From Emiliania huxleyi CCMP1516 (lineage: Eukaryota): a stretch of 64,000 nucleotides of DNA. Where the stretch lies: the NCBI RefSeq assembly GCF_000372725.1, contig NW_005201144.1:1-64000 (forward strand), given 5' to 3'. This document shows, piece by piece, positions 1 through 64,000 of this stretch; the stretch's first letter is position 1; the number at the start of each line of letters is the position of its first letter. Below the pieces are notes generated by a model, which was given only the letters and a program-made list of their open reading frames with translations, ran no database searches and was not told the origin of the DNA. The translations under genes and the position numbers were made by a program.

Positions 1-11109: not shown

Positions 11110-12273
11110 ATGACGAAAGAGTCGGCGGAAACCGATGCCTTCGTAGAGAAGCAGACGCTCGCGTCTCAGATCATGCGCGCCTCGGAGGGCGAGCCGCCGG
11201 TCCTCGCCAAGGCGCCCTTCACACAGATGACGGCGGGAGAGCCGAGGCGGTGCCACCGAGAGCCTGTGTGCCACACGTGCCACACACCCAGCACGCCTCG
11301 CGGGTCCAGGTCGGGCCAGCGGCGCTCTCGCCACGCGCACGTCCGATCACCGCAGGTGGCCAACACGCTCAAGCCGCTCGCGAAGCCGATCGGCTTCATC
11401 GCACGGCTGCTGATTGACTACGTCGGCCCCTTCTACCTGAAGCTGGGCAACCTCGGGTTCGAGCTGTACCAGAGGCTGCCCAAGGAGGCGATTCAGACCC
11501 TCGCCGGCCTCGCGCTCACCTTTTGTGGCGGCGGATACACCGCCTCCATCTCAGCGGTCAAGGCGTTCCAGGTCTGCGGCTGGGACAGGACAGAGGCGGC
11601 GCTGATCGACATCGGCAAGGACGTGCAGGCGGTGTGGGCGGCGAACGTGAGCGACAGCAAGAAGCACGACGACGCGGCGCACCTCGAGAAGGGCGACATC
11701 GACTCGAACGAGCTCCTCTCGCGCAAGCTAGCTGTCTCTGCGCAGGCCGTCAAGGACCCGGAAAAGCTGTCGGCGGCGCTCGGCGGGCTGATGACGTCGT
11801 GGATCGCGGTGCAAGGCATGCTGCGCATCGAGTTCGCAAAGACGATCGCCCTCGGCATCTCCATCTCGGGCATGATCGCGCCGCTCGCGCAAAAGGTCGC
11901 CGTGCCCTTCCTGGTGCACACGCTGCCAAAGGAGTACCACAACTGGATACAGTTCGTCATCAAGAACGCCTCGCGCTCAATCGGCTGCTTCATCGCGTGG
12001 AAGCTGCAGGAGGTTGTGTCGGCGGCGCACTTGGCGATGGTGGGCGGGCTCATGTTTGCGCGCGGGCTGATGGCGTGGGTGCGCAACAAGGGGTACACCT
12101 CGATCCCGGATGAGGCCGACACCAAGCTGGACGAGGTGGTGGGCTACTCGATCGCGGGGCTGGGCTTCTACTCGCAGCTCAAGTACGGCTTCTCGCTGCC
12201 CTTCCCGCTCAACTGGATCTTCTTCCCGCTCGACATCGTCGAGTGGTACATCCGCTGGACCTTGACCTCGTAG
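11110..12273 (+). CDS. Multi-pass membrane protein of unknown function
   Basis: 387-aa ORF with strong GC3 bias and several hydrophobic segments; probable in-frame intron ending at 11355. Confidence 0.7.
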   Translation: MTKESAETDAFVEKQTLASQIMRASEGEPPVLAKAPFTQMTAGEPRRCHREPVCHTCHTPSTPRGSRSGQRRSRHAHVRSPQVANTLKPLAKPIGFIARLLIDYVGPFYLKLGNLGFELYQRLPKEAIQTLAGLALTFCGGGYTASISAVKAFQVCGWDRTEAALIDIGKDVQAVWAANVSDSKKHDDAAHLEKGDIDSNELLSRKLAVSAQAVKDPEKLSAALGGLMTSWIAVQGMLRIEFAKTIALGISISGMIAPLAQKVAVPFLVHTLPKEYHNWIQFVIKNASRSIGCFIAWKLQEVVSAAHLAMVGGLMFARGLMAWVRNKGYTSIPDEADTKLDEVVGYSIAGLGFYSQLKYGFSLPFPLNWIFFPLDIVEWYIRWTLTS

Positions 12274-12854
12274 CGCGGTGGAGGAGGCTGCTGGTCGCTT
12301 TGCGCCCCTCTGGAGCGCGAGGCTTGGCGCGGAGCCTAGGGCGGAGCCGCACCGCGCCAGCGGCCCGTGTCGTAGGTCGCGAGACGAGACCCACCTTTGT
12401 ATGATCAGGAGAGAGGAGAGAGGGAAGAGGCATTTGTCCGTGTCTCAGCGTGTGCTCGAACGTGCGACACGAGTGTGATGAGTTCATGAGATAGCGGGGC
12501 GACGAGGGAGAGAGGCCTGTCCGTGTCCGCTTCACCTCATCATCTTGTAGACCCCAGCCACGTCATATTGTCCCCATGGTTTTCACGGCCGCGGAGCGGA
12601 AAGCACTGACTCCGCGACTACACTGCTGCTGGAGACCTGGAGCATGGACGCTGGAGCGCTACTGGGTATGCACGTCCCTCCTGGATGCCCGTTTTCGACT
12701 CACACAGATTGTCACTCTCTCAGCTGCTAAGCTGGGTCCTATAGCTCTACGGCGCTTGCCACTGCAAGCTCGGGGGTGCGGCCGCGCGTTCACCTTTCTG
12801 TGCCAGCTTCCGGGCGACGCGGCAGGATGGGCTCGGCGGTGTAGAGCACCGTGC

Positions 12855-13994
12855 CTAAGCGAGGGAGCGCGGCGTGAGAGAGAGGGGGGGGATGAGGCGT
12901 GTTGACGAATGAGCCGGGGAGCTGCGTGCGCCGTTGTCGGAGTGATAGCGCAGCGTGGTGGCGCCGGCTCCGACGCTGAACGACGCGAAGCCGCCAATCG
13001 CGCCATAATGCCGCTCTCGGTCCATTCGAAAGTGCGGCGGGCCCGGGTTGAGGGGCGAGGCGAGGTGGCGCGGGTGGTAGCAGCACTCCCGACCCGCGCC
13101 GGAGAGGACAAACGCCATCCCGTGCTGCTCGTAGTGCGCCGAACAGTGGTCGTGCCCCGCGATGAACCCCGCGGCGCCATGCCTCCGCAGCAGCGGCAGC
13201 ACGTCCCTCAGCAGCGCGGGCGTCGGGCCGTGCTGGCAGGGCGAGAAGACGGGGTAGTGACCGCTGACCCACAGGTAGTCGGCCGTCGAGGACGCGAGTG
13301 TGGCCTCGAGCCACGCGAGCTGCTCCGGGCCGAGCCGCTGCGCCGGGTGAGGCGCGTACTGCTCGGCCACGACGCCCGGCTCCCCCTCCTCCTGAGGCAT
13401 CCCCGCCAGCACCACCGTGTCGATGTAGACGATCTGGACGGTCGCGCCCGACGGCGCGCGCTCGGTGAACGTGTACCACAAGTGTGGATATCGCCAGCGC
13501 GCCGTCCCGCGCCGCTGGGCTGCGTAGGCCAGCTGCGCCGAGACGTTGCCGCAGTGGTCGTGGTTGCCTGCGATGGCGTACCAAGGGACCTGCAGCGCCG
13601 GCTGGCTGAAGGCCGCCTCGAAGGTCGAGGCAAAGCGGCGCGACTCCACGTCGGTGACGCCACACTCATAAAAGTTGTCTCCGACAGCCATCACGAAAGC
13701 GGGCGTGACGCCCATCCAGCTGGCAACTGTCGCCATGCCGTCGCCGTTGGCTAGCTGGGAGCGCGTCGTGGGCATGAACCGGCTCCCACCTCCCCAGTCG
13801 CCCATCGCAAAGAAGAGGAGTGGGCTATCTTTTTTCGCTGCTGCTCTGCCACTCGTCGCGCGGTTGTGGACCGATGGTGGCGGCCGGCAGAGGAGGAGGA
13901 GGACGCACCCCGTGGCGAGGAGGAGACTCAGCGCACTCAGCGCCGCAGCCGCACCGCGGCGCTCGTGTCGCAGCAGGCTGATGTCGGTAAGCAT
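12855..13994 (-). CDS. Purple acid phosphatase (ACP5/TRAP-like metallophosphoesterase)
   Basis: Metal-ligand motifs GDWG, GDNFY, GNHD, GHYP and GHDH, with an N-terminal hydrophobic anchor; the 3' end probably lies beyond an intron. Confidence 0.92.
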   Translation of the reverse strand: MLTDISLLRHERRGAAAALSALSLLLATGCVLLLLCRPPPSVHNRATSGRAAAKKDSPLLFFAMGDWGGGSRFMPTTRSQLANGDGMATVASWMGVTPAFVMAVGDNFYECGVTDVESRRFASTFEAAFSQPALQVPWYAIAGNHDHCGNVSAQLAYAAQRRGTARWRYPHLWYTFTERAPSGATVQIVYIDTVVLAGMPQEEGEPGVVAEQYAPHPAQRLGPEQLAWLEATLASSTADYLWVSGHYPVFSPCQHGPTPALLRDVLPLLRRHGAAGFIAGHDHCSAHYEQHGMAFVLSGAGRECCYHPRHLASPLNPGPPHFRMDRERHYGAIGGFASFSVGAGATTLRYHSDNGARSSPAHSSTRLIPPLSLTPRSLA

Positions 13995-14318
13995 ACTTGT
14001 AGCAGTCCAGCCCGGGGTCCAGCAACTGGCTGGTGGAACGCGCGAAAGGCCGCGGCATCAGGAAGTGCCGGAGATTCAGGCTCCCACGAAACTTGATTTT
14101 GCAGGTTGGTCGGATTTTTCCGTGCCTCGACATTCCTAACGCCTCGCCGCTCCACAATGCCTTTCTCCGTTGCCTCCAGCCGCGCGGCGCCATCGTCCTC
14201 GATCCAGTGCCGGTTTCTCCGTTGCCTCCAGCCGCGCGGCGGCGCCATCGTCCTCGATCCAGTGCCGGCCTCCCTGTGACAAGCTTGGCAGCTCGCGGAT
14301 CGACGATCGCCACGAGCT

Positions 14319-15855
14319 CTGAGGGAGGGAGGGTGTAGAGGATGTAGAGTGTAGAGCGCTGTAGAGCTGTAGAGATGTAGAGCGCTCTGGAGCGCTGTAG
14401 AGCTGTAGAGCTCTACATTCGGCGCGGGACAGAGCGATGCAGATGTAGAGCGATGTAGAGCGCGATTTTGCTGTAGAGTTTGTTGTAGAGGCTCTACAGC
14501 AAAACCGCCGGGGAGGCAGTGACTCAAAGAGCTAAGAGGTCGAGCCGCACTAATGGGGTGTCTCCGAGCTTACTGGAGCTCTGGTGGACGGCCCTGACTA
14601 TCCCTGACACACAGAGAGTCACTCTGACGGCACACAACACCCTGTAACTGCGTCATGACCAGCCTGCCATGCGTCGCCGGTGCCGCATTCGTCGCAGTGC
14701 TTCTTTAGCAGGCGGTGGACTGTCGGCTGCGAGGACGGTCGCATTTGCGCGAGGCGAGGCGAGCATTCAGACGCGTTGCATGCGCCATGACTCGCGCCAG
14801 CGCGTGCGGGAGCTCCTGGCTGAGCGTTGAGTCCAGGCGAGTTGCGCTGGCCACGATCGCTACGCCGAGCCGAGCTGACGCCTGAGGGAGGGTGTAGAGG
14901 ATGTAGAGTGTAGAGCGCTGTAGAGCTGTAGAGCTGGAGAGTGCTGTAGAGCTGTAGAGCTCTACATCCACCGCGTGACGAGGCGGGTGCGTTGTAGAGC
15001 GATGTAGAGGCGCTCTACAACGTGAAATCTCTACAACAAACTCTACATCATAAGCGGCGAACGAGGCACGGTCGCTCTCCGACATGAGGCGCGTTGCACT
15101 TACCAGTGCTGCCCTGGCCTTCTGTCTGCCCGCCCAATGGGTGGGAGGTGCCTCTGCTGCTGTGGCATGCCTCACGGCTGCGACTGGCCGGCGCCTCGGC
15201 GCGTCAGCTCGGCTTGGCGTAGCGATCGTGGCCAGCGCAACTCGCCTGGACTCAACGCTCAGCCAGGAGCTCCCGCACGCGCTGGCGCGAGTCATGGCGC
15301 ATGCAACGCGTCTGAATGCTCGCCTCGCCTCGCGCAAATGCGACCGTCCTCGCAGCCGATAGTCCACCGCCTGCTAAAGAAGCACAGCGACGAATGCGGC
15401 ACCGGCGACGCATGGCAGGCTGGTCATGACGCAGTTATAGGGTGTTGTGTGCCGTCAGAGTGACCGTCTCTGTGTGTCAGTGATAGTCAGGGCCGTCCAT
15501 CAGAGCTCCAGTAAGCTCGGAGACACCCCATTAGTGCGACTCGACCTCTTTGAGTCACTGCCTTCCCGGCGGTTTGGCTGTAGAGCCTCTACAACAAACT
15601 CTACAGCAAAATCGCGCTCTACATCGCTCTACAACGCACCCGCCTCGTCACGCAGCCGATGTAGAGCTCTACAGCTCTACAGCGCTCCAGAGCGCTCTAC
15701 ATCTCTACAGCTCTACTGCGCTCTACACTCTACATCCTCTACACCCTCCCTCAGGCTGACGCGCCGAGGCGCCGGCCAGTCGCAGCCGTGAGGCATGCCA
15801 CAGCAGCAGAGGCAACTGCCACCCATTGGGCGGGCAGACAGAAGGCCAGGCCAGC
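14319..15855. mobile_element. Outer (host) copy of a TGTAGAG-rich non-autonomous DNA transposon, one end missing
   Basis: Begins CTGAGGGAGGGAGGGTGTAGAG; 14319-14881 plus 15755-15855 is the reverse complement of most of the inner element. Confidence 0.75.
14882..15754. mobile_element. Non-autonomous DNA transposon (MITE, hAT-like 8-bp TSD)
   Basis: TIRs CTGAGGGAGGGTGTAGAGGATGTAGAGTGTAGAGCGC / GCGCTCTACACTCTACATCCTCTACACCCTCCCTCAG; TSD GCTGACGC at 14874-14881 and 15755-15762. Confidence 0.88.
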
Positions 15856-16094
15856 GGAGCGGAGTGGGCCCCGAATTTTCTGGGCCTGCGCGGCCTCGAG
15901 CGCACCACGCCTCCCGGCGTAGAGGGGCCCCCGGAGGGAAAGCGAGCGAACGGTCCACCCACCCGGCCTGCGAGACAGCGGAGCCGACTATTCATAGTAA
16001 TGTTTGAAATGCTGCGCAACGGTCGAGACGGAAAGCTGTGAAACAACCGACGGAAAGCTGTGTGCGGCGTTGCTACTAGTCGAACCTCCCTCCT

Positions 16095-16964
16095 ATGGTG
16101 TTTCTAGCCAACTCGAGCCTGCCGGCCTGGGCGGTGGTCGACTTGTACTGCGAGCGGACAGGCACCGAATTCAATGTCAATGCCGAACCGCTCAACGTGT
16201 GGACGAACGTGTGGGCCGTCGTGCTGGGTGTGGGTTTTGTGATATTCGCGTTGCGGAAGACGCAAGATGGACGCAGGAGAAATGACATCAGCCTCGCAGG
16301 CGGCGTGCTTTACATGACTGTGGGCATCGGCTCCTTTATATGGCACATGCTGGGCTACAACGTGCTTCTGTTTATGGATCTCCTCTTCCCGTGCTTTTTC
16401 GGGGCGTGGTTCATCTTCCACTGGCTCTGGAGGGTCCTTCGGCTCAGAAGAGTGTGGCCCCGCCTGCTACTGTGCTGCATCGTGCTAGCCGCTCTTGCGG
16501 GCCTCTTTGCACTCGGCGACTACATGCCATTTTACCGTGAGCTGCCCGCTCGCCTAGCCCAAGCCGCCCTCATACCAGGCGCCTGTTGACCGCCACCCGC
16601 GCTCCGCGCAGAGTACACGAGCGTCCACTGGCTGTGGTATGTCGGCCTCTACCCGCTGGCCGTCCTTCACTACTGCAAGGCCAGGTTCCGCAGGTGGGCG
16701 GGCTTCGTGGCGCTAGGGCTGACGACGTGCGCGCTGCTCTTTTACGCGCTCGACAAGGCGATGGAGAAGGAGCCCTCGCTGGAATGTTGGGCGTCGGGCG
16801 CGCACTTTCTCTGGCATATCTTCTCGTATACGGGCTTTTTTTTCCTACTGCTCATGCTGCCTCCGGAAGACGACGAGGAGGACCTGACTGCGTGCTACTC
16901 ATGCCTGTGGCCGACAGCCTTCAGCAAGCGGGAGGCCAGGGAGGCCAGCTCAACAAAAGGCTGA
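16095..16964 (+). CDS. CREST superfamily (alkaline ceramidase-like) membrane hydrolase
   Basis: YCERT...AEPLNVWTN, GIGSFIWH (SxxxH) and HFLWHIF (HxxxH) motifs; intron at about 16537-16611. Confidence 0.75.
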
Positions 16965-17555
16965 CATGGCGTGGGCGCCGCGCTACGCGCTGAGCATTTT
17001 CTCCCGCGCCGCGGGGATGAGCGAACACGGCAAGCCCACGCTTCCCCCGGCCGGGCCGGACAAGGAGGCCTTCCTTGCCTGCTTCCGGCTGGGAGGCGAT
17101 CATACTGAGAGCAGTCGCGGCCCACACGGCGCTGCAAAGCCGCATCGCGGGGGCCGCGGCACTGCTGGGGCTGCTGCTGGTGCTGCGGCGGCCGTCGCTG
17201 GCGCCAAGAGAAGAAGTGCTGGCGACAGAGAGAGAGACGTTGGCGGAGGTCCTTCGAAACTGCCCAAGGGCTGAGCTCGAGTCACCGCGCGTTTGATTTT
17301 CATTTTTCTTATCAAAACCGAAGCAGCACTAGTCAAACAGAGGGCTCGGACCGTGTCGCCCAGCGATATTGTGTCTTCCGCCGTGGGCTCTCCCCGCGGG
17401 AGGGAGCCCATCGCACCACCAGGTGCGGATAAGAATTTTTTAAACTCAAGCCTCTCTCACAGCACACTGGCACGACAAGGGCGCGGACTGGCGACTGGCA
17501 CACTCACCGGCTCGCGTGGAAGATAATAAGTTGGCTGCTAAAACCTCGACGGATC

Positions 17556-18593
17556 ATGATCGGCTCACTCTTGCCAAGCATCGTGGCGGCTGTGCTGCGG
17601 CCGCCGACGCTCAGCCGTTCGCGATTGCTCGTTGCGCAGCAGCAGGGCTACACGCAAGGCCAGCCCGCCGGCTGGACGACCAGCTTTGATTTCGACGGGA
17701 CGCCATATTTCTGCAGCGATCAGACGGGCGAGTGCCAGTGGGAGCCGCCTCAGTGGGCGCAGCAAGGCCAGAGCGCGCAGGTGACCTGGAGTGTGCGAGG
17801 CGTCGCCGGTGTCAGCGGCTTCACGCACCCGGACGGCTTCACCCACCTCGACCGTTACCGCGACCTGCCATACTTTGTGCAGAGCGGCGAGGAGCTCGTG
17901 CTGAGCCGGTGGAACATGGAGGTCCAGAAGCTGCACGTGTCTCGAGAGCAGTGCACGGTGAGCGTGCTCGGCGACGGCACCGCCAGTCTACTCAGCTGCG
18001 GCAAGCCGCCCACTCTGTGGCGGTCGCGGACAGGCGTGCTGCCTTATCTCTCGGCTAACTCTCGGCTACTCCTCGGCCAGATCGCGCCTTTATATCTCGC
18101 CTATACCTCGGCCATATCTCGGCCATGTCTCGGCCTATCTCGGCCATACCTAAGCGGCCGCGACCCCGTTAGGCGCCTCGTGGAACGCGCTCCTCAGAGG
18201 CTGAGGCCTTCAGAAGCTGAAACCGATCGTAGCAGCCCAACTCGACAGGGAGAGGACACGTACTCCGCTGTATTCCGGGCCGTGTTCAGCGGTATTCATT
18301 GTATTCGCAGCCCGCGTGTTCACACGAGTACACTCTCCGGAGCTGTAGTCACACCCTGTAGTCGGCGCATCCACACCGCAGGCCAGAGGCACGACCTCGA
18401 GGACGGCGACATGGTGAGCCTGGACGCGCAGGACCCCGACGCGGCTGTCCTCATGTGTGTGGCTGAGGGCGCGTCGCAGCCGGGCTCCGCGCTGCCTGCC
18501 GGCTGGTTCGCGGACGTCGACCCAGCGAGCGGAGACACGTACTTCTTTAACGAGCAGACGGGCGAGACGCAGTGGGAATTCCCGCGGTGGTGA
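17556..18593 (+). CDS. WW-domain protein with FHA-like segment
   Basis: Two WW domains (PAGW...YF...TGECQWEPP; PAGW...YFFNEQTGETQWEFP) and HVSREQC (FHA-like); GC-AG introns 18034-18172 and 18200-18381. Confidence 0.7.
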   Translation: MIGSLLPSIVAAVLRPPTLSRSRLLVAQQQGYTQGQPAGWTTSFDFDGTPYFCSDQTGECQWEPPQWAQQGQSAQVTWSVRGVAGVSGFTHPDGFTHLDRYRDLPYFVQSGEELVLSRWNMEVQKLHVSREQCTVSVLGDGTASLLSCGKPPTLWRSRTGVLPYLSANSRLLLGQIAPLYLAYTSAISRPCLGLSRPYLSGRDPVRRLVERAPQRLRPSEAETDRSSPTRQGEDTYSAVFRAVFSGIHCIRSPRVHTSTLSGAVVTPCSRRIHTAGQRHDLEDGDMVSLDAQDPDAAVLMCVAEGASQPGSALPAGWFADVDPASGDTYFFNEQTGETQWEFPRW

Positions 18594-18899
18594 GCGGACG
18601 GCGCCGTGGGGCTTGTCGGGTGGGCGTGGGGACCTGTCGCCGCTCACGGCACCGCTGGCCAGTAGTGGCGGCATGGAAAAGAGGGGGAGGGTCAAGGTCG
18701 CGCAGGGGGGAAATTTTGGAGCACTTCGGAGAGCAGTGTGCAGACTGCAGTTGGCAACCTCACTCCTCACATGACACATCCAGCCGTGGAATCCAGGCAC
18801 ACCAGGGCCGGGGAGCTATCAATGGAGCTGCTATGGTGTATGGAGCGCACCAGCGGGCCGGATGCATGGCACGATAGGGGAAGAGATGACCGCGCAGCA

Positions 18900-20640
18900 G
18901 TCGTTTTGGAGCACTTGGAGCACTTGGAGTGCAGTTCAACCGCATATCACTTGGACCACTTACTTGGAGCACTTGGAGTGCAGTCATTAACCTCACATCC
19001 AGGGCCGGGGAGCTCAGAAGCGCACCCAGCGGGCCGGATGATCGGTGTCGGGTTACGGGCAAGAGAGCCCTAGCCCCGGGGGTGCGCGTTCGCAGGGCAA
19101 GGGCCTTAAAGTAAACACAGTTCTCCGAGGGTTAGTACCGCGCTCCAGGTTTCCCCTAGCAGCAGAACGCCCCCTCTACTCGGAGCTAGTAGACACCAGA
19201 CAAGGACACGCGACGACACACACTCCCCCTTGGCGACGGCGTCGCCAATCACAACCCCTCCGCTCGGTCTCCCTGCCCCGGCTCCGGTGGGGTTCCCCCC
19301 CCCGTTCGGTCCGTTCTCCTGTTTGCTTCTCGATGGTTGTACGGCGGGCGCGGGGCCCGACCTCCCCTCCTAGCCTTTTTCGGCTGCGGCCCCGCCGCCG
19401 CCTCGTCTTCTCTGCCTGATCCTGTTGACTCCGCCTCCGGCGATCCCGCGCCGGACTCCCCGGGCAAAGGCGGTGACATAGGGTCGCGTCGCCTCCCCGC
19501 CCAGGGAGGTCGGGCCGGCTCTCCCTGGTCGGCGAGTCGTGCCCGCACTCGCGGCCTCTCTATCGTCCCTGGCTCGCCCCCCCCCTCCGCCGGCTCCTCT
19601 CCAGGCTCGGGGAGGCGTGGCCCTCCCTGTCGAAAGTCGCGGTGGTCCGGTTGCCACTGCGACTGGCCTTCCCCCGGTGAGCCCGTACGTTCCGACTCCA
19701 CTCTCAGAGGCCGTGTTAGCACATCTCTCCCCTCCTCCGACAGCTGACCCCAAGCCTCCCCTGGGGCCCTCCGGCCTCGGCCTTCCGGCTCGCCGGTGGG
19801 CCCGTTATCGTACCGCGGTAACTCCCCTCCCCCATCTCCTCCTCCCGGGTACACCAGCTTCCGGCGGGGCGGTCCCGGCCCCCCCAGGTTATTCCGAGCG
19901 GGTCCACACGGCGGCGGCCCCGCCGGCGGCGGGGGTGGAGGCGGTGGCAGGGGCGGCGGGTACGGTGGCGGCTCTCGCGGCCCAAACGCCCGGTGTGGAG
20001 CCGCTGGGGCGGCCCCACGACCCTGCAGCCGTTCCAGTGGCGGGGGTGGAAATGGCAGTGTGGGTGGCGGAAACGATGGCGGCACTGGCGGCCGCACCGC
20101 CTGGTGCGGAACCTCAGGGGCGGCTCCTCGACCCAGCAGTCGCTCCAGCGGCGGGGGGGGCGGAGGTGGTGGTGGCGGGGGCGGGCCCGGTGGCGGCGCC
20201 GGCCGCCGCACCTCCTGGGGCGGGGCCTCGGGGGATGCCCCCTGCCTCTGCGGCCATCCCAGCCGTGGCTCCACGCGTCGGCCGTCCACCCCGCTCGTGA
20301 GGGGGGGCCTAGCTCTCGTCTCCCCTCGGGGAGGGGGGGGGGGCAGGGCCCGGATTCGTCGACGGCCCCGCCTCTCCCCCCCCCCTCTCCGCATCAGGCC
20401 GTAGACTGCCCAGTAGTCGCGTCGCCTCCCCCCTCGCCTGGTCCTTCTCGATTCGGTCCCGCACCGCCCGGATATCAAAGGCCGAGTTGTGTTCGGACAG
20501 TGGGCCCGCCGATGCCACACGCCAGCGTGCACACACCCCGGGGCGGAGGGTGCATGCACATCTCACAGGTCTGTGCCACATTCCAGTAGCACTGACAGGC
20601 ACGTACAAGGGTCCACATTGGTGGACCCCTGGACTGTGCA
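18900..20640 (-). mobile_element. Degenerate retroelement remnant (Pro-rich gag-like ORF, conserved 3' segment, (CTCCAAGTG)n tail)
   Basis: 18955-19225 is homologous to the flanks of the piggyBac (about 48760-48873 plus 52115-52270); degenerate zinc-knuckle-like CVHAGVWHRRAHCP; tandem 9-mer tail. Confidence 0.5.
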
Positions 20641-20871
20641 CACTGCTCCCACACGTTCAGTAACCACTTCCTACTTGTGTGGGCCCGGTTTCCCGGGAGC
20701 TAGCCCATGTCTCAAGCGGCGCGCATGCATCCAGATCAGGGAGGTCAATCGCGATCTGCGTGCGCCCACTTACGGTTTTTTTTCTTTGCGCGCTGCGTAC
20801 ACGAGTTGCAAAACGCAGGAGGGGAAACAGCTCGCTCCCTGGCCTCTTTGTTCTTGCACTCCCTCGACCTA

Positions 20872-21234
20872 ATGCGAGCGCTGATCGCCGTGCTCTGCGC
20901 TGCTCCGGCGGCTGCCGTCAGCTGTGCCTCGCTTCGGCCGATCTCCACGCAGACGCGGCTCAGGCTCGTGATGCAGGAGCCGCCGCCGTCGGTGGAGGAG
21001 CCGAGCGATGCTATGCCACGCACGCCACCACGCGTGCCAGGTGACACCACCATCGCAAACAGCCGCGGCGACATGCCCACCAGCCTATTCGGTCTCGACA
21101 TCAACGTGCAGACGCCGACTGGTGGCCTCATCGCGTCCGTGCTCTTTTCTCTCGCGTTCGGGCTCATAGTGGAGCTGGTCAAGTTTGTGGACCCGAACAC
21201 GGCTAGCCCCTCGGTGTTTGGGAGGCTGCTTTAG
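20872..21234 (+). CDS. Small hypothetical protein with signal/transit peptide and C-terminal TM helix
   Basis: MRALIAVLCAAPAAA signal-like start, Arg-rich transit-like segment, hydrophobic GGLIASVLFSLAFGLIV. Confidence 0.55.
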   Translation: MRALIAVLCAAPAAAVSCASLRPISTQTRLRLVMQEPPPSVEEPSDAMPRTPPRVPGDTTIANSRGDMPTSLFGLDINVQTPTGGLIASVLFSLAFGLIVELVKFVDPNTASPSVFGRLL

Positions 21235-21502
21235 CGCGACGACACACGCGCTCCACCACGCGATCTGCCCAAAAAAATGTGGGCGCAACGTCCGCCGTCC
21301 CATGAATATTGCAATATCCTGTTTACCGCCGCATACCTTTCGAGCTGTGTTTAGCGTGTCGATGTGGCGTCTCAATAAATGCGCGGAGACTACAGCTGAA
21401 ACGCGCGTGTGCATACACCTTACTCCCCTCCGGACACCTCTCCGGGTCGTGCGGCGCAGCGTCAGCTTGTGCGTTGTGCCGGATGCCGCAGTTGCACCTC
21501 GA

Positions 21503-21883
21503 TAGAGCGCTGTTTAACATTAACTTTGGGCCTAACAGTTGCGCTAGTGTTGGCTGAAATCCTCAACGTTGTTCAAAGTGTTCACCCCAGCTCATGCTGT
21601 TACTGTTTGTTACTGTTGTTACTGTTGTTCAGCGGTCAGCAAGCAGAAAATGCCAAAAAACCCGGGTAAAACCCGAAAATACCTGGGGTTTTCCGCTTTT
21701 CCGGGTATTTTCGGGTATTACCCGCACTGGACGCTGGAGAACGTCGTGGGTCACTGCCAGGCCTTCCTTATTGTTGTTCAGCCGGCATAACGTTAGCTAC
21801 TGTTGTTGGGGAGCCCCACTGTTGTTCTGTTGTTACTGTTAACACTAGCAACACTGTTCAGCTCCCAACGTTAAACAGCTCTA
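21503..21883. mobile_element. hAT-like MITE
   Basis: Termini TAGAGC(GC)TGTTTAAC...GTTAAACAGCTCTA; 8-bp TSD CACCTCGA at 21495-21502 and 21884-21891; internal palindrome at about 21659-21724; TGTT-rich subterminal repeats. Confidence 0.88.
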
Positions 21884-22246
21884 CACCTCGATCGGGGCCG
21901 GCATGTACGTACTTCTGTTGTGGTGATGCCTGCGCCAGAAGCCGCAGAGCGGTCAGTGGTGGGGCGAGGCGGAGCCGGCCGCGGGCCGGTGCAAGGCGCC
22001 GGCCTCGCCTCGGCGCGCCGCACGGGCGTGCAGGTGAGTCACCAGGCAGCACAGAACACGTGACGGTTGTGAAAGCCCGGATGCTTGCTAGTACTTGAGA
22101 AGGCACCAACAACGCGGCAGGGCCCGTTTTGGCTGTCTGCGGAGATTCTGTCTTAGCACACACAGTGAGTCATTCGGAGTCATTCGATGGCCAGAGTGCG
22201 ATTGTGTGTGTGCGGGAGTTGGTTTGTCGGGAGGGAGGGGCAGGCT

Positions 22247-22393
22247 GCTCACCCACGTGCACCGGGCCAGTGCTTGCACTTTGAATGCCGTGGGGCTCCT
22301 GCCCGTGTCCGGGTGTGGAGATGCGAGGGTCGCCCCCCTTGTCAGCCCTTGCCCCACCACTTGTGTGTGTGGAGAAATCTAGGCTTACCTTAC
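22247..22393 (+). mobile_element. About 150-bp SINE-like/LINE 3'-end repeat with (CCTTA)n tail
   Basis: GCTCACCCACGTGCACCGGGCC...GCACTTTGAATGCC...GTGTGTGTGGAGAA...CTTACCTTAC; related copies at 25250, 35722, 36390 (partial) and 36710. Confidence 0.65.
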
Positions 22394-22445
22394 TCGAGTA
22401 GGTGTGAAAGAAGACGTGTGTCGCGCGCCTTGCACCTGAGGATTC

Positions 22446-23812
22446 ATGCCCGCCTCGGGCTCCTCAACGCCCTCAACGCCCTCGCCCGACAAGATCTCCG
22501 TCACGCCGACGCGTCTCTCCCCCGGCGACAAGGATGAGGACTCGCCCAACAAGGACGAGGTCACGCTGCCCCGCGGCTGCAAGCTTGAGCTCAACTTCGA
22601 GAGCGGGCGGCTGCTCCTCAAAAAGCGCAAGAAGCATGAATTGCAGTGGCCCATGGGCGAGCTGACGCGCATCGAGGTGACGCACTCGGCGAGTGCCGGC
22701 GAGCCGTGCCTCAAATTCATGCTCGGCTCGAACGTCGAGCACCAGCAAAAGGCGCCGCCCGCCGATGTCGAGCTGCTCGATGCATACCACCGCGGCGCGC
22801 TGCGGCGAGGCACGAAGGTCCTCTTCATGACCGCCGCGGATGCGAAGCAGCTGTACGCGGCTCTGCGCGCGCACAAGGACGCCGGCGCCGCGTGCCTCGC
22901 CGACGCGCACGTGTGCGACTCGGAGCTGCTCGACGCGGCCGCCACCCTCGGCCGCCTCTCGCTCGGTGGCGACGCGCCGCCGAGCGGCGCGCCGCCGAGC
23001 GGCGCCGACGTGTCGCGTCAGGCGAGCGACGCGACGAGCGTCGCCTCGTGCGCGACCAGCGGCGGCGGCGCGCCGCGCGAGGCGCTTATCTTCGTCTGCA
23101 GCCCGACGCAGCAGAGCCTGCATCTGCCACACGCCAAGGACGAGGCGATCGACGTGGCCAACGAGGTGACGGCGCGCATCCGGCGCGGCGGCTCGCCGAC
23201 GGACCTCAAGCAGGAGCTGCTCGACGGCCACGGCGCGTACAAGTACTTCCTCTTTTCGGGCCATGGCGACGTGCGGCTGCCGCCCGTGCGATCCGCCGCC
23301 GCCGCCGCCGCCGCCGCGCCGGCGGCCGCGAGCGAGGCGGCGAAGGACGCGAGCGAGGCGCGCGAGGCGAGCCGCACCGTCACGCTCGGCTTCACCAACA
23401 CGGCGACGGGGCAGCTCGAGCTGACGCTGCCGACGACGCTCGCGGCCATGCTCGCCTCGCACGGCCTGCAGCTCGTCTTCCTCAACGGCTGCGACACGGC
23501 CAGCCTCGGCGCGCAGCTCCGGCAGCGCGGCGTGCCGCACGTCGTCTGCTGGCGGACCAAGGCGGCCGACGCGGCGTCGCGCACGTCGCGCGCGCCTTCT
23601 TCGCCGCCCTCGCCAAGGGGCGCAGCGTGGGCGAGGCGTATGGCGACGCGACGCAGTCGGTGCTCGCGATGGCGACGCGGCGCGGCGTGCCTTTGTTCAT
23701 GTTCTGCGATCCCGATGCGGACGGCGAGGACGCGAAGACGAGCCCGCCATATGCGGCCGGCGTGCCGGTATTACTCACGGTGGAAGGCGATGACAAGAGC
23801 TACATACACTGA
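22446..23812 (+). CDS. CHAT (caspase/HetF-like) domain protein, 1-bp frameshift near 23586
   Basis: Catalytic dyad motifs FLFSGHG and LVFLNGC; the C-terminus ARAFFAALAKGRSVGEAY continues in the frame ending 23812. Confidence 0.75.
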
Positions 23813-24049
23813 AAACAGGACCATAAATAAATAAATAAAACGGACACACCAAACAAGGGGTGGGAGAAGGACAGGGTCCCCACCTAAAAGAAAGAAAGAA
23901 AATACACAACCCAAGGGAGGGATGGGAGAACGGGTCCCCACCTGCGCCGAGATAGCAGGGCGTTTTATTTCTTTTTTGTCTTGCACTTCAGCTGGTTTTG
24001 GAGCGCGCTTGTTCGCCGCCGCCTTCGCCCTTCGCAGCCCACTCTGCTC

Positions 24050-26041
24050 ATGTTCATGTGGCCGCGGCCCCTCTCTGACGAGGCCGCCCCATCGGCTCTC
24101 TTTAATTTGTGGCTCGTGTTTTGCTACACCCTCTTCCTGCCGAGCGTCGCGTCACACACCTCTGCCTCAGCAGTGGCGCTTGCAGCCCACAGGCCTCCGA
24201 CCACACTCATCGCGGCGCAGCGACTCCACGCGACGGCGCTCGCCGTGGCGCCGGTGCCAGGCGTGCGCTCCTCTCACGCGCCAACGCTTCTTCAGCCAAG
24301 ATCGGGTCGCAACTTTCGACCGGTGGACTTTGGAGCGGACCCAACAGGCAGGCTCGACTCGACGAGAGCGCTGCAGGCAGCGTTGAACGCGCTCCTGTCG
24401 GTGGGTAGTCTCAAAACTGCCGCCTCGAAACTGGCATCAAACATCACAGACCTCGGCGGCGCGACGCTGGAGCTCGAGGGCGAGTTCCTCATTTCGCAGC
24501 CGCTTCTCGTCCCAGCCTTCTTTGGGAACTTCTACATCATGCGCGGCACGCTGCGCGCCTCCTCGTCGTTCCCCCGCAACGGTGTGCTCCTCACCGTTGG
24601 CAGTGTCGACTGCCATCCGTTCGACGCGCGCGGGCTCCCCGATGGCCAGAAGAGCTGCAATGAGGTGCCAGACTAACCATTCGTAGTGCCCTCTGAACGG
24701 CGGTAGTGCCCCATGAACGGCGGTGCCCTCTGGACCAGTAGAGTTGACTCCTCTCTAGTTTGTCAACGTGCGGGAGGTCTACTTTGACGCGGCGCACGTC
24801 GCTGCGGGCGGCCTGCTCGTGGCGTGCACGATGGGCGCCACCGTGGCCGACGCCTTTTTCTATGGCTTCCGCCGCTTCGGCCTGCGCCTGGCGGGCGGGC
24901 ACGAGGGGCTCATAACGCAGGTGTGGGCGGCGGAGTACTTCTGGTCGGAGGCGCTGCTGCCGTCGGTGATCGTCGCGAGGCTCAACTCGACGTCGGTGGG
25001 CGTTGTCGTCGACTCGATCGACAACGTGCTTTCCGACGTCATCGTGTTCGCGTACACGCAGACGGGCGTGACGGTCGACGGCTGCTGCAACACGCTGAGC
25101 GGAGTGCACGTGTGGAATAATGTGCGGGCTGCCGCGTCCGCGGTCGCGCGCTCCCCGCCCTACCGCGTTGTCTGACGCGTTGTCTGGCGCGCGCGCAGGC
25201 GCTCGCGGGCGGCATCGTCGTCGGCGGCTCCGTCTTCTCTCCGCAGGTTGCTCACCCACGTGCACCGGGCCTCGCACTTTGAATGCCGGGCCTGCTCCTG
25301 CCTGTCCGGGTGTGTGGAGATGCGAGGGCTGCCCGGCCCCTGCCTCACCACCCACTTACGGTGTGTGAAGTAGAAGTTTACTTGACCTCAGACCTCTCTC
25401 CGCAGACGCGGCTGCGCAGCTGCTACCTGGACTTCAACCACCTGATCGTGCACGCGCCTTCGAGCCTCACGGTCGAGTCCTCCTTCTTCCTCAACGCGCA
25501 CGTCGAGCTGCGCGCGGCGGCGGAGGGCGCGGAGCAGGCCGAGGGCGACGGCGGGGCGTCGCTCGACAACGTGATCATCCGCGACAATCTCTTCGCCGCA
25601 AAGAGCACGGGCGGCTACGCGTCGGTGAAGCTCAGCGGCTCGTTCGTTGGCGGCCGGCGCACACTCATCGACGACTCGGCGAGCAGCGTGCAGGACGCGG
25701 CGTGGCCGGCGCTGCAGCCTCCGCGCCTCAAGGCGACGCGCGCGTCGAGGACGCTCCACCTCGTCGGCGCGCGGCGGTGGGCGTTCGACTTTGCCGACGA
25801 GCTGCTGCTGCCGGAGATCGACCGCCTCTCCTACACGCTCGTCACCGACGACGAGAGCAGTTTCGTCCGCCACGTCGCCCGCCGACCCATCGGCACCACC
25901 GCCATCGTCGAGACCGACGCCAACGTCAGCGCCACTGTCACCATCTCCGTGGTCCAGGCGGACGGCGGCAGCATGTGGCCGCGCCGCGCGCCACCGGCGC
26001 AGCAGCACCGGCCGGAGCGAGACGGCCGGGCTCGAACTTAG
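24050..26041 (+). CDS. QRT3-like pectin-lyase-fold (polygalacturonase-like) protein, multi-exon
   Basis: FGADPTGRLDSTRALQAA, ITDLGGATLELEGEFLISQPL, GTLRASSSFP, GGHEGLI, DNVLSDVIVF, GVHVWN and PQTRLRSCYLDF match plant QRT3-type proteins. Confidence 0.75.
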
Positions 26042-27500
26042 ACGGCACGCTGCGTGGTCGGAGCCGAGTCATGAACTTGGACGAACACGCCTGCCAGGCG
26101 CGGTTAAAATTAAGGAGTAATCCTGGGAAGGGTAGGCGCCACTGCACTCCCTCAGGTAGGTCACCCACCAACACTCAGGTCAAGCAAAGCCGCCTCCATT
26201 CCACCCACCAACAGACTAGGGTCTAGAGCCGTGTATCGCGTATCGGCTATGAATCGCCCGAACGAAGTCGAAGATCGCGATACGCGAACACGAGGGGAGA
26301 GCGGGGTCGGTTGGTCGACCTCGCGTGCGCATATGCTACGAGTCCCAAGTATGCATATGCCGCTCGATATGCCGCGCACGCGCAGCCACCCTCTCCTCCC
26401 GATCCCGAGTCTAGCTAGATGCTTCCAGCGTACGTTTGCGCATGTCCCTGGCGTTGAAGAGGAGTTTGACGTGGAGCCTTGGCTATGGCGCCGGGCGATG
26501 GCCGATGCGTGAGGGCTGGTCGGAGCTGGGGGACTGGTCGCGCCGAGAGGAGATGGAGGCGGCGGAGGAGGAGACGCGGCGGGGCGATTGTTCTGATGCC
26601 TATGGGCGTCAGATCTCTCAGCTAGGCGAATTCTTCTGCGACTACTCGATGCTGCGGAAGGGGCATGCGCCGTCTGCGAATCACCCGCCTGGATAGGTCG
26701 CTCGCGCGACCTCTCCTGGATGCGCAAGGGGCCCATTCGGGGTGACGCGGAGGGAGGCGCTGTTGGCGGCGGAGGAGGTGAAGGAGGCCGCGCGGGCGGC
26801 GGAGAAGGCGGCGCGGGCGGCGGAGGGAAGGGCGGCGGCGGCGGCCGGGCGGCAGTCCCAACGCCGGCTGAAGGGTTCGTCCTCGCGGGGCGGGGTGCGC
26901 ACTGGTCTGCGCGCCGCGAGGATGAGGAGCCTGAGCCAGGGGAGGATTGGAAGGGGGGGCGAGGCCGGGGGAGTACGTCGGCCTCGTCGACGGCCCAACG
27001 CAGGGTAAATGTAAGCCGGATGGCTCACAGGCCACCTCTTGCGCACCGACTGACCGATCTACCGCACTGGACACTTCCGCCCCCTCGCTCCCAACCCATC
27101 CACCTCGCCGAGCCCGAGATATGCCGAGGTGCGCGATCTCGGGCCGCGCCGCGCAATCTCGGGCGATCTCGCGCTCTATCTCGGGCGATCTCGGGGCCGC
27201 GCCGCGCTATCTCGGGCGATCTCGGAGCGTCGCTCGCGCGGCGGCACACCTGCTCAAAAAAGGAAGGGCCCGGTTGGAGCCACGGGGCTCACGTGCTCGC
27301 TCGGGGCGCCGCCTCACTCTGCGCCACTTTTGAGGCGTTGAGCCCGCGACGGTGAGGCGGCGCCCCGCGCGGCGCGTTCCTCGCCCTCCACGCCGACCCC
27401 TACGCGCACCGCTCATCTCTTTTTTACAGGCAGCCCCCCCCCCCCCCCCGAAAGAATTGCGCGCTGATATTGCGGCGCGCCAGAAATTCACACGAACACA

Positions 27501-28415
27501 GGAGCGGCCGCACATTGCTCGGTACCCCCCCTGCACTTCTAAGCCCGTCCCTGCTGCTAAGGGGGGGGGGGGGGCACCCCCCCAAAAGCAAAACTCTGCT
27601 GCTTGGGGGGGGGGGCGGGGGGCGGGGGGGGGGGGGGTAGGGGGGGGGGTGGGGGGGGTGGTGGGGGGGGGGGGGGGCGACCCTGGGGGGGGGGGCCACC
27701 CCCCCCCAACACCCCCAACAACAGAGCGCACTGGACCCAGCTCCCGCCTCTTCGCCGCCGCCGCCCCCCTGGCTGGTCCATCGCGAACCCACTATGATTA
27801 TCGGAAGCTCTCCTCCAGCAGCAGAGATGTGGGTGTCTTCCGACAAATCAAGCAGCCCGACCGCCGCGAAGCGGGATGATAGCGAGAGGTGTACTCCGCG
27901 AGGTTGAGCGCTGCACGCGGTACTCGGCGGTGTCACAGCGTCGAGCAACACTCGGTGTCAGAGCGTCGCGCCAAATCAGTAGTCTCATCGCCGAGTGATT
28001 TCTGGCCTGTGGCGTATGACCTCGCGCGGATATCACCAACAACGAGCATGGTTGCGAAGATAGGGAACCATCTCTGATGGACTTGTACCGCCCGCTGTGC
28101 TCTCCGCTGTGCCACAGCTGCGAGAGCCGTACCTTCCCTCCTTGAAGCAGAGGCGCCACGAGGCACGAGAGGCGTAGAAGAGAGGCTGGCGTGCCCCGCA
28201 CCGCCCGGCTGGCAGTAGGAGGGCCCGCCGGTGAGACCACTGATTTTGGTGCCGACTATAAATTCTCGCTACTTGGAACGCATGCTACTTACAGCTGCTG
28301 TCTGTACAGAGATGCCAGCACCCCCCACAGGCAGAGCCCTGCTGCTGGGGGGGGGGGTCGGCCATGGGCTTAGGTGTGCCAGGGGGGGGTACCGAGCAGT
28401 GTGCGGCCGCGCTCC
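27501..28415. mobile_element. Putative non-autonomous DNA transposon with about 45-bp TIRs
   Basis: GGAGCGGCCGCACATTGCTCGGTACCCCCCCTGCAC at 27501 and its reverse complement ending near 28415; a solo end at 6029-6095; no TSD found. Confidence 0.5.
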
Positions 28416-28748
28416 AGACCTCTCGAGGAACAGACAAGGCGCTCCTCCGCGCTCCAGAGGGGTTCGGGTAAAAGTCGAGGTGTCGTCACCGCCGGTCTGT
28501 GTCTCCCGTGAACACTTTCTTCATCGAGATAGAGACCACCCGCCCTCCTCCTCCGCCGCCGCCCCACTCCCTGACCCACTCCCGCGAGCGCAAGTCCGCC
28601 TGCCTCACGCGGCGTCGGGTCGAGACGCCGCCGCCTCCGCCTCCGCTGCGCGACGCCGAGGGCGGGGCGGCGTGGGGCTGACCCCTCAGCAGGCGTCAGC
28701 CGGGCGCAGTGCCAGATGCGCGCGTCATGTCCTCCTCTCAGCGGCTCT

Positions 28749-30722
28749 CTATGAGCGCTGGGCCGCGTCCGCCGCCTTCCTTGCAGCGGCCGCCTTGGCC
28801 CTCGCAGCGGCCGCGCGCTTCGCCTTTGCGGCGGCCATCGCCGCCTCAGCTGCCGCAAGTGCCGCGGCCGCGGCTTCCTCCTCGGCCGCGGCTTCCTCCT
28901 CCTCCGCCTCTGCCTCCTCCTCCTCTTCCTCAGCCTCCTCGGCCAAGCGCTCCGCCTCGACCATCTCAGCTAAAGCCGCTGCCTGGCTCTCCGCCGTGAT
29001 GCCGAGCCGGATCCTCTCCTCGTGACAACTTTCGAGAAGCCTGATCAATCTCGCCTCCTCGGCCTTCTTCGCGGCCTCGGCTGCGGCTGCCTCCGACGGC
29101 ACCTCGGCACCCTCTGATGGCGCCTCTGCACCCTCCGCCGGCGCCTCGGGCTCCTGCGACGGCCCAGCGCCGCCGCTCCCGCCGCCCTTCTTCTTCTTCT
29201 TGCCCTTCTTGCCCTTGCCGCGCTTCTCCGCCTCGACCTCCGCCAGCAGCTCGTCGGCGTGCCGCGCCGCCTCCGCCTCCGCCGCCGCCCTCTCCGCCGC
29301 CCTCTCCGCCGCCTCCGCAGCCCTCGCCGCCTCCTTCGCCACCGCCTCGGCCGCCCTCTGGGCCGCCGCATGCTCCTCGAGGGCGCGCACGCACTCGGCG
29401 TTGCCCTCCTCCTTGGCAATCTGCAGCGCTGTGCGTCCAGCCGCCGAGCGCAGTTCCATGTCGGCGCCCGCCCGCAGCAGGCAGAGTACGGCCGCGGGGT
29501 GGTCCCAGACAGCGGCGAACATCAGCGCGGTGTTGCCGGCATTGTCCTGCCTGTTGATCTCCGCGCCGTGATGCAGCAGCAGCTCGGACACCCGCTCGTG
29601 GCCCAGGAGGGCGGCGAACATCAGCGCGGTGCTGCCGACGCTGTTCCGAAGGTCGATCGAAGCGCCACGCTGCAGCAGCGCCGCGGCCAGCCGCTCGTGG
29701 CCGTAGTAGGCGGCGTACATCAGGAGCGTAATGCCACTCGCACCCTCATCAGCGAAAGTCGCGTCCACCCGCCCGCCGCTGTCGAGCCACACCAGCACCG
29801 CCGCCTCGTCGCCTTGCTTAGCCACCTCCACGATCTCCTCGGGGACGGCGTCCTCGCCCGTTCCGCTCTCCACGCCGCCGGAAGAGGACGCGGCAGTTGA
29901 TGCCGCTGCCCCCTTGCCCGAGGCGGCATCGCCGTCCGCCCCTGCGCCGCCTGCGCCGACGTCCTCGGGAACAGGCCCGCTGCTGCCGCCCGAAGCGCTG
30001 CCTGCCCCCGCGCCGCCCGCCTCGACCGCCGCCGCGTCCCGCCTCTCCGCCGCCACCTCGCCGAGAAACGTCTTGACAGCGGCAACGCACTCGGTGTGAC
30101 CCTTCTCCTTGGCGATCTGCAGCGCCGTCTTGCCCGCCGCAGTGCGCAGCGCCATGTCTGCGCCCGCCCGCAACAACTGGAGCACGACGGCAGAACGGCC
30201 GTGGAAGGCGGCGCTCACGAGCGCAGTGTAGCCGTCGCTGTCCTGCAGGTCGACCTCTGCCCCGTGCCGCAAAAGCAGCTCGACCATGCTCTCGTTCCCC
30301 CTGAGGGCTGCGCACAGCAGCGCGGTGCAACCGACGCTGCTCTGCAGGTTTATCTCCGCCCCGTGCCGCAGCAGCGTCTCGACCACCTGCACGTGGCCGA
30401 TGGTGGCGGCGGCAATCAGCGCTGTAGTGCCGACGCTGTCTTGCGCGTTCGGCTTCGCGCCCCGCTTCAGCAGAAGTTCGATCAGCTGCTTGTGACCGTG
30501 TCCGGCGGCGATCAGCTGGAGCGTACAGCCACTCACACCGCGACGCACGCACGTCGCATCAACCCGCCCGTCCCCGGCGAGCCACGTCTGCACCACGCCC
30601 GCCTTGCCGTCCGCCGCCGCGGCTTGGATCTTTTTCGGCAGCGCGAGCGGCGCAGCCTGTGGCGTCGTCGAAGCGTGTCCGCGCCGGGAGGTGGCCGAGC
30701 CAGCTTTTGGTCGGCCAGGCAT
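28749..30722 (-). CDS. Ankyrin-repeat protein (paralog of 1475-3709), no U-box visible
   Basis: Two WL..GGRVDAT...G.TL ankyrin blocks, the KGKKGKKKKKGG...AGPSQE linker, and an E/A-rich coiled coil. Confidence 0.85.
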   Translation of the reverse strand: MPGRPKAGSATSRRGHASTTPQAAPLALPKKIQAAAADGKAGVVQTWLAGDGRVDATCVRRGVSGCTLQLIAAGHGHKQLIELLLKRGAKPNAQDSVGTTALIAAATIGHVQVVETLLRHGAEINLQSSVGCTALLCAALRGNESMVELLLRHGAEVDLQDSDGYTALVSAAFHGRSAVVLQLLRAGADMALRTAAGKTALQIAKEKGHTECVAAVKTFLGEVAAERRDAAAVEAGGAGAGSASGGSSGPVPEDVGAGGAGADGDAASGKGAAASTAASSSGGVESGTGEDAVPEEIVEVAKQGDEAAVLVWLDSGGRVDATFADEGASGITLLMYAAYYGHERLAAALLQRGASIDLRNSVGSTALMFAALLGHERVSELLLHHGAEINRQDNAGNTALMFAAVWDHPAAVLCLLRAGADMELRSAAGRTALQIAKEEGNAECVRALEEHAAAQRAAEAVAKEAARAAEAAERAAERAAAEAEAARHADELLAEVEAEKRGKGKKGKKKKKGGGSGGAGPSQEPEAPAEGAEAPSEGAEVPSEAAAAEAAKKAEEARLIRLLESCHEERIRLGITAESQAAALAEMVEAERLAEEAEEEEEEAEAEEEEAAAEEEAAAAALAAAEAAMAAAKAKRAAAARAKAAAARKAADAAQRS

Positions 30723-31311
30723 GGGAGCGCTCGTCGCAAAGAGAGAGCACACGGACGTTGCCGTTCCCAGGTTGTGGGGGCGCGGGAATAAAGAAATTAC
30801 ACCTAGTTTCATGCAACCAAGATGGCGATGTGTAGGAACTGCACTCAAGTCCGACCAAGCCTGGCTGTTCTTCGCCCTTACTGCGCCCCCCTGTTCGCGC
30901 GCGCGCGAGGCGTGCAGACAGGATTGCCAGGTGAGAACGAATGGCGCGGTTCACACGCCTTCGGGAGAGAGAGAGATTTTTAGCAATACCAAACAACTCT
31001 AACACTCACACGTTTTGTTTTGTCGCCTTCGTCATTTGTTCACCCAAGAGTTTGATTCGTTCGCGAAGGAAGGCCCACAGGAGCCAGCGGCACCCACCCA
31101 CACACACGCAAGACGCACCACCCAAGAAGAGACTCTCTCGCACCCACGAAACATCAAGGCATTTTTGCGCCGCCGTGGGGGTAGGGTGAACTCCTTAGGG
31201 CATTTCCCGTTTTTCACACACGGTCCGCCTATTTTGGCGCGTGTCTTCGGTGTTTTCCTCGCCGTTTCTCCGCCGAGCCCGACCACCGAGTCCCTACTTC
31301 TTCCTTTTTCC

Positions 31312-33541
31312 ATGTGCCGCGCAGCCGACCTCGAGAAGGGACTGCCGCCCAAGGTGCGCTCCCACCAGCCCAGACGCCTCCCTCTCTCTCCTCTCCTCAC
31401 GCGCTCGCCCTCGCACAGCTCCAACACATGGATCCTCGCCATCGTGATCGTCGCGCCTTGCACTGGCTCTCACGCACTCGGCCCTCTCACAGGCGCGCTC
31501 CAACACATGGATCATCGCCATCGTGATCGTCACGCTTGCACTGGCTCTCGGCCTCGGTGTCGGTCTCGGTGTCGGACTGAACAAGAAGGAGGACTCCACG
31601 ATCTCCACGTACTCCACCATCGCCGACGTCGCCTGCGGCACGAACGCCCCGGCGCAGTTCTCCACGCTCTGTACCGCGATCGCTGCGTCTCCCACGGTCC
31701 TCGCCGCGCTCTCCGCCGCGGGCACCTACACGGTCTTTGCTCCGAACAACGACGCGTTTGATGCCCTTCCAGACGGAGCGCTCGCCGACCTGCTCAAGCC
31801 CGAGAACCAGCCCGCACTCACAAACCTCCTGCTGAAGCACACCCTCGGGTCCAAGGTGCCGGCGGCGGACGCGCTGAACCTCGTCAACGAGCCTGTCGAC
31901 ACCCTGGCCTCCACCAACAGCATCGCGGAGAAGATCGTTGTCGACGGCAACGGCACCGCCGGGCCCGTCACCATCACGCCCGCCATCGTTGGAGGATCTG
32001 CTGAGGTGGTCGCCCCCAACCTCGCCGAGGCCGACAACGGCAATAGCGTGATCCACGAGATCAACAAGGTGATCGCGACGTGGTCCTACATGTCCATCGC
32101 CCAGGTCGCCTGCGACCCTAGCCTCGACGCCACCGTCGGCACGCTCTGCGCCGCGGTCGGAGCGTCTTCTGCGGTGGCTGACGCGCTCTCGAACTCCGGG
32201 TCCTACACCGTCTTTGCCCCAACGAACGGCGCGTTTGCTGCCCTCGACCAGACCTTCCTCCAAAGCGTGCTCGCGGACGATGCAACCGTCACCGCCCTCC
32301 TCCAGAAGCACGCCCTCGGCTCCGTGGTCCCAGCGTCAGTCGCGCTGACGCTCGAGAACTCCGCCCAAACCACGCTGAACGGAGAGGACATCACGGTCGA
32401 CGGCTCGACCGGCTCCGTCCTCGTCACGCCCAGTATCCTCGGCGGCCCTTCCACCGTGATCTCCGCCGACGTCCAGACCAGCAACGGCGTGATCCACGTC
32501 GTGGACAAGGTGCTCGCTCTGGCGGCCCTGGTGCCTCCCCCGTCTCCGCCACCGCCGGTGCCTCCCCCGTCTTCGCCGCCGCCGCCCACCATCGCCGACG
32601 TCGCCTGCGGCACGAACGCCCCGGCGCAGTTCTCCACGCTCTGTGCCGCGATCGCTGCGTCTCCCACGGTCCTCGCCGCGCTCTCCGCCGCGGGCACCTA
32701 CACGGTCTTTGCTCCGAACAACGACGCGTTTGATGCCCTTCCAGACGGAGCGCTCGCCGACCTGCTCAAGCCCGAGAACCAGCCCGCACTCACAAACCTC
32801 CTGCTGAAGCACACCCTCGGGTCCAAGGTGCCGGCGGCGGACGCGCTGAACCTCGTCAACGAGCCTGTCGACACCCTGGCCTCCACCAACAGCATCGCGG
32901 AGAAGATCGTTGTCGACGGCAACGGCACCGCCGGGCCCGTCACCATCACGCCCGCCATCGTTGGAGGATCTGCTGAGGTGGTCGCCCCCAACCTCGCCGA
33001 GGCCGACAACGGTGGTAGCGTGATCCACGAGATCAACAAGGTGATCGCGACGTGGTCCTACATGTCCATCGCCCAGGTCGCCTGCGACCCTAGCCTCGAC
33101 GCCACCGTCGGCACGCTCTGCGCCGCGGTCGGAGCGTCTTCTGCGGTGGCTGACGCGCTCTCGAACTCCGGGTCCTACACCGTCTTTGCCCCAACGAACG
33201 GCGCGTTTGCTGCCCTCGACCAGACCTTCCTCCAAAGCGTGCTCGCGGACGATGCAACCGTCACCGCCCTCCTCCAGAAGCACGCCCTCGGCTCCGAGGT
33301 CCCAGCGTCAGTCGCGCTGACGCTCGAGAACTCCGCCCAAACCACGCTGAACGGAGAGGACATCACGGTCGACGGCTCGACCGGCTCCGTCCTCGTCACG
33401 CCCAGTATCCTCGGCGGCCCTTCCACCGTGATCTCCGCCGACGTCCAGACCAGCAACGGCGTGATCCACGTCGTGGACAAGGTGCTCGCTCTGGCGGCCC
33501 TGGTGCCTCCCCCGTCTCCGCCGCCGCCGGCGGCCCCCTGA
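31312..33541 (+). CDS. Membrane-anchored fasciclin (FAS1) protein with 4 FAS1 domains
   Basis: YTVFAPNNDAF/YTVFAPTNGAF and VIHEINKV/NGVIHVVDKVL motifs, four in total; N-terminal TM segment; intron 31354-31492. Confidence 0.92.
31614..33530 (+). repeat. Near-identical 972-bp tandem duplication within the fasciclin gene
   Basis: Unit starts at 31614 and 32586; only a few substitutions seen. Confidence 0.9.
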
Positions 33542-33983
33542 TCGACGTGTGTGCTCTTTGAGGAGGGGGTGGGGGAGAAGCGCTAGTATGACCTCGGCGA
33601 ATAGCTCGAAACGGAGGAGGCGGCGCCGAGGAGTCCATTATCGTACTCCCACCGGTCGCATGAACGTCTGTAGACGAGCACGTACTGTTGCGGGGCGTGG
33701 GTTGAGGATTGTCAAGCGCGCGTGCGTTACCCAAGAGCCAAGTCCGTCCGTCCGGAGCCCCCTCCATGTGTCTGCGTGCGCTCCACAGTGTGCGTTGTCT
33801 ATTCCGGACGCTGACTCCGTGACTGAGCGGACTGCTGTGTACTACATACTTGTTGTAGATTCAAACAGGCGCGGCCACTCTCCACGATGCACGCGCGCGT
33901 ACACAGTGATCAGTGTGCACAATCCGGCTCGCTCGTTGGGACCCGCGCGGCCCCCCCTCCGGCCGCCCGACAGGGAATTGGTC

Positions 33984-34930
33984 TCACACCTCCACGTCGT
34001 CCGGCAGCGAACCGGGAGGGGCCTCGCCGATCGGCACCACCGAGTCGACGGTGCCGTCGCCCGTCGAGTCAATGGCCACCGAGTCGGGCACCTTGAAAGG
34101 GAATGGTGGGGTGGGGTGAGGTGGGAGGGGGAGAGGTACATTCCTCCACGCGCTAGTGGGTGGGGCAGGGGCCAGGCTATCCCTCTCACACCTTGTCAAT
34201 TGTGGTGTCGAGCAGCTGGCCCGGCGTCAGCCGCGTGAAGCAGCGCTCGCGAATGCGGCGCGCCTCCCCCCCCTCCATCTCCTTCGAGCCCGTGAAAGCG
34301 TCGTAGTACTTCCTCATCTCGCGCACGTCGTCCGGAGAGCCGAGCAGCACAGGCACCCGCTGGTGCACGCTCTGCGGGACCAGGTCCATGATGCGCGTCT
34401 TGCCGGTCAAGGCGAGGCCACCCGCCTGCAGGAAGGTTCCAGGAATGCCATCGGCGCCGCCTCGTACAGCAGGCGAAGCTTGCCGTTTGCATTCTTTGAG
34501 TCTGCGGGGTAGCCAAAGATGCCTCCGTAGAGCAGCGTCCGGTGCACGTCGCCAACCACCGACCCAATGTACCTCGCGGTGTAGCGCTCGCCGCTCTCTC
34601 CGTTGCCGTCCTGCAGGTCCTCGATGTACGTCCGCAGCGGCGCGTCCCACGTTGAGCGAGTAGATCGCCTCGTTGAGCGAGTAGATCGCGCCTCGCTGCG
34701 GCACCGCCACGTTCGGTTGCGTCAGTACACACTCGCCGATGTGCGGGTCAAGCGTGAAGATCTGCACGCCGGCACCGAGCGTGAGGGCGAAGAAGGTGGA
34801 GGAGGAGTAGAGGCAGTAGCCCGACGCGAGCCCGACGAGCGACGAGCCCGGCTGCAGTGTCGCTGCCATGCACTCCTCAGAGACGGCGTAGCGTAGCGAC
34901 GCCTTGACGATCGAGATGAGCGCGCTCGAG
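33984..34930 (-). pseudogene. FBP: Fructose-1,6-bisphosphatase (class I) pseudogene
   Basis: [23 protein letters not shown] and [13 protein letters not shown] motifs; N-terminal DPLDGS region absent; frameshifting duplications at 34650-34689 and about 34428-34445. Confidence 0.8.
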
Positions 34931-35155
34931 GCTCGCCCACCTACTGCCCCTGAGAGTTGGTTACCGAGTGGGATCAGCTCCCCCCCTTGGGATCGAAGCT
35001 TCCACGACCTCTCGCACCCAACAGCACAGGCGGGATCAGAGAGAGACTCCGCACCGGACACCGCCCGGGCACAGACCCCCTACCCGTCGGACTACGCCTG
35101 GACCACTCACAAAGATCTGCGATCGATTCTTTTTCTTGGCGCTTCAGTCACATTG

Positions 35156-37799
35156 ATGCGGCGCTCGAGCAGCTCGCGATCTGACTTGAACAGCCTCCCG
35201 GACACGCCCGAATCGCCCAAGAGGCTGCCAGAGGACCCTGAGCCGCCCAGCTCCGGCGTGGGAGTCCCGCCCGAGCAGCTTCATGGCGGCGACGGTGCTG
35301 TTGTGCACGAAGGAACGCAGCGAACGGGACGCGTGAGCACAGGCCGCTCGGGCAAGTCCAAGCGCGTGCTGCGCGCGGAGAGGCGGCTGCGCGCCGGAGC
35401 TGGGACGCCGCCCGACGGCGACCGGCTCGGCCGCGTCTCTCCCGGCGGCTTGTCGCCCGGCCGCCTCAGTGGCCGAGGGAGCCCCGTGTCGCCGATCGAG
35501 TCGGCGCTCGGCGAAGTCGGCAGGCTGTGGGGCGTCCTCCGCCAAGAGCTGGCACGCGAGACGCCGTACGTGCCGGGCCTCTCGATCCACACGCCGAAGC
35601 GGCGGTGGCAGCTGACCGCCGCTTCGCTCACCTTGCTCGGCGCCGCGAAGGCGGGCGACGCGCTGCGCATACGGCGGCTGCTCCGCAGGTCACACACACA
35701 CACGCACACACACACACACACCGCTCACCCACGCGCACTGGGCCTTGCACTTTGAATGCCGTGGGGCTCCTGTCGTTAGACGTGGAGACGCGAGGGTCGC
35801 CCCCCCCTTGCCCCACCACCTCGTGTGTGTGGAGAAGTTTACCTTACCTTACCTTACCTGCTCTGCAGGCACGGCGCGAAGCTGCCGACGGTCTTCGAGG
35901 TCGTCACCGAGGCGGTGGAGATGCAGCGGAGGCAGTCCTTCGCGCTGCGGCGGGGCGAGGCGTCGGTCGGCGGTGGAGGTGCGGTGACAGTGCCCCCGCG
36001 CGGCGCCATGAGCGAGCCGCTGGCACGTCGCGCCGTGCCGCCGCCGCCGCCGGCGGCAGGTGCGGCGGCAAGGGCGGCGGCAAGGGCGGCGGAAGGGGCG
36101 GCGGCAGGGGCGGCGGCAGGGGCGGCGGAAGGGGCGGCGGAAGGGGCGGCGGAGGAGGCTGCCGGCACTTCCGATCTTAGCACCGGGCTGAGCGCGCCGG
36201 CAGAGGCCGTGGTCATCTCTCCCGGCACCGCAGTCCCCCGGCCGCGCCCATATCTCCCCGGATCTCCCCAGATCTCGCCATGTGCCTCCCCACACACCTT
36301 GGGGCCAGATCTCGCCGTCCCTCCCGCAGGCTCGGAGCTTCTCCTCTCCTCCTCCTCTCCTCCTCCCCCCCTGCTCCCCCCTGCTCCCCCCTTGCCCCAC
36401 CGCCTCGCGTGTGTGTGGAGAAGTGCACCTTCCCTTCCCTCGCCTCAGGCCACGCCGAGATTGTCAGCTTGCTGCTCGAGGCGGGCGCGGAGCCGGACGC
36501 GCGGAGCCACGACGGCGTGAGTGGGGTCGTCCTCGCTGCCGAGCACGGGCATCTCGAGGTCATGGCGAGATCTGGCGAGACGGAGAGGCATGGCGCGATC
36601 GGGCGAGAGGGAGGACGATCGGCCGTAACTCCCGAGGCGAGGCACGAGAGTCGTCGGTTGAGCTAGGGAGCCTGGCGAGGGACGCCACCAGTCCTCGACA
36701 GACCTCTGGTACTCCACACTGTCCGTGCGCCGGGCGTCGCACTCTGACTTTGAATGTGCACTGGGGGGTGTTGCCTGCCTGCTCGACCTGCCTGTCTGGG
36801 AGTGGAGCCTTGCGAGAAGGCCCTTTGATCCCCCACCCCCTCGAGTGTGTGTGGAGGACGTTACCTCACCAGCCGAATCACCAGCCGAATCGCCACAGGT
36901 GGTGCGCCTCCTCGTCTCCGCCGGCGCGGAGGCGCTGTGCTGCTGCTCGGATGGCAACCTCGGGGAATCTCGGGGAATCTCGGGGAATCTCGGGGAATCT
37001 CGGGGAATAGGCGCTCTGCTGCTGCTCGGACGGCAGCACCGCGCTGCACCTCGCAAGCCGCGGCGGTCACCCGCAGGTCGTGTCGTATCTCCTCGGCGCG
37101 GGGTGCGCCGTCAACGCGACCGACCACGCGGGCCTCACGCCGCTGCTATGCGCGGCGGCGGCGCTGGAGACGGACGCGCACGTCGAGGTGATCCTGCGGC
37201 TGCTGCAGGAGGGCGCCGACCCCGACGCCAAGAGGCTCGACGACGACCTGTGCGCGCTGGAGCTGGTCGAGCTGGCGTCGCCCTTGACGCTGCTGCAGCA
37301 CCGCACCCCGTCCGGCGAGGCGGGCGGCGGTGCTGGGGTGGGCGGCGAGGCGGGCGGCAGCGAGAGCGGCGGTGGGGCGGGCGGTGAGGCGGGCGGCGGC
37401 GAGGAGGGCGGCGGTGGGGCGGGCGGCGGTGAGGAGGGCGGCGGTGGGGCGGGCGGCGGTGGGGCGGGCGGCGGTGGGGCGGGCGGCGGTGGGGCGGGCG
37501 GCGGCGCGGGCGGCAAAGAGCAGGGCGGCGAGGCGGGAGGTGGAGTCGGCGGCGGCGGCGGGCAGGCGATCGCGACGACGAGCGGCGATGCGGCGAGTGA
37601 AGCGGCACGTGAAGCGGCAGGTGAAGCGGCAAGCCGGAGGGTCAGGGCCGCGGCCAGCACTCGCCGGCAGCAGCGGGCGGCGAGGGTTGCGCTCGCGCTG
37701 GTCGCGGCGAGGAGCGCGCGCGCCGACCTCGGCGAGGGGCTGTGCAACTCCATCGCCCGCGCGCCCGTCGCGGCATTGGGGCATTGTTTGTTGAGCTGA
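35156..37799 (+). CDS. Multi-exon ankyrin-repeat protein
   Basis: Spliced GHAEIVSLLLEAGAEPD, DGSTALHLASRGGHPQVVSYLLGAG and GLTPLLCAA; 5' exon structure uncertain. Confidence 0.65.
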
Positions 37800-38911
37800 T
37801 CCATTGGGGCATTGTTTGTTGAGCTGATCGACGCCTGATAGTTTTGACACGCACGCATGTCATGGTGGAGGGAGGGTCAGGCGTGCCTTAGCTCTAAGCT
37901 ACATGCGTACAGCCGCGTGGATGCCCTCTCTGTCTACGTTATGGGCTGACGGTGACGCGTCACACAGACAATAACATGACGACACGTGTACGGCGCTAGG
38001 GAACCGCGTCGCCCCCGGAGCCGGTCGTCGACCCCCTTATCCTTTGGGTTTGGCCGCATTGGCGTTGGGTAAAGCGTAGCGTTTAAGATTAAGTGAGTGT
38101 GTGAGACGGTTGGTTAGAGCGCGAGGATTGATGTCGTTCGGGTGTGACGCGCTACCGGTACCGCTAGCCCCGCGAGCGTGGAGTGTACTGAAGTTCCTAC
38201 TTACTCATACTCACTAGGGGGTGGACAGCGCCCCAAAATCCACCACTGTGGGATTTCGCGCAATCGCTTGACTCTGTAGAGCTCGCCTATCCCTGCGGTG
38301 AGCGCTGTGGTCGCCGCAGACTGGCTCCGACTTGACGGGCGCATGGAGACACGTGATGCCTCCATGCGCCCATCGAGTCAAAATCGACATGCGAGGCGAC
38401 TTTGGCCCGCCAGAGGGATAGGCGGCGTTTTGCTTTTGGGCGACAACAGCGCTGTGACCGCGAAGTGGCGGTGGACATGCTCCCATGTTGCCGACGCGGC
38501 GCCGGAGTGGCCGGCACTGCTCGCCGTGACCACGACGGCTACTCTGATACTCCGGGCCGACCCGTCCTACCCGACGGTGGCACTCTTCCACGTCTCGCTC
38601 ACGCTGAGAAAAATTCTGAAACGGCGTGCAGCAGAGTCACCGACGAGTCGGTCCGCGTGCCTCCTCGTGTCCCGTAAAACTCACTTTGGCCTCACTGAGC
38701 AAGCCCTCAATCCTGTAGTTGTAAAGAATTTAAAGAAAAACAAATGGAAGCGATGGATTATCCAAACCCGGGCGCATCCGCCCAAAAACGTCCGCCGCTC
38801 GCGACTACGCCCCGCGGCCGATTCGTGTCCCCCCAGTGCTTTGCCGGCGGTGACGTGGGCGCTGGCGTGTAAAGTCAGCGGCAAGATACGTGTGCAGCCG
38901 CTGGTTGCGCC

Positions 38912-39700
38912 ATGCAAGTGCTCGCCGTAGCGCAGCTGAGTCCAACGCGGGCGACTCTGTCACCCAGCGATGTGACGCCAGTTACCCTCCCCGACGCCGT
39001 CGAGGGCACCGCGGACACGGACAGCGACGGCATCCCCGACGACCTCGACCCCGACTCGGACGGCGACGGCATCATGGACGCCGAGGAGGGCACCGTCGAC
39101 ACGGACGGCGACGGCATCCCCGACGCCAAGGAGTCCAACACCGCCGACGCCGATGGCGACAACATCCCAGACGCGATTGAGTCTGCGACGGCAGACGAAG
39201 ACAGCGACGGCGTGTCCAACGCGGCGGACACCGACTCGGACGGCGACGGCATCCCGGATGCCGTCGAGGGCACGGCGGACACGGACAGCGACGGCATCCC
39301 CGACGACCTCGACCCCGACTCGGACGGCGATGGCATCATGGACGCCGAGGAGGGCACCGTCGACACGGACGCGCATAGCGGAGGCATAACCTTTGCAGAG
39401 GACGACTCTGACAGCGACGGCATCCCCGACGCAACAGAGGGCACCGGCGACGCCGATGGCGACAACATCCCCGACGCGATGGAGTCCAATACCGCCGACA
39501 CCGACAGCGACGGCGTCCCCAACGCGGCGGACACCGACTCGGACGGCGACGGCATCCCCGACGCCGTCGAGGGCACGGCGGACACGGACAGCGACGGCAT
39601 CCCCGACGACCTCGACCCCGACTCGGACGGCGACGGCATCATGGACGCCGAGGAGGGCACCGTCGACACGGACGGCGACGCCATCCCCGACGCCATGGTG
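38912..39700 (+). CDS. Asp-rich DxDxDG (thrombospondin type-3-like) calcium-binding repeat protein or fragment
   Basis: Tandem DTDSDGIPDDLDPDSDGDGIMDAEEG units. Confidence 0.65.
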
Positions 39701-39804
39701 GGCTGGCGCGTGCGACTGGTGCACGCTCTGGGTGGCGCCGATTTCTGCCCCTCGCCCGTCCCCCGGTCTCCTCGCCCGCTCTCAGCTGAGCAGTCTCCCC
39801 TCAG

Positions 39805-40504
39805 TTAGACGCGGGCCTGCGGCAGAACAAGACGAGGAGGACGAGCACCACGGCTTTGCCTCCCCATCGGGGTTGCGGCAGAAATTGTGGCCGCCGAGCC
39901 CAGCCTTGGGGTAGTTGTACACGGTCTTGTCGTGCGTGTGTGGCCAGAGCCGAGACCAGTACTGACACGTGACCCCGTCCTCCGTTGTGCTGACCTCTCC
40001 CCGGTAGTCCGAGCCGTCGGAAAGGGTGTAACACTCACCTGTGAAGGAGCCGCAGCCGTCAAATGCAAGCCGAGGGGTGGGTGCAAATGGCGGTGGGCAC
40101 CGTAGCCGTGGAAGCAGTCGTTCTCGTCCCAGTCGCACTCTTCGTTGTTGCAGGTCTCATCGCACTCCCCGTCACCGACGTACGATGGGTCGCAACCTTG
40201 TGCGCAGTAGTTGCTCCAAAAGGACTGGAGTTCGTAATACCTGCGGCGTGGAGAGGGCCACTTCACAAAACGTGCGTGCGGGTGGATCGAGACCCTGCGT
40301 CACGCATCTCTGGCGCATCTAGACCGAGCACGATTCGTCGATGTAGCGCTCGAGCCCATCACTCCCATACGCTGCGTCATCGATGGCATAAGCCGGGGTA
40401 GCGCTCTCGGTCACGGCAGTGCTATCGTCGAGTGAGGCGTCGCCTGCAGCCACCCTGAGCACTCCGAGGAGTGCCAGCCATGGCAAGGTGCGGAGCCGTC
40501 GCAT
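39805..40504 (-). CDS. Secreted LNR (Notch) plus kringle domain protein, kringle truncated
   Basis: Signal peptide MRRLRTLPWLALLGVL; LNR CAQGC...GDGECDETCNNEECDWDENDC; kringle YRG...CQYW...HNFCRNPDGEAKPWC. Confidence 0.75.
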
Positions 40505-41464
40505 CGTGGGCAGCTCTGGGGAGGGCCCAGCAGCTCGCCAAGCCCGGCGCTCTTCTTCGAACAAACAAGTCGCAGAGAAGTTCTGGCGCGATTTACTTCG
40601 CTTACCTTGTATTCTTTTTTTGTAAAATTCTTTTTTAGGCCGGACCATGAGTGTTTGTCTTTCCTTTCTGAGCCTGCATTGTTCGGTATCGGTAGGTGGT
40701 AGGAGGCACAATTAGTTTCATATTCAACCTGCGCCCCGCAGGAGATCTCTCTCTTGCGGTGCGGTGGGGCGGGGCGGAGCGGAGCGGAGTGGGTCGGGTC
40801 GGGTCGGGTTGGGGCGGGGTTGCTCGGGTCGGGGTGGGGCCGGGTCGTGCGGTGGGGATGTTGGGGTGGGGTAGGGCGGGCGCCGGAGTGGGAGTCGTGT
40901 GACTGCTCCTGTGGTGAAGCCGTCGCCCCGCCTTGTCTGTCGCGGAATCGGGCTGTGCGGATTCTTTTGCCTGGGGTGGGGAGTGGGTGGGCGCCGGAGC
41001 GGGAGTGGTGTGACTGCTCCTGTGGTGCGGGCGACGGCTTCTTTCTGAGGAAGCTGTCGCCCGCGCCTCGCCTGCCTGTCGCGTGAATCGTGTCGTGCGA
41101 CCGCCTTTTGTTGTAAAATTCTTTTGCCTTGTGTTAGTGCCAGTGCGTGCCAGTCCCGTGCCCAATTTAGAGTTTTGTTGCAAAATTCTTTCCCAAGAAT
41201 TCTTCTTTTCCCTCCCGGGCCCCGGGCAGTTGGGGTCGTGAGTGGGGGTCCCCACTGCTGCCCCTCTGACTATACTTTTGTCTGTGGTGATGCCTTTCCC
41301 TGAGAACGCACACAACGCCTCGTGTGTAATGCCCTGTGTTCCGCGAGTGCGTGTGCCCCGTCGTCCATGCTAGGACGTGTGTAACACTGACTGACTGACT
41401 GACAGCCCCGGGCAGTTTCCTAGAGCTCTCTCCGCATCGCGGCAGCATCGTTGGAGAGTGCACG

Positions 41465-42370
41465 ATGAGCCTGCTACTCGCCGCCTCCGCCAGCGCCGCA
41501 GCATTCCTCGTTCCTCACGCCACGCACCCGCTCGCCCTTGCCGGCCGCTCGCGGCGGGCAGCAGACGCTGTGAGTACAATAGCAGTCTTTGGTGCGTCGG
41601 GTCGCACTGGCAGCGAGGTGGTGCTTCAGGCGCTGGAGCGCGGCGAGGAGGTCAGCTGCCTAGTCCGCGATCGAATCCGGTTGACGGCGCCACGAGACCA
41701 TGCCGAGATGGACCTCCGCAAGGGGTCGATGCACAATTTCAGCCCCTATATGAACGACAAGATGGTAAGGACGGAGGGTTCGGTGCTCAACCGCGCGGAT
41801 GTGGATGACGTCTTCGATGGCAACAATATCACGGGCGTGGTCGTCGCGCTCGGTGGCAAGACACGGGAGGTCGGGCCGACGCTGCTTTTCGATGGCACGA
41901 CCCACATAATTGCGGCGTGCAAAGCGCACGGCGTCAAGCGCATCTGCGTTGTTTCGACTGTTGGGGCGGGCGACTCCATGGACCAGGCGCCATGGACCTT
42001 CAAGCTCCTGATGAAGACGATGATGCAGAAAATCATGGACGACAAGAATGCGCAGGAGGGCCTCTTCTTGGACGGGCCCGGCGCCGACCTTGAGTTCTGT
42101 ATCGTGCGCCCCGGCGGCCTCAAGCAGGGCGCTCCGACCGGCATCGTGAACGTGATCGATGGCGAGGCAGGTGCCATCAACCGTGCCGACCTGGCGGCGT
42201 TCTGCTTGGATGCGGTCCTCGATCCCGACTTCGCGCATCTCCAGCAAGCAGTCTGCATCTCGAGCGATATGGGCAGCGGCTTCAAAAGCCTGATGTCTGA
42301 CAAGACGATGTCACGCATGGGCTCGGAGCTGGCGCGCCCACTTGAGGACGCAAACCCGTTTGGGTTTTAG
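41465..42370 (+). CDS. Atypical SDR / NAD(P)-binding flavin reductase (BVR-B-like), probably plastid-targeted
   Basis: IAVFGASGRTG Rossmann motif, IVRPGGL, INRADLAAF; presequence MSLLLAASASAAAF. Confidence 0.85.
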   Translation: MSLLLAASASAAAFLVPHATHPLALAGRSRRAADAVSTIAVFGASGRTGSEVVLQALERGEEVSCLVRDRIRLTAPRDHAEMDLRKGSMHNFSPYMNDKMVRTEGSVLNRADVDDVFDGNNITGVVVALGGKTREVGPTLLFDGTTHIIAACKAHGVKRICVVSTVGAGDSMDQAPWTFKLLMKTMMQKIMDDKNAQEGLFLDGPGADLEFCIVRPGGLKQGAPTGIVNVIDGEAGAINRADLAAFCLDAVLDPDFAHLQQAVCISSDMGSGFKSLMSDKTMSRMGSELARPLEDANPFGF

Positions 42371-45330
42371 TGCTGGCGTCGATCGATGGCCGCGGCCGTG
42401 GGCGAAGCGAGTGGCTTCTAGTTTAGTGTCTCGCGTGCGCGCACGCCCATGTCGCATGTGGATGTGCCATGACCGCGCCGCTCGCGACGCGTCACGCGAG
42501 GTAAGCAATATTACTTCCATATTGTACTGTTCGGTAGCCCAGGCATGGTGTTTGTGTACGCTCAGGACTGCTGGTTGGGGCGCACATTAGGTGGGACACA
42601 CGGTCACGAGCTCTCTGCCTCAAGACACTAGATCTGTCTCCCGTTTCTGTCGAGACTCTCGCTGATCCGTCACCTCACGGCGCCGCCCCCCCTCGCCTGC
42701 TCGTCCGCCCGCAAAACCTCAGCGGTGAGCCTCTCCTCCACTCGCCGTCGGATGAACTGCTCCTGCCGCGTGCCGCCGCTCGCGTCGCCGGGCGGGCCGG
42801 CCGCGTCCAAATTAGCCTGCGGAAGAGGGGGGAGGGGCTGAGGAGAGGTGGTGTGCGGGGCGGAGCGGCGCTAGTCTGCGGGGGGGCGGCGCCTGGGAGA
42901 GTGGCTAGGGCTTACGGCTAGCAAGGCGTCTCGGCCTGCGAGTCTGCCGCCAGTATGCAGAGCGACACGGCGACAGAGATGACCCACAGCCGCGTCCACT
43001 CCCGGCTAAGCACCTCGATGTCGCCGGCGATGTCACGGCCGCGCCTCTCGAACCACAGCCCGCGCGGCTTGGAGGCGGGCGCCGCGAGGCGCTCCGCGGC
43101 GCGGCCCTTTGGGAGACGGAGAGCCTCCTCGTCCTGAAGAGTGAACCGTATGGCTGACTGAACTAGTCGACTATGGTTGTCTGCCCACTGTCTCTCGCAC
43201 TGTCCGTGTGCGTGCGATCCGGGCCCTGGATATGGTGAAATGAGACGCGTGGCGGCGGCTGGAGTGGTGTGCAGCGATCCGTACTCCGCATCTACGCTCC
43301 TCGTCCTCTGTCTGCCCGTCCCAGTCATACGGGCGGGCCTCCTCCTCCTCCAGCAGACCGCTCGCCTCCAGAGGCTCATGCGGGCGGTCGTACCGTGAGT
43401 TGGCGTGCTCGCCGGGCATCACGAAGAGGTCCCAGCTTGCATCCGACAGCGCGTCTGACAGCGCCTCCCAACTGGGCAAAGGCCCCGAGGCTGGCTCGCG
43501 ATCGCTGCCATCCATGACACTGCAGAGCCGCCTGCGGCCGCTCGTGGCAGGCACGGACAGCGGCGACGGCGCTGTTGCGCGGAGACCAAAGTAAAACAGC
43601 ATTCTACGCTCCTCGTATCGGCTAGCGGAACCAGCCCTTGCCGCGAATCGGGCGTGCATTTCGAATTCCACTTCGCCTCAGGCATCGCTGTGAATGAGCA
43701 TTCAGCAGGCCAGGCCACGGGTGCCGGCGGCACTGGCGGTGCTCTCGCTCCCTTCCTCGCCGCCACGCCGACTGGCGGCTCGTCGCGGGCGGCCAGGTGA
43801 TCGGCTAAAGCGCAGACGTCGGGCTTGGCCTCCGTCGCCGCTCAGATGGACGGCTGTTGGTGGTGCGGGACCACGACCTGGTCTCGCAAGGGCGGTGAGG
43901 CGGCCAACGGGCTGCCCGCCGTGGCTCTAGAGCGAGGAGAAGCGCTCGGTCCGGCGTCTCCGGCGTCGACGCGCATCCATAAGGACTGCGCGGCGGCGGT
44001 ACGCAAGAAAGCTTCTGCGCTCGCTGCTGAGGAGCATGCTGCTCCGCCGGCAAGAAGCACGCGCTCCGCTGTCGAGACTGCGCGTCCCGACGGCAAGCGC
44101 CCCGCTGTCGGCGGCTGGGCGACGGTGTCGAGGCCGGGCGCTAATTTAGGCTTGCCGCCGCCCGGCAAGGCGCAGCGGACCGACGCACTCGATCGGATGG
44201 AGGAGGACCCGTCGCCGCCGCCTCGTCCGCCGCCGCCTCCCGCTCCCGCAGGAGAGTTCATTTTGTAAACGGCGTGCATTTTTCAACATGTGGCTGGGTC
44301 GACCGCGCCCACAGCTACGCCGCGAGCGCGATGTGCAAACCTCTCTCAGGTAAACTCTGCCGTCCCTTCGACCATCCACTCCCCGTGCTCCCGCGACCGC
44401 GCCCGCCCGCGGGCCCCCGCGGCCCGGCCGCCGCCGCGCCTCCGGGGCGATGACGACGGGCCCTCGCCGCCACGGCGCCGCCAGCGGCCATCGGCGGACC
44501 CCCGGCTGCCCGAGTGCCATGGCTGCGGCTCTTCTCTCCGCCGGCGTAAAGCTCGGGCCTTGAGAGATGGTGATCCGGCCAGCCGCTTGCGCCTCCGGGA
44601 CGACAACGGGGGCTTCGCCGGCAAGGCGCCGCCAGTGGGGAAGACCCCCCCCCCCCTCCCCTCCCCCCCAGACTACCCCAAGTGTGCCATGGCTTCAACA
44701 ACTAGAAGCGACTGGCTTCTTGACCACCCGGCCAGCCGTCATTTGCACCTCCGGCGGAAGATTTTGGGGGCTTCGCCGGCAAGGCGCCGCAGCGGGCATT
44801 GGCGCACTCTTTCCTGGTGATTGCCATCGCTTCACCTCATCGGCCGGCGAGAATCAAAGCACGAGCCGTGCTACCAGCGGAGCACGACATGGAGAAGGCA
44901 TCGCGGCTTTGCACGCCCCCGACATTCCCCCGACAGCAGCGCCTTACGGCGAGTATACGGCGTGGGCTGCGAGGTTACTCGGGGTGACCCAGGGGGCGGC
45001 GGGGGAGCACTCTCCCGCCGGAGTAGCAGGCGGTCTTCCCGCTACTCGCTCCTATTTGAGGTGCCTCCATGCCCGGCCCACCACCTTCCCGGCAGCTCCA
45101 CCCGCTCGGTGACGTCCTCATCTTCTCCCCCCTTGCCCCGCCCCCCTTCAGGCAAGGCCCTGGCCACCAAAATCGCGCTCTGCGCTCCGGGAACGGGCAG
45201 TTGCGCGACGCCATTCGAGAGCGAGCGGCGGCGGCGGCTAGCACCAACCATGTCAGTGCAGGGGCTGGCTGCGTGGGCCCCCGCCACCGGACTCCGTCGG
45301 GCTCGCGTCTCCCTGCCCGCTGAGGGGAGC

Positions 45331-45361
<31 letters not shown>

Positions 45362-46125
45362 CGCCGTCGCAACTGCCATGTCGGCAGGTTGAAGGCTGGT
45401 GCTCTCGCCCCGCTGGCGGCGCGGACCGGTGCCGCGGTTCCGAGCCCTCCTGTGGTCTTCCGCGGGGGGAGCTTCGTCGACGGGTGCGGGATCGCGGCGC
45501 AGTCAGTGCCGTGGCGATGCCTCCGGCTGTTTGCGGCGGGCGGCTTGCTGCTCGCGGCGATGGCGAAAAACTCGTCTCGTCGCACACCAAGGGCTTATGC
45601 TCTGGCGAGATGTGAGGCGCATGCGCCCAGGAGGGCGCATGCGTAACGACGCTGCTAGAGATGCGTTTCGGGGCCCAGAGATAAAACTTCTGATGCCATG
45701 CATGACCTAGTAGTGTCCCCAGCTATGGGCGTGTCCACGTTGGAGCCAGGTGTGGTGTGGGCGCGAGAATAGCTCCGCCGTTCATGGAGGCAACCGATAG
45801 CGATACGAGTCGACTGGTGTGTGTCGTCGTGGTTTCGTATCAAGAATACTCACTCACACTGAGGGGAGCGCAGTGTGTGTGTCTATGTCTGTGTCCATGC
45901 AGCGTGCTCGCAGTGCCGCTCGCAACGTCAGGGGTCGTCCGAGGATTCCTCTAGGACCCCTGCACGAAGAACATTTTTTTTCTTTTGGTGTGCCGGTGAT
46001 AGTACTAGCACGCGCCAGTTCGCACCTGTGTCGAGCCTGTCTGCTGTGAGAGAGAGTTGTTTTGTTTAAATTCTTTTTCTGGACGCTGCCACCGCCCAAC
46101 CAGACACCACCGCGGCACTGCCTTG

Positions 46126-47233
<1,108 letters not shown>

Positions 47234-47468
47234 CGGTGGGGCACGCGCGTGCGAACTCTGAGTTGCTAGCTCTCCCTCCGGGACCCGGCTACGTTTCATC
47301 TCACGCCACACAGAGAGAGCTATTCTGCGCGTGAGATCTGACTACTGAGTCCGCGCGCGGCACTCGCGCTGGACACGCTGCGTCGTGCGTGCCGTGTGCG
47401 CCGTAGTAGATTACAATTTAGAGTTACAATGCACACACGCGCGTCTCTGCGTCTCTCTATTGAACTAT

Positions 47469-48110
47469 TCAATCACAGGTGTACCACACCTCAGATGCGC
47501 CTGCACCTCCGCCCCAGCCGCCCCAGCCGTCGCAGCTGCTGATGCTGGCGCGCACACGGTGAACAAACACGGCCTGTGGGCCCTCGCGCGCGTATCTGGC
47601 CGCAAGTGTGCTGAGGGCGCGCCGGAAGTCGTCGCGCGACGCAAAGTTGCGCACAGAGAGCAACGTGTCGCGGCGTGACAGCGCGTTGTCGACGTACTGC
47701 TGGTACAGCTGCGTCAGCCGCACGTCCCCACTCTCGCTCAGGAGGAGAGCAAATAGCTCCGGAAGCATGCTGTCGTTCCAAACAAAGGCGGCGGCTCCGG
47801 CGGGTCGCCAGTTCGCCGCGCAGCCTACGTCGCGGCAGCCAACCGTCCCCATCGCCAAAGACGCCTGAGGCCCCTCGACAGATATGCGTCGGTAAGCCTC
47901 TGTCACTGATTTGAACTGCCGCTCGGCCTCCTCCGGGCTGCTCCGGTTGTGGTCTGGATGCGTCTTGAGCGCCATTCTGCGGTACGCCTCTTTGATCTGG
48001 AAGCTGGTGGCTCCTCGCTCGACACGGAGGATGGCATATGGGTCTGCGGCCGAGGAGAGGGACCGGCACCGTCGAGGGCGAATGCGAAGGGCAGCAGGGG
48101 CGCGGAGCAT
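47469..48110 (-). CDS. DnaJ (J-domain) protein
   Basis: DPYAILRV...IKEAYRRMALKTHPD...AERQFKSVTEAY. Confidence 0.85.
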   Translation of the reverse strand: MLRAPAALRIRPRRCRSLSSAADPYAILRVERGATSFQIKEAYRRMALKTHPDHNRSSPEEAERQFKSVTEAYRRISVEGPQASLAMGTVGCRDVGCAANWRPAGAAAFVWNDSMLPELFALLLSESGDVRLTQLYQQYVDNALSRRDTLLSVRNFASRDDFRRALSTLAARYAREGPQAVFVHRVRASISSCDGWGGWGGGAGASEVWYTCD

Positions 48111-48410
48111 CGAACACAATGTAGCAGTAGGAGTAGGAGCAGGAGCGTGGCAGAGGGACAGCAGTAGACAGGGTCGGCCGGGTGGTGTGGAGCGTCTGGC
48201 GGGACACCCCTTGAGCACTGGCGGATAAATAAAGAAATGAATGATTAAGCCTCTCTACTGTGAGGTGGGTAAAAAAGAACAGGTCCCCGCCCTTGCGATC
48301 TTTGTGCAGGGTTCTTTGTGGGGTCGATTCCGCATCGGGACCCCCTCGATCGTCTCGCCCTCCCTCACTGGACACCCCTTCGGAACGCGCATTTTTTTCT
48401 GCTTTCCCTC

Positions 48411-48448
48411 CACACACACACACACACTCACACACACACTCACTCACA

Positions 48449-48500
<52 letters not shown>
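48411..48500. repeat. (CA)n microsatellite
   Basis: About 90 bp of CA repeats, with a few CT interruptions. Confidence 0.95.
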
Positions 48501-48501
<1 letters not shown>

Positions 48502-48875
48502 CGTTTTTGAGCGGGGCGCAACGAAGAAACACATCATCAGGACATAAATCAGACAACGCCACCCAATTCACACAACTCGGTCGCCTCTCTCGCGCCGCTA
48601 ACTCCACCCGCCTCCCGCGTCACTCGCACGGGCACGGCTGGCGGAGTGGATGCCGGCGCCGCCGCCGCGGGTCAGCATCTTCGGCTTCGCGTGGATGGAG
48701 GTGCACTTTGGGATGTGCCGCTCCGCCGCCATCGCATTGATAGACAGTTGTGTGTGTACGTGACGGGTGGTGTCGTAGTGTCCGTGTGTCCACGACTAGC
48801 TCCGAGTAGAGGGGGCGTTCTGCAGTTAAGGGGAAACCCGGTACACGGAGCCCTCTCGGAGACCCGTGTTTAAAA

Positions 48876-51800
48876 CCCCTAAACGGCTGTGGTTCCCATA
48901 TGGGAACTTCGCCCAATTCTGTGAAAGAGAAAACCGGTCGCCTAAGGAGCGAAGTCGGCCGATCCGGCGACCCGCTTTCGCTTGGCAGACGGCCCGGGTG
49001 CTGTGCCGCCTACCACCAGCCGCTTGACTCCGGAGTCGCATCTCGGAGAGAGAATCTAAGATTCCTTCAGATTCCCTAGATTCCCGCAGCACCCTTCGGT
49101 AGCGAATGAAGCGCAAGGCAAAACAACGACCTGCGCCCGATCCTCGCTCTGGGCTTGTTGGGAGGTACCTTGGCGTGCCGTGCAGCTTCTTCAACGTAAA
49201 CGTCGAGGGTGCTCGCTACTTGGCGCGAGTCAAGAGCTTGCACAAGTCTCAAAAGTCCATGCTCTGGATCAAGTTCAACCAGGGCGGCTACGGCGAGGAC
49301 GCCTTCGCGCCTCTGGCAGTGGTGAAGCAGTGGCTCATATCCGACGACGAGGCGCTCGATCCCAAGTCAGACTGGTACGAGGACCCAGACGAGAGCGACG
49401 ACGACTCGGACGTGGAGGATGGGGACGAGGCGGAGGGTGGTGCAAACGCGAGGCGAGCGCCAGCCGCACGCCGGCGTGTCGATGAGCCTCGCGGCTCGGT
49501 CAAAGGCAGCCGATGGCAGCCGGCGGAGGCGCGGAAAACGCCCCACGCCGTCGACAACATCGTCTGGAGAAAGGCCACCGGCGCCGTCCCAAGCCACAAG
49601 CCAAAGGTCTTCGCGCGGAAGCTGCCACCCGGTGTGTCGGAGGGGCTGCAGCAGCCGCTGCCTAACCACGGACCGATCAATGTCGAGCTGTTCAACCGGC
49701 AGTGGGACATTCGATGCTGGGAGCTCGTCTCGAAATACAGCAAACAGCGCGTCCGCGACCTGAAGATTGGAACCGTGGACGCCGTCTCGCGCAAGCCGAA
49801 GATGAAGAATCGCGCCGACGGCAGCAAGGGGAAGCAGCGCAAGGCACCTTCTATGTCGGTGCCCTTCCTGATCCGACTGCACGTCATCATCACGGCGATG
49901 TCCATTTGCCGCCTGCCCGCCCGCAAGTACTACTGGCGCAAGGGCAAGTTCGTCGGCTGCCCCGGCATCTCTGTCATCATGTCGGAGAACGACTTTGCGC
50001 AGGGCATCCGCTGCCTCTACGACTGCGATCCATCGAAGCTGGTTCCCCGTGGCGACATGACGCAGCCGCCGCCTGTGGGCTACGACAAGATGGCGAAGAC
50101 GTCCGAGCTGAACGAGCTCGTGATGGAGAACACGCTCAACGCGGTGTGCCCGAAGAAGACGCTGTCGGACGATGAGGCGTCGGCCGAGTGGCGGGGCAAG
50201 AACGGCGAGGGCGTCGTGGTCTCCTTCAACAAGGACAAGCCAGCCAAGTGGGCGCAGCGCAACCAGTGCTTCAACGGCCTCGACGGCTCGCGTGTGGTGT
50301 GGCACGTCCTCAACTGCCCTCGGCGTGTGGCGGCGGAGCACGGCGAGACGTATAAGTCGACGCTTGGCCTCGCCGCGAAGCTGCACGCAAAGTACGGCGA
50401 GGGCTTCGTGATTGGCCAGGACTCGCTGTACAACTCGCCGGTGGTGGTCGTCGACGGGGCGAAGAAGTTCAAATTCAACTTCTTCGGCACCGCCGGGTGG
50501 AACCGCCGCGGCATGGTCGAGGACGCCGACGAGCCGGCGGACACGCGCGGGTCGTGCGTCTCCTACTACGCGACGGTTGACGGCATCCCGCTCACGGCGA
50601 CGTACATGCGCGACAACAAGATCGTCCGGTTCTTGTCGTCGGCGCACGGCGTGCCCACCGCGGTCAACGGCAGCAAGAAACCGCGCTGGAATAAGTCCGA
50701 ACGCAAGTACGAGGAGGTTTACATGCCGCCTGTCAAGTCCAACTACGATGCGGGCAAGGTGGGCACCGACCTGTTCGGCCAGTACATGGAGCTGCTGGAC
50801 ACTACGTTCAAGTCTTTTCACCCGTGGATGGTCCACCACCTTTGGCTGTGGTTCGGATGTTTTGTCAACGTGCATTGCTGGCGAAACAGGTTCATCGATG
50901 AGGGCGTCCGTAGGCTCGCCGGTGCGAAAAAGACGACGCTCATCGAAGACACGTTGCAGACGATGGAGGAGCTGCTTCAGATGGCGGACCGGCTAGAGCG
51001 GGAGGGGGCCGCTCGCTCAAAGAAGCGGAAGAGCAGGCCCGACCCGCAGGCGCCGGTGCGCAAGTCGCCACGGCGTGATCCGGTCGTCAGCCGCTTGGGT
51101 TCACCGACCCGCCACGTGCCCGTCACGTTCACTGAGAAGGGCAGGTGCAGGTGGTGCCGCAAGCTGATCTACTCCGGGTGCGGCCACCCTGGCTGCGGCC
51201 ACATGCACGAAGGCACGTGCTGGATGAAGGCCCACTCGAACGACCCGAAGATCCGTGCGAAGCTGAAGGCGCTGTCCTTCCAGCCAGAGATCGCCGATGG
51301 CACACAGGCGCGACGCGCCCCGCGATAGAGAGACCGTCACAATCCCGCTCTGCGCCTTCGGTGGCAGGCGGTGGCAAGGGAATGGGGAGACGATACGCCG
51401 TCCAATCCGGCAGAGAGTTGTCTTTCGGCAGCACGGGGGGTGAGAGCGTTTGGCGTGGTCGATGGTGCACCGCCGTCACGGTCACACGCACACACACGCC
51501 GCGCGCGCACACCACACACACACACACCCATCCTGATCGCGCCGTGCGCTTGGGGGGCCCTCAGGTGTGCATCCGCAAGGTGAAGCGGACGCGCAAGCCC
51601 AAGCGGAAGTTGCGCTACAACGAGGAGGAGGGCGGCGCCGGGGCCGACGCCGACGCCGAGGAGGAGGACGACGACGGTGATGGCGACGATGACGCTCCGG
51701 CTCCGCCCGCCAAGCGCCGCAGCACCCGCGCGCAGCAGCAGCGCCAGGGCGCGCGGTGAGACCTCTCGCCGACGCTTGAACCGGCTTTGCTGCACTCTGC

Positions 51801-52114
51801 GACGCTGCGGTACGTGTGTACCTGTCTAGTAGTGACCGGTGGAGTGAGCGGCGGGCGTGATGTCACCGGTTGAGTGCCAGTGTGCGTGCAGAATCGGCGA
51901 TCGCTGCCCCCGTCTGGCCTGTCCTGGCGGCGACGGACGTGTTTGAGGGAGATTTCGAGGTGACGTCTTTGCCGTCCCTAGCCTCCAAGTGTCACTAAGT
52001 AATGTGCAACACCCTCCCTACGCATGCTGGGGTGCTGGGCGGGCGAATAGACGCGCGAGAAGCCCAATCAAAAATCGACCCCTCGGACCCCGTTTTTAGC
52101 TAGCCGTTTAGGGG
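48876..52114 (+). mobile_element. piggyBac DNA transposon, full length
   Basis: TIRs CCCCTAAACGGCT (48876-48888) and AGCCGTTTAGGGG (52102-52114); TTAA at 48870-48873 (followed by two extra A) and at 52115-52118. Confidence 0.9.
49106..51328 (+). CDS. piggyBac transposase (DDD type with C-terminal Cys-rich domain)
   Basis: LSDDEASAEWRG, KPAKW, QDSLYNS, GTAGWNR, RDNKIVRFLSSAH, YDAGKVGTD, and C-terminal CRWC...CGHPGC...CW; uninterrupted 740-aa ORF. Confidence 0.88.
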   Translation: MKRKAKQRPAPDPRSGLVGRYLGVPCSFFNVNVEGARYLARVKSLHKSQKSMLWIKFNQGGYGEDAFAPLAVVKQWLISDDEALDPKSDWYEDPDESDDDSDVEDGDEAEGGANARRAPAARRRVDEPRGSVKGSRWQPAEARKTPHAVDNIVWRKATGAVPSHKPKVFARKLPPGVSEGLQQPLPNHGPINVELFNRQWDIRCWELVSKYSKQRVRDLKIGTVDAVSRKPKMKNRADGSKGKQRKAPSMSVPFLIRLHVIITAMSICRLPARKYYWRKGKFVGCPGISVIMSENDFAQGIRCLYDCDPSKLVPRGDMTQPPPVGYDKMAKTSELNELVMENTLNAVCPKKTLSDDEASAEWRGKNGEGVVVSFNKDKPAKWAQRNQCFNGLDGSRVVWHVLNCPRRVAAEHGETYKSTLGLAAKLHAKYGEGFVIGQDSLYNSPVVVVDGAKKFKFNFFGTAGWNRRGMVEDADEPADTRGSCVSYYATVDGIPLTATYMRDNKIVRFLSSAHGVPTAVNGSKKPRWNKSERKYEEVYMPPVKSNYDAGKVGTDLFGQYMELLDTTFKSFHPWMVHHLWLWFGCFVNVHCWRNRFIDEGVRRLAGAKKTTLIEDTLQTMEELLQMADRLEREGAARSKKRKSRPDPQAPVRKSPRRDPVVSRLGSPTRHVPVTFTEKGRCRWCRKLIYSGCGHPGCGHMHEGTCWMKAHSNDPKIRAKLKALSFQPEIADGTQARRAPR

Positions 52115-52507
52115 TTAATTTACGGCCCTTTCCCTGCGAACGCGCACCCCCGGGGCTAGGGCTCTCTAGCCCGTAACCCGATACCGATCATCCGGCCCGC
52201 TGGGTGCGCTTCTTAGCTCCCCGGCCCTGGATGTGAGGTTGATGACTGCACTCCAAGTGCTCCAAGTGCTTAGCCACCAAGAACTGGCACGGGCTGCAGA
52301 TGCAGCGCTTGTCTACCATGTTGATGGTTCGATCCTCCCCAGAGTCGAACTGGCAGCCACTCGCACCAAGGAGGCGAGGTGTGGCTACGTGACCCAGAAA
52401 AGGCCAGAGTCGGGAGCAACCCTCGAGGTGGGTCGCTCATATACCTACTATCCTACAGCGTCGCGAAAAAAATAATTTACCGCACCGCCCGTCTTCATCG
52501 GGACAGG

Positions 52508-55500
52508 ATGCTGCTCTCAACCGGCGGACTCGACGGGCTCGCCGCCCTCGCAGCCGCCGTGCAACAGCAGCGCGCACACTACACTGCGCCGCCCGCTGAC
52601 GAGCGACTCGCTGCACTCGACTTGTTGGGCGACCAGCCGCTCGTCGATAAGCGTCCCCTTGAGGACGGCCAGCCGCCGCCCGAGGCCAAGCACCCCCGCG
52701 CTCCCAAGGCCCTCCCGCCGAAGGCCCTCCCGCCGGGATGGACGGTCCAGCGGCGCAAGGCGGTGGCGCGCTCGTACAACGTTTTCCACGGGCCGAATGG
52801 GGAGCGCGCCGTCTCCATCGCCGACGCGTGGCGCAAGGACCAGGGCATTCCTCCGTCACCGCCGGCGCCGCGGCCGCCGCCGCCACCGGCCGTAGCATCC
52901 GGAGCGGGACGGGAGCGGGAGCCTGGCGACGGCGGCGAGCCGCCCCGGAAGCGGCGCTCGGGAGGGCGCGGAGGCACCCGCTCGGGTGGAGGGGTGGTGT
53001 GGGAGGAGTGCACCGAGGTGGGCAAACCGCCGCCGCGCGCAGCCTCCGCCTCCGCCGCCACCTCGGTGCGGGCAGCTCTCTCCGTCAGCGGCGGCGGCGG
53101 CGTGTCGCTCACACTTCGCGTGTGCTGCGCCAGCCCGAAGGCGCTCTGACCCTCCCCCCCCCCCCGCCGCCGCCGCCGCCGCCGCGGCCATCCTCGCCGC
53201 CACCACCTCCTCCACCACCGTCGCCCTCATCGCCCCCACGGCCTCACCGCCCATTCGGCCCTCACCTCACCCCTTCGCCGCTCTCGCCCTCACCGCTCTC
53301 TCCGCCGCCCTCGCCCTCGCCGCCCGCAGGCGGCCGCGGCGGCGGCGAGGAGCAACCGGCAGAGCCGGCAGCTGGCGGCGCTGCAAGACTACCTCCACAA
53401 GGGCCGAGCCGACAAGTGCGCCAACGAGTCCCTCGCCTCCGTCGCTGACCAGATTGCAGAGAAGCGGCGCCCCCCCCCTCAAACCTGCCGCCGCCTCCTC
53501 CTCCCCGCCCCTCCTCCTCCTCCCCCGTCCGCCTCTGCAACCTCGCCAGCGCGCCTCCTCCTCCTCCTCTCCCTCCTCCTCCCATGCGGCCTCCCTTCNN
53601 NNNNNNNNNNNNNNNNNNNNNNNNNNNNNNNNNNNNNNNNNNNNNNNNNNNNNNNNNNNNNNNNNNNNNNNNNNNNNNNNNNNNNNNNNNNNNNNNNNCC
53701 CCCCCCCCCCATCCCCCCCCTCGCCTCCCCAGCAGGCGCGGCGGCACGGCCATCCAGTGGGGGTGCGTCTGCGCGGGAGGCGTGCTACGCGGCGGTGCCG
53801 AGCTGCAGTGCCGCTCGTGCGCCCTCACCTTCCACTCCAAGTGCGAGCGGCTCGACTACACACCCGCGGAGCTCGCGCGCTTCGCCGCCGACAAGACGTT
53901 CCTTTGCTCGTCGTGCCAGCAGCAGGAGCTGCAGCGCGCGGGGTACGACCCGTCGGCCGGCCGCTTCGTCTGGCAGTGCCAGTCGTGCACGCGCTGCTTC
54001 GAGGCGGAGGAGCACCGCACCGCCGAGCGGCACGGCGCTCGCTGTGCTGCAGAGCTGGAGCGCCGCGAGTGGTCCTGCGTCTGCGCCGACCCGAGGGCGC
54101 GCAAGGCCCTCGCGACAGAGTGTGCCGACTGCGGCCGCTGGTTCCACTACGGGTGCAAGGCGCAGTACCGCGACGGCGGCGCGAAGGACCGCTGCGTCGC
54201 GTGCCAGGACGCGGCCGACGACGCCGACGCCGCGGTGGCGGTGGCTAGCTGCTCCAAGACGTGCCAGAGATCTGAGGTAGGAACATAGGAGAGCGGACTG
54301 GGACACGGAGGTGAGCTAGTGCGCGCCGACGTGGCTACTCTCGTGCGCCGGCTAGAGACGGCGAACCGAAGAGGGGACCGCCCCGTGTAGGCCATGGCCG
54401 CCGCGCCGCCGCCGCAGCACCGTCGCGCGACGGCCGCCGCCGCCGCCTCCGCGGTGGCGGTGGCGGTGCGCGGCCGCCAGCCGAGGGACGAGGCGGCGGC
54501 TGGCGGCGGAGGGGCTGGCGGCGGAGGGGCTGGCGGCGGAGGGGCCGGCGGTGCAAGGGGCGGCGGAGGGGGAGGCGGCGGAGGGGGGGGCGGGGCGGGC
54601 GGGTATGGGACGGAGGGGCGCTGCCCCCTCGCCGCGCTCGGGCACCGCGAGGTCGGGACGCTGGCGGACGGGCGGGTGGAGGTGCGGCCGTCCACGCTCG
54701 GCGATCTCCCCATCCCTCCCCATCTCTCCCCGTCTCTCCCCATCTCCCCCCATCTCTCCCCATCTCGGCGCATCTCTCCCCATCTCCCCCCATCTCTCCC
54801 CATCTCTCCCCATCTCTCCCCATCTCTCCCCGGGCCTCCCCGTCCCTCCCGGTGCGTCCCGGTGCGTGCGGATCCGTGCGCGTGGGTGCGCGTGCCTGCG
54901 GGTGCGGGCGTGCACGCGCGGCGAGGCGGCGGGGCTCGGCCTCTTTGCGCGCGAGCGCGTGCAGCCGGGCGAGGTGGTCTCGACGTACCACGGCTCGCTG
55001 CTGTACAAGGAGGAGATGGCGCCCGAGGCGCCCGCCCCTGCCGTCGTCCCCGGACACGTCCACGACGCGTCCACGACGCGGCCGCGACACGTCCAGGACA
55101 CGTCCCATGACACGTCGCCGCAGGCGGACGCCTCCTACATCGTCCGGCTGCCGAACGCGGGCGGCGCGCTCGTCAACGGCAAGCCGTACGCCGACGCCAT
55201 CCGCGCGAACCCCGCCAACCCGTCAGCGGACGGGTGCCACGTGCCGCTGGCCGGCGCAGCCGCGTGGGGCTTCGGCGCGGGCGCGATGGCCAACGACCCT
55301 CGCGACAAGCGGCGCACGAACGCGCTGCTCGCCTTCGTCAAGCCCGCCGCCGTCGGGAAGGCCGTCGCCGACCTCGCCGTCGTGCGGCCGGTGCTTCTCG
55401 CCACGCGGCAGATTGAGCCCGGCGAGGAGGTCTTCTACTCGTACGGCTCGAACAAGCCCTTCGAGCGGCTGCGGCAGGCGCTGCAGGCCGCGCAGCAAAA

Positions 55501-55561
55501 GGAGGCCAAGGGCAAGCAGATAGGCTGCAAGCTGGTGTGGCGTGAGCACGGCGTGATTTGA
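52508..55561 (+). CDS. Chromatin protein with MBD-like, PHD/zinc-finger and SET domains (multi-exon; spans an assembly gap; could be more than one gene)
   Basis: LPPGWTVQRRK...FHGPNGERAVS (MBD-like); two C4HC3-type PHD fingers at about 53755-54205; SET motifs GLGLFARE...GEVVSTYHG...AMAND...ATRQIEPGEEVFYSYG. Confidence 0.7.
53599..53698. other. Assembly gap (100 N)
   Basis: Run of N. Confidence 1.
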
Positions 55562-56408
55562 CCAGAGCGCGCTCTGCCAGCGGTGAACGGGAGGGGCGCG
55601 GCGGACGAGCGGTCTGCCAGCAGCCGCCCCCCACGACGATGGTCAATACGCGATAGCCCGATCGATGAGCTCTAACGTCTTGTACCTATGTGTACGCTGT
55701 GGGAGGGGCGTCGGGTAAACGTACAGTTTCGCATGTGTCGTATGAGTTCGTTATATTCTTCCCTTACAAAACTCTTCGGCCGACTTGCCTCCTTTTCCTT
55801 AGAGACTGAGAGAGAGGATGAGAGGTTGTGAGAGCGCCTCACACCTCAGTGCTCAGAAAGCACAGAATGCCTGCAGAAAGATGTGAAGATTGAAGTCCAC
55901 AATCTCCAAACACCAAAGCTTCGGCCTTCGCCTCGAGGCTTCTCTCGCGTACGTACGATCGTATACTTGTAGCTTAATGCGGCATACGTAGAGCCGATTT
56001 GAGTTGCTCTCGAATGCCGGTCGGAATCGATGTGCATCTTCATCGGCGATCTGTATCTGTATCTTGACCTTGATCTTCGATCGTCGGCTCTAATGGGGAA
56101 CAAGGGGAGAGGGGCTCTCTCGCGCGGACGTGTATGGTGTAACCTCCACGCCTGGCCTCGCGCTTTTCGTCGGCGGCGAGGACAGGTCCCGGCGGGCCGG
56201 CGGCTCGTCCCGGGGGTCTCGCGTGCGTCGAGCGCTCGGAGATCCAGGCACTACGGTCTACGCGCCCCCTCTTCGGCAAAAACACCACACAACAGTGTGT
56301 GGCACACTCCACGACCCCTAAAATCTCCAACCGTGACGGACGGTCCATCACACTAGAGCAAACGCACCCTCTTACACCACCCCAAGAAGCGGCCGCAGCC
56401 ACCCGCAG

Positions 56409-59400
56409 ATGCGCTCATCCTCGACAGAGCCGCCCATCCTGCCGTCAAACAGTGCCGCCAAGCGTGTCACCGCCTCCGTGCCCAGGGGCGGCGCTCCCCG
56501 CCGCTCGCCGTCGCCGCCGCCTCCGTCCGCCTCCTCCTTGGCGAGCGGCTGGCTCGGCGGCGGAGGCTCCGCGCCGCGCGCGGTGCAGAGGAGTTTCGCG
56601 ACAGAGCCAATTGCGGCGGCGGTGGCTGCGGCTGGCGCGTCAGCCAGCGATGGGGGGCGAGAAGCGGGTAGCGTCGCGGCCTCTTCCAGCTCGAGCACGG
56701 CTCGCGCGAGCGCCTCTCTCGTCGCAAACAGCGCGCCGGCCGGAAGCGGCAGCCCGCCGACCACTGCGCCGTCACCGGTCTCAGGCAGAGGTTGCTGCAG
56801 ATAAGGGTGTCAGCAGGGATCGGATCCAGGCCGCCCTGGAAGAGGCACTGGCCCTCCCATTCGGCCCACTCGGAGGCAAAACCGATTATGACAACCATCA
56901 CATTGACCACGTCCGCTCGTGTGCGCAAGCAAACGGCTTCGCGCTCGACCCGCAGATCAAGGCCATGGCGGGGAAGCTCGGCCTCGAGCCTCCAAGGCCG
57001 GCGCCGTGGCTCGCCATGTTTGTGCACCTCGCCGATCTGCTCGACGTGGCGGTTCTCGTGTCCGAGGCGCATGGAGGATTGCCATTGGTGTACTGCAACA
57101 ATGCGGCGGCGCGCCTCACTCGATACTCGGTGTCGGAGATGCTCGGCCGCAGCTGCCGCTTTCTCCAAGGGCCGGACACCGAGGATGAGGCCGTCGGTCG
57201 GCTTAGTGCGTCCCTCCGCGCGGCCGAATCCGCCTCAGTCGAGCTCACAAACTATCGCAAGGACGGCAGCCAATTCAGGAACGCCCTCTTCCTGCAGCCC
57301 GTGCATGACAGCTGTGGGGCGTGCCGCTACGTGATTGGCCTGCAGGCGGACGCCGCCGACAGCCCCTCCGTCCGCCGCGCCGCCACTGTCTTCCGCCTGC
57401 TGCCTACCCGCTTCGCCGCGGAGCTTCAGCCGGCGCCATTGACGGCTCTTGTGCCAGAGGCACAGCTCCACACCCAGTGGAGGAGCTCACTCGCCGCCCT
57501 TTCTCGTCTCGCCCTCTGCGCCGACTGGGGTGCGACCCTGCGCAGCATTGTGCGACAGCCCGTCGCCCTTGAGGCGTTCCACTCGTGGCTCCGGCACAGT
57601 CCCGTGGCCGCGAAGCAGCTAGAGGTTTGCGCTGCGGCGGCACAGCTCGAGGATTTGCCTCCTGATGCGCAGACCGCGGCGGTTGGCGAGATGTGCGAAC
57701 GCCACCTCGGGCTCCGCGGCGGCAGTGCCGAGCAAGCGCTAGCAGCGGTCACGGCCGCGGCGGCGCACGCGGTCTCAGTGCTGCTGCGCTCGGAGGCATT
57801 GCCCAAATTCGTCCTCTCCCCCGCTTTCTTGCCCCTCGCAACGCTGTGGATCGCGGAGGCCGAGGAGCTCACGGCGGGCGACATGCCGCTTGAGGCTCAC
57901 CCGCGCACGGCGCGCGAGGAGGCGGCGCTAAAGCTTCGCAGCAACCATAGCCGCGTGCTGCGAGACGTGTGTAACGACGGGAGAGCCAACATCGACGGCA
58001 AGCCGCTCACCCAGCTCGAGCTCCTCCGCATCAACCCCGAGGACGAGAGCGAATCCGACGCCGCGCTGAAGGAGATCTCCCGCCGGCTGCTCGGCGAGGG
58101 CACCTGCGACCCGTCCTCGCGCAAGGAGAGGGCGGTCTGGGCCGCCGTGGCGAGGTACCTAAGCGCTCGCACTCAGTCCACGGCGGAGGAGAAGCCTGGA
58201 CGCGAGCCCGACATGAGCGCGCCGGCTGCAGCGGCGATGCGCGCGGTCCTGCGGTCGATGGTCACGGCGAACGACTTGGCTGAGGCACGCGAGCTGCTCT
58301 GGCCTGGGTACCACGCGCCGGGCGATGCTGAAGGGTGGGTTTGCGCCTTTGCCCAGGCTGCCTCGCGCCTTCCTTTCAGCCTCGTCCTCACCGACACGTC
58401 GCTGGCGGGCAACCCGATCGTCTTCGCCAATAGCGCCTTCCGCGAGCTGACCGGGTACGAGCGGCACGAGGTGGAGGGGCAAAACTGCCGCATGCTGCAA
58501 GGCCCAGGGACAGAGCGGCTCTCGCTGGCGGTGATGGTGAACGCGCTGCGGCGCGGCGTCGACTGCCACCTTCGGGTGACGAATTACCGCAAGTCTGGGG
58601 AGCGGTTCTCGAACTTGCTCTCTCTGCGGCCTGTGCGCGACGGTAGCTCCGCCTATCGCTATTGCGTTGGCCTTCTGTCCGAGATCGACGCCCAATCTTT
58701 GCAGAACCCGGATGTGCCTGCCACGTCGGCAAAGCTAGCCGCTCTTGCCGATCTCTTTGCACTCCTGCCAAATCGTTTTGGGTCGGATCCGCTCCTCTCG
58801 AGTGGCAAGACGCACGTCGCCGCAGAGATGGTCTGGGAGAGGCAAATTCCGCTACGGGATCGGCTGGCCGACGCGATGCGAGGCGGAAGGCTCGCGATTA
58901 TGGGCCTCCTTGGTCGCGGAGGTTTGAACGACGGGGTAAGCCCGCTGTACGCCACCAGCCACCGGTCGCACCTCGAGCAATGCGCGCGGCCCACAGACAA
59001 GGATGCGGCCAGGACCGATGACGACCGGAGCGATGGAGCGACCACCCGAGCAGTGAGCGAGTCGAGCGGAAGCGGGCAGGGCTCCGCTAGGAGCAGCCCG
59101 AGCGCGTCACCGCGGATGGCACGCCTCCGCCTCCCGGGGCGGCGGCCGAGCCGGAAGTTGGCTCTGCCACCAGCCTGTGGGTCGTCAACTTCTTCAACCG
59201 CGTCGCCCGCCGCGCTCGTGCCGAAGCCGCCCTCCTCGCCTCGATCCCCCTCCTCCCCCGCGCCTGCTTCGCCGCAAGCCCTCGCCACGCCGCCCACGTC
59301 GCCGGCAAGCTGCGGGCCAGACGCGCCCTTTGGCTTTGCCCTGGTGCCAAACTTTACCGTCACATCGCGAGCGCCCGGTCGCCAACACTTTCTTTTCTAA
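56409..59400 (+). CDS. LOV-RGS-LOV blue-light photoreceptor-like protein (5' end uncertain)
   Basis: LOV1 GRSCRFLQGPDT...NYRKDGSQFRN...VIGLQ (about 57079-57351); RGS-like LRSIVRQPVALEAFHSWL...LLRSEALPKFVLSPAF (about 57535-57840); LOV2 GQNCRMLQGPGT...NYRKSGERFSN (about 58375-58689). Confidence 0.85.
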
Positions 59401-59668
59401 CCGTGCCGATGTGGGTGTAAAGCCTTTAAAACCGTTTAGGCTAAAGCCGTACTAGTTTGTGCGCGAGACACACACACAGTCCACACACCCGTGTCCCAGC
59501 ATGAGGGGCGTTGAGGACAGAGGACAAGAGGAGGCGGGCGGGCGGCGGCGTGCTTGGCGAGGGAGCGGCGGCGGCGGAGGCGGCGAGGCGGCGCGAGCGG
59601 CGGCGCGGGGTGGACATCGCGAGAACAAGAAAAACAAAGCCATGTTTGGGCGCCTTTCGCCCTTCTCA

Positions 59669-60772
59669 TCACTGCCCCGGCGCCCACGTCTCGATCTTCT
59701 TCGGCAGCAGCTGGTTCGACTCGTCCTCTCCGTGGCCTAGGCAGGCGTCTTCGCCCTCGCCCCAGGTAAAGACGGCGCTGTCGGCGGTGACAGCGATGCT
59801 GTGGTAGCCTCCCGCCGAGGTAGCGACGACGCGCTGGCCAGCAAAGGCCTCGACCATGTTCGGCAGCAGCTGGTTCTGCTCGTCGCCGTGGCCTAACCGG
59901 CCAAAGCATCCCCAACCCCAGCTCCAGACAGCGCCGTCGGCGGTGAGGGCGAGGCTGTGCGCTCCTCCAGCCGACACGGCGAGGACGCGCCGCCCAGCGA
60001 ACGCCTCGATCTTCTTCGGCAGCAGATCGTTCTGCTGGTCGCCGTGGCCCAGCCGGCCCCAGCCACCGTGGCCCCAGCTCCAGACGGCTCCGTCGGCGGT
60101 GAGGGCGAGGCTGTGCGCTCCTCCAGCCGACACGGCGAGGACGCGCTGCCCAGCCAACGCCTCGATCTTCTTCGGCAGCAGCTGGCGCTGCTCGTCGCCG
60201 TGGCCCAGCCGGCCCCCGCCTCCATAGCCCCAGCTCCAGACAGCTCCGTCGGCGGTGAGGGCGATGCTGTGGTGCAGTCCTGCCGACACGCTCACGGCGC
60301 GCTTGCCACACAGCGGAGAAGGGAGGCGGGTCGGCGTGTTGAGCCGCGTCACGCCCTCACCGTGGCCGAGGAGCTCTTGAGCCGAGCCGCACGACGAGAG
60401 CCGCCCCTCGCCGTCGATGAAGACGCTGTGCCGGTCGCCTGCCGTCGCCCTCGCCGGCGGGTTGGACTTGCACAGCAGCGCCGAATAGCACAGCCACCGC
60501 ACGGCGCAGCCCTCGCCCTCTGGCTGCGCCGGCAGCTGGTAGCCGCGTTCTTGCGCCCACAAGCGGATGGCCTCCACCGCAAGCGAGGCGTGAAAGACGA
60601 GGGAGACGGCCGTGACGCGAGCGATGTCGGCGGGGTCGCAGCGAGAGACGACGCGCACGAGGAGGTCCGTGGGGAGGTCGAGGAGGCGGGCGGGCGGCGG
60701 CGTGCTCGGCGAGGTAGCGGCGGTGGCGGAGGAGGCGAGGCGGCGCGAGCGGCGGCGCGGCGGGGTGGACAT
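59669..60772 (-). CDS. F-box-like plus RCC1-repeat protein
   Basis: LLDLPTDLLVRVVSRCDPADIARV (F-box-like); repeats VSAGGAHSLALTADGAVWSWGxGxxGRLGHGD. Confidence 0.88.
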   Translation of the reverse strand: MSTPPRRRSRRLASSATAATSPSTPPPARLLDLPTDLLVRVVSRCDPADIARVTAVSLVFHASLAVEAIRLWAQERGYQLPAQPEGEGCAVRWLCYSALLCKSNPPARATAGDRHSVFIDGEGRLSSCGSAQELLGHGEGVTRLNTPTRLPSPLCGKRAVSVSAGLHHSIALTADGAVWSWGYGGGGRLGHGDEQRQLLPKKIEALAGQRVLAVSAGGAHSLALTADGAVWSWGHGGWGRLGHGDQQNDLLPKKIEAFAGRRVLAVSAGGAHSLALTADGAVWSWGWGCFGRLGHGDEQNQLLPNMVEAFAGQRVVATSAGGYHSIAVTADSAVFTWGEGEDACLGHGEDESNQLLPKKIETWAPGQ

Positions 60773-61942
60773 CGCGAGAAAAAGAACTGTCGGCGCGATG
60801 GCCGCGGCGTACGGCTTAGGTGAGCAATTCCTCGCTGCGGCGCAGGACGAGGGCACATTCGGCGAGTGGCTCGACGAGCTACCCTTTGAGGTGGCTGCGG
60901 CGACCGCCCGGCTGCTCAAGCACCACGCGCGCTCCGGCGCGTGGGTCGAGCTCTCGCCCGGCAACCCCCAGGCCCCGCGCGCTGGCCGCGACCGCGACCG
61001 CTCGAGCCCGAACTGCCCGTCAGACATGTCGGAATTGTCGGAGAATAGCGACTAGCACACCTCTGTCGAGTCCCAGAAACCCGAGGAGTCACACAGTCCA
61101 CCTGTGTGATGCACGCCCTGCGAGCGGGGCGGGGTGCGCACTGTCCCTCTGTGTTCGTGTGCGTCGCCCATCTCTCCCTGGAGATGACTGCTCTATTTAT
61201 TTATTTATTTATGCCGTCCTCCCGTCTCTCGGGGCCGTTTTCTTTCTTTCTTTGTTTTAAAACGACGGATCGACAGGGCCGAGATGCGCCAGAGCCAAGT
61301 CAACCTCGCACTCTCGTCGCCAGGGGCTGGGCGCACATAGTCCTACCTTTCTACCTACCTACCTACCTGTTGTGCGAGAAAAAGAATTTAAAACAACAAC
61401 TCTCGCTCACAGCAGACAGGCTCGACACAGGTGCGAAAAAGAATCAACGAAGAGCCGAAACTTGGTGCTGCTCCGGAAAGTGAGAAACGCCCGGCAAACC
61501 TCCCATACGCGTGTTTGGTCGCTCCTTTCCTCGGGCTGTTCCACCTCCTTCCAACCTAGGCGGGGCGAGGGGGCGCGCGGGCGCGGGGTGCGGTACGGTG
61601 TGGGTGTGTACGTGTGATGTGACTGCAGGAAGTGACCATCCGTTATTAACAAGGAAGGCGCTCTCAAATAAGAATTTCCAGGCGATTTTTTCGAGGAAAC
61701 TCTGTGGGTTCTCGTGGCATGGGGCCCGGGCGGCCGTTGCTTTTCTTTTTTTAAGAAATTGGAAAGAAATTGGACGGACGCTCGCGATTCGCCCTCGGCC
61801 GCCTCACCCCCGCGCCACCCCCTCCGCTGCCTTGCCTACCCCACAACCCCCGATTTGGACGCCCGAGGGGCAGGAAGCCGAATTGGGTGAGAACGGAGTT
61901 CTCTGGTAAGCTCAGCTGTGAACTTCCCACATCCCAGTGAGC

Positions 61943-62701
61943 ATGTCCGCTCTCGCTCCTCCCCCGTGCCCTCCCACGTGTGATGCCGGCGAGGCGTGTG
62001 GCTTCTGCCTCATGATCGTAAGGTGCGGGGCTTGGGACGAGTTTTTTCGGTTCTGGGAGTCACCTCCATGCCAATCGAACCTCCGGCCAGGGGTCTGGTG
62101 TGCTGGCGATGGGCGGTGCGGCACACATGACCCGACAATCTTTGAATTCAGCCACTGCGACGCGGACGGGATGTATGTCCGCAAGGACTGCCGGATAGCC
62201 AACTCCCCTCCGCCGCCATCCCCGCCGCCTCCTCCACCGTCACCTCCACCGCCAATGCTCGAGTCTATACCGCCACAGCCCTCACCAACAGTACCAGTCC
62301 CCGTGGCGGCGCAATCTATTGATGAGGGAGGAAAGAGCTCTTGGGGTCAGCAGAGCCAACTGGAGCAACTAGGCCAGCCGGAGGCGCTAGCGCAGGCAGA
62401 CGCGAGCAACGGCACCACGAACGTAGAGCTTGTGCCTGCCTACAATGTCATCGCTGGCTTCCTGTTGTTGCCGTGGATTGTCCGTTGGCCGTCCAAGATG
62501 TGGATGATTATCATCTTCATCTCTGTCTTGCTCGTGCCAGCCGCGACGTTGCTATGCTACTATTTCGCTTGCGTCCATGCGGGACGCTCCTCTGAACGCC
62601 GCGGTACCCTCGTCCTCTCGGAGGACGAGGTCCCGGACTTTGACGAGGCTGCGGAATTCAAGCCTACGATGCAGCACCAGCCTTACAGTGGGAAGATCTA
62701 G
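61943..62701 (+). CDS. Hypothetical membrane protein (Cys-rich N-terminus, poly-Pro, TM segment)
   Basis: 252-aa ORF with hydrophobic MWMIIIFISVLLVPAATLLCYYF. Confidence 0.5.
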   Translation: MSALAPPPCPPTCDAGEACGFCLMIVRCGAWDEFFRFWESPPCQSNLRPGVWCAGDGRCGTHDPTIFEFSHCDADGMYVRKDCRIANSPPPPSPPPPPPSPPPPMLESIPPQPSPTVPVPVAAQSIDEGGKSSWGQQSQLEQLGQPEALAQADASNGTTNVELVPAYNVIAGFLLLPWIVRWPSKMWMIIIFISVLLVPAATLLCYYFACVHAGRSSERRGTLVLSEDEVPDFDEAAEFKPTMQHQPYSGKI

Positions 62702-62942
62702 AGCGTAGAGGTAGAGCACTCTGATGACAGATCTCAGTGTCAGTCCAATTTTAGGAGCTGGGTTGATGTGCAAAAAGAAAGGAAGACATTGACCGCACGA
62801 GGGAGCCGGGGCTAAAGCCGGCGGCGGCGCGCGCGGCGCGGATTTCCTTATAGAGGGCAAGTTTGATGCAACCCCCAAAAACAACCCTCGGCCGTCGCAA
62901 GCCCTCGCGAGTTCTTTTGCCCGTGGTGCACCGTATCAGGTA

Positions 62943-64000
62943 TCACTCTACATCAGAGTCATCACTTGCTCGTGCGGACACGTCTGCCGCCACGACGTCG
63001 AGCCAGCGCCTCGCGACGGCCGCCCACGTCTCGGAGCGCAGCGTCGGCGTGTCGACGGACGGCAGCGCGCCGCGGGCCTTCCACTCGAGCAGGATCTCGG
63101 CCGCCCTGGCCGCCGCCGCGCGCTGCGTGCTCGGCTCCGTCGGGTCGCCCTCGACGCGGAGGACGTAGTCCTTGCTCGGGTCGGAGAAGACGGCGACGCT
63201 CGAGGTGAGCGGCACGCAGCCGAGCATCGCGGCCTCGCGCACGGCGATGCAGTCGATCTCGGGCCAGTCGCCCACATAGTAGAGGAGCTGCGCGCGCGCC
63301 TTGGCGCGCAGCAGCTCCAGCTGCCCGACGCGGCCGTGGTCGACCACGCTCGGCCCAAAGCTCGCGAGGAGCGCCTTCATGCCGTCGCGCCACGCCGAGG
63401 CTGGGTGGAGCAGCTCGTGCGTGCGCCAGCCGTAGTACACGTGCAGCGTCGCGTCGGGCACGCGCGCCAGCAGCGCCGGCCAGCCGTGGCGCAGCATGTG
63501 CTCGAGGCCGCGGTCGTACGACGACGTGTACACCAGCCGCGGCGCGGCGGGGCGGGGCGCGCCGGCGTCGGCCTCGGCCGCTGGCGCCGCGGGCTGCCGC
63601 CGCTCGGCCTTGACTCTGGCGACCATATCTCCCCGCATCTCCCCGTCTCTCCCCGTCTCTCCCCATACCTCGGCCTTGACTCTGGCGACCAGCTCCTCGT
63701 CGACGCCGTTGGGGAGGACGCAGGCGGGCGTACCCGAGGCGACGGGCGGCAGGACGCCGCGCTGGAACTCGCTCTTGCACATGAGGCGGTCCACGCGCGC
63801 GAGGCGGCGCGGCGACATGTCGCGCCGCCGCGGCATGTCGTGCAGATCGAGCAGCACGAGCCGCGCGTCGAGGGGCTCGTCCAGCAGCTCGAGCGAGCGC
63901 CACGCGATGAGCGTGCCGAAGCTGTCGGACGGGTTGAAGGCCGCCACGTCCACGAGCCGCACGCCGCGCCACTCGCGCTCCGTCGCCGCCGCCGCCGCCG
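62943..64000 (-). CDS. GT-B fold glycosyltransferase (GT4-like), 3' part
   Basis: LVYTSSYDRGL and EIDCIAVREAAMLGCVPL (EX7E motif), PNGVD; intron 63603-63668. Confidence 0.85.
   Translation of the reverse strand, partial: AAAAATEREWRGVRLVDVAAFNPSDSFGTLIAWRSLELLDEPLDARLVLLDLHDMPRRRDMSPRRLARVDRLMCKSEFQRGVLPPVASGTPACVLPNGVDEELVARVKAEVWGETGRDGEMRGDMVARVKAERRQPAAPAAEADAGAPRPAAPRLVYTSSYDRGLEHMLRHGWPALLARVPDATLHVYYGWRTHELLHPASAWRDGMKALLASFGPSVVDHGRVGQLELLRAKARAQLLYYVGDWPEIDCIAVREAAMLGCVPLTSSVAVFSDPSKDYVLRVEGDPTEPSTQRAAAARAAEILLEWKARGALPSVDTPTLRSETWAAVARRWLDVVAADVSARASDDSDVE

Follow-up and report, generated by a model that had tools for sequence, protein, structure and literature searches.

Tandem genomic duplication of a segment containing AG|GY is one of the models proposed for intron gain. 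In Daphnia, introns have been gained by double-strand-break repair associated with short repeats (review PMC3488318; this and the other sources cited by PMC number were available in part, and what is said of them holds for those parts). Introners form families that are similar from end to end, often carry terminal inverted repeats (TIRs) and are flanked by target-site duplications (TSDs) of 3–9 bp (Gozashti et al. 2022, PMC9860276; 2025, PMC12130899). For Emiliania huxleyi, the 2022 screen, from which low-complexity families were filtered, reported five introner families with 653 elements and ambiguous or no TSDs (PMC9860276), and the 2025 survey reported three small families (PMC12130899). 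The Emiliania introner rows, in the parts available, give TSDs of 2–4 bp or none, by which these introners would differ from the inserts described here. Direct repeats of 4–30 bp near splice sites have been read as insertion scars (PMC11782384); these were hand-picked imperfect repeats with a mean of 11 bp at 213 introns, and the available part of that paper mentions neither haptophytes nor a repeat filler.

Short interstitial telomeric sequences (ITSs) are tracts inserted at a break, with a 1–6 nt register at the 3′ end at 78% of horse loci (Santagostino et al. 2020, PMC7215372). According to the available part of the same paper, a staggered-break duplication accompanies interstitial telomeric insertions in 3 of 66, no human ITS lies in an exon, and telomerase is implicated. 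Haptophyte telomeres consist of TTAGGG. In the coccolithophore Calcidiscus, interstitial TTAGGG tracts are pervasive and have been ascribed to rearrangement, and in Emiliania huxleyi, where donors are GC in 56–65% and GA in 4% of cases and retention is frequent, GC donors have been ascribed to the GC content of the genome; boundary duplications and intron gain go unmentioned in the available parts of both reports (PMC13518057 and PMC4028052, respectively).

The window analysed here, a stretch of 64,000 nucleotides, has a GC content of ~66%, and the named relatives found for it and for the TTAGGG-bearing loci, those of a window protein among them, are haptophytes (Phaeocystis, Emiliania paralogues, Prymnesium and Diacronema). 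Its source is likely an alga of the Emiliania/Gephyrocapsa type. An ankyrin-repeat gene on its forward strand includes a short coding exon (36899..36931, supported by translation and by RNA joints at both sides) and a last exon (37011..37799, 99% identical to protein P0016) that encodes ankyrin repeats followed by a Gly/Glu-rich tail and a stop, with a Pfam Ank match at 7e-14 downstream of the intron. Between them lies a GC-AG intron of 79 nt (36932..37010, forward strand) made of duplicated exon sequence and a repeat array alone. The left copy of the duplication (36930..36958) is mostly intronic and carries the AG|GC donor at 36932; the right copy (37009..37037) supplies the acceptor AG (37009-37010) and continues as exon. 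The two copies are identical at 26 of 29 positions. The filler between them (36959..37008) is an ATCTC-core 10-mer array of exactly five CTCGGGGAAT units, which accounts for 50 of the 79 intron bases. The third mismatch of the duplication, at 36957, is in register with the array, and 36953-36978 is 92% array-like; the duplication is thus perhaps 27 bp long and the filler perhaps 5.2 units, with a possible start at 36957. The direct repeat scores 21, while none of 600 cross-locus flank pairs reached a score of 14.

Excision of 36932-37010 yields VRLLVSAGAEALCCCSDGSTALHLASRGGH in translation, with canonical ankyrin spacing and the frame restored. The length of the intron is not a multiple of 3, and the unspliced sequence is frameshifted. 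A joint from 36929 to 37009, with seven ambiguous letters, was found in assembled contigs of two of the four runs, from two studies (X4, which is RNA by guess, and X7, which is RNA from a differently labelled organism); no such joint was listed among the contigs of the other two (X1 and X9). The seven ambiguous letters place the cut somewhere in the first 7 duplicated bases, and of those positions 36932 alone permits a G[TC]..AG cut. This stretch of 79 bases is a GC-AG intron that is spliced and that combines duplicated exon sequence with a repeat filler. The sequence-only reading had claimed this layout, namely a recurrence around five units, an excision of 36932-37010 that restores the ankyrin consensus, both splice sites drawn from the duplicated AG|GC and no transposon ends. 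All of this was borne out: the sequence and the RNA joint agree on the splice sites, and no terminal inverted repeats pair the ends of the focal insert. Ankyrin periodicity was ruled out as the source of the repeat, the offset being 79 rather than 99 and the RNA skipping the insert. Elsewhere in the window, three related ankyrin-repeat genes on the reverse strand (1475-3712, 7173-9470 and 28749-30950) have long uninterrupted ORFs, two of them with a U-box match.

The ATCTC-array pattern has 16 matches in the window against 0.02 expected, and a repeat-first scan outside coding repeats recovered five duplication-plus-10-mer cases among 14 window repeats. Boundary similarity of at least 10 was found for 7 of 13 window introns and for 4 of 156 cross-pairs; the set comprised four RNA-supported introns and nine called by eye, two of the 13 coordinates were 1–2 nt off, and overlapping adjacent introns inflate the background. 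On the forward strand, a predicted intron at 101..234 contains an ATCTC array and has a 5′ end that matches the downstream exon at 17 of the first 20 positions. A predicted GC-AG intron at 269..348 holds a decayed copy of the downstream exon plus GAGAT units, another at 495..665 a perfect 13-bp duplication with a non-array filler, and a predicted intron at 31354..31492 a copy of ~50 bp of its downstream exon. In a SET-domain gene (54681..54925, forward strand), a decayed 24-bp duplication (21/24) surrounds a long ATCTC array with a putative GA donor at 54703. On the reverse strand, a perfect 23-bp duplication with a 43-nt array (63603..63691) forms an in-frame insert of 66 nt for which a GT..AG solution exists; no splice joint for it was seen in the four runs, and coverage was unspliced in X8 and X2. 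The RNA-supported GT-AG intron next to the focal one (36559..36898, forward strand), which RNA shows both spliced and retained, is a counter-example, with a boundary repeat of only 4 nt (AGGT).

Two introns on the forward strand consist of a dispersed element with a GCACTTTGAATG core. One belongs to the same gene as the focal intron (35689..35868; 11/12 boundary direct repeat, RNA joins in X1, X7 and X9) and the other is predicted from sequence (25247..25405; perfect 11-bp boundary repeat). The element is ~160 bp long, ends in a (TTACC)n tail, has boundary repeats of 11–12 bp at these two sites and shows a very high summed RNA contig depth; it also occurs at 22240-22400, 36395-36449 and 36720-36898 and at metagenome loci L020, L057 and L110. 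It looks like a SINE-like element serving as an intron; Rfam gave no matches in the window, this element included. A second dispersed element, with CTAG..GAGAGGACAC motifs, lies near splice sites (18250-18330; L034, L065, L071, L087, L114, L122 and L133), and several arrays are inserted exactly at its end. A further dispersed repeat, at 26997-27267, contains an ATCTC array; its copies at L022 and L030 are 88–100% identical and differ in array content. The window also contains, on the forward strand, a 741-codon ORF with a DDE_Tnp_1_7 transposase match at 1.9e-11 (49103-51328), which we take to be piggyBac-like, a four-fasciclin-domain gene with a near-identical internal tandem duplication of ~970 bp (31448-33541), a 1085-codon PAS-domain ORF (56143-59400) and an ORF of Asp-rich TSP3-like repeats (38873-39808). 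A fructose-1,6-bisphosphatase copy on the reverse strand (33600-34900) differs from RNA contigs by 18–19 letters and 15 gaps, and is likely a decayed paralogue. Two non-coding regions (14100-16000 and 21450-21900) appear by eye to have an inverted arrangement (TGTAGAGC/GCTCTACA arrays and a MITE-like inverted repeat), and 53599-53698 is an assembly gap of 100 N.

A scan of metagenomes for ATCTC cores repeated four times at intervals of 10 bp returned at least 127 loci, of mixed species and with sampling tilted to young arrays; the focal unit CTCGGGGAAT is present in one of those listed. Among the 127 loci listed, 14 share DNA with the window, one of these being an array match, and 96 arrays were usable after 28 with short flanks, two of low GC and one duplicate had been dropped. 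A flanking direct repeat with a score of at least 14 was found for 41 of these 96 listed arrays, compared with none of 600 cross-pairs and 6 of 170 same-locus shifted pairs. At a score of at least 12 the figures were 49/96, 6/600 and 9/170, leaving 47 of the 96 below 12. Across many loci, boundary similarity thus lay far above the shuffled background, in support of the sequence-only reading. Among the listed loci, 45 duplication cases had a score of at least 12 within 35 nt of the array, and the copies mostly lay within 10 nt of it (left copy in 40/45, right copy in 38/45). Removal of seven nested, low-complexity or doubtful cases left 38 clean ones. In these, the duplication was 12–42 bp long (median 23; the search floor, a score of 12, would let shorter ones escape), close to the 13–30 bp predicted beforehand, and perfect in 17. 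Fillers measured 32–128 nt and were built from 14 different units. One unit, ATCTCCCCAT, occurred in 16 of the 38 cases with unrelated flanks, which indicates that the unit was not derived from local sequence. This class of insertions, duplication–filler–duplication, is real and widespread.

Evidence for an empty site came from one locus, L122, where other copies of the host dispersed element (L034, L065 and L087) lack the array and have the duplicated segment in a single copy; these sites are paralogous. Array length at one site differed between assemblies (P0264 and P0266 against L116), and the array at the L116 site was also found in independent protein records. Viral contigs, which gave 18 matches, were rejected as a related source: the eight that were viewed were AT-richer, phage-like, unrelated DNA.

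One of the two junctions between array and duplication tended to be in register with the repeat. At the 3′ end of the array (ATCTC strand), the duplication continued the repeat in register for at least 3 nt at 11 of 21 clean junctions, against 4.3% of 2610 simulated inserts, whereas the 5′ junction showed a weaker effect (3/14, against 4.7% simulated). In-register junctions clustered near AT|CTC, although other phases also occurred, and the right junction of the focal site showed no in-register overlap. Read on the opposite strand, this pattern would mean that a 3′ end primes the repeat.

A duplication-first search recovered the same layout, mostly 55–100 bp in size, with fillers made of TTAGGG, a hairpin, AT-rich sequence, an 11-mer or unique sequence. 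The hairpin-like filler (TTCACA..TGTGAA) was found between duplications of 20–36 bp (L024:750, L026:70, L033:776, L035, L090 and L145), and AT-rich fillers (TAATTAAT, ATCAATCGA), in a GC-rich genome, between duplications of 18–37 bp (L057:349, L059:147, L081:700, L109 and L130:477). The proposal that the filler is a 10–11 bp repeat thus held for the focal site and many loci, but not for these others. The filler was telomeric at loci such as L029, L046 and L144, unlike at the focal site (CTCGGGGAAT); the window has no TTAGGG filler, so that the loci with such fillers may belong to other species. Telomere-like tracts had a flanking repeat with a score of at least 10 in 10 of 26 cases, against 13 of 966 in the control, and in 7 of 23 once three tandem units had been removed by eye. 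At L060, L141 and L029, an exon fragment plus a telomere-like intron is present in several tandem copies, suggesting repeated duplication at one site. Where tracts of opposite orientation lay at most 16 nt apart, the TTAGGG/GAGAT (G) strand came first in eight cases and second in one, or seven to none without L028 (one of the eight) and L085 (the single opposite case), both of which look like other organisms. This is the order predicted by two-ended 3′ extension. For opposite tracts 41–120 nt apart the order was 4 versus 9, consistent with separate inserts. L046 reads duplication-TTAGGG-CCCTAA-duplication, and at L119 a single insert between duplications combines a tract of 10-mers with a telomeric one.

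AGG[TC] was present inside the duplication in 27 of the 38 clean cases, against 13.8 ± 2.7 in flanking controls. A crude codon model, trained on window ORFs and accepting G[TCA]..AG solutions, allowed 14 of the 45 array cases to be read as introns between two exons (nine GC and five GT, with lengths in all three frames), as well as 8 of the 24 cases with other fillers. The remaining cases were intronic, intergenic, overlapping existing splice sites (e.g. L120) or in exons too short for the test. The insertion process is therefore general and not specific to introns. Of the intron-generating system put forward in the sequence-only reading, the splicing of the focal intron stood; the restriction to introns did not, as many copies are non-coding or lie across existing splice sites. 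Mismatches in the intron copy were spread 7/8/7 over codon positions (7 synonymous, 15 non-synonymous), as neutral decay predicts. This spread ruled out that the duplicate had been copied from another allele or paralogue, at which the two synonymous mismatches of the focal duplication had hinted. In the window ORFs the ratio of AGGC to AGGT is 164:54, so donors derived from exons would be mostly GC; on the strength of this composition, GC donors may be linked to introns of this kind.

The reading that we favour, and consider probable, is that a single insertion at a staggered break in the DNA gave rise to the focal intron, through templated extension of 3′ overhangs that produced duplication, filler and duplication, and that the intron was retained because it could be spliced. 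Two nicks ~12–40 bp apart would create the 3′ overhangs. A polymerase would prime on a few matching bases and copy onto one or both of them a short repeat template (the ATCTC-type 10-mer, the telomeric repeat or one of a small number of further short sequences), and fill-in and joining would then give an insert of ~55–100 bp. Inserts would likely land anywhere. Those in exons would persist if the duplication held AG|G[CT], or if filler and duplication jointly formed splice sites, since splicing would then restore the original mRNA exactly; selection would keep the ones that splice out, and GC-rich exons would give them mostly GC donors. Anatomy, splicing of the focal intron, recurrence, junction register and enrichment of the splice motif are observed; the break and the direction of synthesis are inferred, and the anatomy suggests a recent gain of the intron. 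As to the polymerase, our preferred guess is a telomerase-like enzyme or a retroelement reverse transcriptase; none of the 35 window ORFs scanned contained a reverse transcriptase. We advance only tentatively the broader idea that haptophytes possess a telomerase-like reverse transcriptase activity which adds repeat DNA (TTAGGG, ATCTC-type 10-mers and a small number of other short templates) to the 3′ overhangs left by staggered breaks. A large share of their introns would then have been produced de novo without any transposon, and one process would account for the GC donors, for the 10-mers within introns and for the telomeric tracts at interstitial sites.

The main rival has the same geometry and differs in naming a transposon enzyme as the agent: non-LTR or Penelope-like machinery would insert short non-autonomous RNAs (tails of SINE-like elements or abundant RNAs of retained introns) by target-primed reverse transcription (TPRT), the duplication being a TSD of variable length and the head-to-head tracts a product of twin priming. 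Variable-length duplications are expected of TPRT (PMC8557442), although long duplications at Chlamys elements are not confirmed in the available part of that source; ~5% of classified introners are non-LTR, and one Pavlovales family matches Chlamys/Tx1 (PMC12130899). The GCACTTTGAATG element, with its boundary repeats, its tail and its RNA depth, and the recurrence of several non-telomeric fillers, fit such an origin. For the arrays, however, neither a parent element nor a fixed end common to the copies was seen, and their units and lengths vary; pure TTAGGG fillers arranged with the G strand first suggest a template of the telomerase type, and no reverse transcriptase was found among the window ORFs scanned, all of which makes us regard this rival as rather unlikely.

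Templated 3′ extension must also be weighed against DNA-templated repair, presumably of the polymerase theta type, or template switching in replication, both without an RNA template, in which a nascent strand would leave after the duplicated segment, copy an array elsewhere and re-anneal upstream by microhomology. Junction microhomology of 2–5 nt, the unique sequence in some fillers and the abundance of arrays as templates, given their 16 matches in the window, agree with this, but the strand asymmetry of the register, the G-first head-to-head order and the small filler repertoire are not predicted by it, and we judge it improbable. A two-step origin, in which an exon segment with AG|G was first plainly duplicated in tandem (or an older intron was already present) and a repeat was later seeded inside and expanded by slippage, seems very improbable to us: arrays abut both copies, share units across unrelated flanks and are in register with the end of the duplication, and nothing older than the duplication is found inside the focal intron. 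This holds even though array length varies between assemblies (P0264 and P0266 versus L116), many arrays have no detectable duplication, and the fructose-1,6-bisphosphatase copy has, at 34650-34689, a 21-bp tandem duplication that lacks any filler. Contigs from short-read metagenomes, with 17 of 38 duplications perfect, might raise the suspicion of misassembly around low-complexity arrays; yet the copies differ in the other 21 with the pattern of neutral decay, RNA skips exactly the focal insert and the L116-site array recurs in independent protein records, so that an artefact is hardly credible.

How introns originate without a transposon is a long-standing question, and here every base of one intron can be traced, in a layout that is readable at many loci and in a bloom alga that is likely cultured and heavily sequenced. 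It is likely that new introns are made by repeat-filling of staggered breaks rather than by ordinary transposons. If so, three oddities reported separately would have a single origin, namely the majority of GC donors, the intronic 10–11 bp repeats (on which the 2013 Emiliania genome paper is said to contain a statement) and the pervasive interstitial telomeric tracts, and introner surveys would miss a class by dropping low-complexity sequence. A literature search, which left aside the 2013 genome paper and covered the introner supplements in part, found no description of the duplication–filler layout, and term look-up in the available parts of PMC2784329 and of the Kao preprint returned nothing on it.

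The focal intron resembles gains by tandem duplication in that one duplicated AG|GY gives both donor and acceptor. It differs from them in that 50 of its 79 bases are foreign repeat; by itself, the duplication would not reach the length of an intron. Gains in Daphnia reportedly involve repeats of 5–12 bp, unique fillers and a few dozen loci, unlike the duplications of 12–42 bp and the small recurring set of fillers found here. The short repeats and the lack of transposon ends are common to both (PMC3488318). With telomeric insertions, the present inserts share a repeat tract at a break (a presumed one here), a register at the 3′ end (11/21 here) and a duplication (PMC7215372); they differ from the available description of those insertions in that about four in ten arrays are flanked by a duplication, non-telomeric 10-mers make up most of the fillers and introns that are spliced out are among the products. 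On the features compared, they appear to be members of neither the telomeric-insertion nor the Daphnia class. Replitrons, which have fixed terminal repeats and mostly no duplication, were ruled out. TIR- and MITE-type introners are set apart by their TIRs, which are absent from the focal insert, by the length of the duplication (12–42 bp in these inserts, 27–29 bp at the focal site) and by copies that are similar from end to end, as the present ones are not. The variable length of the duplication is a feature of TPRT insertions that is also seen here. What the present inserts have in common with introners is the creation of many new introns whose splice sites are co-opted from the target duplication and whose removal restores the mRNA.

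What the first reader, a model, noticed from the sequence alone, without database searches (positions are those of the whole stretch)
57000..58780. LOV-RGS-LOV protein: putative light-gated G-protein regulator with asymmetric LOV domains
Seen: two LOV domains, both keeping the photoactive Cys. LOV1 has GRSCRFLQ (N to S) and the signalling Gln (GLQ). LOV2 has GQNCRMLQ but Leu at the Gln position (GLL). An RGS-like helical region lies between them. Both LOVs are preceded by a W..F helix and followed by F.LLP.RF, indicating module duplication. Known: RGS-LOV fusions exist in fungi (BcLOV4 type) and stramenopiles (helmchrome). Inference: this arrangement may be a distinct haptophyte photoreceptor coupling blue light to G-alpha signalling.
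Basis: partly seen in the sequence, partly recalled or inferred. Interest (0 to 1): 0.75.

Follow-up and report, generated by a model that had tools for sequence, protein, structure and literature searches.

The report
Algal light sensor with phycoerythrin domain
This is the cut-off rear part of an already catalogued algal blue-light receptor gene, but it carries an overlooked domain that resembles the red antenna protein phycoerythrin, keeps most residues of one pigment pocket, and recurs beside three unrelated kinds of light sensor, so it likely holds an extra pigment.

Summary
The two LOV domains and their residues are as described, and the middle region is RGS-like by profile and predicted fold. 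The arrangement is not new: the gene is listed as 'LOV-Helmchrome-like' (clade C.6.2) in Coesel et al. 2021. LOV-RGS-LOV is also only a remnant. Intact alleles encode 1458 aa, (LOV-RGS-LOV)x2. The window joins codon 589 to unrelated DNA at 56782 and lacks the head-to-head flagellar gene CFAP54 found in intact locus L001. The RGS-like domain lacks the segment and residues recalled as needed for GAP activity, so G-alpha shut-off is doubtful. Profile and fold place it with phycoerythrin alpha. Five of six residues of the outer bilin pocket are among the 8 most conserved of 125 columns (303 domains); both attachment cysteines are gone. The family is large (693 clusters) and often tandem. In 13 of 139 scanned members another domain is recognisable: LOV (10), microbial rhodopsin (2), BLUF (1). 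Likely a non-covalent pigment-binding accessory module (flavin or bilin); untested. I found no description of it in the open-access library.

The parts
56409..56804 (+). 5' part of an unrelated Ser/Pro/Ala-rich ORF; in three runs its sequence continues past 56782 into DNA that is not in the window; in the window it stops at TAA 56802-56804
   Evidence: absent from intact locus L001
56782..56783 (.). Breakpoint (deletion/rearrangement or mis-join; one shared base). Removes codons 1-588 of the receptor gene and the divergent CFAP54 gene seen in L001
   Evidence: L001 matches the window only from L001:8888 = window 56782; contigs of X1, X2, X3 break here and none bridges it
56782..59400 (+). Remnant of the receptor gene = codons 589-1458 of the intact allele; no intron; in-frame ATGs at 56650 (left of the break), 56965, 57016
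   Evidence: 3 synonymous, 4 non-synonymous differences and one 2-codon indel against L001
57007..57414 (+). LOV type a (third LOV of the intact protein): core GRSCRFLQ 57145-57168, Cys and Gln (57343-57345) kept, Asn to Ser in the core
57466..57852 (+). RGS-like helical domain, about 15 residues shorter than RGS10 in the segment after helix 5
57898..58266 (+). Phycoerythrin-alpha-like (globin-fold) domain 'X', 123 aa, no Pfam family; keeps K12, N16, D23, R91, R102, D105; no Cys at either bilin attachment position
58291..58350 (+). Family-conserved linker (LLW..Y..P.D..GW) that follows the RGS-like domain directly in relatives; X is inserted just before it
58366..58779 (+). LOV type b (fourth LOV): core GQNCRMLQ 58477-58500, Cys kept, Leu (58675-58677) at the Gln position
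58780..59400 (+). C-terminal tail, Ser/Pro-rich, no Pfam match; X1 cover ends at 59431

Best explanation
The window holds the 3' 60% of a haptophyte helmchrome-like gene whose intact alleles encode (LOV-RGS-like-LOV)x2 with a phycoerythrin-alpha-like domain inserted in the second unit; the protein is likely a blue-light receptor of the swimming cell stage, and the inserted domain likely binds an extra pigment without a covalent link. Steps. (1) Shown: architecture, truncation, LOV residues. (2) Inferred from LOV chemistry (about 0.85): the three LOVs with Cys form flavin adducts in blue light; the third has Cys and Gln, the first and fourth lack Gln and would signal more weakly, the second has Met for Cys and would not form the adduct. 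(3) Inferred (about 0.65): the RGS-like bundle acts as a light-released contact or inhibitory module, as reported for BcLOV4, not as a classical GAP. (4) Well supported (about 0.85): domain X descends from phycoerythrin alpha without its N-terminal 31 residues. (5) Inferred (about 0.6): X holds a pigment in the outer (Cys139-type) pocket and acts as antenna, screen or chromophore store for the neighbouring sensor; flavin about 0.35, free bilin about 0.25. (6) Inferred (about 0.6): the gene works at the flagellum; the window copy is a decaying or mis-assembled remnant that is probably not expressed as an intact receptor.
For: Intact alleles P0130, P0193, P0198, P0206 and L001. Same gene listed as LOV-Helmchrome-like, clade C.6.2 (PMC8017926 Dataset S3C rows 739 and 741, first 400 characters seen, compared by eye). 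X to phycoerythrin alpha: profile E 0.0015, 14 of 16 PDB hits; NCBIfam CpeA is the family matched by most members, 7 of 73, best E 0.0017; model pLDDT 96.1; all 43 printed Foldseek rows are phycobiliproteins, best 1b8d_A prob 1.00, TMq 0.63; VIA best 1b8d_A Z 11.3, rmsd 2.2, 97 aligned, model 2-123 to chain 33-161. The outer pocket of phycoerythrin alpha is K43, N47, E54, R137, R142, D143 (PMC5783998 passages); matching X columns in 303 non-redundant domains collected without motif filter: K12 204, N16 294, D23 297, R91 299, R102 294, D105 298, five of them ranked 2-8 of 125 (hypergeometric 6.5e-6 for 5 of 6 in the top 10), while columns matching the inner pocket rank 95-115. Partners of X: LOV 10, rhodopsin 2, BLUF 1 of 139 scanned, LOV plus kinase in P0141. 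Second VIA hit is the C-terminal region of GST iota, entry title 'in complex with FMN' (9r0w_A 287-375, Z 9.6, rmsd 2.0, 89 aligned); that region was earlier called phycoerythrin-alpha-like (PMC4138524 passage). Flagellar link: CFAP54_N gene (E 1.6e-23) starts 89 bp away on the other strand in L001; helmchrome is flagellar in brown algae; a haploid-specific phototropin PAS homolog is lost with flagellar genes in E. huxleyi (PMC4438323 passage).
Against: No ligand binding, photocycle, localisation or G-alpha contact was measured. No Foldseek match reaches E<=0.001 for X or for RGS, and Z 11.3 is below the tool's caution line of about 13 for helical bundles. The motifs that detect the homology are the same ones counted as conserved pocket residues, so the test is partly circular. 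R102 is not in strict register with R142 (P104 is; only short variants such as P0004 read PRDMS). X also has conserved residues with no phycoerythrin role assigned (T38, Q39, R44, N26). Whether FMN in 9r0w binds the matching domain I could not see. The two rhodopsin matches cover only 52 and 58 of 224 profile positions and come from metagenome assemblies. 124 of 139 scanned X proteins have no other Pfam domain and 2 have borderline non-sensor hits (DUF2114, BssS). Coesel et al. found haptophyte helmchrome-like transcripts peak at dawn, unlike helmchrome, and suggest a divergent role. Several family members (P0132, P0133, P0135, P0136) have no X, so it is dispensable. That the lost 'phototropin PAS homolog' is this gene was not tested.
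Confidence: 0.55

Rival explanations
1. One reading: the LOVs gate a working RGS domain that is a GAP for G-alpha.
For: RGS homology by profile and fold; relatives P0133 and P0135 pass Pfam's RGS cut-off; the RGS domain of fungal MoRGS5 interacts with a G-alpha in two-hybrid assays (PMC6099885 passage); the helix-8 acidic and basic positions are conservatively kept (E, K).
Against: Profile positions 89-98 face RGS10 residues 82-106, i.e. about 15 residues are missing where the catalytic Asn loop lies (Asn128 of RGS4, recalled); the EEN and FW positions align to 'edaa' and 'le' in the profile and to Ala/Ala in the window copy. Top VIA matches are SNX25 RGS domains, tied within about 1 Z with true GAPs. 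No haptophyte G-alpha was available to test.
Confidence: 0.2
2. X is a pigment-free structural repeat: a globin-fold scaffold that oligomerises or anchors photoreceptors at a membrane or flagellar structure.
For: Tandem arrays of up to 11 copies; 10 of 204 X proteins end in a CaaX-like motif against 0 of 182 other proteins held, most of which are bacterial; both bilin cysteines are lost (0 of 303 at the Cys139 column, 7 of 303 at the Cys82 column).
Against: The most conserved residues are polar and map to a known ligand pocket rather than to a hydrophobic interface.
Confidence: 0.3
3. X is only convergently similar to phycoerythrin alpha (a common five-helix bundle with chance motif matches).
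For: Borderline statistics: best profile E 0.0015, best Foldseek E 5.6e-3; no single member hits Pfam's phycobiliprotein family at E<=1 among the 25 families shown; colicin and globin bundles reach Z 6-7.
Against: Two separate motifs match in order and at the offsets given by the structural alignment ends (+31 and +38); a natural short variant reads R-I-A-V-P-R-D-M-S against R-L-C-A-P-R-D-M-S of 3mwn_A; alpha-phycoerythrin ranks first in sequence, Foldseek, VIA and NCBIfam searches.
Confidence: 0.12
4. The window copy is a functional, naturally shortened LOV-RGS-X-LOV receptor started at ATG 56650 or 56965.
For: The frame is open from 56143 to 59400 and differs little from L001; single-unit relatives exist (P0004, P0005).
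Against: No contig of the five runs laid bridges 56782; an out-of-frame ATG at 56409 lies upstream; the native promoter region is missing.
Confidence: 0.12

Closest known systems
Haptophyte 'LOV-Helmchrome-like' proteins, clade C.6.2 (Coesel et al. 2021, PMC8017926)
   Same: This gene is in their reference table (S3C rows 739, 741); PAS-RGS-PAS annotation for a Chrysochromulina member (S7B row 65); same linker motifs.
   Different: Main text speaks of LOV coupled to a single RGS; the intact gene has two RGS-like and four LOV domains. Domain X is not annotated there: the 8 Globin_like rows seen in S6A are all dinoflagellate proteins (file cut when stored).
Helmchrome of stramenopiles (as described in PMC8017926 and PMC5795050; original paper not seen)
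   Same: Tandem RGS and paired LOV modules; same clade in Coesel's tree; possible flagellar link.
   Different: Order starts with a LOV (LOVa-RGS-LOVb repeated); carries X; localisation unknown; transcripts of the haptophyte group peak at dawn.
BcLOV4 / fungal RGS-LOV-DUF (PMC6099885)
   Same: RGS-homology domain fused to LOV; RGS not shown to be a light-gated GAP.
   Different: One LOV and a C-terminal DUF with a lipid-binding helix; none of that was found here, and BcLOV4 was not in my tree.
Phycoerythrin alpha subunit (CpeA; 1b8d_A, 3mwn_A)
   Same: Globin-like fold over residues 33-161; outer-pocket residues K43, N47, E54, R137, D143 and probably R142.
   Different: No Cys82 or Cys139 counterpart, inner pocket not conserved, first 31 residues absent, 8-residue insertion before the DMS motif, fused or tandem in large proteins of an alga group without phycobilisomes (general knowledge).
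C-terminal domain of glutathione transferase iota (9r0w; PMC4138524)
   Same: A phycoerythrin-alpha-like domain used outside phycobilisomes; Z 9.6, 24% identity over 89 residues; entry holds FMN.
   Different: Fused to an enzyme, single copy, shorter; not found by the X sequence profile at E<=10; FMN site not seen by me.

Membership tests
LOV photoreceptor domain | PAS fold with GXNCRFLQ-type core and adduct-forming Cys | tested here: met
   PAS_9 E 4.7e-31; cores with Cys in both window LOVs; PDB LOV matches E 1e-22 to 1e-23
LOV photoreceptor domain | Active-site Gln | tested here: inconclusive
   Present in LOV a, Leu in LOV b; reported as dispensable (abstract)
LOV photoreceptor domain | Flavin binding and photocycle | not testable with these tools
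   needs spectroscopy
RGS-homology domain | Sequence and fold homology to RGS boxes | tested here: met
   Pfam RGS itself not hit by the window protein
Classical RGS GAP | Switch-contact residues (EEN motif, Asn in the helix 5-6 loop; residue roles recalled, the papers were not held) | tested here: not met
   Loop about 15 residues shorter, EEN and FW not kept
Classical RGS GAP | GAP activity on G-alpha | not testable with these tools
   no G-alpha sequence or assay
Helmchrome-like clade C.6.2 | RGS plus LOV modules, placement in the clade | tested here: met
   near-identical sequence listed in the clade; architecture
Helmchrome (strict) | Orthology with stramenopile helmchrome | not tested
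   no stramenopile helmchrome or BcLOV4 in the tree
Helmchrome (strict) | Flagellar localisation | not testable with these tools
   only indirect: CFAP54 neighbour
Phycobiliprotein (phycoerythrin alpha) | Globin-like phycobiliprotein fold | tested here: met
   (predicted model; scores moderate)
Phycobiliprotein (phycoerythrin alpha) | Bilin attachment Cys82 with KCxRD motif | tested here: not met
   Cys in 7 of 303 at that column; columns rank 95-115 of 125
Phycobiliprotein (phycoerythrin alpha) | Bilin attachment Cys139 | tested here: not met
   column 93 is Q 273, H 22, Cys 0 of 303; HMMER's low-confidence alternative column 99 has Cys in 74 of 303 but Lys in the window copy
Phycobiliprotein (phycoerythrin alpha) | Non-covalent residues of the outer pocket | tested here: met
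   R142 assignment not in strict register
Phycobiliprotein (phycoerythrin alpha) | N-terminal segment used for alpha-beta assembly (role recalled) | tested here: not met
   alignments start at residue 32-34

The most novel reading that the evidence does not exclude
Haptophytes kept phycoerythrin alpha after losing phycobilisomes and turned its outer bilin pocket into a mobile, non-covalent pigment module that is fused to LOV, BLUF and rhodopsin sensors and built into membrane-anchored tandem arrays: an undescribed antenna or screening system for algal photoreception, which with a bilin ligand would extend a blue-light LOV receptor into green light.
Probability: 0.3. Interest if true: 0.9.

Novelty: new variant of a known kind. 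Interest (0 to 1): 0.68.

Why it matters
The RGS-LOV part is catalogued and of modest interest. The inserted domain is the result: a large unannotated family (693 clusters at 50% identity) that appears to be a repurposed light-harvesting protein in algae that have no phycobilisomes, and whose recognisable partners are light sensors. It gives a small, soluble, directly testable target (123 aa, named pocket residues) for how haptophytes sense light, and a possible new non-covalent flavin or bilin binder. The link to CFAP54 and the truncation also tie this receptor to the loss of the swimming stage in coccolithophores.

Tried and rejected
Pfam at E<=1 gave no RGS for the window protein or for 17 first homologues at E<=0.5; a single-sequence PDB search of the middle region gave 2 chance hits. 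An intron at 56782 was considered and rejected: the missing DNA is coding in the genomic locus L001 and the left side continues into other DNA. Two motifs from the missing pieces are not elsewhere in the window, nor are the two L001 neighbour genes. X was not found in prokaryote genomes (0 of 29 pattern matches confirmed) or viral contigs (0 of 10); these scans use one short pattern and are weak for distant relatives. Viral fold library: no match at E<=0.001. Conservation in alignment A2 was inflated by my motif filter, so it was recounted on an unfiltered set (415 domains, 328 near full length, 303 after removing those at 80% identity or more); one search was a failed first run. No genome was held, so G-alpha, bilin reductase and paralog searches in the organism were not possible. 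The protein atlas did not complete and the wide fold search of the RGS model did not run. No paper on the GST iota-FMN structure was found. Two RGS structure papers were not held. Runs with small shares were not used. No complex prediction was sent. Earlier scan notes held nothing on this gene or on X.
Full report
1. Observation. One frame is open from 56143 to 59400 on the + strand. The Leu of the second LOV is in the Gln column: the best solved match, 7pgz, has the same Leu, and an alignment of 49 LOV domains from 21 of 23 proteins given agrees. Pfam finds nothing between the LOVs at E<=1.

2. The window copy is a remnant. A search among longer proteins found P0130 (1387 aa, 99% identical), whose cluster holds three 1458-aa members. 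They have four LOV cores (GRNCRFLQ, GRSMRFLQ, GRSCRFLQ, GQNCRMLQ) and two RGS-like domains; the window supplies only residues 589-1458. Locus L001 carries the whole intronless ORF, identical to P0193, and matches the window only from L001:8888 = window 56782. Contigs of runs X1, X2 and X3 (two studies; RNA by the tool's guess) end at 56782 from the left and go on into other DNA; one X1 contig enters from the right with 368 other letters; none of the five runs laid bridges the point. So an unrelated ORF (ATG 56409) is joined to the middle of the receptor gene. Whether this is a real deletion or an assembly error I could not tell. In L001 a CFAP54_N gene (E 1.6e-23) starts 89 bp upstream on the other strand and an EF-hand gene follows; neither is in the window. 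Von Dassow et al. (PMC4438323, passages seen) report erosion of haploid and flagellar genes in E. huxleyi lineages, among them a phototropin PAS homolog; that this is the same gene is my inference.

3. It is already catalogued. Coesel et al. 2021 (PMC8017926; main-text passages and supplement rows seen, cells cut at 400 characters) report helmchrome-like LOV-RGS sequences in Pavlovophyceae and Prymnesiophyceae. Dataset S7B lists a PAS-RGS-PAS member, and S3C rows 739 (labelled Emiliania huxleyi) and 741 (labelled Isochrysis sp., 1475 aa, motif GQNCRMLQG) read, by eye, as the N-terminal part of P0193. Named cluster members elsewhere in the family are Diacronema lutheri and, for X-repeat proteins, Chrysochromulina tobinii and C. 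parva.

4. LOV asymmetry. The tree splits pre-RGS (type a) from post-RGS (type b) LOVs at 98/92, with a few long-branch exceptions; 16 rows were in no group. The window's first LOV is type a, its second falls with type b. The repeated unit is thus LOVa-RGS-LOVb. Type a has Leu at the Gln position in 13 of 17, type b has Gln in 12 of 16; this protein has the reverse in its second unit. In the intact allele only the third LOV has both Cys and Gln. Dietler et al. (PMC9098866, abstract only) find the Gln dispensable, so Leu does not mean a dead sensor.

5. RGS. A profile of 8 family domains returns RGS or axin chains in 34 of 36 PDB hits, best E 2.5e-5. The model (18-row alignment, pLDDT 92.8) returns RGS-homology domains in all 41 Foldseek rows printed, best E 0.044, and VIA Z 10.3 for SNX25 and 9.1 for RGS16 (a second look at Foldseek's hits). 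Homology is therefore sound. The GAP surface is not: 10 profile positions face 25 residues of RGS10 after helix 5, and the EEN and FW motifs are not kept. The roles of those residues are recalled, not read here. In BcLOV4 the RGS domain inhibits membrane binding in the dark (PMC6099885, passages); a similar non-catalytic role is my preferred reading.

6. The missed domain. Between the RGS-like domain and the conserved linker lies a 123-aa insert, X. It sits at other places in relatives (before the first LOV, after LOV b, in pairs) and is absent from some, so it is mobile. It forms tandem proteins of up to 11 stretches; 693 cluster representatives match at E<=0.001 and 549 at 1e-10, of which the best 150 were listed. 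No Pfam family is matched by more than 3 of 73 members. A 73-row profile hits phycoerythrin alpha chains in 14 of 16 PDB matches, best E 0.0015, through an N-terminal and a C-terminal motif; NCBIfam CpeA is the family most members match (7 of 73). The model (pLDDT 96.1) gives phycobiliproteins in all 43 Foldseek rows printed and 1b8d_A first among 48161 chains (Z 11.3, rmsd 2.2, 97 aligned). Each score alone is moderate; together they agree on one subunit and on one register (+31 at the start, +38 at the end).

7. What X keeps. The outer bilin of phycoerythrin alpha is held by K43, N47, E54, R137, R142, D143 and Cys139; the inner one by K81, C82, R84, D85 (PMC5783998, passages). In 303 non-redundant X domains from 148 proteins, gathered without motif filter, the matching columns are N16 294, D23 297, R91 299, R102 294, D105 298 and K12 204; the five first rank 2-8 of 125 columns. 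The inner-pocket columns rank 95-115. The Cys139 column is Gln or His, never Cys; a loop position six residues on has Cys in 74 of 303 but Lys in the window copy. The window copy has all six outer-pocket residues. Caveats: R102 is two residues off the strict register, and these motifs also drive the homology signal.

8. Company X keeps. Of 139 newly listed representatives scanned at E<=1e-5, 10 carry LOV, 2 a partial microbial rhodopsin match, 1 BLUF, 2 borderline other hits and 124 nothing else; the list favours multi-repeat proteins. P0141 is X3-LOV-kinase. Ten of 204 X proteins end in a CaaX-like motif. The second VIA hit is the C-terminal part of GST iota solved with FMN, a region earlier called phycoerythrin-alpha-like (PMC4138524, passages). 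I saw only the entry title, not where FMN binds.

9. Mechanism. Most likely: blue light forms flavin adducts in the Cys-bearing LOVs, which rearrange the RGS-like bundles as contact modules at or near the flagellum; X holds an extra pigment non-covalently and feeds, shades or supplies the LOVs. Architecture and residues are shown; all function is inferred. Rivals: true light-gated GAP (0.2), pigment-free scaffold (0.3), chance likeness to phycoerythrin (0.12), functional short form in the window (0.12); these are not mutually exclusive.

10. Novelty. The receptor class and this gene are known. For X in haptophyte photoreceptors I found no description in ten searches of the open-access library (listings only, except papers named above), in PMC13737086 (term search), PMC12558739 (term search) or the part of Coesel's domain table that is held (file cut). 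Subscription papers, the original helmchrome paper, the GST iota structure paper and preprint supplements were not seen and may bear on this. Verdict: new variant of a known kind; interest 0.68, carried by domain X rather than by the LOV-RGS-LOV arrangement.

Noticed in passing
L001:4230-7049 (-) and L001:1-4170 (-): CFAP54_N gene head-to-head with the receptor (89 bp between start codons), followed by a long EF-hand ORF; both absent from the window.
   Followed up: partly
proteins P0323, P0325, P0335: Domain X fused to a partial microbial rhodopsin (two proteins) and to a complete BLUF domain (one protein).
   Followed up: partly
protein P0141: Three X domains, LOV and a Ser/Thr kinase: a phototropin-like layout with X repeats.
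   Followed up: no
proteins P0014, P0016, P0254, P0255, P0268, P0272, P0287, P0304, P0312, P0346, P0248: X-only tandem proteins with C-terminal CaaX-like ends (10) or an N-terminal Cys-Cys (P0248, 11 stretches): possible lipid-anchored arrays.
   Followed up: partly
protein P0216 (Diacronema lutheri): 5075-aa protein with at least 11 LOV cores and 6-7 RGS-like domains, no X.
   Followed up: no
proteins P0013, P0138, P0006: A second subfamily: X repeats followed by LOVb-LOVa and a half RGS-like domain.
   Followed up: no
window 59669-61051 (-): F-box-like plus RCC1-repeat ORF of a very high-copy family (hundreds of contigs lay on it); L001 has a version about 1.3 kb shorter.
   Followed up: no
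window 53449-55561 (+): PHD-finger ORF and SET-domain ORF around a 100-N gap (53599-53698) and a purine-rich tandem repeat; a joint 55025-55122 in three runs.
   Followed up: no
window 56307-56782 (+): 5' end of an unidentified transcribed-looking gene whose rest is missing from the window.
   Followed up: partly
PDB 9r0w_A 287-375: GST iota C-terminal region is the second-best structural match to X; entry contains FMN.
   Followed up: partly
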